Source of the DNA: Callorhinchus milii
Taxonomy: Eukaryota
Direction of reading: 5' to 3'
Length of the DNA stretch: 64,000 nucleotides
NCBI RefSeq assembly: GCF_018977255.1
Contig: NW_024704742.1
Span: forward strand, 79,796,001 to 79,860,000
The notes beneath the pieces were generated by a model. It had not been told where the DNA came from, ran no database searches, and was given only the letters and a program-made list of their open reading frames with translations. This document shows, piece by piece, positions 1 through 64,000 of this stretch. The position numbers and the translations under genes were made by a program. Position 1 is the stretch's first letter. Each line of letters begins with the position of its first letter.

Positions 1-990
1 GGATGGTAATGGAGGGGAGACCGGCGAGGAGGACATTTGAATAGTTCAGCCGAGAGTTGACAAAGTGGAGTCCTGTAGCTCAGTGGTTAGAGCACTCGTT
101 TGCAAGCGAGAGACCTGGGTTCAATTCCAGGCAGAGGGCGAAACCTTGGGCAAGTTTCCTTACTCCACACGCCTGATAATAATCCCTCCAAAACCAAAAA
201 CAATAATAAATTGGTCATCTTCAATCTACGACTGTTTGTGGGACATTGCTGTGCGCAATTGGCTGCTGCATTCGCCCACAAATATACAGTCAATTCACTT
301 TACAGTGTGTTCTGTGAAGCACTTTGGGACATCCTCCCGACATGAAAAGCGCTATATCAAAATGCAAGGATTATCAAAAAAAAATGCAAGGATTAAAGGC
401 ATGGACTAGGGTTTCAGTGGCGTAGATGGGCGATGCGTTGGAGGTGGAAGAAAATGGTGCTGGTGAGGGACCGGATGTGGAGGAGGAAGGATAATTGGGA
501 GTCGAACCTGACACCTAGGTTGCGTACGGGTTCAGAGAGTTTTAGGGGGAGGTCGGCTCGGTGGAGGAGGTGAGAACCATGTGATTTTAGACGTTGATGA
601 GAGCCAAAGAGTATGGCGTCCGTCTTGTCAATGTTCAGCTGAAGGAAATCCACGCTCATCCAGCTCCTGAGGTCTGACAGGCAGGCTGACAGAACATCAG
701 GGGACTGGGGGTCACAAAGTGAGGTGAAAAAATAGAGTTGGGTGTCATCCGCATACATGTGGAAGTGTACCCCATATCTGCGGATGACATCTCCAAGAGG
801 GAGCATGTAGATCAGAAAGAGTAGAGAGCCAAGGATGGATCCTTGGGGTACTCCGCAGGTAACCGGATGAGAGTGGGAGGAGAAGCCGTTTGTGCAGATG
901 TACTGCTGGCGGTTCGTGAGATAGGACTTGAACCAGGCGAGTGCAGTCCCACTGATGGAGGAAAGGCAGTGGAGGAGGATGACGTGATCA
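1..990 (-). mobile_element. L2-clade LINE fragment (RT domain), interrupted by a SINE at 67-394
   Basis: ORF 414..806 has HMYADDTQLY and FLQLNIDKT. Sequence either side of the SINE is collinear with the L2 copy near 56800-56850. Confidence 0.9.
67..394 (+). mobile_element. tRNA(Ala)-derived Deu-domain SINE, short variant
   Basis: A box TAGCTCAGTGG, B box GGTTCAATTCC, Deu-like GTGGGACATTGCTGTGCGCAATTGGCTGC, L2-like tail; AAAG on both sides. Confidence 0.9.
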
Positions 991-2934
991 ACTGAAAGGC
1001 GCTATACAAATGTAATTTGTTGTTGTTGTATTTTAGGTCCCTTTCTCAGTTGTAACATTCATGAAGTAGGAAGTGGCCTCATTGCTTGTGGATTATAGCT
1101 ATAGTAGATAGCCTTAGTTAGTAGGATTTTAGATACTCTGAGATATTCTCGCTAAGTGTGGGGAGAGAATATGCCTCCAGCACATTTGATCCGCTCAGTA
1201 CTAATTAACTGCATGAAAATTAATAACTGCATTTCCAACATGAACCAGGGGTGTTACAATGTAAATTACATAAGTGTATACCTCATAGATAAGATCAGTT
1301 TTAAGATCAGTTTTTAAGGTTTCCCCAATAAATATCTTTATTTGGTGAAAACCGATTGGTAAAAGCAGAATATAGAGAATATTCTTGGGGCCTTAAGTGC
1401 ATAACATGGCCCCAAAATATTTGCTTTTATTACTAGTGATCAAAAAGTGAAGGACTCTGTTTGGCATTGTGTGGTGGTATTCTCTGACAATCTTTAGCAT
1501 GAACAGAATATGTCAATTTTTATTTTTGGTCAGCTGGATGTCTGACACATGCGGAAATCTATCACCATGCTTAAGAGTATCAAACCAAACCAAACCCTGC
1601 ACTCCATCCAGAAAATATCATTCAGTGGCAGAATTTTGTTTTACAATTTTTCACCAAACCATTTTTCCCTCTATTTTTTGCCAATTTTGGCACGAAAAAT
1701 AATGTTTCACTCCACCAAACCTCCCTCCCCAAAAACAAATTATATACCCAGGATTTTATTTTATGGATAAAATAACATTATTACAGTAATCCTTAAATAT
1801 AGATCAGATTTACTGCTGGGTTATTTTTATTGTCATGGTTAGTATTTGGTTGAATACAACTTTTAGAATATTCTTTAAACTTACCTATAAATCCGATTAT
1901 GGTATCTTTTCCCATCCAATGACATTTCTACAGAAAGGCTTCCTGATCTCCTGGAATCTCCAATCCCAACTATGATGGCATCGATGAAATGTTCCTATTA
2001 AGAGAATGTGTAAAAACATATATTGTAATGACATTGAAATGGAAATTTGTTTGAGAGAAGCTTCTTTATTTGGAAACAGTGTGCGGAGGAGACACTGCTG
2101 AGTCATGTGCATTTGGAAGACTTGCTGGGTGAAATCTGTGCTTTCTTAAGGAGTGCCATCTTTATCTTTTGTGCTTGAGCTGGGCTGAGAAGGGCACAAA
2201 TCCTGGTCTGGTCCAGGGCCAGGAATTAGGAAGCCTAGTCCACTTGGTTGGACTGAAGTTGGTTAATGGTGAGAGCAATGGAGGAATTGCACGTGTCCTG
2301 ATCTGTAAAAGGGGTGGCAGGCACCAATTGCCAACCCAGGTGCATGCTTCTCCCCATGGTTATTGTGATGTGATCCTGCTTGTCTCCCCTAAGATTAAAC
2401 ATGTGACATAATGGAAGTCTCCATGTGTCTGTGTCTGCCTAGCTCAAGGGTCTATGCTACAATACACTCTACAGTAAAGTCCTCAAAGGACTTCAAGGTG
2501 TTTCAATGATGTGATGAGGCACTATATCAAATACAAGAACATCTTATTAGTAGCACTAGTAATGAAAACCATTGGGGTCAGTGTGGTTGTACAAACTTGT
2601 GCCAGGAATAATTGGTTCTTCAGAATCAGCAGGTTTGAGCAGACCATTTGGTGCTGCAAGTGTTGCTAAGCATGATAGACAATCGCAAGCCCAATGTAAC
2701 AGATTTGACCAAAAAATGTTGACTATGGACTGAAAATTCCTCTCAGTGTTGCCATTTTAAGGTAATTGCTTAGTCCTGCACTTCAGTGGAGTGTGAACAA
2801 GGTGAGTCACATTCTAGCTAGCAATCCACAACCTTGTATTGGGGCACCCATGAAAATTGTAACACCCTCCAAGCAGTGTAACACTTCCAATAAGATAGAT
2901 GAATCAGGCCTGTGATAGAACATCACAAAGGATA

Positions 2935-3338
2935 AATAATAATAATAATAATCCTTGCATTTGATATAGCACTTTTCACATCTTCTCGATGTCTCAAAGC
3001 GCTTCACAGAATAGACTGTAAAGTGAATTGACTGTATATAATAATAATAATCCTTGCATTTGATATAGCGCTTTTCACGTCGGGAGGACGTCCCAAAGCG
3101 CTTCACAGAACACACTGTAAAGTGAATTGACTGTATATTTGTGGGCGAACGTGCAGCCAATTGCTCACAGCAATGTCCCACAAACAGTCGTGGTTTGAAA
3201 TAACCAATTTATTTTTTGAGGGATTATTATCAGGCGTGTGGAGTAAGGAAACTTGCCCAAGATTTCACCCTGCCAGGAATCAAACCCTGGTCTCTCATTT
3301 GCAAAGCGAGTGCTCTAACCACTGAGCTACAGGACTCC
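2935..3338 (-). mobile_element. Same SINE family, full length, with two tandem 3' tails
   Basis: Reverse complement of the 67-394 element, plus a second tail at 2935-3040. Confidence 0.9.
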
Positions 3339-3408
3339 TGTATAACAAGTCCTAAAAAACGTATGGTGCAATGTTTAGCACCAAGAGATTTTAAAGTACT
3401 ATACTTAC

Positions 3409-3553
3409 CTGCAATAAGTCAATGTTAATGGATATATCTGGCTCAGCAATGCTTTTAGCTTCTCTCTGGAGATTTTGAGCTGATGTACTTTGCCACCAGG
3501 TCTCTTGGTTCCCGTCCACCATGGCAGTGGGTGGATGGGCCAGCTCAGGATTA
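3409..3553 (-). CDS. Exon 2 of the LN domain protein (SNPELAHPPTAMVDGNQETWWQS...INIDLLQ)
   Basis: 145 nt, aaatag / gtaagt, phase matches exon 1; hallmark LN motif HPP..xD...TWWQS. The gene continues beyond position 1. Confidence 0.88.
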
Positions 3554-3854
3554 CTATTTAAAGGATAAACATTAAGATTCATATTGTTTTCAGGTTTGAA
3601 AAGGACATAACAGCTGTAACCTAACGCAAGCAAACAAAATGGTTTAAGAATGAAAATATACAACAAAATATAGATTGTAAAGCAATTGTAATATCAATAT
3701 TTCTCAATTCATCTGTTTTGTTTGTCAACAGAATGTGTTGGTTTATAGTTTCAACATTTACTTGCAATGAAAAGAGTTTATTATCTCCCTTTACGGCAAT
3801 TTTGCACATCCTAACATGCTCACTGCTCACGATGCTGTTTTAAGGTGTGTGTTT

Positions 3855-4215
3855 TGCTCAGGTGGTTGGACTCTGCCTGAGAAGGTTGTGGGTTCGAGCT
3901 CCCTGTCAGGACTTGAGCTCATAGACTGAGCTGACAGTCCAGTACAGTGCTGGGGGAGTACGTTGTTGGAGCTGCTATCCATTAAAGGAAACATTGTGCC
4001 ATTGTACCCAAACACTTTGCAAAGGAAACCAAGTCTCTCGTTGTGTCTTTGTCAAGATCTTCTAAATGAATTGTTATTCACTTTATGGATATTTGGACCT
4101 TTCTGTATGCAACACGACTGATATTTTTGACAACAAGTCCAGTCACTTGTCATTGCATTTCAGTTGTGAAGTGTTTTTGTTTGTTTCGGCATGACAATGC
4201 ACTATAAACGTACAA
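3855..4215 (+). mobile_element. Older degenerate DeuSINE (SacSINE1-like)
   Basis: GAAGGTTGTGGGTTCGAGCTCC B-box region, GACTTGAGC..GCTGACAGTCCAGTACAGT body, eroded tail. Confidence 0.6.
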
Positions 4216-4986
4216 ATGTTTTCTTTTTTCTTAATATTTTCCAACCGTCAGTATCCTACCCCAAAAGATATTTAGCAATTTTATAAAATAAACGTTCTGA
4301 AAAATGCCTGAAAAATGCATTGGCAATGACTTGAGTTATAGGAAATACATGTAAAATAGATCAGAATCCATTCAACAACAACAAAATTACATTTGTATAG
4401 CGCCTTTCACGTGGGGAGGATGTTATTATTCATGTTATTATTCAATCAATAACATTCATTCCGTTCATAGGTAGTAAATATTTAACCAATGGAGTGGAAA
4501 TGGGCTTCACTTCAAGTTTAATTCCACCAAAATTCTTTGTCAAACTGTATCCTCTGAGTGATGGGGAGACAGTGCAGTCAGGCGAGGATGGGGGTGATAG
4601 GATCAGACGAGTACAGAAGCCCACTGTGCCATTCAGGCCCAACGCAATCATTTTTATCTTACTACATAAATGCAAGGTAGTGACAGCACAACGGTACATT
4701 GACAGTAAACATCTCTTTACAATCTCGAGCCAATGGAGCAATTAATTTCGTACACACGTCATTTCAATTGCACACCCGATCACTGCAACAAAGAAGAAGC
4801 ATCTCCTTCTGTCCCCATTTCATTGAGGGCAGACACTCCCTCTTCCACCAAACAAAGAACATTGTTTTCCTGATCCCATTGTTCAACCACAATCCAAAAA
4901 TGAGTTCAGAAATGAACCATGGACGTATCATTTTCAGGTCAATGAGACGCCTGGCTCAGTTTGCTAAAATGCAGGGCTTATTATAC

Positions 4987-5195
4987 CTGTTGTCGCAAGT
5001 TTGAAGTTCCCTCTGTCCTGCTCTCAGGTAGAACTGGTAGTGTGAGTAGAAATATTCCGGATCAAGACCTTCCCCACACATGCTCGAGGCGGTCACTGGT
5101 TTGTTTAGTGCCACATTCACCGGACTCGATGTAACTTTAATGCAGGATCCTTTCAGGATAAAGCAGTACAGAGCCACAGTTACTACAGCCAGCAT
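4987..5195 (-). CDS. Exon 1 of a secreted laminin N-terminal (LN) domain protein (signal peptide + start of LN)
   Basis: MLAVVTVALYCFILKGSC hydrophobic leader, then NVALNKPVTASSMCG...EYF...TCDN; donor AG/gtataa, phase 2. Confidence 0.85.
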
Positions 5196-5454
5196 TTTAT
5201 CTTCCAGTATTTTAATAGCAAAGCAAGCAGTCAGATATGGTCATAATAAAATCTGTTCAAATTTATTTTCCTTCAGGCCAGCGGTGTCAGACAGACAGGC
5301 AATGACTGAACGCTGATTTGAGGGATAATCCTGACAGGCTGTTAAATTGGATTTGGCAGCTTTAAACAGGTGGGCAGTAGGTCTTATCCAGATGGCTTGT
5401 GGTTACTTCAACTCAGCGCAATAATGTAACAGCTCTGCAATTAATATATTCCCT

Positions 5455-5660
5455 GCATTTGTTTTCTTTGCAGTTGATATAGTGCTTTATCATGTCTTCA
5501 AGACATCTCCAAGATCTTCACAAAATACACTGTAAAGTGAATTGACTGTGTTTTGGTGGGCAAAATGCAGCAGCCAATTGCGCAGAGCAGTGTCCCACAA
5601 ACAGTCAATCACCAAATTATTATTATTTTATTTACTATTTTTTGAAGGGATTATTACCCC
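5455..5660 (-). mobile_element. 5'-truncated SINE copy
   Basis: Matches the 3' half of the SINE family. Confidence 0.8.
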
Positions 5661-6144
5661 CAGAAATTAAGAAACACAATATGAACTTTTAGGGTATGAT
5701 ATGCAGGTTGTCAATGTTACACCTTTGTAAAATTAAAACCTGTAAAAATTCAAACTCTGTACTTGTGGATTAAATTTTTTGTTTGACATACCACTCCTGT
5801 CCGACCCTCCCCCGCACCCCCCACCCATGTTAATAAGTTCACATTTGGGGTACATTTATTTCAACATATATCCTTTCCAAAATTGAATTGATTTGAATGA
5901 TGCTGACCAAAAATATGGCAAAATATAAAATTTTAAGAGGGTATTGTAGGAAGGGGGAGAAGTTTCAAAGTCACGGGCCTTTGGGAAAAAATTAAACAAA
6001 GCAGGGAATAAAACTTGGCCAATGTTGACAGGAAGAAAATACTCATCGAAGGTGGTTCACAACTATAAAGACTAACATCATACCCTAGCAACACAAACCA
6101 ATAGTTCACTAAACCTATTTGCACTGTAAATTCATCTTTTAGGT

Positions 6145-6349
6145 TAGGGTGGTCCAACTGATGGCCCATGGGCTGATTTCATCCGCGCCCCTCCCCCTCA
6201 CTCCAGTTCATCAGGCCCACCCACTTCTTTCATAACCTGTAAATGTTATGTTTCTGGAAGGGAAACACAAAAATATTGCTAATGCTGCCCACAGACGTTT
6301 CTCAAATAGGTTATCCGGCTCTCATCAGCCAAAAGTTTGGACCATCCTG
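6145..6349. mobile_element. hAT-superfamily (Charlie-like) MITE
   Basis: TIRs TAGGGTGGTCCAAC / GTTTGGACCATCCTG; perfect 8-bp TSD TTTTAGGT at 6137-6144 and 6350-6357. Confidence 0.88.
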
Positions 6350-6966
6350 TTTTAGGTAACAAAAAAGAAACTTCTGCTTCTGTCCTACTATTTGCTATTT
6401 TGTATCTCAAATTTTCTCCATTTCAGGACTGTGCATTTTCTTTTCATTTTTGAAATTCTAACATGCACTGGAAGAGATTGCACAACCCCGTCCAAAGTGT
6501 GGAACACAAAAATTCGTTAAACAGCATCTAGGGTCTGCTATTCCTCTCTAACAAGCAGTGAAATAACACTGGAGATTGTTGCAGCACTCACCATATGAGC
6601 CAGTGTAACAAGCCCATTTGCCACTTCCTGCTATTAGACCCAAAAATATTTTTATGAAGTATTGCCAAAAACATCCATACTCCTGAGCTCCACCAGTACA
6701 GACTTGGGCGGAGGCTGCAACTTGGTTCAAGGACCTCACCAGGTCGAAATGACATTGATAAACCACAAAAGCTTCCCTCTCCCGATCAGACAACAGCTCC
6801 ACATTTTGAAGAGCCTTATAGCTCCTGCACGTAACTTTTTGTCCTGCAAGCAACGTGTTCCAATCACTGCGTTAGCTTCAGGATGTAACAAAAGAATTGT
6901 AAATGAGTTGCACAAAAGATTTCTGTATAACACTGTATGTGCTTTAGGAACAGGAATAAAATACTG

Positions 6967-6980
6967 CTGCCCTCCAGTGG
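6967..6980 (-). promoter_or_regulatory. CTCF-like motif
   Basis: CCACTGGAGGGCAG on the minus strand, near the core CCACYAGRKGGCRS; motif match only. Confidence 0.35.
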
Positions 6981-7004
6981 GCACAGTGCAAATGTGCAAA
7001 TGCA

Positions 7005-7140
7005 CAATACAATTTGCATTCATGTAGCGCAGTTCACACGAGAAGGACATGGCTCGGGTGGGGTGGGTGCTGGGGGGAATAGGGAGCTGAAGAGGGTGAG
7101 GAGGAGAACGATAACCGAAAGTGTGATCAAAGAGATACTA
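7005..7140 (-). mobile_element. L2 3' end fragment
   Basis: YLFDHTF-like ORF end plus the family tail. Confidence 0.6.
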
Positions 7141-7144
7141 CGTG

Positions 7145-9763
7145 AATACTTGACGGCAATGGCGTCCAGATCCAACATGGGTACTAAGGCCCACCTACCC
7201 GAGCAGCAGGGAGCCAACGTGGGATTCACCTCCTCGGCAATCGCGGCCATCGTTGACTCTCCTGGTCAACATCCAACCGGAGACCGGCTGCCGCTGTGAC
7301 GTTACATCCTCCCGCCACCTTTGAATCTCTCAGCCTGGACACACTGGGTTTATAACATTGTCCCCCTCCCCACATGATGACCCTCACCTGTGGGCTAACC
7401 ATGCCTCACTGACCTCACCCCCTGCCGTTCACTCTTAGTCTCGTGCACATTTTGGCTGCTGCCACTAACCCAAGCTGCTTCCCCAAAATGCTCCCACCTC
7501 TGTCCTCTACCCACCATTACTCCCGCTTGGTCCTCCTCTCCCATCGACCTCCCCGACTCCTATCCCCGCTCGACTGTCCCACAGTCTCCCTCTGCTCCAG
7601 CCTGCGAATCCTCCCTCGGGCCCACCATGGCAGACACCGCTGGCTGTCTAACAGGAGCCACTCTGACTGCCCTGTCCCCCATTCTCGCCGCAAGGCTCAC
7701 CAGTCCCTGATCCCCGGGGCCAACCTCTCCTCCCTGATCCACATCCCCACCCCCCCCTGTCAGTCCTCCCCCTTGCCCCCCTCGCCCCCTACATTCCAAC
7801 AAAAACAAAAACTGTTCCCTCCACATCCGCCTATAAAATGTCTGTTCCCTCTCCAACAAAACACTCACCATCCAAGATCTCATTGTCGAAGCGTACATCG
7901 ACATTCTGGCCCTCACTGAAACCTGATTCACTCTGGGTAAAACCTTCCCCCTGACAGAGGCCACACCACCCGGTTATATCTTCCATCATACCCTTCGGCC
8001 TAACTACCGTGGTGGCAGGGAGGCTCTCATCTCCCGGTCCCTGCTCGGCTTATCCTCTTACTCCTCTGAAACCTTCCCCTGTTTGAGCACCTTACCCTTT
8101 ATCACCCCACCAACCTTTCCCTCAAAGTCCTCATTAACTATCATCCCCCAAAGCTCCCCTCACCTTCATCCCCAACATCTCCACTCTCCTATTTTCCCTC
8201 TCCCTCTGCTCCAAACGCCTCCTCATTCTAGACAACTTCAACCTTCACTTCACCCCCTCCTGCTCTATCTCTGCTGACTTCTCTTCCCTTACCTCTTCCT
8301 TCAACCTCTCCCTCCACATCCACTCCACCACCCACATACGCGGTCACCCACTTGTCCTGGTGATCTCTTGGGGCCTCACCATCATGGACCTCACCATCAT
8401 CGACAAAGCGATCTCAGACCATCACTTCATCTCCCTCGTCATTCAGAACTCTGCAGCTCGTGTACTGTCCCGCACCAGGCTTCGGGACCACATCACTCCT
8501 ACCCTCGCTCGCCTCCACTGGCTCCCCATCCCCCAGAGGATTGATTTCAAGATCCTCATCCTCACCTACAAGGCCATTCATGGCCTTGCTCCCTCTACCT
8601 CTCCAACCTACTATCCCCTACCTACCTGCCCGTACCCTCCGTTCCTCTGGCTCCGGTCTGCTCCACGTCCCCGCCCCAACCGCCCTACTATCGGTGGTCG
8701 GGCCTTCAGCCTCTCAGCCCCGAGGCTCTGGAACTCCATCCCCCAGTGCCTTCGCCGCTTCCTCCCTTTCCTCCTTCAAGGCCGGTCTCAAAACCTTTCT
8801 CTTTGACCGTGCCTTCAGCTCCCCTCTCGACTCTCTTCCTCCTCCTCACTCACTCCCTTCCCTCCCTCTCACCCTGACCATTTCCCCCCTCCTCTCTCCT
8901 CCCTTCCCTCCCCTCACCCTGACCATTTCCCCCCTGCTCGGGTCATGACCCAACTGTGCAGCGCCTTGGGACGTCCTCCTGACGTGAAAGGCGCTCTATA
9001 AATGGAATCTTGTTGTTGTTGTTGTTAACTCCTCAATCCCTCTCCCCACCCCCATCCAACCCACCTCCATCTCCTACCGCTCCTGGAAAAAAATATCCCC
9101 CCCGCACCCCCACTCTCTCAGCTGCCTTGGAGTCAACTGAACACCTTCCCCTCTGGCCTTCCTCCCGCAATGACCTATCCTCCTCGGTCACTCTTCTCCA
9201 CAGCTCCCTCTCCTCCACTCTCGATTCCTTTGCTCCCCTGTCTTCTTGAACCATCTTCTATTCACGTAAGATCCTGGTACATCAGCCACCTCCGCTCCCT
9301 TAAAACATAGATGCCTGCCGCTGAAGGCACCTGGCTTAAATCGAACTTAATAGTCCATCGGCAGATCTGGCTGGACCTTATTAAACCCTACCGCTCCGCC
9401 CTTGTCTCTGATAAATTGTCGTTCTACTCCAGACAATCTTGGAGGCCAAGGACAACCCCAGGCTCCTCTTCTCCATCACCAACTGGCTACTCCACCCACC
9501 TTCTCATGTCTTGCCCATCGTCATCTCCAATGCCAACTGTGAGGCGCTGCTGGACTTCCTCGAATCTAAAGTCAAGGGAATCTGCTCAGCTGCCTCTGCC
9601 CTTCCATCTACTATGCCCTCCCCATCTGCCCCTCCCACCCCACCCCCTACCCATCTCTCCCTCCACACCTACAAACCTGTCTCCCATCCCTGACTGTCCA
9701 GCGCCTTGGGACGTCCTCCCGACATGAAAGGCGCTATACAATTATAATTTTGTTGTTTTTGTT
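7145..9763 (+). mobile_element. L2-clade element: CpG-rich 5' region, degraded APE endonuclease, linker and 3' tail, lacking RT
   Basis: Degraded IDILALTET, PPGY..H..R..RGG and ISDHHFI motifs; tail GCGCCTTGGGACGTCCTCCCGAC...(TTG)n at about 9700-9763. Confidence 0.8.
8438..9026 (+). mobile_element. 5'-truncated L2 nested within the previous element
   Basis: VIQNSAARVL..HITPTLARLHWLP ORF2 C-terminus, 3' UTR and (TTG)n tail; host sequence resumes at 9027. Confidence 0.85.
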
Positions 9764-10777
9764 AAATTCATTCCAAAAGACTTACCCTATTGGAAAAAGT
9801 AATTCAGGATAATATTATGGCTCTGCTTGGCTTAACAGGGGAATGATAAAAGTACTGATTGGAAGATACAGGAGGCATTTGTCTTAACTGTTCACTTGTA
9901 TCAGTATCTGGGTGTTGTGGTGGACACTAAACACTAACGTTTGGTTAAATGCAGTTCTTTGGGACTGCGTTGAGAAAAGACAAAGTGCACTCTGCCTTTT
10001 TAATCTCTTTTTGAAGTTCCCAATGCAGGTTAAGTTTATGGTGTATAAAATGTGTGTCCAGTAATTTTCCCTTGTGGTGTCGAGCTTCTCGCCAAACAAT
10101 GGTGTGCTTTCCTTTAGTCTATTTGTGAAATCCAGGCTCAAGCAGTAAGGAGGATTTATAGCAAATATGGGAAGCAGCTGCAGGTAGAGTGGGCTCCTAC
10201 CTACGCTGCCTTGTTGCTGAGCACCGTGGAGGCCCCTCGCATGAGGACCTGGGTTAAACAGCTGTTGCTGAGTAAGCCTGGTATGCAGCATTGGACTTCA
10301 ACCTCGAGATCATCAAGGTGGCTAGCATGTCACAAGCTGGTCTGTAAAGGTCCTCCCACCACCCTGAAGGCAGATGTCTGTTGAATAGCTGCTAAAGAAT
10401 GGTGGAATGTAGCTTCACCCCATTGCTACATAGAATTGTAATAACATGCATATTTATAGTGCGCGTCACACAGGATAGCATTTTGAGTGCTGCATCGTGG
10501 TAGGTTTAGACATTGAGCAGGACTCACATAAGTGAAAGAGAACGGAAACAAGCCATTCAGCTCAACCAGTCCATTCCACACAAACCTCTCACCGTCCTGG
10601 TCTCCTCACCTATATCCCTCTATTCCTTCTCCCTTATGTATGCATCAAGTTTTCTCTGAAATACATTTGTTACATTTGTTTCTTGTTCCTCCTGTTGGAA
10701 AAAGGCAGAGGCCCCAGGCAAAAGGCTTTCAGGTGAAAAGCAGAAGTGAGAGTTATGTTGAAAAGAGGGTAATGATG

Positions 10778-11145
10778 ATAATAATAATAATAATCCTTAC
10801 ATTTGGCATAGCGCCTTTCACATAAAAAGGACATCCCAAAACACTTTACAGGATACATTGTATTATGTAATGCTGTTTGATCTTGTGGACAAACACAGCA
10901 GCTAACACAGCAACATCCCACAAATAGCCAAGGAGTGAATGATCAATTTTATCTGGGGGATTGTTGGCTAGGACAGGGAGAGAGAAACTCCTTTCTCTTT
11001 TCGAACAGTGCCACAGGATCTTTAAATTCCACATGAACAGCAGATGGGGTATCGGTTTAACATCTCATTCAAGACTGTGAACTTAAAGTCCCCTGCGTGG
11101 GGCTTATCTGACTGAGAGGCGAGAGTGCGAGTACCTGAGCTGGGC
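10778..11145 (-). mobile_element. Older DeuSINE (SacSINE1-like) with extended Deu domain
   Basis: Minus strand GAGATGTTAAACCGA..CATCTGC..GTGGAATTTAAAGATCCTGTGGCACTGTTCGAAAAGAG and (TTA)n tail. Confidence 0.7.
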
Positions 11146-11639
11146 TGATGTGCAAGTTTGCCTGCTGAGTTGGCAGGATAGCATTTAAAGCACTCGAAGA
11201 CTCAGGAGAAAGTTAAAAGCTCCATTCTGTTGATTCTCTTAGTTTGCAGTTTGTAGTGTTCTCAACGCCAATCAGAATCAGCTCCCCACGTCCACAGTTC
11301 TAGCTGAAAAAAACACTTTAAAATCACAAGGTCAGGTTTTGCACGTCAACAAATGGAGCATATTATCAATCTGAACAACTGTTACAGTACTGCTACATTC
11401 CCCTTCATTCAATTCTACACAGATGAGCAATGACAGCTTTAACTTCTCCAGTACAATGTCATCCAGATATTGCAGAAGGTGTCAACTTTCATTAAAATGG
11501 TTATTTTACAAAAAAAATGGTTTGTCAAACACAGTACAGAATTATTATGTTTAGCCGTCTCATTGCAACACAAACTACCTTTATAAGCACTTCAATGTTA
11601 CATTCTTGCAAAAAAAATCATGATGCCAGGTACACCAAC

Positions 11640-13480
11640 TTACATTCACGCGAGGTAGTGACCTGGAGTGCTTGATAGTGGTGCAGTCTGACACCGAGCC
11701 AGGGGGAGAAGGACAGTGGAGGTGACCGTAAGCACGATCAAAAAGATAGGTCTTTAGGTGAGATTTGAAAATGGACATGGAGGGGGCAAGGAGGCGGGAT
11801 TGAAGGAGAGTTCCAGAGTTTCAGCGCAAGGTGGCTGAAGATACGGCCACCGATGGTGGAGTGGGTTAGACGAGGGACAAACAGGAGGCTGGAGCCAGCC
11901 GAACGGAGGCAGCAGGTGGTGGAGTAGGGGTAAACAGATTGGTTAGGTAGGGAGGTGTGAGGCCGTAAAGGGATTTGAAAAGGAGTAAAAGATCTTGAAA
12001 TTGATCAGTTCGGTAATTGGGAGCCTGTGGAGCCTGGAAAGGACTGGTGTGATAGGGGTACGGAGTTTTGTGTGGATGCGTATCTGGGCAGCGGAGTTTT
12101 GAACTAATTGAGTTTTGTGTATGATGGAGCTGAGGAGCGAGGGGGGCATTGGAATAATCCAGCTGAGAAGTAAAGAAGGCATGAATGAGACTTTCAGCTG
12201 CATTGGTTGTGCGGTACGGAGAGAGCAGGCAATGTGCTGGAGGTGGAAAAAAGCAGTCTTGGTCAGAGAATGGATGTGGGGTAGAAAGGAAAGCTGGGGA
12301 TTGAACCTGATGCCTAAGTTGTTCATGGGTTCGGTGATTCTGAGGGAGAGCCTGGGGAGGTTCAGACTTGCAAGGAGAGAAGACGTTGACAGGAACCATT
12401 CAATTACAGGAAATTTCCGCTCATCCAGGTTTTGATATCCGTCAAACAAGCTGACAGGACATCAATGGACTGAGAGTCGCCGACGTAGGAAGTAGATGTG
12501 GTTGTCATTCACATACGTGTGGAAGTTAAACCCATATCTGCGCATGACATCGTCGAGAGGGAGCACGTAGATAACGAAAAGAAGAAGACCAGTGATGGAG
12601 CCTTTTGGTCACCCACAGGTGAATGGGCAGATGTGGAAGGAAAAAACATTTGCCGAGATGTATTGTTCGCAGGTATTAAGTAGGACTCAAACCATGCGAG
12701 TGCAGTCCCACTAAGGTCGATGAGGGAGGAGAGGCAGTGCAGGAGCATGGCGTGATTGACTGTGTCGGACACGGCGGAGAGGTCCAGGAGAGCGAGGTGG
12801 TAAAGGGAGGCCTAGTCACAGAGAGAGTGGACGTCATTTGGCCAAACGCTGTCTCTATGCTGTGGGAAGGGCGAAAACTGGACTGGAGGGGTTTGAGTAG
12901 GGAGTGGAGGGAAAGGTGTGAGCAAAGTTGATTTGCAACGATACTTTCCAAAACTTTGGCCAGGATAGGCAGGTTTGAGGTGGGTCGGAAGTTTGTGAGG
13001 TTGGAGGGATCAAGGGTAGCTTTTTTAAGAAGAGTGATGACATTGTTTTTGAGGGGGAGTGGGCCAGAGCCTGAGGAGAGGGACTGGTTAACTCTCTCAG
13101 CCAGCAGTGGGCAGAGGCGGGGGAGTTGAGTGACCAGAAGCTGGATTGGGAGGGGGTCCAGGTAGCAGGTGGTGGTTGTCATCTGGGTGATGGTGAGGGA
13201 AAGGGAGAAGGGAGAGATGGGTGATGGTGGGGGAAAGGAGTGTAGATTGGGGGCTGTGGTAGGACGATAGGGTGGTGGTAGGTGACATGGAGATGGGGAT
13301 GGGCGTGAGGAGGATGCAGCCAGGCGGTGTTATCTATTTTAGAGATAAAGAAGTCCAGGATCTCTTCGCATTTGGCATCAAAAATGAGGATCTAGGGTGC
13401 TTGAGAGGTGGCATGGAGGATGTGGTGGGTAGTGGAGAACAGGAATTTGGGGTTGTTTTGGCCTCGAGAATGACCCGTGA
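11640..13480 (-). mobile_element. Degraded L2 LINE (RT region and 3' end)
   Basis: ORFs 11866..13182 with FRPTSNLPILAKVLE, TVNHAMLL and QNSAA motifs; frameshifted. Confidence 0.9.
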
Positions 13481-15993
13481 ATAGTTTGCATTTATAGGAA
13501 ATGTGGATTTCAATTGAAAACACTTGCACAGTGTATAGAGGCTTACTTGACTCTTGTGCCACAATGGTACATGATTATCTTTGATGAGAAGCATCAGAGG
13601 GTAATACATTCGACATTCTGTTCAAAAGTTTAACATTAGCAAAGGGGAGATTCCACATTCCTTTTTACATTTCACAGCACCTGGTAAGGCATTACAACTT
13701 TCAAGGATTTGGACTACACTGATAAATAAATTGAAAAGGTATTTAGTAGCTGGGGTTCTTCAAGCCCCTTAGGAATTCATTATTCTTTCCTGGTGTGAAA
13801 TACATGTCAATTTATTAAATCATTTTCAGATTATACTGTATTAAAAAATATTTTTTTTCCTAAAGAGTGGAACCTAATGGTCCAAAGATTTTCTAGCATT
13901 GCCCTGGTCTGGACATTTGCTGATATTATTGTATATTGCTTCCTTAAAGAAATGATGATATGAATGCACATTAATGCTAGATATCTTGATTTTTTATATT
14001 GGCAAGATATATTACATTGCAGGTGATGTTGAAATCTTTGAGTGCTTTGAGATGCCCTCCTGATGTGAAAGTGTAAATTGTATTGTATAGTAAATCATCT
14101 CAGTTTAGTCAAAACATAATGGCAACAATCACAGAACAAACCTGTTAAAATGAGATCTGAAAGCAAAATGAAGACGACACTCAAAGAAATTGAACATTTT
14201 AGTTGTGGCTGATATGTAGACATAGTATGCACTATTTTTTGTGGGTGCAGTGGGAATGCTTTGATCATTATGCTGTGAAGTGAGGGCAATGTATTCATAA
14301 ATACAAGGGGCTGCATTTGAATGATAATATTTATTGTAGTGTTGATGTGACTTCATTACATGTATAATTGTAGTGTCTGTGTGTATGTGAAATCCAAAAC
14401 AAGAGGGCATCAATACATGGTGACCAAAAAGTCTTGATGGCATTATAATATCTAAGTCTTAAAGAAATGATGATATTTTTGTTTTTTATTATTAAAATAA
14501 ATGGTATCACAGCTTTTTGGTCAGTCTGTATAAGATAGTCATGCTAGTTTAGATGGATGTTCTTTGCACAATGGGTGGTGAGAATGCTGGAAGCTGTGTG
14601 ACTCCCTGCTGGAGGCTGTGAGTTAAGCAAAAAGCATCAATGTATTTATGATATTAGTGAAATTTTAATTCCGTGAATGAACAGTTTGTTATGTCAAATG
14701 TATTATATCCTGTTCAACAATTCTCTCTATAAATTTGGCTAATGCTTTTTTTTTGGTTAGGGGGGCTCTTATGGTACGTAAGTAGGTGAAATAAACCCAA
14801 AAAGGTAAAGCAATAGACTATCAGTGAAAGAACTTGGGACAGACGCTTTTTCTGCATAAAATCAGCCTTTTATGTTTTTTTTTACCAAAAAGAGTATCCA
14901 AACCATACTGAAACTTCCATGCAAACCACCTACATATGGGAATTCCAGAGATAGATGGTTGTAATGGAATGCGCACTCTCTCCCTGGAGGGATGTTTCCT
15001 GCTTCCCTAATTCCAGAAAGTATTAGGCACAGGTTGGCAAGAGCCAAGGCCTGGGGTCCCCAGAGTGTGCATTGGGGTACTGCTGCAATCTAAACAGCTA
15101 AAACTGCAAAGCTTGCCACTGATATCACTCTCTGGCAAGCTTTCCCAATGCTTGTCCAGGACCACCCTACAAGTTAGGGCTTTGGTTTGCAGGGTTAGCA
15201 GTAGCTGAGTGGTTTGACTCCCTGCCCCAGTGATCAGTCTGCCCTTCCAGGTCCTGCTGCTGAGCCAGGCCGGCTGTGGCTGCCCAGGCTCAGCAGTGTC
15301 CCTGGCTAGACTATTTAATGACTAGAACAGGTTAGCAGGAGGGTTAGTTGAGACCTGGATACCTGACTGATTTAAAAGACAGCTTTGATATGAAGACTGT
15401 AGGGTGGATATTTTAGAAAAGTGAGATCAGAAATGCCGAAAGGCCTTTTTTATCTGAGCCAATTTTGTGATTTCTGGAGCTCACTGCTGGTTGTATAGGA
15501 GAGCAAGCACAGGACAAAAACCCCAGTTGGACAGATACAGATTATGGCCGAGACTGTATTTCAGCTATGTTATTTTGCTCAGCACCTTGGATTTTATAAG
15601 TTTTATTCTCAATTTTTCGCCCAGTTTGTTCTATTTCTGCTCATAGTAATAAGACTCCCTCTCTATTTTGGTCAATTGTTACCAATTCTTAGACTGCTGC
15701 ATGCATTATCTCAGTTTAGATTGTTCAATGGTGATTTAGAAAGTTTTATCCAAGCCATACCTCTGGATTTGAATTAATAATCTTGGTTTGCATTCAATTG
15801 TGGTTGTGGAGGTGCACTATATTGTCGATAAACCCTCAGATATAATTCACTTCTTAGCTGTTTTGGGGGATTGACTGTGCACAAATTGGTTGTGAAATAG
15901 GTAGTCACTACACACTATAGTAAACCTGTAAAGGACTTTACGATGACTTGACATCACGGTAAGGTGTTAAACCAAATACAAGGATTATTTCTA

Positions 15994-16325
15994 CAGGGTG
16001 TCCACAAAGTACTCTTATCATCCTCATATATAGACTGATATGAGTCTATGGAGGAGTTGAAACAAGCAGTGTTTTGGTCATCACTCCATCCATGTTATGG
16101 AAGACGTTGTACCAAACATGGCGACAGATCATTACCTGCCATGAAAATGATGTCTGGACGTCTAAGTACAGTTAAACACTTGTACTGAATACAATTAAGT
16201 ACTTCTAAATACAATTAGCATCAGTCTTCCACATGTTTCAGTTGTTGGTCAGTGCACTGTAAAAAAAGACTGTGAATCCCCCAGAACTGTGAAAAACAAA
16301 GTAACAGGACTTTGTGGACACACTG
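15994..16325. mobile_element. Non-autonomous Tc1/mariner element
   Basis: TIRs CAGGGTGTCCACAAAGT / ACTTTGTGGACACACTG, TA on both sides; internal remnant resembling a transposase C-terminus. Confidence 0.82.
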
Positions 16326-17869
16326 TAAAGTACATTTAAATGAATTTCAGTAGAAATAAAGATCACAAGCTGTATAGCTACAGTGGACATTGAAAACATA
16401 TGCATTGAAATAATGTGATGGGTTTTCTACGTACTTTCGCATCCAAAGGTTTAGACTTCAAGGACAACAAATGATCTGCCACTCTAATCCAATATTTATA
16501 CAAGTGGACCTCATCACAGTAACTCGAGGAACAATATTCAAATGTGTGACATGAAGTACTTTGAGACGTATTGAAGACATGATAAGGCGCTATATCAAAT
16601 GCAAGGATTATTATTATATTATTATTATTCAGCTGCAACCTCAATTCCATTTATTGATAGTCATGAAGTATGTTAAGTTCCCAATCACTGGTTGCCACGA
16701 AGTACATAATGTCAGTCAGGTCACCTCTTGGAAATGTGTTTGCTTAGTTATTGTACAAACATTTTAACCTCACTCTACACTGTCATAGACTAATAAGCCT
16801 TCAGGGGCATTGAAAATATAGCTTTAAAAAACCCTAGTATAGGTTAAAATGTTCAATGGATAATATTGATGTTATTTTATCTTTATTTTCCCTTGATTTT
16901 CAGCAATCTTTGACAACAGAAGTGCTCAACTTCCAGTAAAGTACATAAGACAACCACAGAGATTACTGCCTGAGTACTGTAAATGCACGCAGGACAAAAC
17001 CACAACGGTGGTGACATCCACAAAACCTTATGACCCGGATGTTGGTCACTTTTGCATTTCAAAATTCCCAACATCTGTCAAATAAAAAATGATGTTTAAG
17101 GATTGAATAATAATATTGAAGTGTACATATCCAAGTATATTCTAAGGCTTGATGCCAAGGGTTAGTAACATCAACCTTTGACATACTTATTTGAAGGGAG
17201 ATACAAATTTAAAGTGGTATTTGAACAGAGGTAGTTGTACAACAATTATCAGATGATGGCCGTATTGACTATTAAAGGCAAAAATGCTCTCGCCTCATCT
17301 CGGGGAACCATTCAGCTCTGGGATACTTATCAATGGATGATGGCAAAAGTTAAGGTCATGCTGTTATTGGAAGTTAACTGGGAAAATGCTATCTGAACTG
17401 GGTCAGCAGCCAGATAAAACACTAAAATAAATGTTAAAAAGCAAGCAAGAGCAATGTTCAAAAGAAAAAGCATTTTCAACAAAGCAGACATTCCTGAACT
17501 CCAGAAAATGACCACTGGGTTGAAGATTTTGGTGAAATTATATCAGGGGTACATATAATAAATGACAAAAAAGGCAAGCTCTTATACACATTATACAAAA
17601 GTCAATTTATAGCAAATCTCTAACGTATAAACTCTTTTTCCCAAACCACTTAAATCATCTTTACTTAAAAAACAATTTCTCTCCTTTGAGTGTCTTCGCT
17701 TGAATCAAAGCAACTTAGTAAATTGGCATTGCTACATCACTGTATATCAGAACCTGACCTCATGATTAAAACAAACTAAATTTGACTAAAATCATTTAAT
17801 AAGTCATCGCAATATCGACTTTTGCGCCAAACGCACTATTCAACTTAACATGAATTTATCATTTCATAA

Positions 17870-18600
17870 TAAATAATACTAATACTTGCACTTGATATAG
17901 TGCCTTATCATGTTGGTGAGACATCTCAAAGCGCTTCCCAAGATTTACTGTAAAATCGATTGCCTGTGTATCTTGTGGATGAAACTCAACAGCCAGCTGG
18001 GTGCAGCAATGTCACACAAATAGCTATCAAGTGGGTTACCCTTTATCTCCTAATCCACAACCTGCTACCTCCTCTCGTCTGTCTCCGGCCTTCTGCATGT
18101 CCCTCATGCCCTCCGTTCCATCATTGATGGCTGAGCTTTCAGCCGGAAATTCTGGAACACTCTCCCTCTTGCCGCGGCTTGGAATCATGCTCCACCCACT
18201 GTCAAGCGCTCTGGGAAGCTCTCCTGCATGAGGGGCGGTCTATAAATGCAAGTTGTTGTTGTTGTTGTTCGAAATCTGAAACTCTCTCCTCCAAAAGGCT
18301 GTGGATCCTGAATCCATTCACATTTTCAAGACAGAGGTAGATATATATTTGTTAGGTCACGGTATTAAGGGATATAGGTCGAGGGCAGGTAACTGGACTT
18401 GTGGTATAGATCAGTCATGATTTTACGAAACAGTGGAACAAGCTTGAGGAGCTGAATAGTCTACTCCTGTTACACATTTTATGTATTTGAGGGAGGATTA
18501 TTGACCAGAATATCTCTTTTTGGACAGCGCCTTGGGAACTTTAACACCCACCTGAACAGACAGATGGGACCTCCATTTAACATCTCATCCAAAGGATGCT
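17870..18600. mobile_element. Cluster: SINE 3' half (-), L2 3' end (+), CR1 3' end (+), DeuSINE fragment (-)
   Basis: Recognisable tails: (TTG)n at about 18252-18269 and CR1-like GAATAGTCTACTCCTG at about 18454-18469. Confidence 0.7.
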
Positions 18601-20334
18601 AAAAATTTGAAAAGTATATATTTTTTAAAAAAATTGACAACAAGTTTTCCATGTGGGAGCTGGTAACATTTGTGATGGAATAAAACAAAAATAGTGCACA
18701 AGCCTAAATAAAGTACAGATTTAAAACCATCTCAGTAAATAATTCTACAACATGGATAGTGCAAAGAAGTTTCAAACTTTTCTTAATTTCCAAGTTAGTA
18801 ATGATTAAAGCACAACAAGTCATAAATGGAATTAAAAGCTGTAAAAAACAAAAGATTACTTGCTAATATGCTTTTCCTTCTTTAAATACAGCCAACCATT
18901 CTCCATCCCATACAATTAAATCAACTAAGATAATACAGTACTTTTATTTGACACACCATTGTTTTTTCAAAGCGATTCACAAGCTTTACTGTGGAGGACA
19001 GCGATTGTATATTTTGTAGGCAAACATGGCAGCTAGTTTGTGCATAGCAATGTCCCACAAACAACTGTGATCAATTTGCTGGGACATTATCCTGCGTGTG
19101 GAACGCTACATAAACTCAAGTTGTTGTTGTTTTATCTGGTGAGTGTTGAAGCATCCCGGCTGAGTTTATTTTTGATGAGTGATACATCATGGGAATGTAT
19201 GCTAAGCTTTGCTGATGTGAACTGTATATTTATAATCATTTTAATACTATTACAATCATTTGAATTTGTTAAAAGTTGATTGTTATGTGTTTTATTATGT
19301 ATTGTGATGTATGATGGTAATTACTTAACATTTATACTGTCATACCATTGTTTTTACAAAAATCAACTAAGAACATTCTTGTAACCTTTGAAGCAAAACA
19401 GACACTGTCTTTGTCCTATTTAGTGTCCTTTCTGTACATGGTACAGATAGGCTTTCAAGTTAATTATATTGATAACCTTGTGACCTTTCTCAGCACGGAC
19501 CCATGTATGTTTTTTCTTTCCTTACTTATTATCTTTCCTTGCTTCGTTGGATACATTAAGGTAGATATGAAAACATATTTTGTAAGAGGCTTGTGTGTTT
19601 GTAAAGGTGGTTGGGAAGTGCTTGATTGGAAAGGGGAGAGGTGAGCAAAAAGATCAGGAAAATGGTGTGTAAATATTGACCACTGACTAACCTAATATTG
19701 AAACAGCCTCTAAATGGAAGTAGAAGGCAATTAAGACAACTGTTTTCCAGATTGGTGACTATACCTTTCTATATATGCATATCAATACATAAAGCTTTTT
19801 TTAAAAAAATAGCACATATCTCTGTGTGCTTGGTTATTTTGATGATTAAAATCTGAAAATTAATAACTGTTTTATAAAGGAATTTATTTAAAGTAAATAT
19901 AATACAAGATTGACCCATTCGCAGTCAACAAAGTGAATATCACTGAAGAGGCTGCAGCCTCTGCAGTTAACACATTGCCAATTTGAACTCACCATTGGAG
20001 GGCAGAAGTACTTTGATTTATACAGCAACTTGACCTGTAAATTAAAATGAAATTGGTGAAAAATTCCACCAGAATCTTAGACTAGACTACAAAAAATGTA
20101 ATTACTTCCTCCCTACAGATAAAGAACACAGGAGATCATTTATAGAAAAACAGTCAATCGATGTAACAGTATATCACATGAATGGCTTTGGGATCTCTTC
20201 TTGACATAAAAAGCACTATACCAAATGCAAGGATTATTTGTTAGATTTGCTGACAAATGAAATGGACTTTCACATTGCTGTTAAAGCTGTAATGTAAAAG
20301 AGATCTGCTCTTAATGACTCAGAGGAAAAGTACT

Positions 20335-20570
20335 ATAATAATAATATATTTGATATAGCTCCCTTCAAATCAGCAGAATGTCTCAAAGCACTTCACAGGA
20401 TATATTGTAAAGCACATTGAATGTGTATCTTGTAGGTAAACACAGCAGCTAATTTGCACAATATCCCACAAACTTCCATGAAGTGAATGAACAATTTTAT
20501 TTGGGGGATAGTTGAGCTGGACACTGGGGGAAACTGCCTTCCCTTTTGAAATAGTGCCATGGGCTCAAAT
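20335..20570 (-). mobile_element. Degenerate DeuSINE 3' part
   Basis: Tail and Deu-like segment as at 10778-11145. Confidence 0.6.
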
Positions 20571-20972
20571 AGTACGAAGAGATTTTCTGGAACAAAGCCT
20601 CCCCGTTGCAGAAATGAGGGGGACCACAAGATGTCATAAGATGTGAGCTTCTTATTATTCCCTCATTTCCCCTCACGGGGGACAGGATGCTTGTAGCGAG
20701 TGTGCTAGATTAAATTTGCTTTTGCTTTGACAGGCAGTTGAATGCTCCAGTTTTTGAGAGTCTGTGAGGTGAATGTGATTAAATCGATATACTGATAGAT
20801 TCCAATGTAAACAATTGTACATTCATCTAAATGTTTGTCTCTCAAACTTGTTGCATTTCGCAATATTAAAAGTGAACTAGTAGAGGTTATAAGTTTCAAA
20901 CAGCTGAGAAGTGGTCTGAATATATAGAAGGCTGTAGCAATAAAACAAATGCAAGGAAATAAAGGATTTTCT

Positions 20973-20978
20973 TTTATT
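20973..20978 (-). terminator. Candidate polyadenylation signal for a long SLC44A1 3' UTR
   Basis: AATAAA on the minus strand at the distal edge of a repeat-poor AT-rich block. Confidence 0.35.
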
Positions 20979-23940
20979 AACAAAAGCTGAATTTTAATAC
21001 AAATATTACAAAGTTACAGTCCAGGAATGAAACTATATGGAATGTATGTAAAATAATTTTCAGTTAGCGGAGTGTCAGTAATTAGCTCACATGATAGAAT
21101 ACAGGTTATCTCTGTGTTCAGTCACCCAGCAGACCACAAAATATATTGAACAGAGGCACACAACTTTATTTGGAGTTGGCAAATGGAATGTGGAACCAAA
21201 CCAATGATTTTCAGCAATTTCCAACCGCTTGGCAGTTGAAAAGAAAGTTTTGCCGAATCTTGCTGGTAACATTTTGAATTGACATTCGGCAACATTTGTG
21301 CGATTAAAATGTAGTGCAGATAAACTGGACACCAATGCAATATAAGACGGAAACCTACCAGAAAGAATTCATTGTAGAGATCATAATGGAAATAAAAGGT
21401 GTGTTTTGGTGTCGGTTGAAGCAACTTTACATCAACTTTACTCCATTTTCCCCTTTCAACATGTGATCAAGCCAGATTGTAAAACCTAAAGTTTGGAAAG
21501 CACCTCACCTCAATTTGGCCCCCTAATAAATATGCTCCTCTTGCTTATCAAAAAAGGTGTTTCATGTTAGTCATGGCCCTCATGGAGCTTGTAGAGTTAA
21601 ACCTCAAAGCAGAACACTTTAACCCTTTCAAAACAGATAAAACATCTGATTTATTTTAACAAGCTGCAAGTTATGACTAATCATTAGTCAAACACTTCAC
21701 TCAATCTTTTCTTCAGTTTGAAGGTGAAAATTGATAATGAACAGTATCATGAGGCTGGTCGTCAACTTAAATTAATTGACTGGGCTAACCACCTACTCAC
21801 TCCCTCACCTGGGAAAATAGTTAGCCCCCAAACTGTCCATTGCACCCCATAACATTGGACTATTGGTTAGTGGGTTATCGCTTTAACTCACCAAAACAAT
21901 CTACTAATCACACTAATCCAGTAATACCATATGCAGCCAGCATTTTTGGCATAGCCACTATGACAGACTTGAGAGAGTAAAGTGAGAGGTGAAAAGGGGG
22001 GTAAAGCAAGCCACACCCAGGTCAGTTAAATAAAGATTAGCTGACTAAATCTTGATGTATTGCGATTTTCACCCACATTTCTGGGAAAGATTTCTGCATA
22101 TAACTGATGATATAATCCTCACAATTCAGCAAACAATTCACAAGAAAATCAAAATAGGTTAAACAAGACCACTAAACCTTATTTCCCAAAAACTTAAACT
22201 TAAAAATAAATGTGTGTATGTGCAAACATTAGAGTAGACTTCTATGCTTCTATTTTGGGCCATAAATTTGACAGTGCAATCATTTCTTCAGTTAGAGAGG
22301 TCAGTGGTAAACCACAGCTTTGTTGCTTTTTCAAAAGAGTCCTGAAAATATTTTTGCAGCTTACTTTGATATTTGTAAGACTGAACAAATTGCTGAATTA
22401 CAGGTTTTAACTGAAAGGAATAGTAAAAAGTTCAAGGTGATGAAATAATGTGCACTGTAGTTCATGATTTTGTTGCAATACAAGGTTTTAGACTCAACTT
22501 TAGAGGAAGGTTTTTATAATGAATAAATAGAAGCAATTTTGTAATTTTACAATCCAGTAATCCCCTGGGAAAGAGAGAGATGGAAGAGCGAGAATCAGGG
22601 TCATGTAAAAATTCTAAAGTGGTTATTTACAAAAGGATCTAGATCCAGTTACTGTTATTCTAGAATTGTTAAGGAATAAAAATCAATGTTAATATATTCA
22701 TTGCAGGTTTTGCCTCTCAACATTTGGCATATCAATGTTAATCATTTGCATCCACAAATAAGCTTCAATGATAAGTCAAAATTTATGCTTAGCAGAAAAG
22801 CAGCTAATATTAAAAAATGCTCCTTCCAACAGGAGTCCGACTGGATTAAACAATGGCTCCAGAAAACTTGATACAAGACCATTCATTTTTAAAGCATAGC
22901 TGTCAAATACCCAGGAGTTAAAAAAAACAAGGTGTTTTGCTTAAAAAAACACCAAATTACAGTATTGCATTTCCGTAAGGTACACCTTTGTAGTCAGCAC
23001 AAGTCATCACGCAAAATATTATTCTGAATATTGTTATAAAACTTCATTGATATTGCTGCACAGCTCATTTATAAAAGAGCATTGTGAAACGCATACAAAC
23101 AATAGTTACACGTTTTAGTGTTTAAAGCTCAAGTCATGATATTCCCTTTAGGATGACAATACTTTACTGAATGGGATTCCTGGAACTGGGACACACGTGG
23201 TTATGTCAAATTGGCGGTTCATTACAAAACGTTGAGTCACTAAAATCCCCAAGAAATGCATTTTTAAACTAGCTGCATATTGTTGCAAATTATTGCATAT
23301 TATTGGCAAAGTTCCAGGGAGGGAAAGAAAAATGAAGCACAACTGTCCAAATTAAATCTATTTTGGAAAATAAACACCCTGGGCACTGTAAAGCTATGAA
23401 CTTGCGAAACTTCAGAGCTTTTTAAGAACTCGCAAAAAAGAAGTGTTTAAAAAAAAGCCCCTTTTTGGAATGCCTGCTATGTTCCATAAGTTGGTTGTAA
23501 TCATGCAGAAGTTGCTCCAGAGGCCTAGAAAACAAACAGCAGTACAGTACAATCTTAGACTAAATCATCTAAAAAATTACAAACAGTTTTTAAATGAACA
23601 AGTATCCCTTCACACCATCCCCCTTTGCCAAATCAACCACAAATTCTGAACGAACATCAGCAACTTTTCTGTATTTTTTCAAAGCATTACCTACCCCTTC
23701 CCACCATTGATGCGAGTCTTTTAAATTAATGTACCTGCATGTCGCAGAGATGAGGGCACAACTTGGGCTCAACTCTTGCAGTACTTGAAAGGTGATTAAT
23801 AATTAAGATAATCACTTATTTAAGAAAATCCGATAACAAAATGTTACTGAAAATTATGCAGGAAACTCAAAACCTCACATTCTACTAAACTTATTTGTAT
23901 CTGCATCAAGATATATAAATGAGCTTATTTTTTAAAAAAA

Positions 23941-23970
23941 CTAGTCCGTTGTCTGCAGGTATTGAAGGCA
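23941..23970 (-). CDS. SLC44A1: Candidate SLC44A1 terminal coding exon (CLQYLQTTD*)
   Basis: Strong polypyrimidine acceptor (cctcctctttccttttag), phase 0, early stop, then about 3 kb of repeat-poor AT-rich sequence ending in AATAAA at 20978-20973. The peptide itself is not recognised. Confidence 0.4.
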   Translation of the reverse strand, partial: CLQYLQTTD

Positions 23971-24439
23971 CTAAAAGGAAAGAGGAGGCAAGTAAGGTTC
24001 TGCAGCACAGCTTTAAAATAGATTTCAAGGAAGGATTAATTACAATAAGCTCCTGATAACTCAACCCTGGCTTAACTAGTCACTACCATAAGCCATCATG
24101 GTGTCAATATCCCAACCACATTTATTTATGTATTTAATACATAAACCAAACTCGCCACTCCGGATAACTCGTCACTGACCCCTTTTTCTTTGAATGAATC
24201 CTGAATATTTAAATGAATCATATGAATCTTTCAATATTCATCTATTCCTTTCTGATTTACCCAACACACCATTATCCAATACAGAAATGTTCAGTTTCCA
24301 GGCCTGCAACTGGACTGTGAAACTGGCAGCAAGAACAAAGGTGGGGATAATGACAAAAGAAACTGTTGAAACTGCCTCTTATTAAATGACTCATTAATAG
24401 ACACCAGCCTTAGAAGGCGAGTCAGAATGAATAAATAAC

Positions 24440-24573
24440 ATCTTGCTCCAAGACATTTCGTCCACAAATATACAGTCAATTCATTTAACAATCTATTCTG
24501 GGAAGTGCTTTGAGACGTCTCAACGACATGATAGGGTGCTCTATCAAATGCAAGAATTATTATTATTATTATT
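24440..24573 (+). mobile_element. SINE 3' fragment
   Basis: CACAAATATACAGTCAATTCA...ATCAAATGCAAG(ATT)n. Confidence 0.8.
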
Positions 24574-25117
24574 CCAGGTAACCATGACAAATGCTTCATT
24601 TTTCTGGATTTCAAATATCCATTGATCTAAAGTTCAATAGAAGTGAAGCAATATTCATCAGGATTGGAATTGAACTCACGCAACATTATTGAATTTTACA
24701 GGGATGCTCAAGAATGTGCTTTACATCTTTTTAAACAGTTCCATACATTTAATTTGTCTTATTTCAGCTGATTGTATACACCATGCAATATTTTGCAGAG
24801 GGGAGCAGGTCTGTGTGTGGTACTTTACTACCCTAGGTATACCAATATTACTTTTCTCACTGCATTCTTTGTAGTCCACCAAAAACATGGTAACTCAAAG
24901 CATTCTGTCTTTTGGAACATTCAAATTGTGTTAATCGGGGAGGGGAAGGATTGTATTCTTATCATGTGGTTCATATTTACTTCCCAAAGTAACAGCTCAG
25001 ATTGCGCTGAAGTTTTAACCCTCTTGAAATCATTTATGCAAAGTAATCCAAGATTCTCTTGTCGTAAGGCAATCCTTACAACAAGAGAATAGATAACCTG
25101 ATTTTTATAGTCCAACT

Positions 25118-25123
25118 TTTATT
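25118..25123 (-). terminator. Candidate proximal polyadenylation signal (exon 15 read-through isoform)
   Basis: AATAAA on the minus strand about 1.25 kb after the read-through stop at 26369, with repeat-free sequence between. Confidence 0.3.
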
Positions 25124-26578
25124 CATCACCTAAAAGGGATACTTGTTCTCATTACAAATAGGACAATAACATGCAAACATGCAACAGAAAGTCTTGAAGT
25201 AAGCAATGGAAAATTCCAAAGGGACTGAAAGCAATTTAGAAATTCATTAACCGTTTCCTTCACAACAAAGAAACAAAACCAAAGACAGACGGAAGATGAA
25301 ATGTACAAAAAAGAAGTGAAGAAGCTCAGTTACTTCAATAATGTGCTGTTCGCTGAAATAGTAAGTAGTATTGAAAAACAACAAAATGACATGGAAAAAC
25401 TCATTAAAAAATCTGTTATTAGAAGCATTAATTTACTTTCTTGAACATAAATAATATTAAGTATTTAGAAAGACTTTAAAAGAAACATCTAATGCAATCA
25501 AGACATTACTGCTTTCAGTTCTATCCTTCTGAAGACTGAATAGATAACATGCAGTGAAGCTAAACACTGAAAGAATGTACAAAATAGAATTTAACCATAT
25601 CACACCAGTGTAAGAAAGTGAGTGACTGCCAAGCCATGTACTCTCCATGAAGACCAAATATTTCATCAACAGTGATGTTGTACATTTTACATGCAAACTT
25701 ACAAATTTAACAGTTACTAGTTAACTGACTTTAGTCAATTATGAACGGTCAATCTCTTTTTCTAACAAAACCTTGTGATTTCCGATTTTAAATATCTAAA
25801 GTTGGGCAGTGCAAAACATATTTAGTGTGATATAGGTGTACATAAAGATGAGAAAAATCACTGTTAGAAAAACACAAACATATACACACTAGTTACTGAC
25901 TTGGCAAACAAATGAGGTATATCGGCAACAGTTAAATTTAACTGTGTGAATTGAGCATTAACTTCCAAGCAGAAGAGCGGGAATTCAAAGCCCAACTTTG
26001 GCTCAAAACTTCAAATATACCAATTAACTCTGTGCAGGTTTTGCTCAGTCTTGGCAAGGCCACTTTCACTGAATGAATGGCACAGCAAAAAGTTGGTCCA
26101 TTTCAGCAAAGATGAAAAACTGGTACCTGGCAGCATTCTGCAAAGGCACACCACTCGTCAGCTGATCATGACGGTGGGGAAATGGCAAATACATAACCAA
26201 ACATGTGTTGAAAGTTATTGATAGCATTTAGAACACAAGCAGGACATCATGTTAGTCCATCTAGAAGATGTTGGGAGTTCAGTTGAACTTTTGATAATGT
26301 TCACTGTGATCAGAATAACTGATGTTTGAAAAACCGTGAAGCCTAATTATAATGTGCCAAGTACGGTTTCATTGTATCGCTACACATGGAGGGCGGAGCA
26401 AGGAAAATACCTCAGCCAACCATGTAATGGGTAAATAGAGAAATAAGAAAAGCAGGATATCCTGAGCAGAGCACAGGGCAAAGGCTTCCCCAGAATGAGC
26501 CCAGTCTATAAGGACAGAAAGGTACAAGTAGTAACAGTGAAATTCCTGGAGGATGGCAGATTCCTCACTGGCACCTAC

Positions 26579-26659
26579 CATTGGCTTCATCTCTCCCCCA
26601 CTACCACCTCTCCCTTGATCAGCATCCCTCAATGCTTTTCGACTGTTTTCCACATACTC
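26579..26659 (-). CDS. SLC44A1: SLC44A1 exon 15 (EYVENSRKALRDADQGRGGSGGEMKPM)
   Basis: 81 nt, ttgcag / gtaggt; ends in KPM like mammalian CTL1 just before its alternative C-termini. Confidence 0.95.
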
Positions 26660-27978
26660 CTGCAACAGAAACAGAAACTCACTGAAAGGTAAAAAGGAAT
26701 TGCAGAATTTCTGTAAGCACGATCGGGATAATTTTTTAAGCAACTCCCTAGGAGTGTTGTTAACAGAAACATATTAAAATGCATGATTCATAGCATAGCT
26801 AAATTTATTTGTGTTTATGGTGTACATCTCATGTAGAAAAGATGGTCAGGATGGCAAACATAAGCTCCCTCTGCCTTCAGAGGAGCACTCTTGTTGATGT
26901 TAGCTGGCCTTAGATGACAGCAACCACGCCACATGAGCGTTTGTGAAATCTTTCTGTGTGTTGAACTAGTTCCCTCCTTTGCCCACCAAAACAGACACTG
27001 CACTTGACAGGAATTAAATTCATTCTGTAAAGAGCATTGGAGACGTTTCAAAATTAACTGTGGAAGCCAATAGATAGTCTACCATTAAAATGGTACAACA
27101 GCTGCAGACATTCATGTTAGAGAAGAGAAGATTCCTTAACAAATTCAAGATCATAAAGATAGATAAAATAAACTATATGGAGTAGGCATTTTACAGTCAT
27201 AGAGCACTACAAAAAAGGAGCATGGACATCAAGCTCAGTAGTAGATAAGCAAACAGACAATTTATATTCAACAACAGAATGCAGACAACCAGGGAGGTAG
27301 TGGAAGCAGATTATGTCAGCAAATTCAAGAGAAATTAGATTATCATTTGGCAAAGAAACTGGTGAAGAGTACGATTTTTTCCACATGGACTACAATTGTA
27401 TTTTGCGTTGCTTTACTTTTCCTGTACTCATATACAGGCTGACTAATGGCGTTAGATCCTGGGGTTCGTTATAAATGTTTAAATGCTGAAATGGCCGAAC
27501 ATTACACATGGTGAGCAATCATTTATTGAAGGAGGAAGAGGAGCGGGAGTTTGGGGTGAGGTGAGGGGAGCGGGTTGTGCGAATAGCCACCCCAGCTCTC
27601 TCTCATTCTCTGGTGCTTGTGTGGATTGGTTTGCTGGTTCGTTGCCGATCGCCCCAGTTATTGGCTGCCGAGCACTCATTTGATTGACTGCGAGAACCCC
27701 GCCTTGATTTACTACAAGGCCCCCTGTGACTGACTGTTGAATACCCCCACTATTTTGACTTGATTGCAGATTGTTATATCAGGGGCTGTTCTGATTCATT
27801 GATCGCTGTACCGGGGTAAGAATCAACAGGAAAAACAGGTGTTTCAATGTCGAGTTCGCTATTACCAGAATGATGGTAATAACTAGGCGTCGTTATACAG
27901 TCTGCAACACTATATTTCAAGAAATTGTAAGCAAACCAATGCATTACATTAATTCCTCAGGAAACATCACTCACTTAC

Positions 27979-28215
27979 CATTAAAGATTTATCCATGTAG
28001 AACTCTCGCCCCGGGGTTCCATCGTTGTACTTTGTGTCAATGGCGAAACACAGGAAGAGAACATCTACCACCATTTCATATATGGAGAGGAAACAGTGTG
28101 CCACAAAGAAACCAAACAGGCAAACGATAATGAGGGGCAGGGCCCACACTGTATAATCTTGTTGGTGATTCAGAAGCAAAATCCCAATAAAGCCTGTGCT
28201 GCACACGATGAGAAC
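27979..28215 (-). CDS. SLC44A1: SLC44A1 exon 14 ([11 protein letters not shown]...[34 protein letters not shown])
   Basis: 237 nt, tttcag / gtaagt; part of ORF 27967..28317. Confidence 0.97.
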
Positions 28216-28484
28216 CTGAAATAACAAACATGAGCCCATTGATAGGTAAGCCTTTAAACAATCACAACAACATTCGCAATAAGTTTCCACACTTACTTTT
28301 TTTATACAGAAGACCATTCTTCTTCATCTCCTCCAATAATAATAATAATAATATTACTTGCACCTTCTACGTCAGGAGAATATATCAAAGTGCTTCACAG
28401 GAGTTGCTGTGAACTTTAATACATTTTCTAACCATATATTGTGAAGTTAATATTTATAAAGTATTTAATAACAGTTTTGACCCT

Positions 28485-28607
28485 CTTGCCTTCCCCGCAG
28501 CTCGGGAGGAATTTCCTGATAGACTGCAGCAGCGCCGGCATGATTTCCACTCTCTCAATGAGCCGCAGTCTGTCAGAAAGACCCTCCCGAGCTGAGGGGA
28601 AGGCAAG
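28485..28607. repeat. Long inverted repeat (46-bp arms, 31-nt loop)
   Basis: Arms 28485-28530 and 28562-28607, 39/46 complementary by manual alignment. Confidence 0.9.
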
Positions 28608-28694
28608 CCTTCTCCTAACCAACCAGGTCCTCCAAACCCCTAGCTCCTGCCACCCTACGAGCAGCTACCGCTGCAGGTAGTGAGCTGTGAGGCT

Positions 28695-28863
28695 GACTGA
28701 GAGACAGAGAAGAAGAGAGTAGGGGGAGAGAGAGTGATTGAGAGAGAGAGTGAGTGAGAGAGGGAAAGTGATAGTGTGTGTGTGTGTGTGAGAGAGGGTA
28801 TAAGAGGGAGGGAGGTAGAGTAATTGAGAGTATGGGAGAGAAAAAAGGGAAAGTGAGAGTGAT

Positions 28864-28895
<32 letters not shown>

Positions 28896-28975
28896 CGATA
28901 GAGAGAGAGAGAGAAGGCATGAGGGAAAGGGTGAGAGAAAAACAGAGCGCGGGAGGCAGAGAGAGACAGGAGAAG
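28695..28975 (+). repeat. (GA)n/(GT)n low-complexity tract
   Basis: Directly visible. Confidence 0.9.
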
Positions 28976-29375
28976 TGAGGGCAGTGTTTTGTGGTTCATG
29001 TCAGGTCAGACGAACAGAGTCTCCCTCAGCAGTCGCGGGGGGAGAAGAGGGGGGAAGGGGCATCTGAGTACAGACAGCGAGTGACGAGCCGTGCAGTTTC
29101 CCCACAGAAAGCCCCCTCTTTCTCCCCCACCATCTCTGTAACTTGGCCGTATCCCTCGCCCAGTTCCATTCCCAGAGTTCCTTCGACTCGCTCTCTCCGT
29201 CCCCTCTTTTAAGGCATGTCAAGACCTAACTCTTTGTACTTTCGGTCATCTTTTCCCCTCCCACCCCATCTCCATCAACTCCCAACCCCAGTTCAGATTT
29301 CCAGCCAGCCATGTTTGAGGGCTTTGAGACATCCTTCCAGCGTGAAAAAGGCGCTGTTCAAAAGTTATGTTTAGC

Positions 29376-29471
29376 TTCTGGAAGGGAAACACAAAACGTC
29401 GCTTATGTGGCCGCAGACATTTCTCAAATGGAGATTCCGGCTCTCAGCAGCCAAAAGGTTGGACCACCATG
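29376..29471 (+). mobile_element. Partial second copy of the hAT MITE (right half and TIR)
   Basis: TTCTGGAAGGGAAACACAAAA...CAGCCAAAAGGTTGGACCACCATG matches about 6252-6349. Confidence 0.8.
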
Positions 29472-29887
29472 ATAGATAATAAATAAATAATAATAATATA
29501 ATGCAAAATAATCTACAATCTTTGTTCAAATACTGAATGTACCCACGTGTCAAGATAAGGATTTCAGAATTTCGCTATCGTGTGAAGCAGCTTTGTTCCT
29601 AGCAGTATAAATTGGAGCATTAGCTTGATATGTAAAGGCCCCTCAAATATCAAGTGAGAGGAAATATCAAGTGAGGTTATGGGGGGAAGAAGAAAGAGAT
29701 TGGAAATTAAATTAAATAGATGGTTTCAGCAACAAGATCAATAACACAAGTTAGGTCAGGTTACAAAACAAGTTGGAGTGTATCTGCAAATGCTTTCCAT
29801 TAATAACACGTGATTAAACACATTATTATACACATATTATAATTAATTTCTATTAATAATACATCCAGGAAAATGTAGAGATCAGAC

Positions 29888-30025
29888 CTTTCCCAAGAAC
29901 AGTACAAAGTCACCGACTGTGTTGATGGCAGCCACCCTCAAAGCGTTTTCCACGAGGATGACAAAGGCCTCCCTGGCTGAGGTACAGAAGCTGGTACTAT
30001 TGATGGCTGTTGCAGTGTATGCATT
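29888..30025 (-). CDS. SLC44A1: SLC44A1 exon 13 ([46 protein letters not shown])
   Basis: 138 nt, tgacag / gtctga; highly conserved CTL motif. Confidence 0.97.
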
Positions 30026-31356
30026 CTGTCAGAACAGAAAACAATTGTTTAAGCATTACAAAGGATTTAAACCTTGAAATTTAATCCCTGTTTACCCTTA
30101 TCAGAACTCTTCAGTATGAAAACCTGTCCCCTCTCTCAAGTACTATCATTTCAAAAATGTAATAATCAGCAGCAATTTAATAAGTATCAGGTAAATAGAG
30201 CTTAATATTCTAGTCAGCAGATGGCTGACTTTAATCCCTTGAGTGCTTATGAAAGCAAACCAGCAGCCAAAATTTTATGGATTGTAAAGCAGATGTATTT
30301 TGGATATGTTTTGAATATTTTTATATCAAAAACCTTTCTAGTGTGGCATAAACGTGACATAGGCCACTTCATAATAATAACTGCTGCATTTGATATAGCG
30401 CCTTATCACATCGCTTCACCAAATATACTGTAAAATTAATGGATTGTATAAATAGTGGGCAAAACACAGCAGCCAATTGCACTCAGCAGTGTGCCACTAA
30501 CAGTCATGGATTGAATGACCAAATTAGTTATTTTTATTTGAAGGGAAAGTGATCCGTCAATCAAGTAACAATAGAGTTCCTACTGACTGCCAGGTAAACA
30601 TTGGTTAAAATTCACGTATATTAAAACTCAAATTATTTTGTGAGAGAAAGCTCCCTCATTTCCATCAGATTGAGGATACAATTTCAACAAGTTATTTTCT
30701 GAATTGTTCTGCAAGAACATGGGCACAATTTGCATCGTACTGGTCGGGCTGCCTGCCACGTGAGGACCTTTCCGTTGCTGAACTGTGTGAAAGATGTGCA
30801 GCCACATAGCATTCAATAGCTGCTTTTTAACATGGTAATCCTATTAAAAATGAGGTCCTAATGCTTTCTCACAAGAAATATACATATACTCCAGTTGAAA
30901 TGATAACACCTATAAACTCTCAAACATGTGTAACAAACAGTAAGTAGAACTGGATTCCAAAAATTTGTTTGCCAATTTTCTCCTTACTGAATGAGTTTGA
31001 CCTTTTTTATTCCTATGCAAGACTACAGTTCCAGTCAATGGTTCCTGATCATCCTTCAATACCTCACCAAGTGACTCATATACAAATGAGTCTTAACAGC
31101 AAGCTTTGGTAAGCTATTAAGCTATTCAACAGGAACTGAAAGGCATCATAACCTAACCCATGCTCCCCTTATCTTGTGTCTACCTCTTTCCAAAAAGAGG
31201 CCTCCAGACAGAAACCCGGAGTGGAAATTTTGGCAATTTTCTCTACCCTACCTCAGAGCACTCCGAGACGTTCTCCTAAAGGGTAAGTTGTTGTGTCAGG
31301 GGTACTGAAGCCAATGATACTGGACAGGGAGAGACTGGGGGTTACATACTCTAACT

Positions 31357-31710
31357 GGGATCCTGTAGGTTAGAGCGCTTGCCTCGCAAGTGAGAAGACC
31401 TGGGTTCGATCCCAGGCAGGGCAAAACTTTGGGCAAGTTTGCTCACTCCACACTCCTCGGTTCACTAAGCAGCAAGTTGGAACCCAGTTGTTAGTCGATT
31501 GGTGGATCGCTCTCTGGGGATAATAATTCCTTCAAATAAATGTGGACACTCAACCCACAACTGTTTGTGTGACGCTGCTGTGCTTAATTGGCTGCCGCGT
31601 TTCGCCCACAAAATATACTCAATTTACTTCACAGTATATTCTGTGAAGCGCTTTGAGATGTCTCGAATATGTGATAAAGCGCTATGTCAGATGCAAGGAT
31701 TATTATTATT
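31357..31710 (+). mobile_element. tRNA-derived SINE, long variant
   Basis: B box GGTTCGATCCC; extra internal ~60-bp segment (..GTTGTTAGTCGATTGGTGGATCGC..); (TTA)n tail. Confidence 0.88.
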
Positions 31711-31814
31711 AATTCAATTTAGATCAACTAATTCAGCATAGATTCGCTGTTAGGATTTGAGTTTTCTTCTGTAAGGCAAAATGCTGCACCTGGCCATCAG
31801 GAGAACAAATCAAA

Positions 31815-31925
31815 TAAATAATAATAATCCTTGCATTTGATATAGCACTTTTCAGTTTTCTAGACACCTCAAAGCGCTTCACAGCATAAACTGTAAAGTG
31901 AATTGACTGTATATTTACGGGCGAA
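31815..31925 (-). mobile_element. SINE 3' fragment
   Basis: Family tail. Confidence 0.8.
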
Positions 31926-32038
31926 TATTCTTTCAGAACAGATAATGGAAAAACAAGGAAATTATATTTGTATCAGAATTTTGGGGGCAATAAGAATAGC
32001 CTGTGTGAGCAAAGTAAAAAATAAAAATTAAACCCGAC

Positions 32039-32122
32039 CTGATTCAGAAAATTGAGGCACTTCTCCAAACACCAGAGACAGCAGATGCAAGACTTCAGCA
32101 TGCACCTGGCACATGCATTCTC
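32039..32122 (-). CDS. SLC44A1: SLC44A1 exon 12 ([28 protein letters not shown])
   Basis: 84 nt, ctgcag / gtcggg; Cys-rich CTL motif. Confidence 0.97.
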
Positions 32123-32239
32123 CTGCAGGAGAGAATAAAAACATCTGCAAAGTTAAAGTGGGTCTTCAACCTCAAGAACTGTCAGTTAAACTTAAAAGGC
32201 AAATGTCAACATGAAATTCTTGCTGGTCTTTTTTCATAC

Positions 32240-32396
32240 CTTGCCTTTCAGCTTGCTGTGAATATACATTAGGATCAGTCGTGGGATCTTTACCAGTGTG
32301 ATGATGAAGGAACCTTTGGCCACAGTTCCCATATGGTACCGAATTATACGGAATATTGAAGTAACTATGGGGGTCGCTGGCAAGTTTTTCTTATCC
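32240..32396 (-). CDS. SLC44A1: SLC44A1 exon 11 ([11 protein letters not shown]...[34 protein letters not shown])
   Basis: 157 nt, ctatag / gtatga; CTL family RYHxGTVAxGS motif. Confidence 0.97.
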
Positions 32397-32502
32397 CTAT
32401 AGAAAAGGGGGAGAATGGAGAGGAGGTAAAAAAATCATGTTTGATATTACAGGAAAACCTTCATCCATAAATGCCCTAAATAGCCTTAAAAATTCCCTTA
32501 TT

Positions 32503-32613
32503 GTTTTGCCCACAAAATAGAGTCAATTAATTTTACAGTATATTCTGTGAAGAGCTTTGAGATGTCTCAAAGAGGTGATAAGGCACTATATCAAATGCAA
32601 GGATTGTTATTAT
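32503..32613 (+). mobile_element. SINE 3' fragment
   Basis: Family tail. Confidence 0.8.
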
Positions 32614-34113
32614 TCTTGATTACTACTATATTTTCAACTGTGACTGTGTGAAGAATGGAGTACAAAATGAGGGCTTGGGGAAAGAAAGTAGCTTCATGAT
32701 GATAAGGAAAAATGGGGAGAGCCAAAGGGACAAATACATGAAAATAGTAATTGGCATGGGCTGAATAGTGAAAACAAGTTACAAAAGGGAAGCAGACAAG
32801 ATTTAACCATCAATTTAATATTTTTTTGTGAAATTTCTGATTCAGCTTTGAAAGGCGAGGGTCAGGTCCCAGGGGTTTCAGGAGTAATAGCTGGAAGTTA
32901 AGACCAAGACCAACTCCCAGCGATTGCTTCAGGTTAAGTCTGAGACCAGCCCACCTAGATGCTTGGTCACAATTGTATCAGGCACAAGTTTGTCCTCAGC
33001 CAACATTGCATCAGAGATCCTAACTGGAGATTTACAGCAGGGCAATGGAGAAGCAGCGAGGAGCCGACATATATATTATAGACCCCTTGAGAAAGTCAAG
33101 ATGATGGGTCTCTTGCCAGCAAGTATGCAAGCTTAAAAAAAAAATCGATTATACAAAACCATGAAACAAATAGGATTTAATTTTCCTAGAAAATAATAAT
33201 TAAATCATTCACATGGAGACAAAATAATTTAACATCCTTATGTATGACTTTAATCTCCTTAATATGTTCCCCAGAGGGTGGTCCGATTCCCAATTGAGGT
33301 ACAGAAAGCTGTTTGTGGACACCTTCAACAACTGGTTCCTAACACAGCATGTTCAGCACTATCGCAGCACATTAGTACTAGTGCGGAGGAGGGGTGGGGG
33401 AAGTGGCATGGGCAGGACAAAAATGCACGAAGGAAAATCTAACAAGTTGGAACATTTCAAAAGTTGGCATTATGATATAAATAAAACCCACAAATGAAAA
33501 TGAGTGGTTTACACACGAGAGGCCTTGTGCTACTCCGAACTGTATTGACTGTTGCCTGATGATGATTAAGCGGCAAACATTAAACGGCAACATTAGAAAT
33601 TAACAATTAAAGGTGTGCGCCTAATACTCTCCAGAATTATGTAAGCAGGATACATCTCTCTGAGCTGAGTGTGTGCATTTCATTCCAAACATGGGAATTT
33701 CCACACGTAGATGAGATATGTGGAACTTTGTTGGCTTACTCTTAAGCATGGTGATGGGTTTCCACATATATTGGACATTCAACTCACACAAAAAAATTGT
33801 AGTCTTGACTTCAGAACTAAAAGGCCTGCAGTAAATTATGTTGGGGCTAGATTTGAAGTTGTAATGCAGAAGAAGAAACAGTGAATGGATCATGTCACTG
33901 TATCATGGGGCACTAAATTTAACTGTACTTTATTTGCAAGTTTAAAAAAAATGCCTACTTTACAAAACCATGAAACAAAAGGATTTAATTTTCCCAGAAA
34001 ATAATAATTAAACATACAGACGTGCTTGTCAGAAATAAATATTCAACCAAAACATAAAGCACAATCTGAAACTGAAATTCTTAGCTTTGTTTGAATCAAA
34101 TGCCACAACCATA

Positions 34114-34127
34114 CCACAAGATGGCGA
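34114..34127 (+). promoter_or_regulatory. CTCF/YY1-like motif
   Basis: CCACAAGATGGCGA in SLC44A1 intron 10; motif match only. Confidence 0.35.
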
Positions 34128-34974
34128 CATGAACAATGCAAGACGATATACTCATCGCATCATTATTATTATTATTATTATTATATGTTAACATTTCCCT
34201 CCAGATTCTGCAATGTGTAATCCCAATAATTGTATGCGGAATTTGCCGACTTCAATTCACTCCAAAGCAAAGACTCTTTAATGACCAGTTAGTTTTGCCC
34301 ATGTTGCCACTGGCAATAAATGCGCAGAAATATTGCCCTTGCAGTCTGAGTTATATTGTCCTCTTGGGGGAAAGTGAAATCATATTGTGCACTTGTACAA
34401 TATTGCTCTTAATCACAGCACTGAAATGAATTTCCGTTCTAAAAGGGTTTGGCATTGGTGGAAATTGATTTTTCCGCATGATTTTTGACAGTTTGGATTA
34501 TCTCCACCTCTAGAAATTTAAATTCAAAGTGGAATCACATCATTACATGGGTGTTTTTGATTTATGCTACTGATATCAGTTACCACAATAAAAAAAATGA
34601 AATCAGATATTTGAGGCACTGTCTTTGTATGACATGACCATTGGAAGGCTGACTATTAATTCTTGTGGGACCGTACAATAAAACCTTAAGCTGCAAGATT
34701 CAGTGTTGGCGCCAGTGTTTCAGGAGCAAAGAGGTACCTAAAATTCTCAGTTGCACTGGAAAACAAAAAAATGCAACCCAGAACAGCAGCTCAGATCAAA
34801 GCAGGCAGTCCATAGATCGAGACAATTTTAACAAAATGCACAAAAAGAACATTTATAACCCATTCCCACTTGGAACCCATTTTGCAAAAGCAATGACTGT
34901 TAGGGAGAAAGAAGCAAGCTGTTAAAATTGAAAAAGGAATTATCTTCTACTGTTGAGAAAATTGTAACCACTAA

Positions 34975-35243
34975 ATAGTAATAATAATAATAATCCTTGC
35001 ATTTGATATAGCGCTTTTCACATCTTCTCGACGTCTCAAAGCGCTTCACAGAATATACTGTAAAGTGAATTGACTGTATATTTGTGGGCGAAACACGACA
35101 GCCAATTGCACACAGCAATATCCCACAAACAGTCATGGATTGCAAATGACCAATTTATTATTGTTTTTTTTTGGTGGGATTATTAATAGGCGTGTGCAGT
35201 AAGGAAATTTGCCCAAGGTTTCGCCCTGCCTGTAATTGTAACC
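34975..35243 (-). mobile_element. SINE, short variant, 5'-truncated
   Basis: Matches 67-394 from the B box onward. Confidence 0.85.
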
Positions 35244-35448
35244 CTCATTGAGAGTCGGAAGAGTAGACAAGTCACCAATTCTGTGAACCCAAACTAACAG
35301 GCACAACTGTTGTAGCTTGACAAATACTATCCGGTTGCATTCTTTGCGATGTCTAATTCAGATAATAGAAAAATACTTCTTCACATTAGGGACCAATGAA
35401 GTACAAGAGAGGAAATGTGACAACAGGTATTTCTCGAAAATGTCTTAC

Positions 35449-35614
35449 CTTGTAAAATAGTAGGTTACCACAGCACTAGCCACTGTCATCTGCTGACAGG
35501 CCAGAATGAACTCACTGATCCAGATCAGGCCAACCAGATGATAAATCCACATATATTGAAGGGGACCTGACATTTTAAATTCCACAAGACCTTGCTCATC
35601 TAGAACTTGATCTC
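35449..35614 (-). CDS. SLC44A1: SLC44A1 exon 10 ([12 protein letters not shown]...[26 protein letters not shown])
   Basis: 166 nt, tcatag / gtaaga; part of ORF 35445..35753. Confidence 0.97.
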
Positions 35615-35844
35615 CTATGAACATAATGTAAAATATGTTTTGGGTCTCATTTAAAAAACATGAAACTATATGAAAAACATGGATCCAAATACATCGATGG
35701 GGTGGAGGAGGGGAGTGTGAACCGAAGGAGTGCCTTGCTTTCTCTTGGTGCAACTTTGGACAAGAGAGTTAGTAGTGATCACATACTGGAATTTCTAATC
35801 TATACATGCATCTGTAAAGACTCAGAAGAACATGCAGTTGTACA

Positions 35845-36355
35845 CCTCTGCAGCTTGTGTCCTCTCTTGCACCAAGTTCCTCGAGCCGATCACACCCATC
35901 CTCGCCCATTTTCACTGGCTTCCCATCCCCCAGAGGATCGAGTTCAAGATCCTTGGTCTCAGTTTAAAGCTCTCCATGGTCTTGACCTTTCCTACCTCTA
36001 TGACTTGCTAATACCTTACCAACCTGCCCACTCCTTCTGCTTGCAGCCAATGGTCTGCTTCATAAGCCCAGCCCTGCCTGCCTCAAACTTCAGTGGTCAG
36101 GCCTTCAGCTTTTTTGCCCCCATTCTCTGGAACTCCTTCCCATAATGCCTTCACTTCACCATCTCCCTTGTCTCCTTCAAGGCCCAACTCAAAACTTTTC
36201 TCTTTGACTATGCCTTTGGTCATCCTCCCATCTCCACCCACCTTGCCTTCAATCCTTCTTATTCCAACCCCCAGCTCAGGTGCAAACCCTTGACTGTCCA
36301 ACTTGAGACATCCTCCCAATGTGAAAGGCGCTATATAAATGCAGTTTGTTGTTTG
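35845..36355 (+). mobile_element. L2 3' fragment
   Basis: Degraded HWLP..RIEFK and AFSFFAPILWNSFP, plus tail. Confidence 0.8.
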
Positions 36356-36644
36356 TGGTCGCCATCACATCATTGAGATGTCCCCAAATTCTTCACAGCA
36401 TTTTACTGTGAAATATAGCAAATGTATATTTGTAGGCAAAAGATAGTATCTAATTCTAGTGGCTTCGGGGGCCAAACAGGACAGGCTATTATTTCTATAA
36501 TTGCATGGAATCCTAAGAATAGAAACATATTTCCAACATGGAAGAAGCCCTCTGTACATTTGCAGTACGTGTTCTGAAAGGGAGAGGGAAAGAGAAATGG
36601 TAGAACGTAGGTCCATAAAAGGATGCAATTTGATAATATCCTAC

Positions 36645-36831
36645 CTGCAGTACCCAGGAAAAGGAGAATCATGACCCAGTATACCCAGAAAAGTATAAGG
36701 GCCAGGAAAGTCCAAAGTGGCTGTAAGACTAGGAATGGAAGATGAATGAAGACTTTCCCTGCCACATGGAACAAGGAGATGGTAAGAGCCACACGTTTCC
36801 TCATGATTAGGATAAGGAGCAGTAAAATGAC
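36645..36831 (-). CDS. SLC44A1: SLC44A1 exon 9 ([28 protein letters not shown]...LLFLGTA)
   Basis: 187 nt, ttttag / gtagga; CTL family RKRVALTI motif. Confidence 0.97.
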
Positions 36832-37734
36832 CTAAAAAATAAAACAAAAAGTCACACATTTCCTCATTCAGAATTAAACATTATTAAGTTAATTAAATAA
36901 AGGGGTGTCCCCAAGGTCCCTATTAATGCTACTCTATCCCATTTTCCTGGCAAACTGTAAATCACTTGTCAAACCAAATCACATTGCTCTTGCAAATTGC
37001 GAGAACTTTAAACGTTATTGGTAATGAATAGGATAGGACAAGCTGAAGAGTCATCCCCTAGCTAGGAATTATGCAACGTTAAGCAGCTAAATAAATAGAC
37101 AATTGCTCCAAAACAAAAAAGATGCTGAGAGAAGGAAAAATGACTTAGCGAGCAACAAATTCCCATGAGTATTAGTACTCTGCAGCTTAAGGCTATCATA
37201 CTGATACCTGCAGTTCCATTACAAACATCTTCTCAAAAAGAATTTTGTCAAGGATTCAAACAACTACACAATTGCACATCAGATAAGTTCGTAAATGATT
37301 CTCCTGGCTTGCCTGTACATCACTCAGCCATACAAACCGTAAAATCGCAGGTTTAAATCCCAATTTATGGTGAGTTAGGTGACCTCAGTTAGGGTGTTGA
37401 TAACAGTTTCAACAAATTGCATTTGAAGCTTTTGAAATGACATAAGGAATTACAAAAATGCATGTCCATGCAGAAATATGGCAAAACAAGTCATGGAAAG
37501 TAAAACATACATTATCACATAGTTACAGTACAATCAGCAGCACCTTTCTACTACATCTGATCTGTCTGCAATGTAACCTATATTATGTACAAAAAGATTC
37601 ATTTCCTTCAGCAGTGAGCTAAATAGGTGATATTTTCTGCAATAAACTCCTAGAGTATTGTGCTATAAGTTGAACCTGCTCTTATATCATAACTATCAAA
37701 TCAGATTCTATTGATGTTGAACAGACTGTCCAAC

Positions 37735-38086
37735 TTATTAATAATAATCCTTGCATTTGATATAGCACCTTATCACGTCTTCGAGATGTCTCAAAGCGCT
37801 TCACAGAATATACTGTCAAGTGAATTAACTGTATTTTGTATTGGTGAAACGCAGCAGCCAATTGCACACAGCAGTGTCCCACAAACAGTTTGAGTGACCA
37901 CATTTTTTTAAAGGAATTATTACCCCCGGAAAAGCTATCCGCCAATTGACTAACAACCAGGTTCCTTACTGTTAGGTAAACAGAGGCGTGTGGAGAAAGA
38001 AACTTGCCTATCATTTCACCTTGCCCGGGAGTCAAACCCAGGTCTTCTCACTTGTGAGTGTTCTAACCAATACCCTACAGGACTCC
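37735..38086 (-). mobile_element. SINE, long variant
   Basis: Full head to tail similarity to 31357-31710. Confidence 0.85.
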
Positions 38087-38205
38087 ACAATAGCATTATT
38101 AGTTACAAACCAACACGAAAACACAAAAGTCAATTAACAAATTGCAATAATTGTACATCCCGAGCAATTGTTCTCTACATATTAGATAATAAGTTAAATA
38201 CCCAC

Positions 38206-38345
38206 TGTGAATATTGTAGCTGCAATGGCGTACACCAGAAAAGCCTGAGCATTATCAAATGCCATTTCAGCTTGATCCTTTGACTGCTCTTCACTTTCAG
38301 CCTTCTTCTGATCAACATACAACCACCAAAGAAGAGCTGTGCCAC
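38206..38345 (-). CDS. SLC44A1: SLC44A1 exon 8 (GTALLWWLYVDQ...FLVYAIAATIFT)
   Basis: 140 nt, attcag / gtgggt; part of ORF 38194..38421. Confidence 0.96.
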
Positions 38346-39749
38346 CTGAATGGAAATTAAAAGGAGGTAGCATTGAAGAGATAGAGGTCATGTCCACAAT
38401 CTCCTTAAAGGTAAGATTCAAGCATTCTAAGACTCAGAATAACAAATGTATTTGAAGAAATGTTGTGCATTGAGACCCTTCCTCCTGTTACGAGAAGATT
38501 CACTTTGTTCAGCAGTGAACTGAATAGGTGATATTTTCTGCAATAAACTTCTAGAGTATTCTCCTACAAGCTGAACCTGCTCTTATATCATACCTATCAA
38601 ATCATATTCTATCAATATTGAACAGACTGCCCAAGTTATTAATAATAATCCCTGCATTTGATATATGCCTTATCACGTCATTGAGACGTCTCAAAGCACT
38701 TCACAGAATATACTGTAAAGTGAATTGACTTTATATTTTGTGGGTGAAACACAGCAGCCAGTGTGCACAGCAGTATCCCACAAACAGTAGTGTTTGTGGG
38801 ACACTGTGTTTGTGTATGTGAAATAGAGCAAGAGAGATACAGAGAGTGTGTTTAAAGAGAATGGGTGGTAACTTGCATTTCTGCAGTGCTTCATATGTGA
38901 GATGATATCTCTAAGCACTATGCAAGAACGGTGTAGGCTGCTCAGTAAGGTAGGGGTGGGAGATAAGAATGTAGCAGAAAACAACTGAAAGGATTCAAAG
39001 CAGGAAGAGGGGGATTAAGGATTTACGATGGGGGAGGAAGGAAAGGCTCAAATTGCTGATTCACATGCCCTCCCAATGGTGGGACAGAGGACAGGTGGGA
39101 TTGCAAGAGATTCAGGTGGACACGAGCAATACCGTTGTGTAATAATCCAAGGTTTATTAAGTAATACAAATATCTTATTCATAAAACTGGGACCATAGCT
39201 ACAGTAGAATCAATATTGATTCCACTGGAAAGTGTGCTGACTCTCTACAACAACTCCAACTATTTCAAAGTTACATCTTTCTTTTATGTGTTTCTAACTA
39301 CCTCATAGCAATCTTTGAGCAGGCTCTTTTTGCATGAGAAACTAACTGATAAGGAGAGAGAGATATGGACAACTATTTGGGAGGATTCCTGCTTCTTAGT
39401 CTTGAGCTGATCAGATGTCCAGGAATGTGCTTCTCTCTCTGAGCACCCTTGTGTTCACATCTGTCCTCATGACATGATTACTCAATTCCTAGATGGGAGT
39501 ATGACCTCTACCCAGACGCCAAACAAGGGAAAGCTGACTCTCAGACAGGGTCAAGCCAATATATCTTCAACTTTTCTAACGCTAATTGGCACATATACTC
39601 TTTCAGGGGCCCTAAGTCAGTCATTTAAAACACACCCTTGTCTATGCCCCAATAAGTAAGGAACGCTATACTAAATAAATTATGTGTTTGGTTGTATTTT
39701 AAAAGTATATTAATTAAAAATCTTAAAAACAGTAAGAATCACAAGTATA

Positions 39750-40130
39750 ATCTTACAGGATATGCAGTAGACCCATGTTTATGGAATGAAGGAAGTAGAT
39801 ACTGCTGGAGGGCAGAAGGAGATTGTTCAGTAGAGTGAGTCAAGGAAAGATGAGGAGCTTGACAGTGGAATCTGGTGGAATGGGAGTGATGGGCATAAGG
39901 AGCCGAGAGTGCAAAAGGAAATATACTGTAGAGTTGTGAAGAAACTGGACATTTGAGAGAGGGTGAGATACTCAAGTTAGGAAGCCAGAGAGGATAGCGT
40001 TTGATAAAGTGGTGATGCCAATGCGGATGAAAGTTTTGGCTACATTGTGGTGAGAGGGACAGAAATGGGCAATTTTCTAGAGGTGAAAAAGCAGTCTAGG
40101 TGAAGGACCAAGGCTTGGAATTTAATGCTC
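39750..40130 (-). mobile_element. Highly degraded L2 fragment
   Basis: Purine-rich plus strand similar to other L2 copies. Confidence 0.5.
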
Positions 40131-40291
40131 AAAAGGGAGCTGAAGGTCATATAAAAATATAAATGCATTTTTTAAACACAAAACTAATCTTTACTACAAA
40201 GAACTGCATTTACTTTCATCATAATATTGAGAATTACCCTTTTCTAAATATAATTTATTACTGAACTAAGTAGTAAATATAATGAACTTAC

Positions 40292-40381
40292 CAATGGAGC
40301 CAACGATAGTGAGAATTGTAAGGATCCAAACAAGCACTCTGGAGATGTAGCGGATCACCACCATCAATATCATTGACAAAA
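40292..40381 (-). CDS. SLC44A1: SLC44A1 exon 7 ([31 protein letters not shown])
   Basis: 90 nt, tcacag / gtaagt; TM segments. Confidence 0.97.
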
Positions 40382-43000
40382 CTGTGAAGAAAATAATTCA
40401 TAATGCAATCATTTATCAAGTTCAAAAGTAAAAATTCAAACAAAAGATGTGGATGGGTGGGGTAGACATGCTTTTAATTCATGTTATGTGTACTTGCTAC
40501 ACACACGGAAGCAGACAGTTTATTTTGTGAACAACTCAAGACAGAAATGCAGTGAATTAACGCATGCCTGCTTTTCGCCTCTGTGACCCTAAGTTGAATA
40601 CAGCCTTTTAGGTGTTCCATCTTTTGACTCCAAAAGATCCCACGTAAAGTTTAGCCAATTTCACCCAGTTCCCAGGGGAAGGGGCATAGCATAAATCAGG
40701 CCCAAAATGCCACTAACTCTAGATTTTAATCAGAGCTGGCACAGGTTGGGGGGCATTGACAAGGTTGGCATCAATGGTGTACTCGTGGAGTGTATATATA
40801 TATATATATAAAGCTCTATACTGGAATCCATTATGATACCCATGACCTCGTAGTGTTTTTCCTTACACTGGGCAATGAATGTTGTAAAGTACTCCATTTG
40901 CCAGCAGTAACCTTCAGTTTAAAAAGTAAAATACTGATAGCTGCACATCATTTATTCTGTTTAGACATTAGTAACGTCATTATTTTAAACCCTTGTTGGT
41001 GGTGATCACAGGTTTTTCCCCAGAATATGCCAGCTACTTTGCTTGAAGAAAAATAAAAATTAGCTCAAACCAGTATATTATACACCACTCTCTCAAAGCA
41101 TTGCGACTTACAATGCTATCCACAGAGAAAACAATTGCTTTCTTTAATTGACAGTTGAATAATTTACTAATCAGGGACGAGTTCCAGTTGTGGTACCAAG
41201 AACTGACTGCAGCTGGATTTGGTGTTTACAGGAATCAATTATTTGTGTTCAGATAATAACAGCAAGACACTGCCAGAAATTTAAATGATCCGAAGAGAGA
41301 AAAACTTGGCTTTCAGTTGCACAAACAAAAATAGTGCTTGTGTATCTTCAGCAGAATCGTCAAGAACCAAACATTTTATCCAAATGGGCATGCTCTATTA
41401 AAAGTTAGAATTGCCATTCAAAGCATCTGATTGTTGCACTAATTTGCACATTTTCATTTCAAAATCAAGTCACAGAGAACAATGTTAGAGACAGACAGTG
41501 TCCTTAAGATGTCCGTAGGCTAAACAAGACATAGAAAAATACCAATAGTGGTCACATTCCAAGAGAATTCTTTATCCACCCACTGGTGCCTTGTCCACTT
41601 CACTCGTCAGACAAACACTTCAACTTAGAACTATTTCAGAACAGCAAAAAAAATAGTTTAATGGGGGAATATTTTCATCCACAGTGTGCCTACCCAAGTA
41701 CTGTCCTTCAAGTGGAAATAGCTTTAATCATCCTAATCTTTCAAGTGGAGATGGCCACATTTCCAAAGCTATGCAAAATCTGTATGTAGTTTCAAATAAC
41801 TTTCAATTAAATAGCACCTTTCATGTAGGATAATGTCTTTAAGAACTTTGCAAGGTGAGAAGTAGGTGTGTTAGGGGGAGGTGTCAGAAGGCATGGTTTC
41901 CAGTCAGTTTTTAATAAAAGTTTTAAAGACATTGAGATAGGGTGCAAGGGGGAGGAGTTTTGAGTGTACCTGAGGTTGTGATGGAGGGTTGGGCTGAGTT
42001 TGTCAGTGAGAACAGCATTTGAGCAGTCAAGTCTTGAGATGACAATTGCATTAAAAAATCATCTCTGATTTGCAAATTTGCAAAGCTTGCAAATGCACAT
42101 TAAAAAGGAATATGGTAAATATTATCACTAAAGATTTTCCTTGACGAACATTTTATAATCCACCCATTCAAAAAAGATGTACATGGTACAAAACAAGACC
42201 ATTAACTGTAAATAGGAATATCACAGCACATAATTTACCACGGTGCAACTGTAAATCAGGATCAAGAAAATGAGACAAAGCACTTTGGGGAAAAAAAAAT
42301 CTCAAAAATTAATTGCAACAACATGTAAAAAGTTGAAACAAAAAATACATAAATAACAATGGCCTTTTTACCTTTTGTACTGAAGTGGCAGTATGGTCTT
42401 TGAAGGGTCAAAAACATTGTGCACATTGACACTGTTAAAAAGTGCCTGTGATTTACAAAATGTTAAAAAATATTCATGTTGCAAATTAGAATTGCATTTG
42501 AGGAAGATGTCAATTAAATGTAATCATAACTCATGGAGTCAAGTTTTTGCACAATTGCTGAAGCAAACCACCCAACCACCAAACAGAAGAGTTTCACCCC
42601 TTCACATTTTTTCTTAAAATGCCAAGATGTGAAAATCAGGCCTGAGACAAAGTGAAGCACACCACAAGACAAAATATCATATGTGACAAATGGTACTTGC
42701 ACAAAATACAATATACAGTTAAAAAGTTATATAATGCCAGGGGCAGTTTAGAAAAAATCTATTTGATTAAAAAATGTATACAAGATTCCTAACATTAAAA
42801 CAAAACAGCTCTTTAAAAACAGAAGAAATTTGTTGGCATAAAATTGGCATTATATAATGAAACAAAGGGTGTGTGTTACTATGGGATACAATAGTGTGCT
42901 AGATATACACAAAGCACTCAACTTCAATTACATTCTCCCATAATAATACACTGTCCTGTTCAATATTGCAAAAGTAAAAAATTGATCTCAGAAACATTAC

Positions 43001-43170
43001 CTAGTGAAATAAAACAAAGTCCTACTATAATTTCTTTGCTGGTCATTACTCCACTAATCACTCTCTGCAAGACACTATTGTCACGGAAGAAGTTGATCAG
43101 GGCCGCAGAAAAATTGGCATAGCAGGAAATGTTCACTGGGGCACAACGATGGAAGAATGGCACAGGCTTA
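43001..43170 (-). CDS. SLC44A1: SLC44A1 exon 6 ([17 protein letters not shown]...[12 protein letters not shown])
   Basis: 170 nt, actag / gtaatg; part of ORF 42960..43274. Confidence 0.97.
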
Positions 43171-43358
43171 CTAGTGTAAAACAAAAAGACAGGAAAATGG
43201 AATGCAAAATTAATATCAACAAATGAAAGTGATTCATGACAGCGAGGCTTTCTTAAAAAAAATACTGTATACATGTATAAGTGTCAGTGCCAATTAAATG
43301 TTAACCTTTGCTACACACAAAACTATACACAAACTCTATAGATTTTTATTCGTAACCA

Positions 43359-43428
43359 TTTCTCATTTCACTTACCCAGGAAGGGAGAAATATTTTCTCA
43401 TTTCACTTACCCAGGAAGGGAGAAATAT
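43359..43428. repeat. Perfect 35-bp tandem duplication
   Basis: TTTCTCATTTCACTTACCCAGGAAGGGAGAAATAT x2. Confidence 0.95.
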
Positions 43429-44948
43429 TTTACACAATTTAAATTAGTAACAAGTCATTCTGAAATAATAAATGCATACAATGTAATCCATTATATTTTT
43501 ATAAAGTATCTAATTATTACAATCCTTCATTATCTGTTGGATGTACACATTTATGCATTTTTCTTCTTTCACTCAATTTCAAGCAATATAGTCAGCAGGC
43601 AAACCGAGCCATGGATTTCAACATAGTTTCATTTGATACAGCACTAAATCACACTGTAGTAAGGTTGAAATAGCTGAAAATGCCTCACAGATTGAGTTAG
43701 GTTTAAGTCTAACACAGCTTGGGAAAGTACAGAAAGATAAGCTAGTGGATGTGATGTCTCTGCACCAGTTGCAAATGTTGGACACAAAGGTTAAATGATC
43801 AGAAATGTCAAATGCCAGTCTGGCCACTGAACCAAACGCCAAAATAACTGAAGTAATTATAGGAGCCAAAGAAATCCAATAACTTCTCCCTGACTGTGTG
43901 TTGATCTGAAACACAATATAGTTAATGCATCTTTGCAGGGGGCATTCCTCAATATGTGGCCTGCCAATGTTTGATTACCTATCTACCTTGGGAGCAGAGA
44001 AGTGTTTTTGTACCAAGCCAGAAGTTGAGGTATATATGTTTGCAGCTAAAGTAGAAGTTAAGCTTCAAAATTCCATGAAAGCAGAATAAAAAAGTTAAGC
44101 TTGGCAAATAAAATCCTACAATTATAGTAGTATTAAATCATCCAGATTTACATGTACTGCCATTCAATAAACTTTATGAATCTATGTGGAAGAAAGACTC
44201 ACTCTTTTTTGTCAATTAATAAGTCAACATATTAAGATTAATTTGTATTGTGAAAAATAAAAAATAAAAGATTGTGTGGGGTTAGATTAATTTGTTGCAT
44301 TTCATATTTTGCAACAGATTAACCAAGGCGGTCTGACTTAATTTAGCAGCACTACATGAAAATTAGATAATGCTGCATCTCTACTTGAAACTGCTGAAAG
44401 ATCACATAAGCAACATGAAAATTTTTGTGGGAGTGAAGAGATGTCAAAAGTACAAGTTTTGTATGTAAAGTCCAAAGGACCACTTGCACTTCTGTGGATC
44501 ATTTCCCCACCAATATGTTCCCACAGCCTAGCAATTGCAAAGATGAAAAGGTTTGACAAGTAGTGCACGCTAGTCAAGTAGCAACTGCAAGGACAGCATT
44601 TAGGTAGGCTTTGAATTTAAAATCATCAACTTACTGAAAGCTATAAAGCAACAGGATTTGAGAATAAATCCAAAACACATTGCTATTGTATATGGTCTTG
44701 TGGAGACAGCAAAGGAAATCATTTTGGTTTTAATTAAACTTAATAATAATATTATTGACTATTGTGTTAATTCTGCTAAGTGATCAAAAGTAAACTTCAA
44801 AATAGACTCGCCAGAATCCTGCACTCTGATTTACAGCAATTGTTTTCCAATTCCTAAACCTAATGTACAGTTGAATTAACAGACTGAATTCATATTATTA
44901 CAAATACCAACCACTATTTGTATTCAACAGCATTTCTGAAAAGCATAC

Positions 44949-45039
44949 CTAACTGGAACAGGAAGTTTAGGACATTTCGATCTTTTCCATTCCTTTACAT
45001 ACTTGTCTGGACTCACTTCATAAGAGCACAGCAATGATC
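44949..45039 (-). CDS. SLC44A1: SLC44A1 exon 5 (GSLLCSYEVSPDKYVKEWKRSKCPKLPVPVS)
   Basis: 91 nt, ttgcag / gtatgc; CTL1-like LCSY..CPKLPVP; phase-compatible. Confidence 0.95.
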
Positions 45040-47180
45040 CTGCAATAAAAAAAATGCGTATACATAACCTACAGAGCATGTAGAATGGAAATCATCAATG
45101 ATGTCTTATGTGATGATAGCAGTTACACAAAAGAACATTGTAATTGTATTCGTTCACCTGAATAATTCACTTAGTTTGCAATATTACAAATAATAAACTT
45201 TTTATTTAAATACATATGTTATCCTATTTTATGAAAAACAAAAAGCTCAACCTCTGCACAAATAAGGAAGAGATAGAAGAAGTGAGGAGCGGGAATGATT
45301 TAAGATCATTTTTCCATCAACTTCTTTAGAAGATCATTTTGATCTGATGGCTGTCAAGTTCCTCTCCAACCAGCCATTTTTTCTGAACTATTTCAATGGA
45401 AGAAACAGCAATAACACATTTTGCAAGAACAATGCAACAGACAAACATTTGCTGGAAGAGTTAGGTCAGGAGCGGAATAGAATTGTAAGCTGTGTCGGAA
45501 CCACTTTTAAAAAATGGAATACATATAGAGGGTAACCTGATATAAATCTACTTATTCAATGAAAGTCGTCAAGCATCTGATTGTGAAACTCCAAGGGCTG
45601 ACATCTTGAAACAATTCAGTGCCAAACACACATGAAGAAAATAATGCATTCTTGAAGTATACAGACTGTTCTAACACCCAGAACAAATGATTACAACAGG
45701 CAAGAGCTTGCATTTATATAGCACCCTTTTCCCAAGATAGCATCTCGGGGAACCTACAACACCCATATCATGAAAGGGCACCACTTCAGTCATATTACTG
45801 TAGTAAAATGGAGGCATCAGCCAGGCTCTTCCAAACACAGCTATTAATTTACTAGTAAAGTGGCTCATCCCAGGAAGGGGGCAACAGAGATCAGAGCTAA
45901 GATTGCATAAATTTATACCTATTGAACCTACTTTTGTTGGTTCCCTGAGATATCAAGCCCAACAGCTTTTAACTTCACCAAAAGTTTTTTAAAAATGTGT
46001 TGGCGTACTGATGGGAGTCTTACCAGCTAAAGCCGCATAGCTTTATATATAATTTCATTTAGAACTGAACATAATATAATTTATAACTAAACAGGGTTAA
46101 GGTAGGTACAGCCTTATACAAAGCAAAGCGAGAAAAAATATAAAAATAAGATGGCAATGTTTTTGAAGTGGATCATCTGTTAAACATTGCTCTCTAATCC
46201 AAACTTCACCCCACCATGATAGCAATTCCCAAATGCACAAGGAGATTGACAGAATTATGAAAACCTAACTATAACAATCTATACCAAGGAAAACAGTCAC
46301 AGACCCAGTTTCTTCCCACCCAGCACTTGTCAACCTACAAGGAGTAGGGTGGGTTCTCGTTGCTAACCCTTGCTTCATGTTAGCTGGTTATACTCTAGCT
46401 ATATCCCAATGCACACTCTAAAATCCTCAACATGCGCCTAAAACTTTCAGTGTGCAGGATGTGTCCCTCTGAGCAGAAGCACAAAATGAAAACTTCCATA
46501 CATAACTAGAACTGCCAGCGGTTTAATTTGGATACTCTTAAGCATAGTGACAGGTTTCAGTGTGTGTCAGGCACCCGGATGACAAAAAAAAAACTTCCAG
46601 TCATATTATACAAAGCAGTTGGGAGAATGTAAGCAAGTACCCATCTTGAAGCAAAATACAACAGCACCTTGCATTTTTATGCAACGACAACTTGCATTTA
46701 TATAGAGCCCTTCATGTGGGGCAGGGTCTCGGAGCGCTTAACAGCCCGATGTCGAGCCAGGCGGAATGAAGAGGTGACCTGTAAGCATGGTTGAAGAGGA
46801 AAGTCTTTAACCGTAATCTAAAACAGGGGAAAGAGAGGGCAAGGCAGTGGGATTTGTAGAATCCTTCTCTCAGGCTAGCATCTTGGCTGTGCTTAAAATG
46901 TATTCTATTCTTATTTTGAAGAACTTTCTTATTTTCAAGGATTGAAGTAACAAGAACATTTTGTGTACAGCCTAATTTGTGGTAAAAAGAAGCACAGGAA
47001 GTTGAAAGTATTATCATATAAGTTTACTCCTTCCCCTTCCATATCCCAGGATAACTCTCCTGGTATGCTTTATGAACTCAATTTTGAAATTCATTGCAAC
47101 TACACATGGGACTCAGCATGTAATAATAATCCTTGCATTTGATATAGCGCTTTTCGCTTTCCATGAATACTCAGCATGTA

Positions 47181-47582
47181 CTGGAGAAGGGAAGGTCGAG
47201 GGGTGATATGATTATGGTCTTTAACATTCTGAAGGGAAATAGATAATGTAGACTATGATAAGCGGTTTTATCTTGTACTGAACAGCAGAACTAAAGGACA
47301 CAGCCTACGATTGAAGGGGGCTAAATTCAGAACAAGTCTGCAGAAACACTACTTTCAGTGAGTGAGTATGGAACTTATGGAACAGACTCCCTGGGGAGAC
47401 AGTGGAAGCAGAAAATGTTGTTTGTTTCAAGAACAAATTAGATAGACTTCTGCTAGAAAATAATATTTCAGGATACAGGATATATTTTGGGACACAACAT
47501 GACAAGCGACTGCTAGGATTGTGGAAGGTGAATTAGATGGATCTTGGCCTTCTTTCGCCCGGCACATTCTTATGTTCTTATA
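47181..47582 (+). mobile_element. CR1 LINE 3' fragment
   Basis: RGDMI..F.ILKG / RTKGHS / WNRLP-like coding remnants; (TTCTTATG)n tail. Confidence 0.8.
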
Positions 47583-48129
47583 CTGAAAGTCTCATCTGAA
47601 TGATGCAATTCCAACAACTCAAAGATCCCCAAGAACCACATTTATGGGTCAGCCTAGACTATGAGTCAAAGTCCTAACATAGAACTTGAATACACAACCT
47701 TCTGACTCAAGAGTTTAGAGTGGCAGACTGAATGACACCTTAAGTATAGTATTTGAGTATTTAACAACTTAAATACACATTGTGTTCATATGTGGTGACC
47801 ATTTTTTTTAAAAATCCATTCAGTAATAAGGTTTAATAACAAAAATTTTGCAAGACCGTACATCTACCTATACATACAACATCACAACACGTGCACACTC
47901 CAGACTTGACAGACTTTGTGATCCAGAATAAATATTAACTTTGCACTTTACCAAGAGTACAACAAAGCACAGCCAAACAGTCATTTACTGAACCATCCAT
48001 TGTCCAGACATCTTATGAATTGAATAATTTCCAAATGCTGGAAGTATCAATATATAAAGATAAACCCATACAAGTTACATGCATGTTTAATACAAGCTTT
48101 CAGATTCAGCAAATTGTACAAACATAAGA

Positions 48130-48412
48130 GTAAATGTGGAGAAACGGTTTCCTCTGGCGGGTGGGTCCCTAACCAGAGGACACAGACAAGGAGAAATGTT
48201 TCTACCCAGAGAGTTGTTACGATTTGGAATGCACTGCCTAAAAGGGTGGTGGAAGCAGATTCGACAGTAGTTTTGAAAAGGGAATTGAATAGGTACTTCA
48301 AAAGGAAACGTTCGCAGGGAGCGGGACGAGTTGGATAACTTTTTCAAAGAGCTAGCAGGATGGGTCGAACGATCTTATTCTATGCTGCAAGATTCTATGT
48401 ATGATTTCTATG
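48130..48412 (+). mobile_element. CR1 LINE 3' fragment
   Basis: TQRVVTIWNALPKRVVEA motif; (ATTCTATG)-type tail. Confidence 0.8.
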
Positions 48413-50009
48413 ATCTAAAATACAATACTTGGGAGTTCAAATATTATTTCTTATAACAAAATAGTGATGGTTACAAGGAAGTAATATGACTGTGAGATAT
48501 GCTGCATTTTACTAAACTACAAAGGATCTTTTAAACATCTCAATTATCATTTCGGAATTAAACTGTCCTTCCTTTTGCAACTGATATCCAGAATGAAACC
48601 TCATCCTCTCTGCTGAACTGGAAGATTTTGTAAAGCTCTTTGTGAAGAGCAATACAATGAATTTTCAAAAAAACAGGTTATTCTGAAAATAAGCATGCAG
48701 TCAGCATAAATATTGTATTGGAAACACTCAAGATAAATATTAATACTAATAGCATTCACACTGAACAGAGACATCAAAGTCCACCTGATGATAACCTTAC
48801 GATGACTGTCTTAAGATTGTTGATGCAGATTTGCAGGAAGTTCTTAAATTCTGTCTTAATCTGGAAGCCAGTTTTCTGAAGCTCTTAAAAAGACCAGTGG
48901 AAAATTGACTTGCAATTTAAGAGTAAATTTAAAAATTGTATAAAATTCTGCAGAATCTTAAATTTTGAGACTGGAAAAATAGTGGACTTTGGCATTTTTA
49001 TGCTATAGAAAAAGAAAGTTCACTGACAAGTTGCTACTTCAAGTGCTGATAGTATCCGTTAAGATTCTTGATTTATAAAATGTAAAGTAACCTCAGTACT
49101 ATGACCAAACAAGGGATCTTTAACGTAAAAGCTCATAATTCAAGCAACAACAACAAAATTACATTTGTAAAGCGTTTTTCACGTTGAGAGGACGTCCCAA
49201 GGCACTGGAGTTCATGCTCTAATTGTTTCTTGTTATTTTCTGTTGACTCAGCCTTAGGTATGTAGAAATAGGAGTAGGCCATTCAGCCAGTCAAGCGTGT
49301 TTCTCTGGTTAGCAGGATATCATTTGCAGGGTTCATAGTATCATATCCAATTGTAAACCATCATCAGTGACAGCAAAATAGCACAATTGTAATCAAAATA
49401 AAACTAAAATTAAATTAAATCTTGGATTTTGTTCAATTGATGAAGATTAATTGCTTTTGCAGTTTTATCATGCATAACACTGTGCCGTTGAACAAAATTT
49501 TATCAGCAATTTTCAGCAGAACACAAAACATGCTGTTTTACTGATTGCATCACTATATGTTAACGTACTAGTGTCACCCAGTCACCCAACACACTCAAAA
49601 AAATACTGACAGCTCAGACACTCATATTTTGAAACAAATCTGTTCAAAAGAAATTCACCATATATACAGAACTGCTGATAATATAGGAAATAAATCATAT
49701 ACAAAACTCTCTTAAAAAATAGCCAGTTCATTGGCAGACACTGAAAAATTTGCAAAGATGAATAGAAAATAGTAATGCAGAAACAAAATTAAAAAAAGAA
49801 AAACATAGGGGGTAAATAGAACAGGCAGAAATACTTCTCAAAACTTTATAAGCATACAAGTAAGTGAATTTTTCATTGTGCCTGGAACCAGCGCCTTGGG
49901 ATGTCCTCCCGATGTAAAAGGCACGATACAAATGTAATTTGTTTTACTGTATTTAATCTCATGAATGCTGACTGCTCTGCTGTGACTCCAGTTTGCTTGA
50001 GTGGAAGTT

Positions 50010-50600
50010 AACATCGAGGCTCGACTATGCAAACTCACCGCTTTTCGGCCTCCCCAATTCTTCCCTCCACCGGCTGCAGATCATCCGGAACTCTGCAGCC
50101 CGTGTCCTCTCCCGCACCAGGCTCCGTGACCCTATCACCCCCATCCTTGCCCAACTCCACTGGCCTCCCATCACACAGAGAATGCAGTTCAAGATTCTGG
50201 TCCTCACCTTCAAAACCCTCCATTCTTGCTCCCCCCTACTTCTCCGACCTCTTAACCCCCTACCACCCTGTTCGCTCCCTCCGCTCAGCGGACTCTGGAC
50301 TGCTTCATGTCCCTCGCCTTACTCGCCCCACTATCGACGGGTGGGCCTTCCGCCACTCTGCGCCCACCCTCTGGAACTCCATCCCGCAGTCACTCCGTCT
50401 CGCCCCCTCATTCGCCACCTTCAAGATCCACCTCAAGACCCTCCTCTTCGACCGTGCTTTTGATCTCCCCGCTTCCCCCCGTGCCCTCCCCCACCCCGAC
50501 CCTCATCTCGGGTCCTTAACTCTGTCGGTCCAGCGCCTTGGGACGTCCTCCCAACGTGCAAGGCATTATATCAATGTAATTTTGTTGTTGTGTTGTTGTT
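50010..50600 (+). mobile_element. L2 3' fragment
   Basis: SRLDYANS..IRNSAARVL..LHWPP; tail and (TTG)n. Confidence 0.9.
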
Positions 50601-50919
50601 TGCATGTTTGCAGATGATGTCACCAAGAGGGAGATTTAGATATTGAAGAGCAGGGGACCAACGACAGAGCCCTGAGGAATGCCGCACGAGACGGCGCAGT
50701 GGCTAGAGGAGAAACAGGTTTGTGGAAATAACGTTTGTGGAGATGAAATGGAGACGATGTGAGAGGTAGGATCTGAACTATTCAAGGACAGAACCACAAA
50801 GGTTGAGGTGAGAGGGGCATCACCACCAAAACAATCTGCAGCAATATTAGCATAAGTGTTTATGCATAAAAAGTTGAATGAAAATGAACTTTCCTTCGCT
50901 ATCAATCCTGTAATCTTAC

Positions 50920-51056
50920 CATTTTCCTTTGCAAATTTTTCAACGTCCTTAGGATATTTCATCTCAGTGGCTGGACATGTAGACACACACAGCGCCATGG
51001 ATTTGATTTTCATCTTGGTCAGATCCAGGTTGCAAGGATCCAAGAAAAAGACAAAT
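50920..51056 (-). CDS. SLC44A1: SLC44A1 exon 4 ([28 protein letters not shown]...)
   Basis: 137 nt, ttacag / gtaaga; part of ORF 50636..51169; phase-compatible with neighbours. Confidence 0.97.
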
Positions 51057-51890
51057 CTGTAAGGGAAAAAGTGAGAACAGAAAAATATTGAGTGAAGCTC
51101 ATGTGGCAAATAGATCTGATTTTTTTTTAAAAAATAAGGATTTGATCGTCTGAAATTGTTTATTGGCAATCGAAGGATGAGATCAAATTGACAAAAGGAC
51201 CTTCTTCAGTAAAATACCTTGCGATTTTTGTGTACTTTCTTAAAACCTTCTGCTTAAAGTTAAAATTTAATGAAGTTATAAACATGGCATACTTAAATGT
51301 ATTGTTATATCAGTACCTGACAGGTACTGATGGTCTTATTGCAGTCACGTAGTTTCATGGCAAATGATTCAAATGCAAAATACTCAACCAAATCTAGGCT
51401 CCCACGACCAATTTGGATGTCCGAACTGCATAGAGCAATTTGAGACATCTTGCCAATGTGAAAGGTGCCATCAATTTACAATTTATTGTAATAATAATAA
51501 TCCTTACATTTGATATAGCGCCTAATCACGTTTTTGAGATGTCTCAAAGCGCTTCACAGAATATACTACAAGACTAACTCCAGACCTGTGAGTGAATAAA
51601 GTTGGGAGAAGGTCTCAAAGGTAAACTTTTAAAATTCCAAGTTAAAGTATCAGACTTTTGAATTGAACACATTAAAGAAAATAAGACAAATATACCTTAT
51701 ACATTTCTGACCAAGGGACTATCCAAATGCATAGTTATGAAATAAACGAACACTAGTCTTAAAACGTTTTCCATATACAGTGTTGAAATAGGATCATCAC
51801 TTTTGTAAGTTAACATTTACAAGATTTTTAAAACTATCTAATTATAATGGTCAAAATAACATTATTTGATAGCTTTGATTGCATACTTAC

Positions 51891-52033
51891 TTGTTATTTG
51901 TGTGGTCAATCCCACTTAATTCAATACCTTCTACTTTGTGGTTCTTCTGGCCACAAATGTTTCCATAACTGTCATAGCCAAAAATTAGTCTCTGTGCTGC
52001 TCCTGTGGCTATTGAAAACCCACAAATACAACC
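51891..52033 (-). CDS. SLC44A1: SLC44A1 exon 3 ([31 protein letters not shown]...)
   Basis: 143 nt, tttag / gtaagt; CTL family GYDSYGNxCG motif. Confidence 0.97.
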
Positions 52034-52317
52034 CTAAAAGAGATGATATCAGAGGCTTAGTATCATAACCTAATTTGTGACAAGTCAAAAACACACAAGT
52101 TGATTCATGGTAATAATAAAATTCCATCAATTAGCAGAAAAAATATTCGAATGTAGATGTTCCCCTCTATCCCATGTGTTTATCGCGCTCATGGACCAAA
52201 GTTCTGAATTTGTTATCAATATACACAGAGCAGCTCATCACCAGATGTTTCAACAGCTACCCCTTTCTAGCAGCTTGGTATTTGTTTCCAAAAACAACCT
52301 TTCATATTTACTCTCTT

Positions 52318-52617
52318 TAATAATAATACTTGCATTTGATATAGCACTTTTCACGTCTTCTGGTTGTCTCATAGAGCTACAGAGAATATACTGTAAAGTG
52401 AATTGACTGTATATTTGTGGGCGAAAGGTGGCAGCTAATTGCGCAGAGCGGTGTCCCACAAACAGTCGTGGATTGAAGTTATTAATTTTTTCTTGAGGGA
52501 TTATTATCAGACATGTGGAGTAAGGAAACTTGCCCAAGGTTTCACCCTGCCGAGAATCGAACCCTGGTCTCTCACTTGCGAAGCGAGTGCTCTAACCACT
52601 GAGTTACAGGACACTCC
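52318..52617 (-). mobile_element. SINE, short variant, full length
   Basis: A/B boxes, Deu-like segment and tail. Confidence 0.88.
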
Positions 52618-53269
52618 ACTTTGGAAATCTAGCTGTTTCAGTCAGCTAGAGGGCAATACTTTTAAATCTTTGACCATAACGTTAAAGTCAAAAAACATAG
52701 GGCCCTGATTTCTCAGCTATAAATCCATCTCCTAGGGCATTCAAAGAAAAGTATAATCCTTGTTCTGTGCTGAGTTCGCTGATCTCAGTTCTGTTTGCAT
52801 TAGCTTGTGTATCAGTGCCTGAAATTGAGAGGAAAAGAGGTGGGGGAAAAGTTAGGAAAGGGCAATTTGAGAACAACTTCCCAACTCAAATCATTCAATG
52901 ATTTGTTCAAACTCGCTGTCCAGGCGCACACTGAGAATTGGTCTACCAACACTCACTGGTGGAAATATATACAACATAAGACAGGAGGAGAACACAGAAG
53001 AGATTAAAGCAAACTATTTAGTAGTCTGAAAATACAGCACATTTGTCACTTTATGCACAGGATACCGAGATCTGAAAACTCACATAATGACAAACAAACA
53101 GACTCAAAAAAAGACTGAAGCAAACACCCAGAACACAGACTTGCATGAAAAATTACCAAAACATCTTGATCAACAAAAACTGGGAAGGGGTATTAAACCA
53201 GGAACCACAAATACATGAATATATAAAACAGAACCATGAATCAAATGGTTAGTTCCTGAAAGTATTGAA

Positions 53270-53778
53270 GTGAGGAAGGTCAGCAAGCAGTTATTCTTTT
53301 TCTGGAATAATTTGGAGACCATGCACCTGGACTGAAGAATGGCACCTGGACTGAAGAGACTTAGTTAGAACAGAATGGGCAAAAGTGGGGCTGCACTCTC
53401 TTGAACAGAGGAGATGAGGGTGATCTAATCTAGGTGTAAAGGGAAATAGCAGAGTGGATAAGGAGAGATTCCTTCCTATGATTGCAGAATCTAGATCAAG
53501 ACGACAAATCTAAAATTGAGAGCCAAATCCGTTAATAGAGGAATCAGGAAATGTTTCTTTACTTGGAGAGTTGTGTGATTGTGCACTTCAATTCCTGGAA
53601 GGATTGTTAAAGCAGCGATGATAAAGGAAAGTAGATAAATATTTGGCTACTATGTAGATTTATCTACTTGATATATGAGTATGATAAAGGCAAGTGGTAT
53701 TGGGTTACAGATCAATCATGATCTAAGAAATTGGTGGAGCAGGCTCAATAGGCCAAATGACCTACTCCTGTTCCTATG
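53270..53778 (+). mobile_element. Degraded CR1 3' fragment
   Basis: Ends in GGCCAAATGACCTACTCCTGTTCCTATG, like the end of the 59170 copy. Confidence 0.7.
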
Positions 53779-54381
53779 AAATAAATCAAAAGACACTATT
53801 TTGGAGGCTGTTTGGGGGAAATGTTATCCAAGGTTGGACCAAATCTTGAACCTAGCATTGAGATTATATATAGTACATATGCTGAACGCTTTCAATCATA
53901 CAAGCATTTGTCCAATAGTCGAGGTGAAAGTGCTGGCATCACATTCCTCAACCAAAAGATTTTAATCATCGGAATTCTACCTCTGTTGAGCCATCAGCTT
54001 TTGCCAACATGATATCCAATAGAAAGGGAAAACATTTATTTTCTATTCCAACAACAGGTTTGTCAGAAGTAATTCACTTCTTCAGGAACAAAGTGTGGAA
54101 CTGGATGTTATAAATGTGCCAAAATAACTAAAGAAAATAATAATAATTCTTACATTTGATATAGACCTTATCAAGTCATTGACTCGTGTCAACGTGCTTC
54201 ACAGAATATATTGTAAAGTGGATTCACTGTGTATTTAGTGGGAGAAACGGTGCGGGGGAAGGAAAGAGTAATGGTTTAAAAAAGTTATAAGGATTAAAAG
54301 AAATGTTATAGCTGCAAAACAGCAGATGAAGTACGCATCAAAATATCTGTCTATTTTCTAGAAAAGTCAATCATAACTTAC

Positions 54382-54471
54382 CATTCCAATACAGAACAGG
54401 ATAAATATCAGTAACCATGGTATGTCTGTGCAGCTGCGTTGCTCTAATGGCTTCCATGCTCTAGTGGAGCT
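54382..54471 (-). CDS. SLC44A1: SLC44A1 exon 2 ([30 protein letters not shown])
   Basis: 90 nt, gcag acceptor / gtaagt donor; CTL family RSCTD motif and first TM helix. Confidence 0.97.
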
Positions 54472-55520
54472 CTGCAACACAGAGAAGAATTGAAAAAAAT
54501 ACTAAATGCCACTGTTGTCATCATATGCCATAAAATAAATCAGCTTCTTGAATTCAACAATGCCGCAATTATTCAAAATTATTCAATCAGTCAGTTATTC
54601 CAAAATAGTTTGTATAAGTTCACCAGTACCCTCACTACAAAGACTCTCAGTTGTAGAACTCCCATCAAAGTCTCAACTCCAATTTCTAATTTTAAATCTC
54701 AATTTCCCTTTTTAGGTCTCCATCACCACAGAATGCACAAAGTAACTTTTCAAGGCCTAAATATTATATGCATGACAGTCACTATAATTGGGATTCATAA
54801 GGAATGCCCCAATACTCGATTCCTCAGAACCTTTATGAGGAGAATGTGTGAGTTTTTAACCCCAAAGTCTAACCTTTCAGACCCACTGCTAAACTTTATT
54901 TGAAATCTCTTAAATCATTCAATACAAGCAAATAAAGTTCATTAACATAGAACGGGCAGTATACTAAGTGTTGAATTAAACACATTCGGAAAGAGAGAGG
55001 GAATTTCAACATGATTCCATACATTAATCAATATGGCCCTATTTTTCTCTTACAGTCTAACCAGATTCCATTTCTTTAACATACTGAAGTTAACAAGGTT
55101 GGCCATACTCATGGATATCTGAGAGGACCCCTGCATTTCGCTCTTTCTTCCTTCCCCCCACCACCAAGAATACTGTCTACTTTTTGCAAATGCAAACATT
55201 TGAATAATGTTTTTGGTGCTCAACACATGTTCAACTCAGTATCACAGATCACTGGATGTAAAACCAGTTTTCTCTTATGTGCTCCATCTCTATAAGGAAG
55301 GGGAAATATAAGTTTCCACCACTGATTCATGTGGTTCATCATAGTTTCCATCACTGATTCATCATAGTTAACCATAGTTATGCTCCTCTTTAAGCTGACA
55401 AAAGATGCATGTTAAAACAGTATATGTAAATCTGAAAGTTTATCAAATTGCAGTTGCATATCAAATACAAATTTTCTATTGTGCCCTTCTGAAAATCAAC
55501 ACCTGCTAAATCTATACACA

Positions 55521-55855
55521 TTTTATCACGTCTTTGAGGTGTCTCAAAGCCCTTCACAGATTATACTGCAGTGAATTGACCGTATTTTGTGGGCAAAATG
55601 TGGCAGCCAATTGCGCACAGCAGTGTCCAACAGATAGTCGTGGATTGAGTGACCAAATTATTATTATCATTTTGTTTAAGGGATTATCCCCGGAATAGCA
55701 ATCCGCCAATCGACTAACAACCAGGTTCCTACTTACTGCTAGGTAAATAGAGGGGTGTGGAGTAAGGAAACTTGTTTGTTTCACTCCGCCCAGGAATTGT
55801 ACCCAGGTCCTCTTGCTTGCGAGGCAAGCGTGCTAACCACTACGCTACAGGACTC
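55521..55855 (-). mobile_element. SINE, long variant
   Basis: A/B boxes and long internal segment. Confidence 0.85.
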
Positions 55856-56267
55856 AGTGCTGTAGAATGCCAGACCTGGCCATCTTTCAGTTTTGTTTTT
55901 GAGCAGTTTGCATCTCCCTCACAGGAGGAGAAACACCCGCCTTTCCCACAAATTGCTGTGGTAAAGAGTGAAAGATTCCAGGACAGGCAGGAGCTTGTAT
56001 CTTAAGATAGAAGTAGGTACTGTATTTAATGTTTTATTTTGGAGTCTACTATTTCTGTAATAATCCTAATGATGGCAAAACAAATGGTCGGATCCAGTCA
56101 TTTCCTTGTTCCCATTTGGAAAAAAATACTGTCTGCAAATTCACAGTATCTAGAAGACTAAAATACAAAGGATTAACAATAGACTGTGGACTTTAGGGAT
56201 GGGTGACCTGCAGAAGTGGAAGGAATTGGAGCAGGAGCTACTGCGTTTTCCAGGGCTATCAGGAACC

Positions 56268-57676
56268 TACAACAACAACAACTTGGATTCATATAGCGCC
56301 ATCCACGCCGGACGGCATCTCAGATCGCTTCACAGTAACAGATCCTGGGACTGAGCCAGGGCGAGGGGGAGGAAGGTGACCAAAGGCGCGGTCAGAAAGA
56401 AAGGTCTTCAGCAGAGACCTGAAAGTAGGAAGAGAGGGAGCGAGATAAAGGGAGTGAGGAAGGGAATTCCAGAGCATCGGGGCATAGTGGCTGAAAGCAT
56501 GGCTGCTGAGGGTGGAGCAGAGGACTTGGGGGACAAGGAGGAGGCCAGACCTGGCAACGGGCAGTGTTTTGAGGAGAGAGGTCAGAGAGGTAGGGGGGGT
56601 GCAGAGGAGTGGAGGGATTTGAAGACAAGAGTGAGGATCTTGAAGTTGATCCTCTCTGGGACAGGCAGCCAGTGCAGTCTGGCAAGGACTGGGGTAATCA
56701 TTGACGAGAGTGGAGTTTGGTGCGGGTAAGAATGCGGGCGACAGAGTTTTGTATGATTTTATGAATGGTAGTGGGTGGGAGACTGGCAAGGAGGGCGTTA
56801 GAGTAGACCAGCCGAGAGGTGACAAAGGCATGGACCAGGGTTTCAGCGGCTTTTGGAGTGAGGTATTGGCAGAGCCGGGCGATGCATTGGAGGTGGAAGA
56901 AAGCAGTGCTGGTGAGGGACCGGATGTGGGGAGGAAGGATGGGGGTCGAACCTGATGCCTAGGTTGCGTACGGGTTCGGAGAGTTTTAGGGGGATGTCGG
57001 GTAGGTGTAGGTGTAGATCAGAAAGAGGAGGGGACCAAGGATGGATCCTTGTGGTGCCCCACAGGTAACCGAGTGAGAGTGGGAGGAGAAGCTGTTTGTG
57101 CAGATGTACTGCTGGCAGTTTGTGAGGTGGGACTCGAACCAGGCGCGTGCGGTTCCACTGAGGTGGATGACGGAGGAAAAGCAGTGGAGGAGGATGGCGT
57201 GATCGACTGTGTCGAACGCGGCGGAGAGGTCCAGGAGGACAAGGAGGCAGAGGGAGCCCTGGTCACAGATAGAGAGGATGTCGTTTGTGACTTTCACAAG
57301 CGCAGTCTCTGTACTGTGGGCAGGGCGGAAACCGGACTGGAGGGGTTCGAAGAGGGAGTGGGAGGAGAGGTATGCGTGAAGTTGAACGGCAACAACCTGT
57401 TCTAGGACTTTTACGAGGAAGGGCAGGTTAGAAATAGAGCGGTAATGGCTGGGGTTTGAGGAAACTTGGGAAGGTTTTTTTGAGGAGGGGGTGATGACAG
57501 CAGTTTTGAGGGAGGCAGGGACTGATCCGGAGGAGAGGGACTGGTTGATGACATCAGCCATAAGTGGTAAGAGGAGGGATAGCTGAGTGACCAGCAAGTT
57601 GGTGGGTAGGGGGCCGAGGCAGCAGGTGGTGGGTTTCATTGAGGTGATGGTGGGTGAGAAGGAGGAGGGAGAGAGT
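56268..57676 (-). mobile_element. L2 LINE (RT N-terminal half + 3' end) with an internal deletion of the YADD region
   Basis: YRSISNLPFLVKVLE, QSGFRPAHSTETAL, LDLSAAFDTVDH and GAPQGSILGPLLF in ORF 56986..58104. Confidence 0.92.
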
Positions 57677-57689
57677 GTGCCTACCAAAG

Positions 57690-58020
57690 ATTGTGGCCTA
57701 CTCCTGGAGCTAATAACAATGTGTTTCCTTCCAAGGGGCAGAGCATCATGTGGACGTGAACACGTTCTGCTAATGACAGAGCATATTCGCAAAGTACACC
57801 GTCGCAGTGGCAATGTCACTACTACAACAAAGGCTCTGTGGTGGAATTTTATGCAACACAACAGATGATTGCACTTGGACCAGTCGAGTATGAAATGATC
57901 CCCTAGTTGTACAGGTTGTATGGGGCCAACAACTATCACATTACTCCATGGCATCCAAGTGGGAACGAACAGTGGAAACAGTTCCGTTGCATGCTGTTGG
58001 ATATGCTCAGACTCCAGAGG
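57690..58020 (+). mobile_element. Gypsy/Ty3 LTR retrotransposon integrase relic
   Basis: Frames give LLELITMCFL..GREHVLLMTEH..TTTKALWWNF..LHLDQ and LYRLYG...ITPWHPSGNEQWKQFRCMLLDMLR, matching the integrase core pattern ([48 protein letters not shown]). Confidence 0.75.
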
Positions 58021-59169
58021 GAAGACTGTGTGTCCGGGAAGCTTAGAGATGACTTCTGAGTATTCAAACCAGTGTTCTTCCTCATACATCTGTGCTGTAA
58101 GCAAGAAAAGTGCTGCAAATTTATTAATGGTTCACTGTTTAGTTGTAACTGGATTTCTGCTGCTTTACTTCACACTAACTGAATTGAAAAACAAAATAAT
58201 CTATTAGGCGCTCTTATACTCTTACCCAGCTGACGGAAAGGAAAAAGGTTCTTGTGAGTGGGTTTGTGGTTACAGGACAGCCCTCCACCAACTTGCTTTA
58301 ATTATCATTCTTCATATATTGCACATCAAATTCCAGCCAATTCTAATCTCATCTGATATCAAGCGCATTTTCAATAGGAACAGGAATTATGAGTTAATTA
58401 TCAAAAGTAGGTGGAAACCTTAACTGAGATTTACTTCCCCCCTAATTTGCAAACATCCCCTTATGACCAATTCTAGCTCCTGTACTGCTTCCTCCTCTAA
58501 ATTCGGCTAATAGTTTGGGGAATTTCTGGTCTGTATCCAGATATGACATCTGGCTCTCATTTACTTGGCTTTCCTCACCTTCGCAACATTGCCCATCTCT
58601 GCTTCTAATGTTTGATCAGGACAGCTCGAGCACTCAGGAGATTGAAGTAAAAAGGCATTCCACTTTGTAATAAATCCAAGGACACTAGACCCTAAAACCC
58701 TGAAAAGAGAAATATTACCCAAAGGCTACAGTAAATGAGTATACTTCACACAGAAACAGAGGCCAGAAAGAGATATTCAGTACAAAAGTGTTTACTTAAC
58801 TATTAGTTGGCAATCATCTCACATGCACAATTCTCAGCAATGCAGTAATTGTGTTGGACACTGTACCTACAAGTTACAAGTGATTTCAGATAGACAGCAA
58901 AAGCAGCTTTTGTTCAACAATGTTCGCTAAAATTGTAACAAAGTAAACAACTAAGTAAATATTGCAATATCAGATAACTGATACCACTTCCACTATTTTA
59001 GATCACGACCGACGACTTTCATCATCAACCATGCTTATGGTCACCTCCTCCCTTCCCACAGTGTTAGGCTCTGCCACTGCTCCAAGATGCTGCCCATGTG
59101 AAGGGTGCTATATAAATGCAAGTTGTTGTTGATGGGTCTTGGGAGTGCCAGGTTTTACAAAACTATACA

Positions 59170-60041
59170 GTACAGTAAGTTACAAAGGACTTGGACAGAT
59201 TAAGTGAGTGGGCAAAGCTGTGGCAGATGGAGCTCAATGTAGGGAAGTGTGAGGTCTTCCACTATGGACCGAAAAAAGATAAAGCAGAATATTTTCTTAA
59301 TGGGGAGAAATTAAGAACTGTGGAGGAGCAAAGGGATCTGGGTGACTATATCCACAAATCACTAAAAACTAGTTCCCGGGTGCAAAAGGTAATCAAAAAG
59401 GTGAATTAAATGTTGGCTTTTATCTTAAGAGGTCTGGAATACAAAGGGGAAGTATTGATGCTTCAGCTGTATAGAGCATTAGTCAGACCCCATCTGGAGA
59501 CTGTGTTCAGTTTTGGGCACCACACCTCAGGAAAGATATATTGGCCCTGGAGGGGTACAGCGCAGGTTCACCAGAATGTTACCAGACCTTAAAGGGTTAA
59601 GTTACGAGGAAAGGCTGCGCAAACTTGGATTGTATTCCTGTGAGCTTAGAAGGTTGAGGGGTGATTTGATTGAGGTATTTAAGATAATGAAGGGATTTGA
59701 TAGGGTCTATACAGAGAAGCTATTTCCTCTGGTGGGGGAATCCAAAACATGGCGCAGTCTTAAAATTAGAACCAGATCATTTAAGAGTGAAATCAGGAAG
59801 CATTTTTTCATTCAAAGGGTGGGAGAAATCTGTAGTTCTTTGCCCCAAAAGGCCGTGAATCCATAAACACCTTCAAGAATGAGGTTGATAGATTTTTGGA
59901 AGATTTTTGGTGATATGAAGGGATATGGGGAGAAAGCAGGAAATAGGAATTGAAAGGATTAGTTCAGGTACAGATCAGCCATGATTTAACTAAATGTCAG
60001 AACTTGCTCGAAGGACTGAATGGCCTCCTCCTGTTCCTATG
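59170..60041 (+). mobile_element. CR1 LINE 3' ~870 bp
   Basis: DRLSEWAKLWQMELNVGKC, LYRALVRPHLE, LSYEERLRKLGLYS..RRLRGDLIEVFKI; CR1 3' UTR. Confidence 0.92.
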
Positions 60042-62181
60042 TTTAACAAAATGTAGCACCTATGCTGTGTTTTCCACTTTGAAGTTTCATTCTACACATG
60101 ACACTAATATTGCAAAGCTATGTGAACCATTTTAAATCAAAACGTGGAAATAAAACTCATGGTTTCCTTAACACCAACACCACATATTACAGCAGTACTG
60201 TATCGTGTTCCTCAAGTAACGTTGGCTACTGCTACAAACCCATACATATAGCATTTCTCAACAAATACAGCAAAGGCAACAGAAAACCAAAATAGACATC
60301 TCCTGAATCCTTCGAAAAAAAATAATAAATCTAATTATCACATTCACACAATCATGCATTCTGAGCTGTGTTATCACTCGACATTTTTTTCCAGAATCTA
60401 AACTATTCTCCACGTAAAAATTAATTGTATCCAGCAATATCTACTAAAAATGCAACATTCCCACTCTCAGGGCAGACAAATCCAAACAGTAAGCTTTTGA
60501 TTTCAAGTATAATAAAAGGATAACATTGTTTCACAATGCAAAGCAGCAACACACCATAATTTCTACAAGAATTCTGCAGTAAGTTTTAATGCTGTGCAGC
60601 TGCTTATTGGGCTGTGATGTAATTTTTTCATTGCTCATTTTCATTAATCGAAAACTAATAATTTTTGTTCATCTGAAAAACTGCTGCAGGATTCTGCAAC
60701 CACAGAAAAGCTCAGCAATGCAAAAGTACTCCCAGCTAACTTCCTCACCCATCAAACTAATGCACAGTTATTTGAAATTAAAAAAATTATGAATTATGAA
60801 TGAAAGTGGATTGCAGATGAACACGTTTAACTCCAATTCTAGTTTCATGGTTCAAAATTAATAACCATGCAACTGCTGGTTTAAATCCTCCAGATTAAAG
60901 TTCCAGATTTTTTGAATTCTCCTAATCATAGTGATACATTTCCAAATGTGTCAAGACAACCAGCTGATCCAAAACAAAACAAATCCACACAATGAATAAA
61001 CCATGCAACTGCGATTAGTATACAAAAGAGAGATGGTGGAAATGCATAGTGGGTCAATCACCTACTGCAAGAGAAAGACAGCTTGAAGTTTGGAGTGGGA
61101 CCCAGTTTTTAAATTTTAAAATGTTCAGCATAACTACTGTTCTTTTCAACCCACAAATTTGTTTCTGCACTTGCAGCTGGCAAGCGTTTGAACTTTCCAA
61201 CAGGCGGTGGTGAGAACAGAAGGAGCTTTTCTTCGAATAATGAGAATGTGCAACATTTGTATCTTTACTTGGCATTATGATACACAAGCTCTTTGATTAA
61301 ATTATTACTGAGACTTTTCCCCTCTGAGTTTTCAGGGCAGTCTTCTTGCATTGATTAATATCCTTTTGCCCACAGGCATCACATTCCCACAGATGCGAAT
61401 TAGCCAATTTCACTGCGTGAACCGCAAGTGAAGGAATTTTCACCCAAACCACTTCGGACGTGTTAATCCAAAGCATAATAATGGAAATTATTTCTAACTC
61501 AAAACAGTTTTTAAAAAAAAGTCGCCCTCCCTCTGCTTACACGCTCCAACAAAAAAATAAACAGCTCTCAATGTACAGGTCACAGAGAAAAAAAACTTAC
61601 TACCCAAGCAATACTTTCCTGGGCTCCTGGTTGTCTATCTGTCTGTCTGTTTGTCCTATCTCTGGAACAGTGAGTAAGGAGCTTACAACAGAATCTTATG
61701 ACTAAAGTTTTATTGTAATCAGATTATAAATCTCACCTCTCTATAAATAAAAGTTCAGGCAAGATTGTAACCAGATAACAATTCCCAAGCCTTCCTGCCT
61801 CTGTCTGAACTCCTTTTCTTATCAACCGCCCACTTCAATACCTCAGCTTCACTTCTCATTCCTCTCTCATGCACACATAAACACATGCACAAACACTTTT
61901 ATTTATTTTTCCTACTTACACACTATTTTGCTCAGATACATATACACTATTTTCTCACACCTGCACACGCGGTTTGTTTTTCTCTCTCTCACACTCACAT
62001 AGTTTTTTTAAATCTTTCTTACACATGGTTTATTTCTCACTCTCTCTCTGGTTATGCACTTCCTCTCTCTCACACCCAGTTTATTTCCCATAATTCTCTC
62101 TAATATATATCATACAGACTACAGACGCTCCATTGTACATTACAGTATAGTCTCTCTATTGTATTGTGTATGTTACAGTTT

Positions 62182-62447
62182 GCAGACTCTCTATTGTATA
62201 TTATACAGTATGCAGACTCTATTGTATATTATACAGTATGCAGACTCTATTGTATATTATACAGTATGCAGACCCTCTATTGTATATTATACAGTATGCA
62301 GACTCTATTGAATATCATACAGTTTGCAGACTCTCCATTGTATATTATACAGTATGCAGACTCTATTGAATATCATACAGTTTGCAGACTCTCCATTGAA
62401 TATCATACAGTTTGCAGACTCTCTATTGAATATTATACAGTATGCAG
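62182..62447. repeat. 28-30-bp minisatellite (GCAGACTCT(CT)ATTGTATATTATACAGTAT), about 9 copies
   Basis: Directly visible tandem array. Confidence 0.95.
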
Positions 62448-62561
62448 TCTATATTTGTATGTAGTATATTAGAGCAGGCTCACTGTTATAGAGTGTATGT
62501 TAGTGTGCAGACTCCCTGTAGTATGTTAGTGTGCAGGTACAATGTAACATGTTACACCAGG

Positions 62562-62998
62562 CTGGCTGTGGTGTGGTGCAGGTTATGGCTGTGGTGCTGT
62601 GTGTTATGGCTGTGGTGTGGTGCTCTGTTATGGCTGTGGTGCTGTGTTGTGGCTGTGGTGCTGTGTGTTGTGGTGCTGTGTTATGGCTGTGGTGCTGTGT
62701 GTTATGGCTGTGGTGCTGTGTTGTGGCTGTGATGCTGTGTGTTGTGGTGCTGTGTTATGGCTGTGGTGTGGTGCTGTGTTATGGCTGTGGTGCTGTGTTG
62801 TGGCTGTGGTGCTGTGTTGTGGCTGTGGTGCTGTGTTGTGGCTGTGATGCTGTGGCTGTGATGCTGTGTTGTGGCTGTGATGCTGTGTTATGGCTGTGGT
62901 GCTGTGTGTTGTGGTGCTGTGTTGTGGCTGTGGCTGTGGTGCTGTGTTGTGGCTGTGATGCTGTGGCTGTGGTGCTGTGTGTGTGAGTGAGTGAGTGA
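62562..62998. repeat. GT-rich minisatellite (GTGTTRTGGCTGTGGTGCT-type units)
   Basis: Directly visible; abuts the exon 1 donor. Confidence 0.95.
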
Positions 62999-63003
62999 CT
63001 GAC

Positions 63004-63027
63004 CTCTCGGCTGCTCACACAGCCCAT
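63004..63027 (-). CDS. SLC44A1: SLC44A1 coding exon 1 (MGCVSSRE)
   Basis: ATG GGC TGT GTG AGC AGC CGA GAG followed by GTCAGT donor, phase 0, joining exon 2. Resembles the MGCC.. N-terminus of CTL1 (Gly2 myristoylation motif). Confidence 0.85.
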
Positions 63028-63135
63028 GTCTCTCTCCTTCCCTCCAGATTGCTGCCGACAGTCCCGCAGTTGCACTCATTTCCGGTAAAGGATGATTTCC
63101 GGGACCAGCGCAGCAAATAGCAGCTCAGATACAGC
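63028..63135 (-). promoter_or_regulatory. SLC44A1 5' UTR / proximal promoter with two ETS-type motifs
   Basis: Short CpG-containing unique segment upstream of the ATG with ACCGGAAAT (63086-63078) and CCCGGAAAT (63103-63095). Confidence 0.5.
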
Positions 63136-63139
63136 AACA

Positions 63140-64000
63140 AACTGAGGGACACTGAGATACAGAGAGACTGAGAGACAGAGAGACTGAGATACAGAGACTG
63201 AGATACAGAGTGAGACTGAGAGACAGAGACACTGAGAGACACTGAGACTGAGATACAGAGTGAGACTGAGAGACAGAGACACTGGGAGACAGAGACTGAG
63301 ATACAGAGTGAGACTGAGATACAGAGAGACTGAGACTGAGATACAGAGTGAGACTGAGAGACAGAGACACTGAGAGACACTGAGACTGAGATACAGAGAG
63401 ACTGAGACTGAGATACAGAGTGAGACTGAGAGACAGAGACACTGGGAGACAGAGACTGAGATACAGAGAGACTGAGATACAGAGTGAGACTGAGATACAG
63501 AGACTGAGATACAGAGTGAGACTGAGACTGAGATACAGAGTGAGACTGAGAGACAGAGACACTGGGAGACAGAGACTGAGATACAGAGAGACTGAGATAC
63601 AGAGTGAGACTGAGATACAGAGAGACTGAGACTGAGATACAGAGTGAGACTGAGAGACAGAGAGACTGAGATACAGAGTGAGACTGAGAGACAGAGAGAC
63701 TGAGATACAGAGAGACTGAGATACAGAGTGAGACTGAGATACAGAGAGACTGAGACTGAGATACAGAGTGAGACTGAGAGACAGAGACACTCAGAGACAG
63801 AGACTGAGATACAGAGAGACTGAGATACAGAGAGACTGAGAGACACTGAGACTGAGATACAGAGTGAAACTAAGATACAGAGAGACTGAGATACAGAGAG
63901 ACACTGAGGCTGAGATACAGAGACTGAGATACAGAGAGACTGAGATACAGAGAGACACTGAGGCTGAGATACAGAGTGAAACTAAGATACAGAGAGACTG
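63140..64000. repeat. Complex hexamer-based satellite (ACTGAG/ATACAG/AGAGAC modules)
   Basis: Directly visible; runs to the window end. Confidence 0.95.

Follow-up and report, generated by a model that had tools for sequence, protein, structure and literature searches.

Bilaterian basement membranes are typically built with two laminin alpha genes in their toolkit, as set out in passages of PMC3308698, and the hairpin of the laminin N-terminal (LN) domain is described in a section of PMC3409155 as having two disulfides. Several LN features have been tied to polymerization. Parts of PMC8388930 report that mutations in the PLENGE motif impair laminin polymerization, as does LAMA2 C79R in the CxxC motif, and parts of PMC9852560 report that alpha1 Y128R, E203R, and R263D break the polymer node and place an alpha1 loop (K58-Q72) at the alpha1-gamma1 interface within that node. 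Another group, the beta/gamma-like laminins, is reported in passages of PMC3516229 to be absent from ecdysozoans, urochordates, and vertebrates.

The closest relatives of the gene described here are invertebrate chains of ~3,000-3,100 aa deposited as "laminin subunit alpha-like" or "epi-1-like", namely those of Ptychodera (XP_070542660.1), Holothuria (KAJ8029999.1), Lytechinus (XP_041465665.1), Biomphalaria (KAI8788951.1), Branchiostoma (XP_078587491.1), and Sanderia (EukProt P009566). Invertebrate proteins of this family are already in databases, automatically misnamed. The literature that we searched contained no description of a third-type alpha family or of a vertebrate member; earlier laminin phylogenies may cover the invertebrate clade. 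Here, we describe three exons from Callorhinchus milii, in a window of 64,000 nucleotides (the whole stretch of DNA that was analysed), which appear to begin a vertebrate gene of this kind.

Three minus-strand exons encode the start of a putative secreted LN protein

The first coding exon (exon 1: 4987..5195, minus strand, 209 nt, phase 2) ends in a GT donor and encodes a leader followed by the start of an LN domain with an NVALNKP motif and the hairpin cysteines Cys1 and Cys4. The N-terminus is hydrophobic (9-residue Kyte-Doolittle means of 2.0-2.8 over the first seven sliding windows), and the leader is likely a signal peptide. Intron 1 (3554..4986, minus strand; GT..AG, phase 2) separates it from exon 2 (3409..3553, minus strand, 145 nt, phase-0 donor), which carries AHPP, TWWQSTS, and the family insert and ends at DLLQ. 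Across a phase-0 intron 2 (1995..3408, minus strand), exon 3 (1885..1994, minus strand, 110 nt, phase 2 out) holds LN core strands, a GDS motif, and the changes P135S and W152R. The first-pass annotation of this DNA had proposed two exons of compatible phase with a 118-aa frame. That pair was correct, with GT..AG ends and cysteines at 11, 18, 40, and 67, but the exon count was not, since our splice scan added a third in-frame exon at 1994-1885. Exons 1-3 together give 154 codons without a stop (464 nt).

To compare the window with the family, we used a profile built from 22 invertebrate relatives. In all six frames, the three exon ORFs ranked on top (E = 5e-14 for exon 2, 2.6e-10 for exon 1, and 8.8e-5 for exon 3), with the next match at 1.2, and the best match in the reversed window reached E = 0.34. 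Hence, the exon matches are not due to chance. The same profile gave no sign of a fourth LN exon in 1-1884. Exon 2 alone matched Pfam Laminin_N (PF00055) at E = 4.4e-4, under the gathering score, and the Atlas returned Laminin_N clusters at 0.91-0.92, with recognition under threshold. Judged by its sequence, the peptide is an LN-domain protein.

Two further AG acceptors are available to exon 2, one before 3613 (in frame, adding 20 aa) and one before 3620 (out of frame). Both were set aside: the 3620 form runs into a stop after 79 aa, and the 3613 form scores 123.1 bits on the family profile vs 135.5 bits for the 3553 form. Homology favours 3553 as the putative exon 2 acceptor and, with it, a 4987/3553 junction. 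At the other end of exon 2, six of six fragmentary relatives run into unrelated sequence right after xDLxx-V, which suggests that the position of intron 2 is shared between these relatives and C. milii.

The upstream neighbour on the same strand is SLC44A1 (CTL1), as had been proposed; a splice scan places its coding exons at 26579..54471 (minus strand), one of them matching human CTL1 at 146.8 bits. We take FSD1L to be the gene downstream of SLC44A1 in human. The SLC44A1 exon at 26579-28215 (minus strand) has two possible donors four bases apart (27979 and 27975), and there is a candidate further exon at 26579-26681; these suggest alternative C-termini. Repeats are also present around the LN exons. 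The intron after exon 3 contains a 195-aa open stretch with a YADD motif (417-1001, minus strand), presumably LINE reverse transcriptase-like, and copies of an abundant SINE-like repeat lie at 2939-3340, 4370-4410, 5540-5670, and 70-380, where contigs of all four runs pile up to very high depth.

The peptide very probably belongs to a third type of laminin alpha chain

We asked which LN proteins are closest to the 154-aa peptide. In a BLASTP search, 32 of the top 34 matches were family members (57.8-103 bits), with the best canonical alpha at 68, and the peptide, which is part of neither profile, scored 135.5 bits on the family profile vs 57.8 bits on a canonical-alpha LN profile. In trees of 46 rows and of 23 chosen rows, both restricted to alpha chains (that is, without beta, gamma, beta/gamma-like, netrin, usherin, or vertebrate LAMA3/5 rows), the peptide and the family separated from alpha1/2 plus alpha3/5 at 100/100. 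The trees exclude three short fragments, the Plakobranchus row, whose LN is gapped, and P0139, which lacks an N-terminus. Approximately unbiased (AU) tests rejected a grouping of the peptide with vertebrate LAMA1/2 (p = 2e-58) and with invertebrate alpha3/5 (p = 0.001; four rows), and did not reject a grouping with amphioxus (p = 0.41). The 46-row tree placed the peptide among spiralians (99/97), a placement that we dropped because the 23-row tree did not reproduce it. The C. milii branch is long (1.3-1.4).

Individual residues point the same way. At 10 diagnostic columns the peptide has the family residue in 6, the canonical residue in none, and another residue in 4. Of the 36 columns conserved in the family, 32 agree with the peptide, which puts it toward the bottom of the spread among members, although two members match a smaller share; the peptide also has the GDS motif, the WWQST insert, and the hairpin with Cys1 and Cys4 only. 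We consider it very probable, from these comparisons, that the peptide is a member of the third-type laminin alpha family. The proposal of the first-pass annotation, an LN family distinct from the canonical ones, thus held against the alphas tested (100/100 in the trees, and AU tests).

A similar peptide might come from a divergent orthologue of an established gene (LAMA, LAMB, LAMC, netrin, or USH2A), and exon 2 alone does weakly match netrin-4, alpha1, and netrin-G (E = 0.03-1.7). Such an orthologue is nevertheless extremely improbable, given the AU tests against LAMA1/2 and invertebrate alpha3/5 and the position of shark LAMA2, far from the peptide in the 46-row tree. Furthermore, a family member aligned with solved LN fragments of gamma1, alpha5, alpha1, netrin-1, netrin-4, netrin-G, and beta1 at 38-88 bits, with none standing out. 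Usherin has a LamG-like domain before its LN domain and FN3 repeats after it. USH2A was rejected as a candidate: the C. milii LN directly follows the hydrophobic leader, and no FN3 match was found in the relatives.

Searches with exon 1 were sparser. Against proteins of 122-2,000 aa there were 19 candidates, none significant, and against 1.84 billion representatives there were 13 matches, two of which are family fragments; five others that we scanned turned out to be repeat proteins (PKD, discoidin, or others) and were discarded.

RNA-type contigs contain an exact exon 2-3 joint and the altered residues

Contigs of four of the 13 listed runs were compared with the stretch; their RNA type is a guess, none being on record as RNA. 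Those that cover the exons come from three runs of one study (X1, X2, and X3), at a depth of 2.5-4.3. In contig 1 of X1, position 1993 is spliced directly to 3408 without any mismatch, the two flanks being 78 and 212 letters long; the one-base shift from the annotated ends is a shared C. The exon 2-3 splice joint is exact in this contig. Contigs of X2 and X3 align to exon 3 without a mismatch and, from 1885 on, continue outside the stretch for another 190 and 44 letters, and exon 1 is covered by record 7 of X1 and record 14 of X2. The 4987/3553 junction, for which the first-pass annotation had suggested an RNA-seq check, is absent among the joints listed (703 more are unlisted, and repeats dominate the table), so this acceptor is favoured by homology and not by a contig. 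One contig extends beyond 3553 to 3619, adjoining the out-of-frame acceptor. An X1 contig continues 34 bases beyond the exon 1 donor (4953-4986, minus strand) through a stop codon and, past 4953, has 52 further letters without a place in the listed pieces. Run X4, from a second study, leaves the exons uncovered and is uninformative either way.

Three residues of the peptide are altered at near-invariant sites (T39M, P135S, and W152R, conserved in 44, 45, and 43 of 45 rows, respectively). Each is one transition away from the common residue, and the same letters are found in the RNA-type contigs. Relaxed selection is therefore conceivable, and the locus might be a decaying third-type alpha gene, transcribed and spliced yet under relaxed selection or non-functional, as a late survivor of a gene lost in other vertebrates. 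The long branch would fit decay, as would the low contig depth, the read-through beyond splice sites, and the lack of a named vertebrate family protein among the matches listed. Against it, three exons (464 nt) stay free of stops with compatible phases and canonical splice sites, the exon 2-3 joint is exact, and 32 of 36 conserved columns are kept, a share that two members fall below. We regard decay as improbable, though a realistic concern.

Loss of the inner hairpin cysteines is ancient and family-wide

The two disulfides of the LN hairpin pair in a nested fashion (1-4 and 2-3). As had been noticed, C. milii retains Cys1 and Cys4 of the hairpin but not Cys2 and Cys3, whose positions are occupied by Y and L. 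Cys2 and Cys3 are found in none of the 22 family members vs 23/23 canonical alphas, and Cys1 and Cys4 are kept in 22/22 members; the loss is therefore ancient. Both inner cysteines are absent together in all 22, which fits nested pairing and supports the earlier suggestion that one whole disulfide was probably lost. The long insert after WWQS is likewise genuine: the WWQS-to-xDL distance is 25 vs 15-22 in canonical alphas, where it could be measured by pattern in 21 of 23. Neither feature is a peculiarity of C. milii; the insert, like the cysteine loss, is family-wide and ancient. In a structural model of a sea-cucumber member, the chain is predicted to fold as LN-LE1 (pLDDT 87.9; top Foldseek matches all LN structures), and the hairpin segment forms two short strands and a helix with the LN fold kept.

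Full-length family members are alpha-type chains that end in five LG domains

Named members among the matches listed belong to Sanderia, Lineus, Dimorphilus, gastropods, all five echinoderm classes, two hemichordates, and Branchiostoma; the family-type LN occurred in 20 of the best 120 of 520 matches. No named vertebrate or ecdysozoan member was found among the matches listed, in which some rows are unnamed. Retention across cartilaginous fish with absence from tetrapods, as initially suggested, was not established, there being no shark member among the matches listed in length-limited searches. Automatic names conceal the family in databases, since members P0019, P0032, and P0022 are called Usherin, laminin beta-1-like, and epi-1-like, respectively; the Bulinus protein labelled "Usherin" is a family fragment.

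Full-length members (2,900-3,200 aa) consist of LN, about 5 LE, a ~200-aa globule, 4 LE, L4, 7 LE, a coiled-coil-length stretch, and 5 LG; the identities of the globule as LF and of LE2 are ones that we infer. Because five LG domains are an alpha feature, we set the family as alpha-type: by domain content, its members are alpha-type chains, alpha3/5-like in the back and compact in the front. In Apostichopus, Lytechinus, and Antedon, a separate alpha3/5 chain exists beside the family member. The coil region contains a conserved GxNGW motif in 8/22 rows (P0022 and others, all deuterostome where named), possibly a knob-like break in the coil.

The first-pass annotation had guessed at an LN plus laminin-EGF plus cadherin-repeat protein. 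LE repeats do follow LN in the relatives, but a Pfam cadherin match was found in 0 of 13 family proteins and a DxNDxP motif in 0 of 22, which makes a cadherin-repeat protein exceedingly unlikely.

Architecture can nonetheless change within the family. In the Branchiostoma member (P0045/P0046), LF and L4 are replaced by Thr-rich repeats, which extend over about 1,600 aa in P0045, so chordate copies need not keep the family architecture. The C. milii LN start might, by extension, head a rearranged vertebrate chain, for instance a short arm plus a coil broken by a MAM domain, with LG domains missing, or a short product like netrin or LaNt, and such a chain would act on the matrix as a modulator instead of anchoring to cells. 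[quoted passage not shown] A rearranged chain of this sort is quite improbable.

Features of polymerizing alpha chains are missing from the family

We mapped residues required for the polymer node onto the family. A PLENGE-like motif was found in 0/22 family members vs 23/23 canonical alphas, and the R263 column holds R in 0/22 vs 23/23; both were compared in invertebrate members only, as the two positions lie beyond the C. milii window. The Y128 column holds Y in 2/22 vs 22/23, and Ala in C. milii. The K58-Q72 loop maps exactly between the two lost cysteines (numbering via Xenopus LAMA1). The mapping of alpha1 E203 is ambiguous, and for it the motif alone is given. We take LAMA2 C79 to be the first cysteine of CxxC; in rodent LAMA2 rows the CxxC pair is numbered 81-83/84-86. 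Of the features of polymerizing alphas, C. milii thus lacks Y128 and a Cys-closed K58-Q72 loop, and the invertebrate members lack PLENGE and R263. The absence of PLENGE and the other polymerization residues suggests that the family likely stands outside the ordinary laminin network, and the balance tips slightly toward a non-polymerizing third-type chain.

Alternatively, the chain may polymerize through a compensated interface or with partners of its own (e.g., beta/gamma-like laminins) to form a second laminin network. The LN fold and family-specific surface motifs have been kept from jellyfish to C. milii, and the range of the family among named matches resembles that of beta/gamma-like laminins as given in passages of PMC3516229. 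The same passages report beta/gamma-like laminins as absent from vertebrates, however, and a common range is no interaction. We consider a second network unlikely but deserving of serious attention.

Discussion

We favour, with moderate confidence, the reading that exons 1-3 are the 5' end of a third-type laminin alpha gene whose chain is predicted not to complete the polymer node. The window holds 154 of ~3,000 residues, so that ~95% of the expected protein lies beyond it. The three exons would supply a probable signal peptide and the first half of the LN domain. Once secreted, the chain would form part of a laminin trimer and attach to cells by its LG domains, which in the vertebrate gene, like the coiled coil, are expected outside the window. 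It would not complete an ordinary alpha-beta-gamma polymer node and would join the network poorly or with other partners. By analogy with the short-arm-less LAMA3A/LAMA4 laminins, it may occupy receptors and loosen or diversify the network, and its remodelled LN tip may be left free for another ligand.

A third alpha lineage reaching from jellyfish to a vertebrate would revise the two-alpha picture and would represent a matrix gene whose loss apparently came late in the evolution of vertebrates. It would also be a natural full-length alpha chain without those features of polymerization that cause laminin disease when mutated, and the question of its polymerization is open to the established three-chain node assay. 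A more far-reaching scenario has three ancestral eumetazoan alpha types, of which the third reached jawed vertebrates as a second laminin system bypassing the canonical node, possibly with beta/gamma-like partners, and survives as a functional copy in C. milii, perhaps with MAM in the coil, after loss in bony vertebrates. We offer this scenario as conceivable but doubtful.

How does the C. milii gene compare with known laminins? It shares with the invertebrate "alpha-like/epi-1-like" chains the NVALNKP start, the two-Cys hairpin, WWQST with its insert, and the GDS motif, is about 40% identical to them over the LN half, and falls with them in one clade (100/100). It differs in being a vertebrate gene that adjoins SLC44A1, in having a hairpin intron that is missing in the fragmentary relatives, and in the three changed near-invariant residues. 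Among canonical chains, the back part of the family (4 LE, L4, 7 LE, coil, and 5 LG) is colinear with alpha3B/alpha5 and invertebrate alpha3/5, at 25% identity over ~2,380 aa. In front, however, the family has about 5 LE, not 11, and they precede a globule of ~200 aa, not ~550 aa; it lacks Cys2/Cys3 and PLENGE and exists as a separate paralogue in the same echinoderms. Alpha1 and alpha2 resemble the family in LN fold, in being LG-terminated alpha chains, and in similar length, but their short arm is different (4 LE, L4, 9 LE, L4, and 4 LE), and one clade with them is rejected (p = 2e-58).

The beta/gamma-like chains (Fahey and Degnan 2012, via passages of PMC3516229 and 10.1101/2022.07.26.501511) are described there as likewise non-canonical and patchy in range, whereas the family has five LG domains, which mark an alpha chain. 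Lastly, LAMA3A, LAMA4, netrin-4, and LaNt alpha31 share with the family the predicted property of a laminin component that does not complete a polymer node. These components are without either the LN domain or the remainder of the chain, whereas in the third-type family the short arm is complete and its LN is remodelled.
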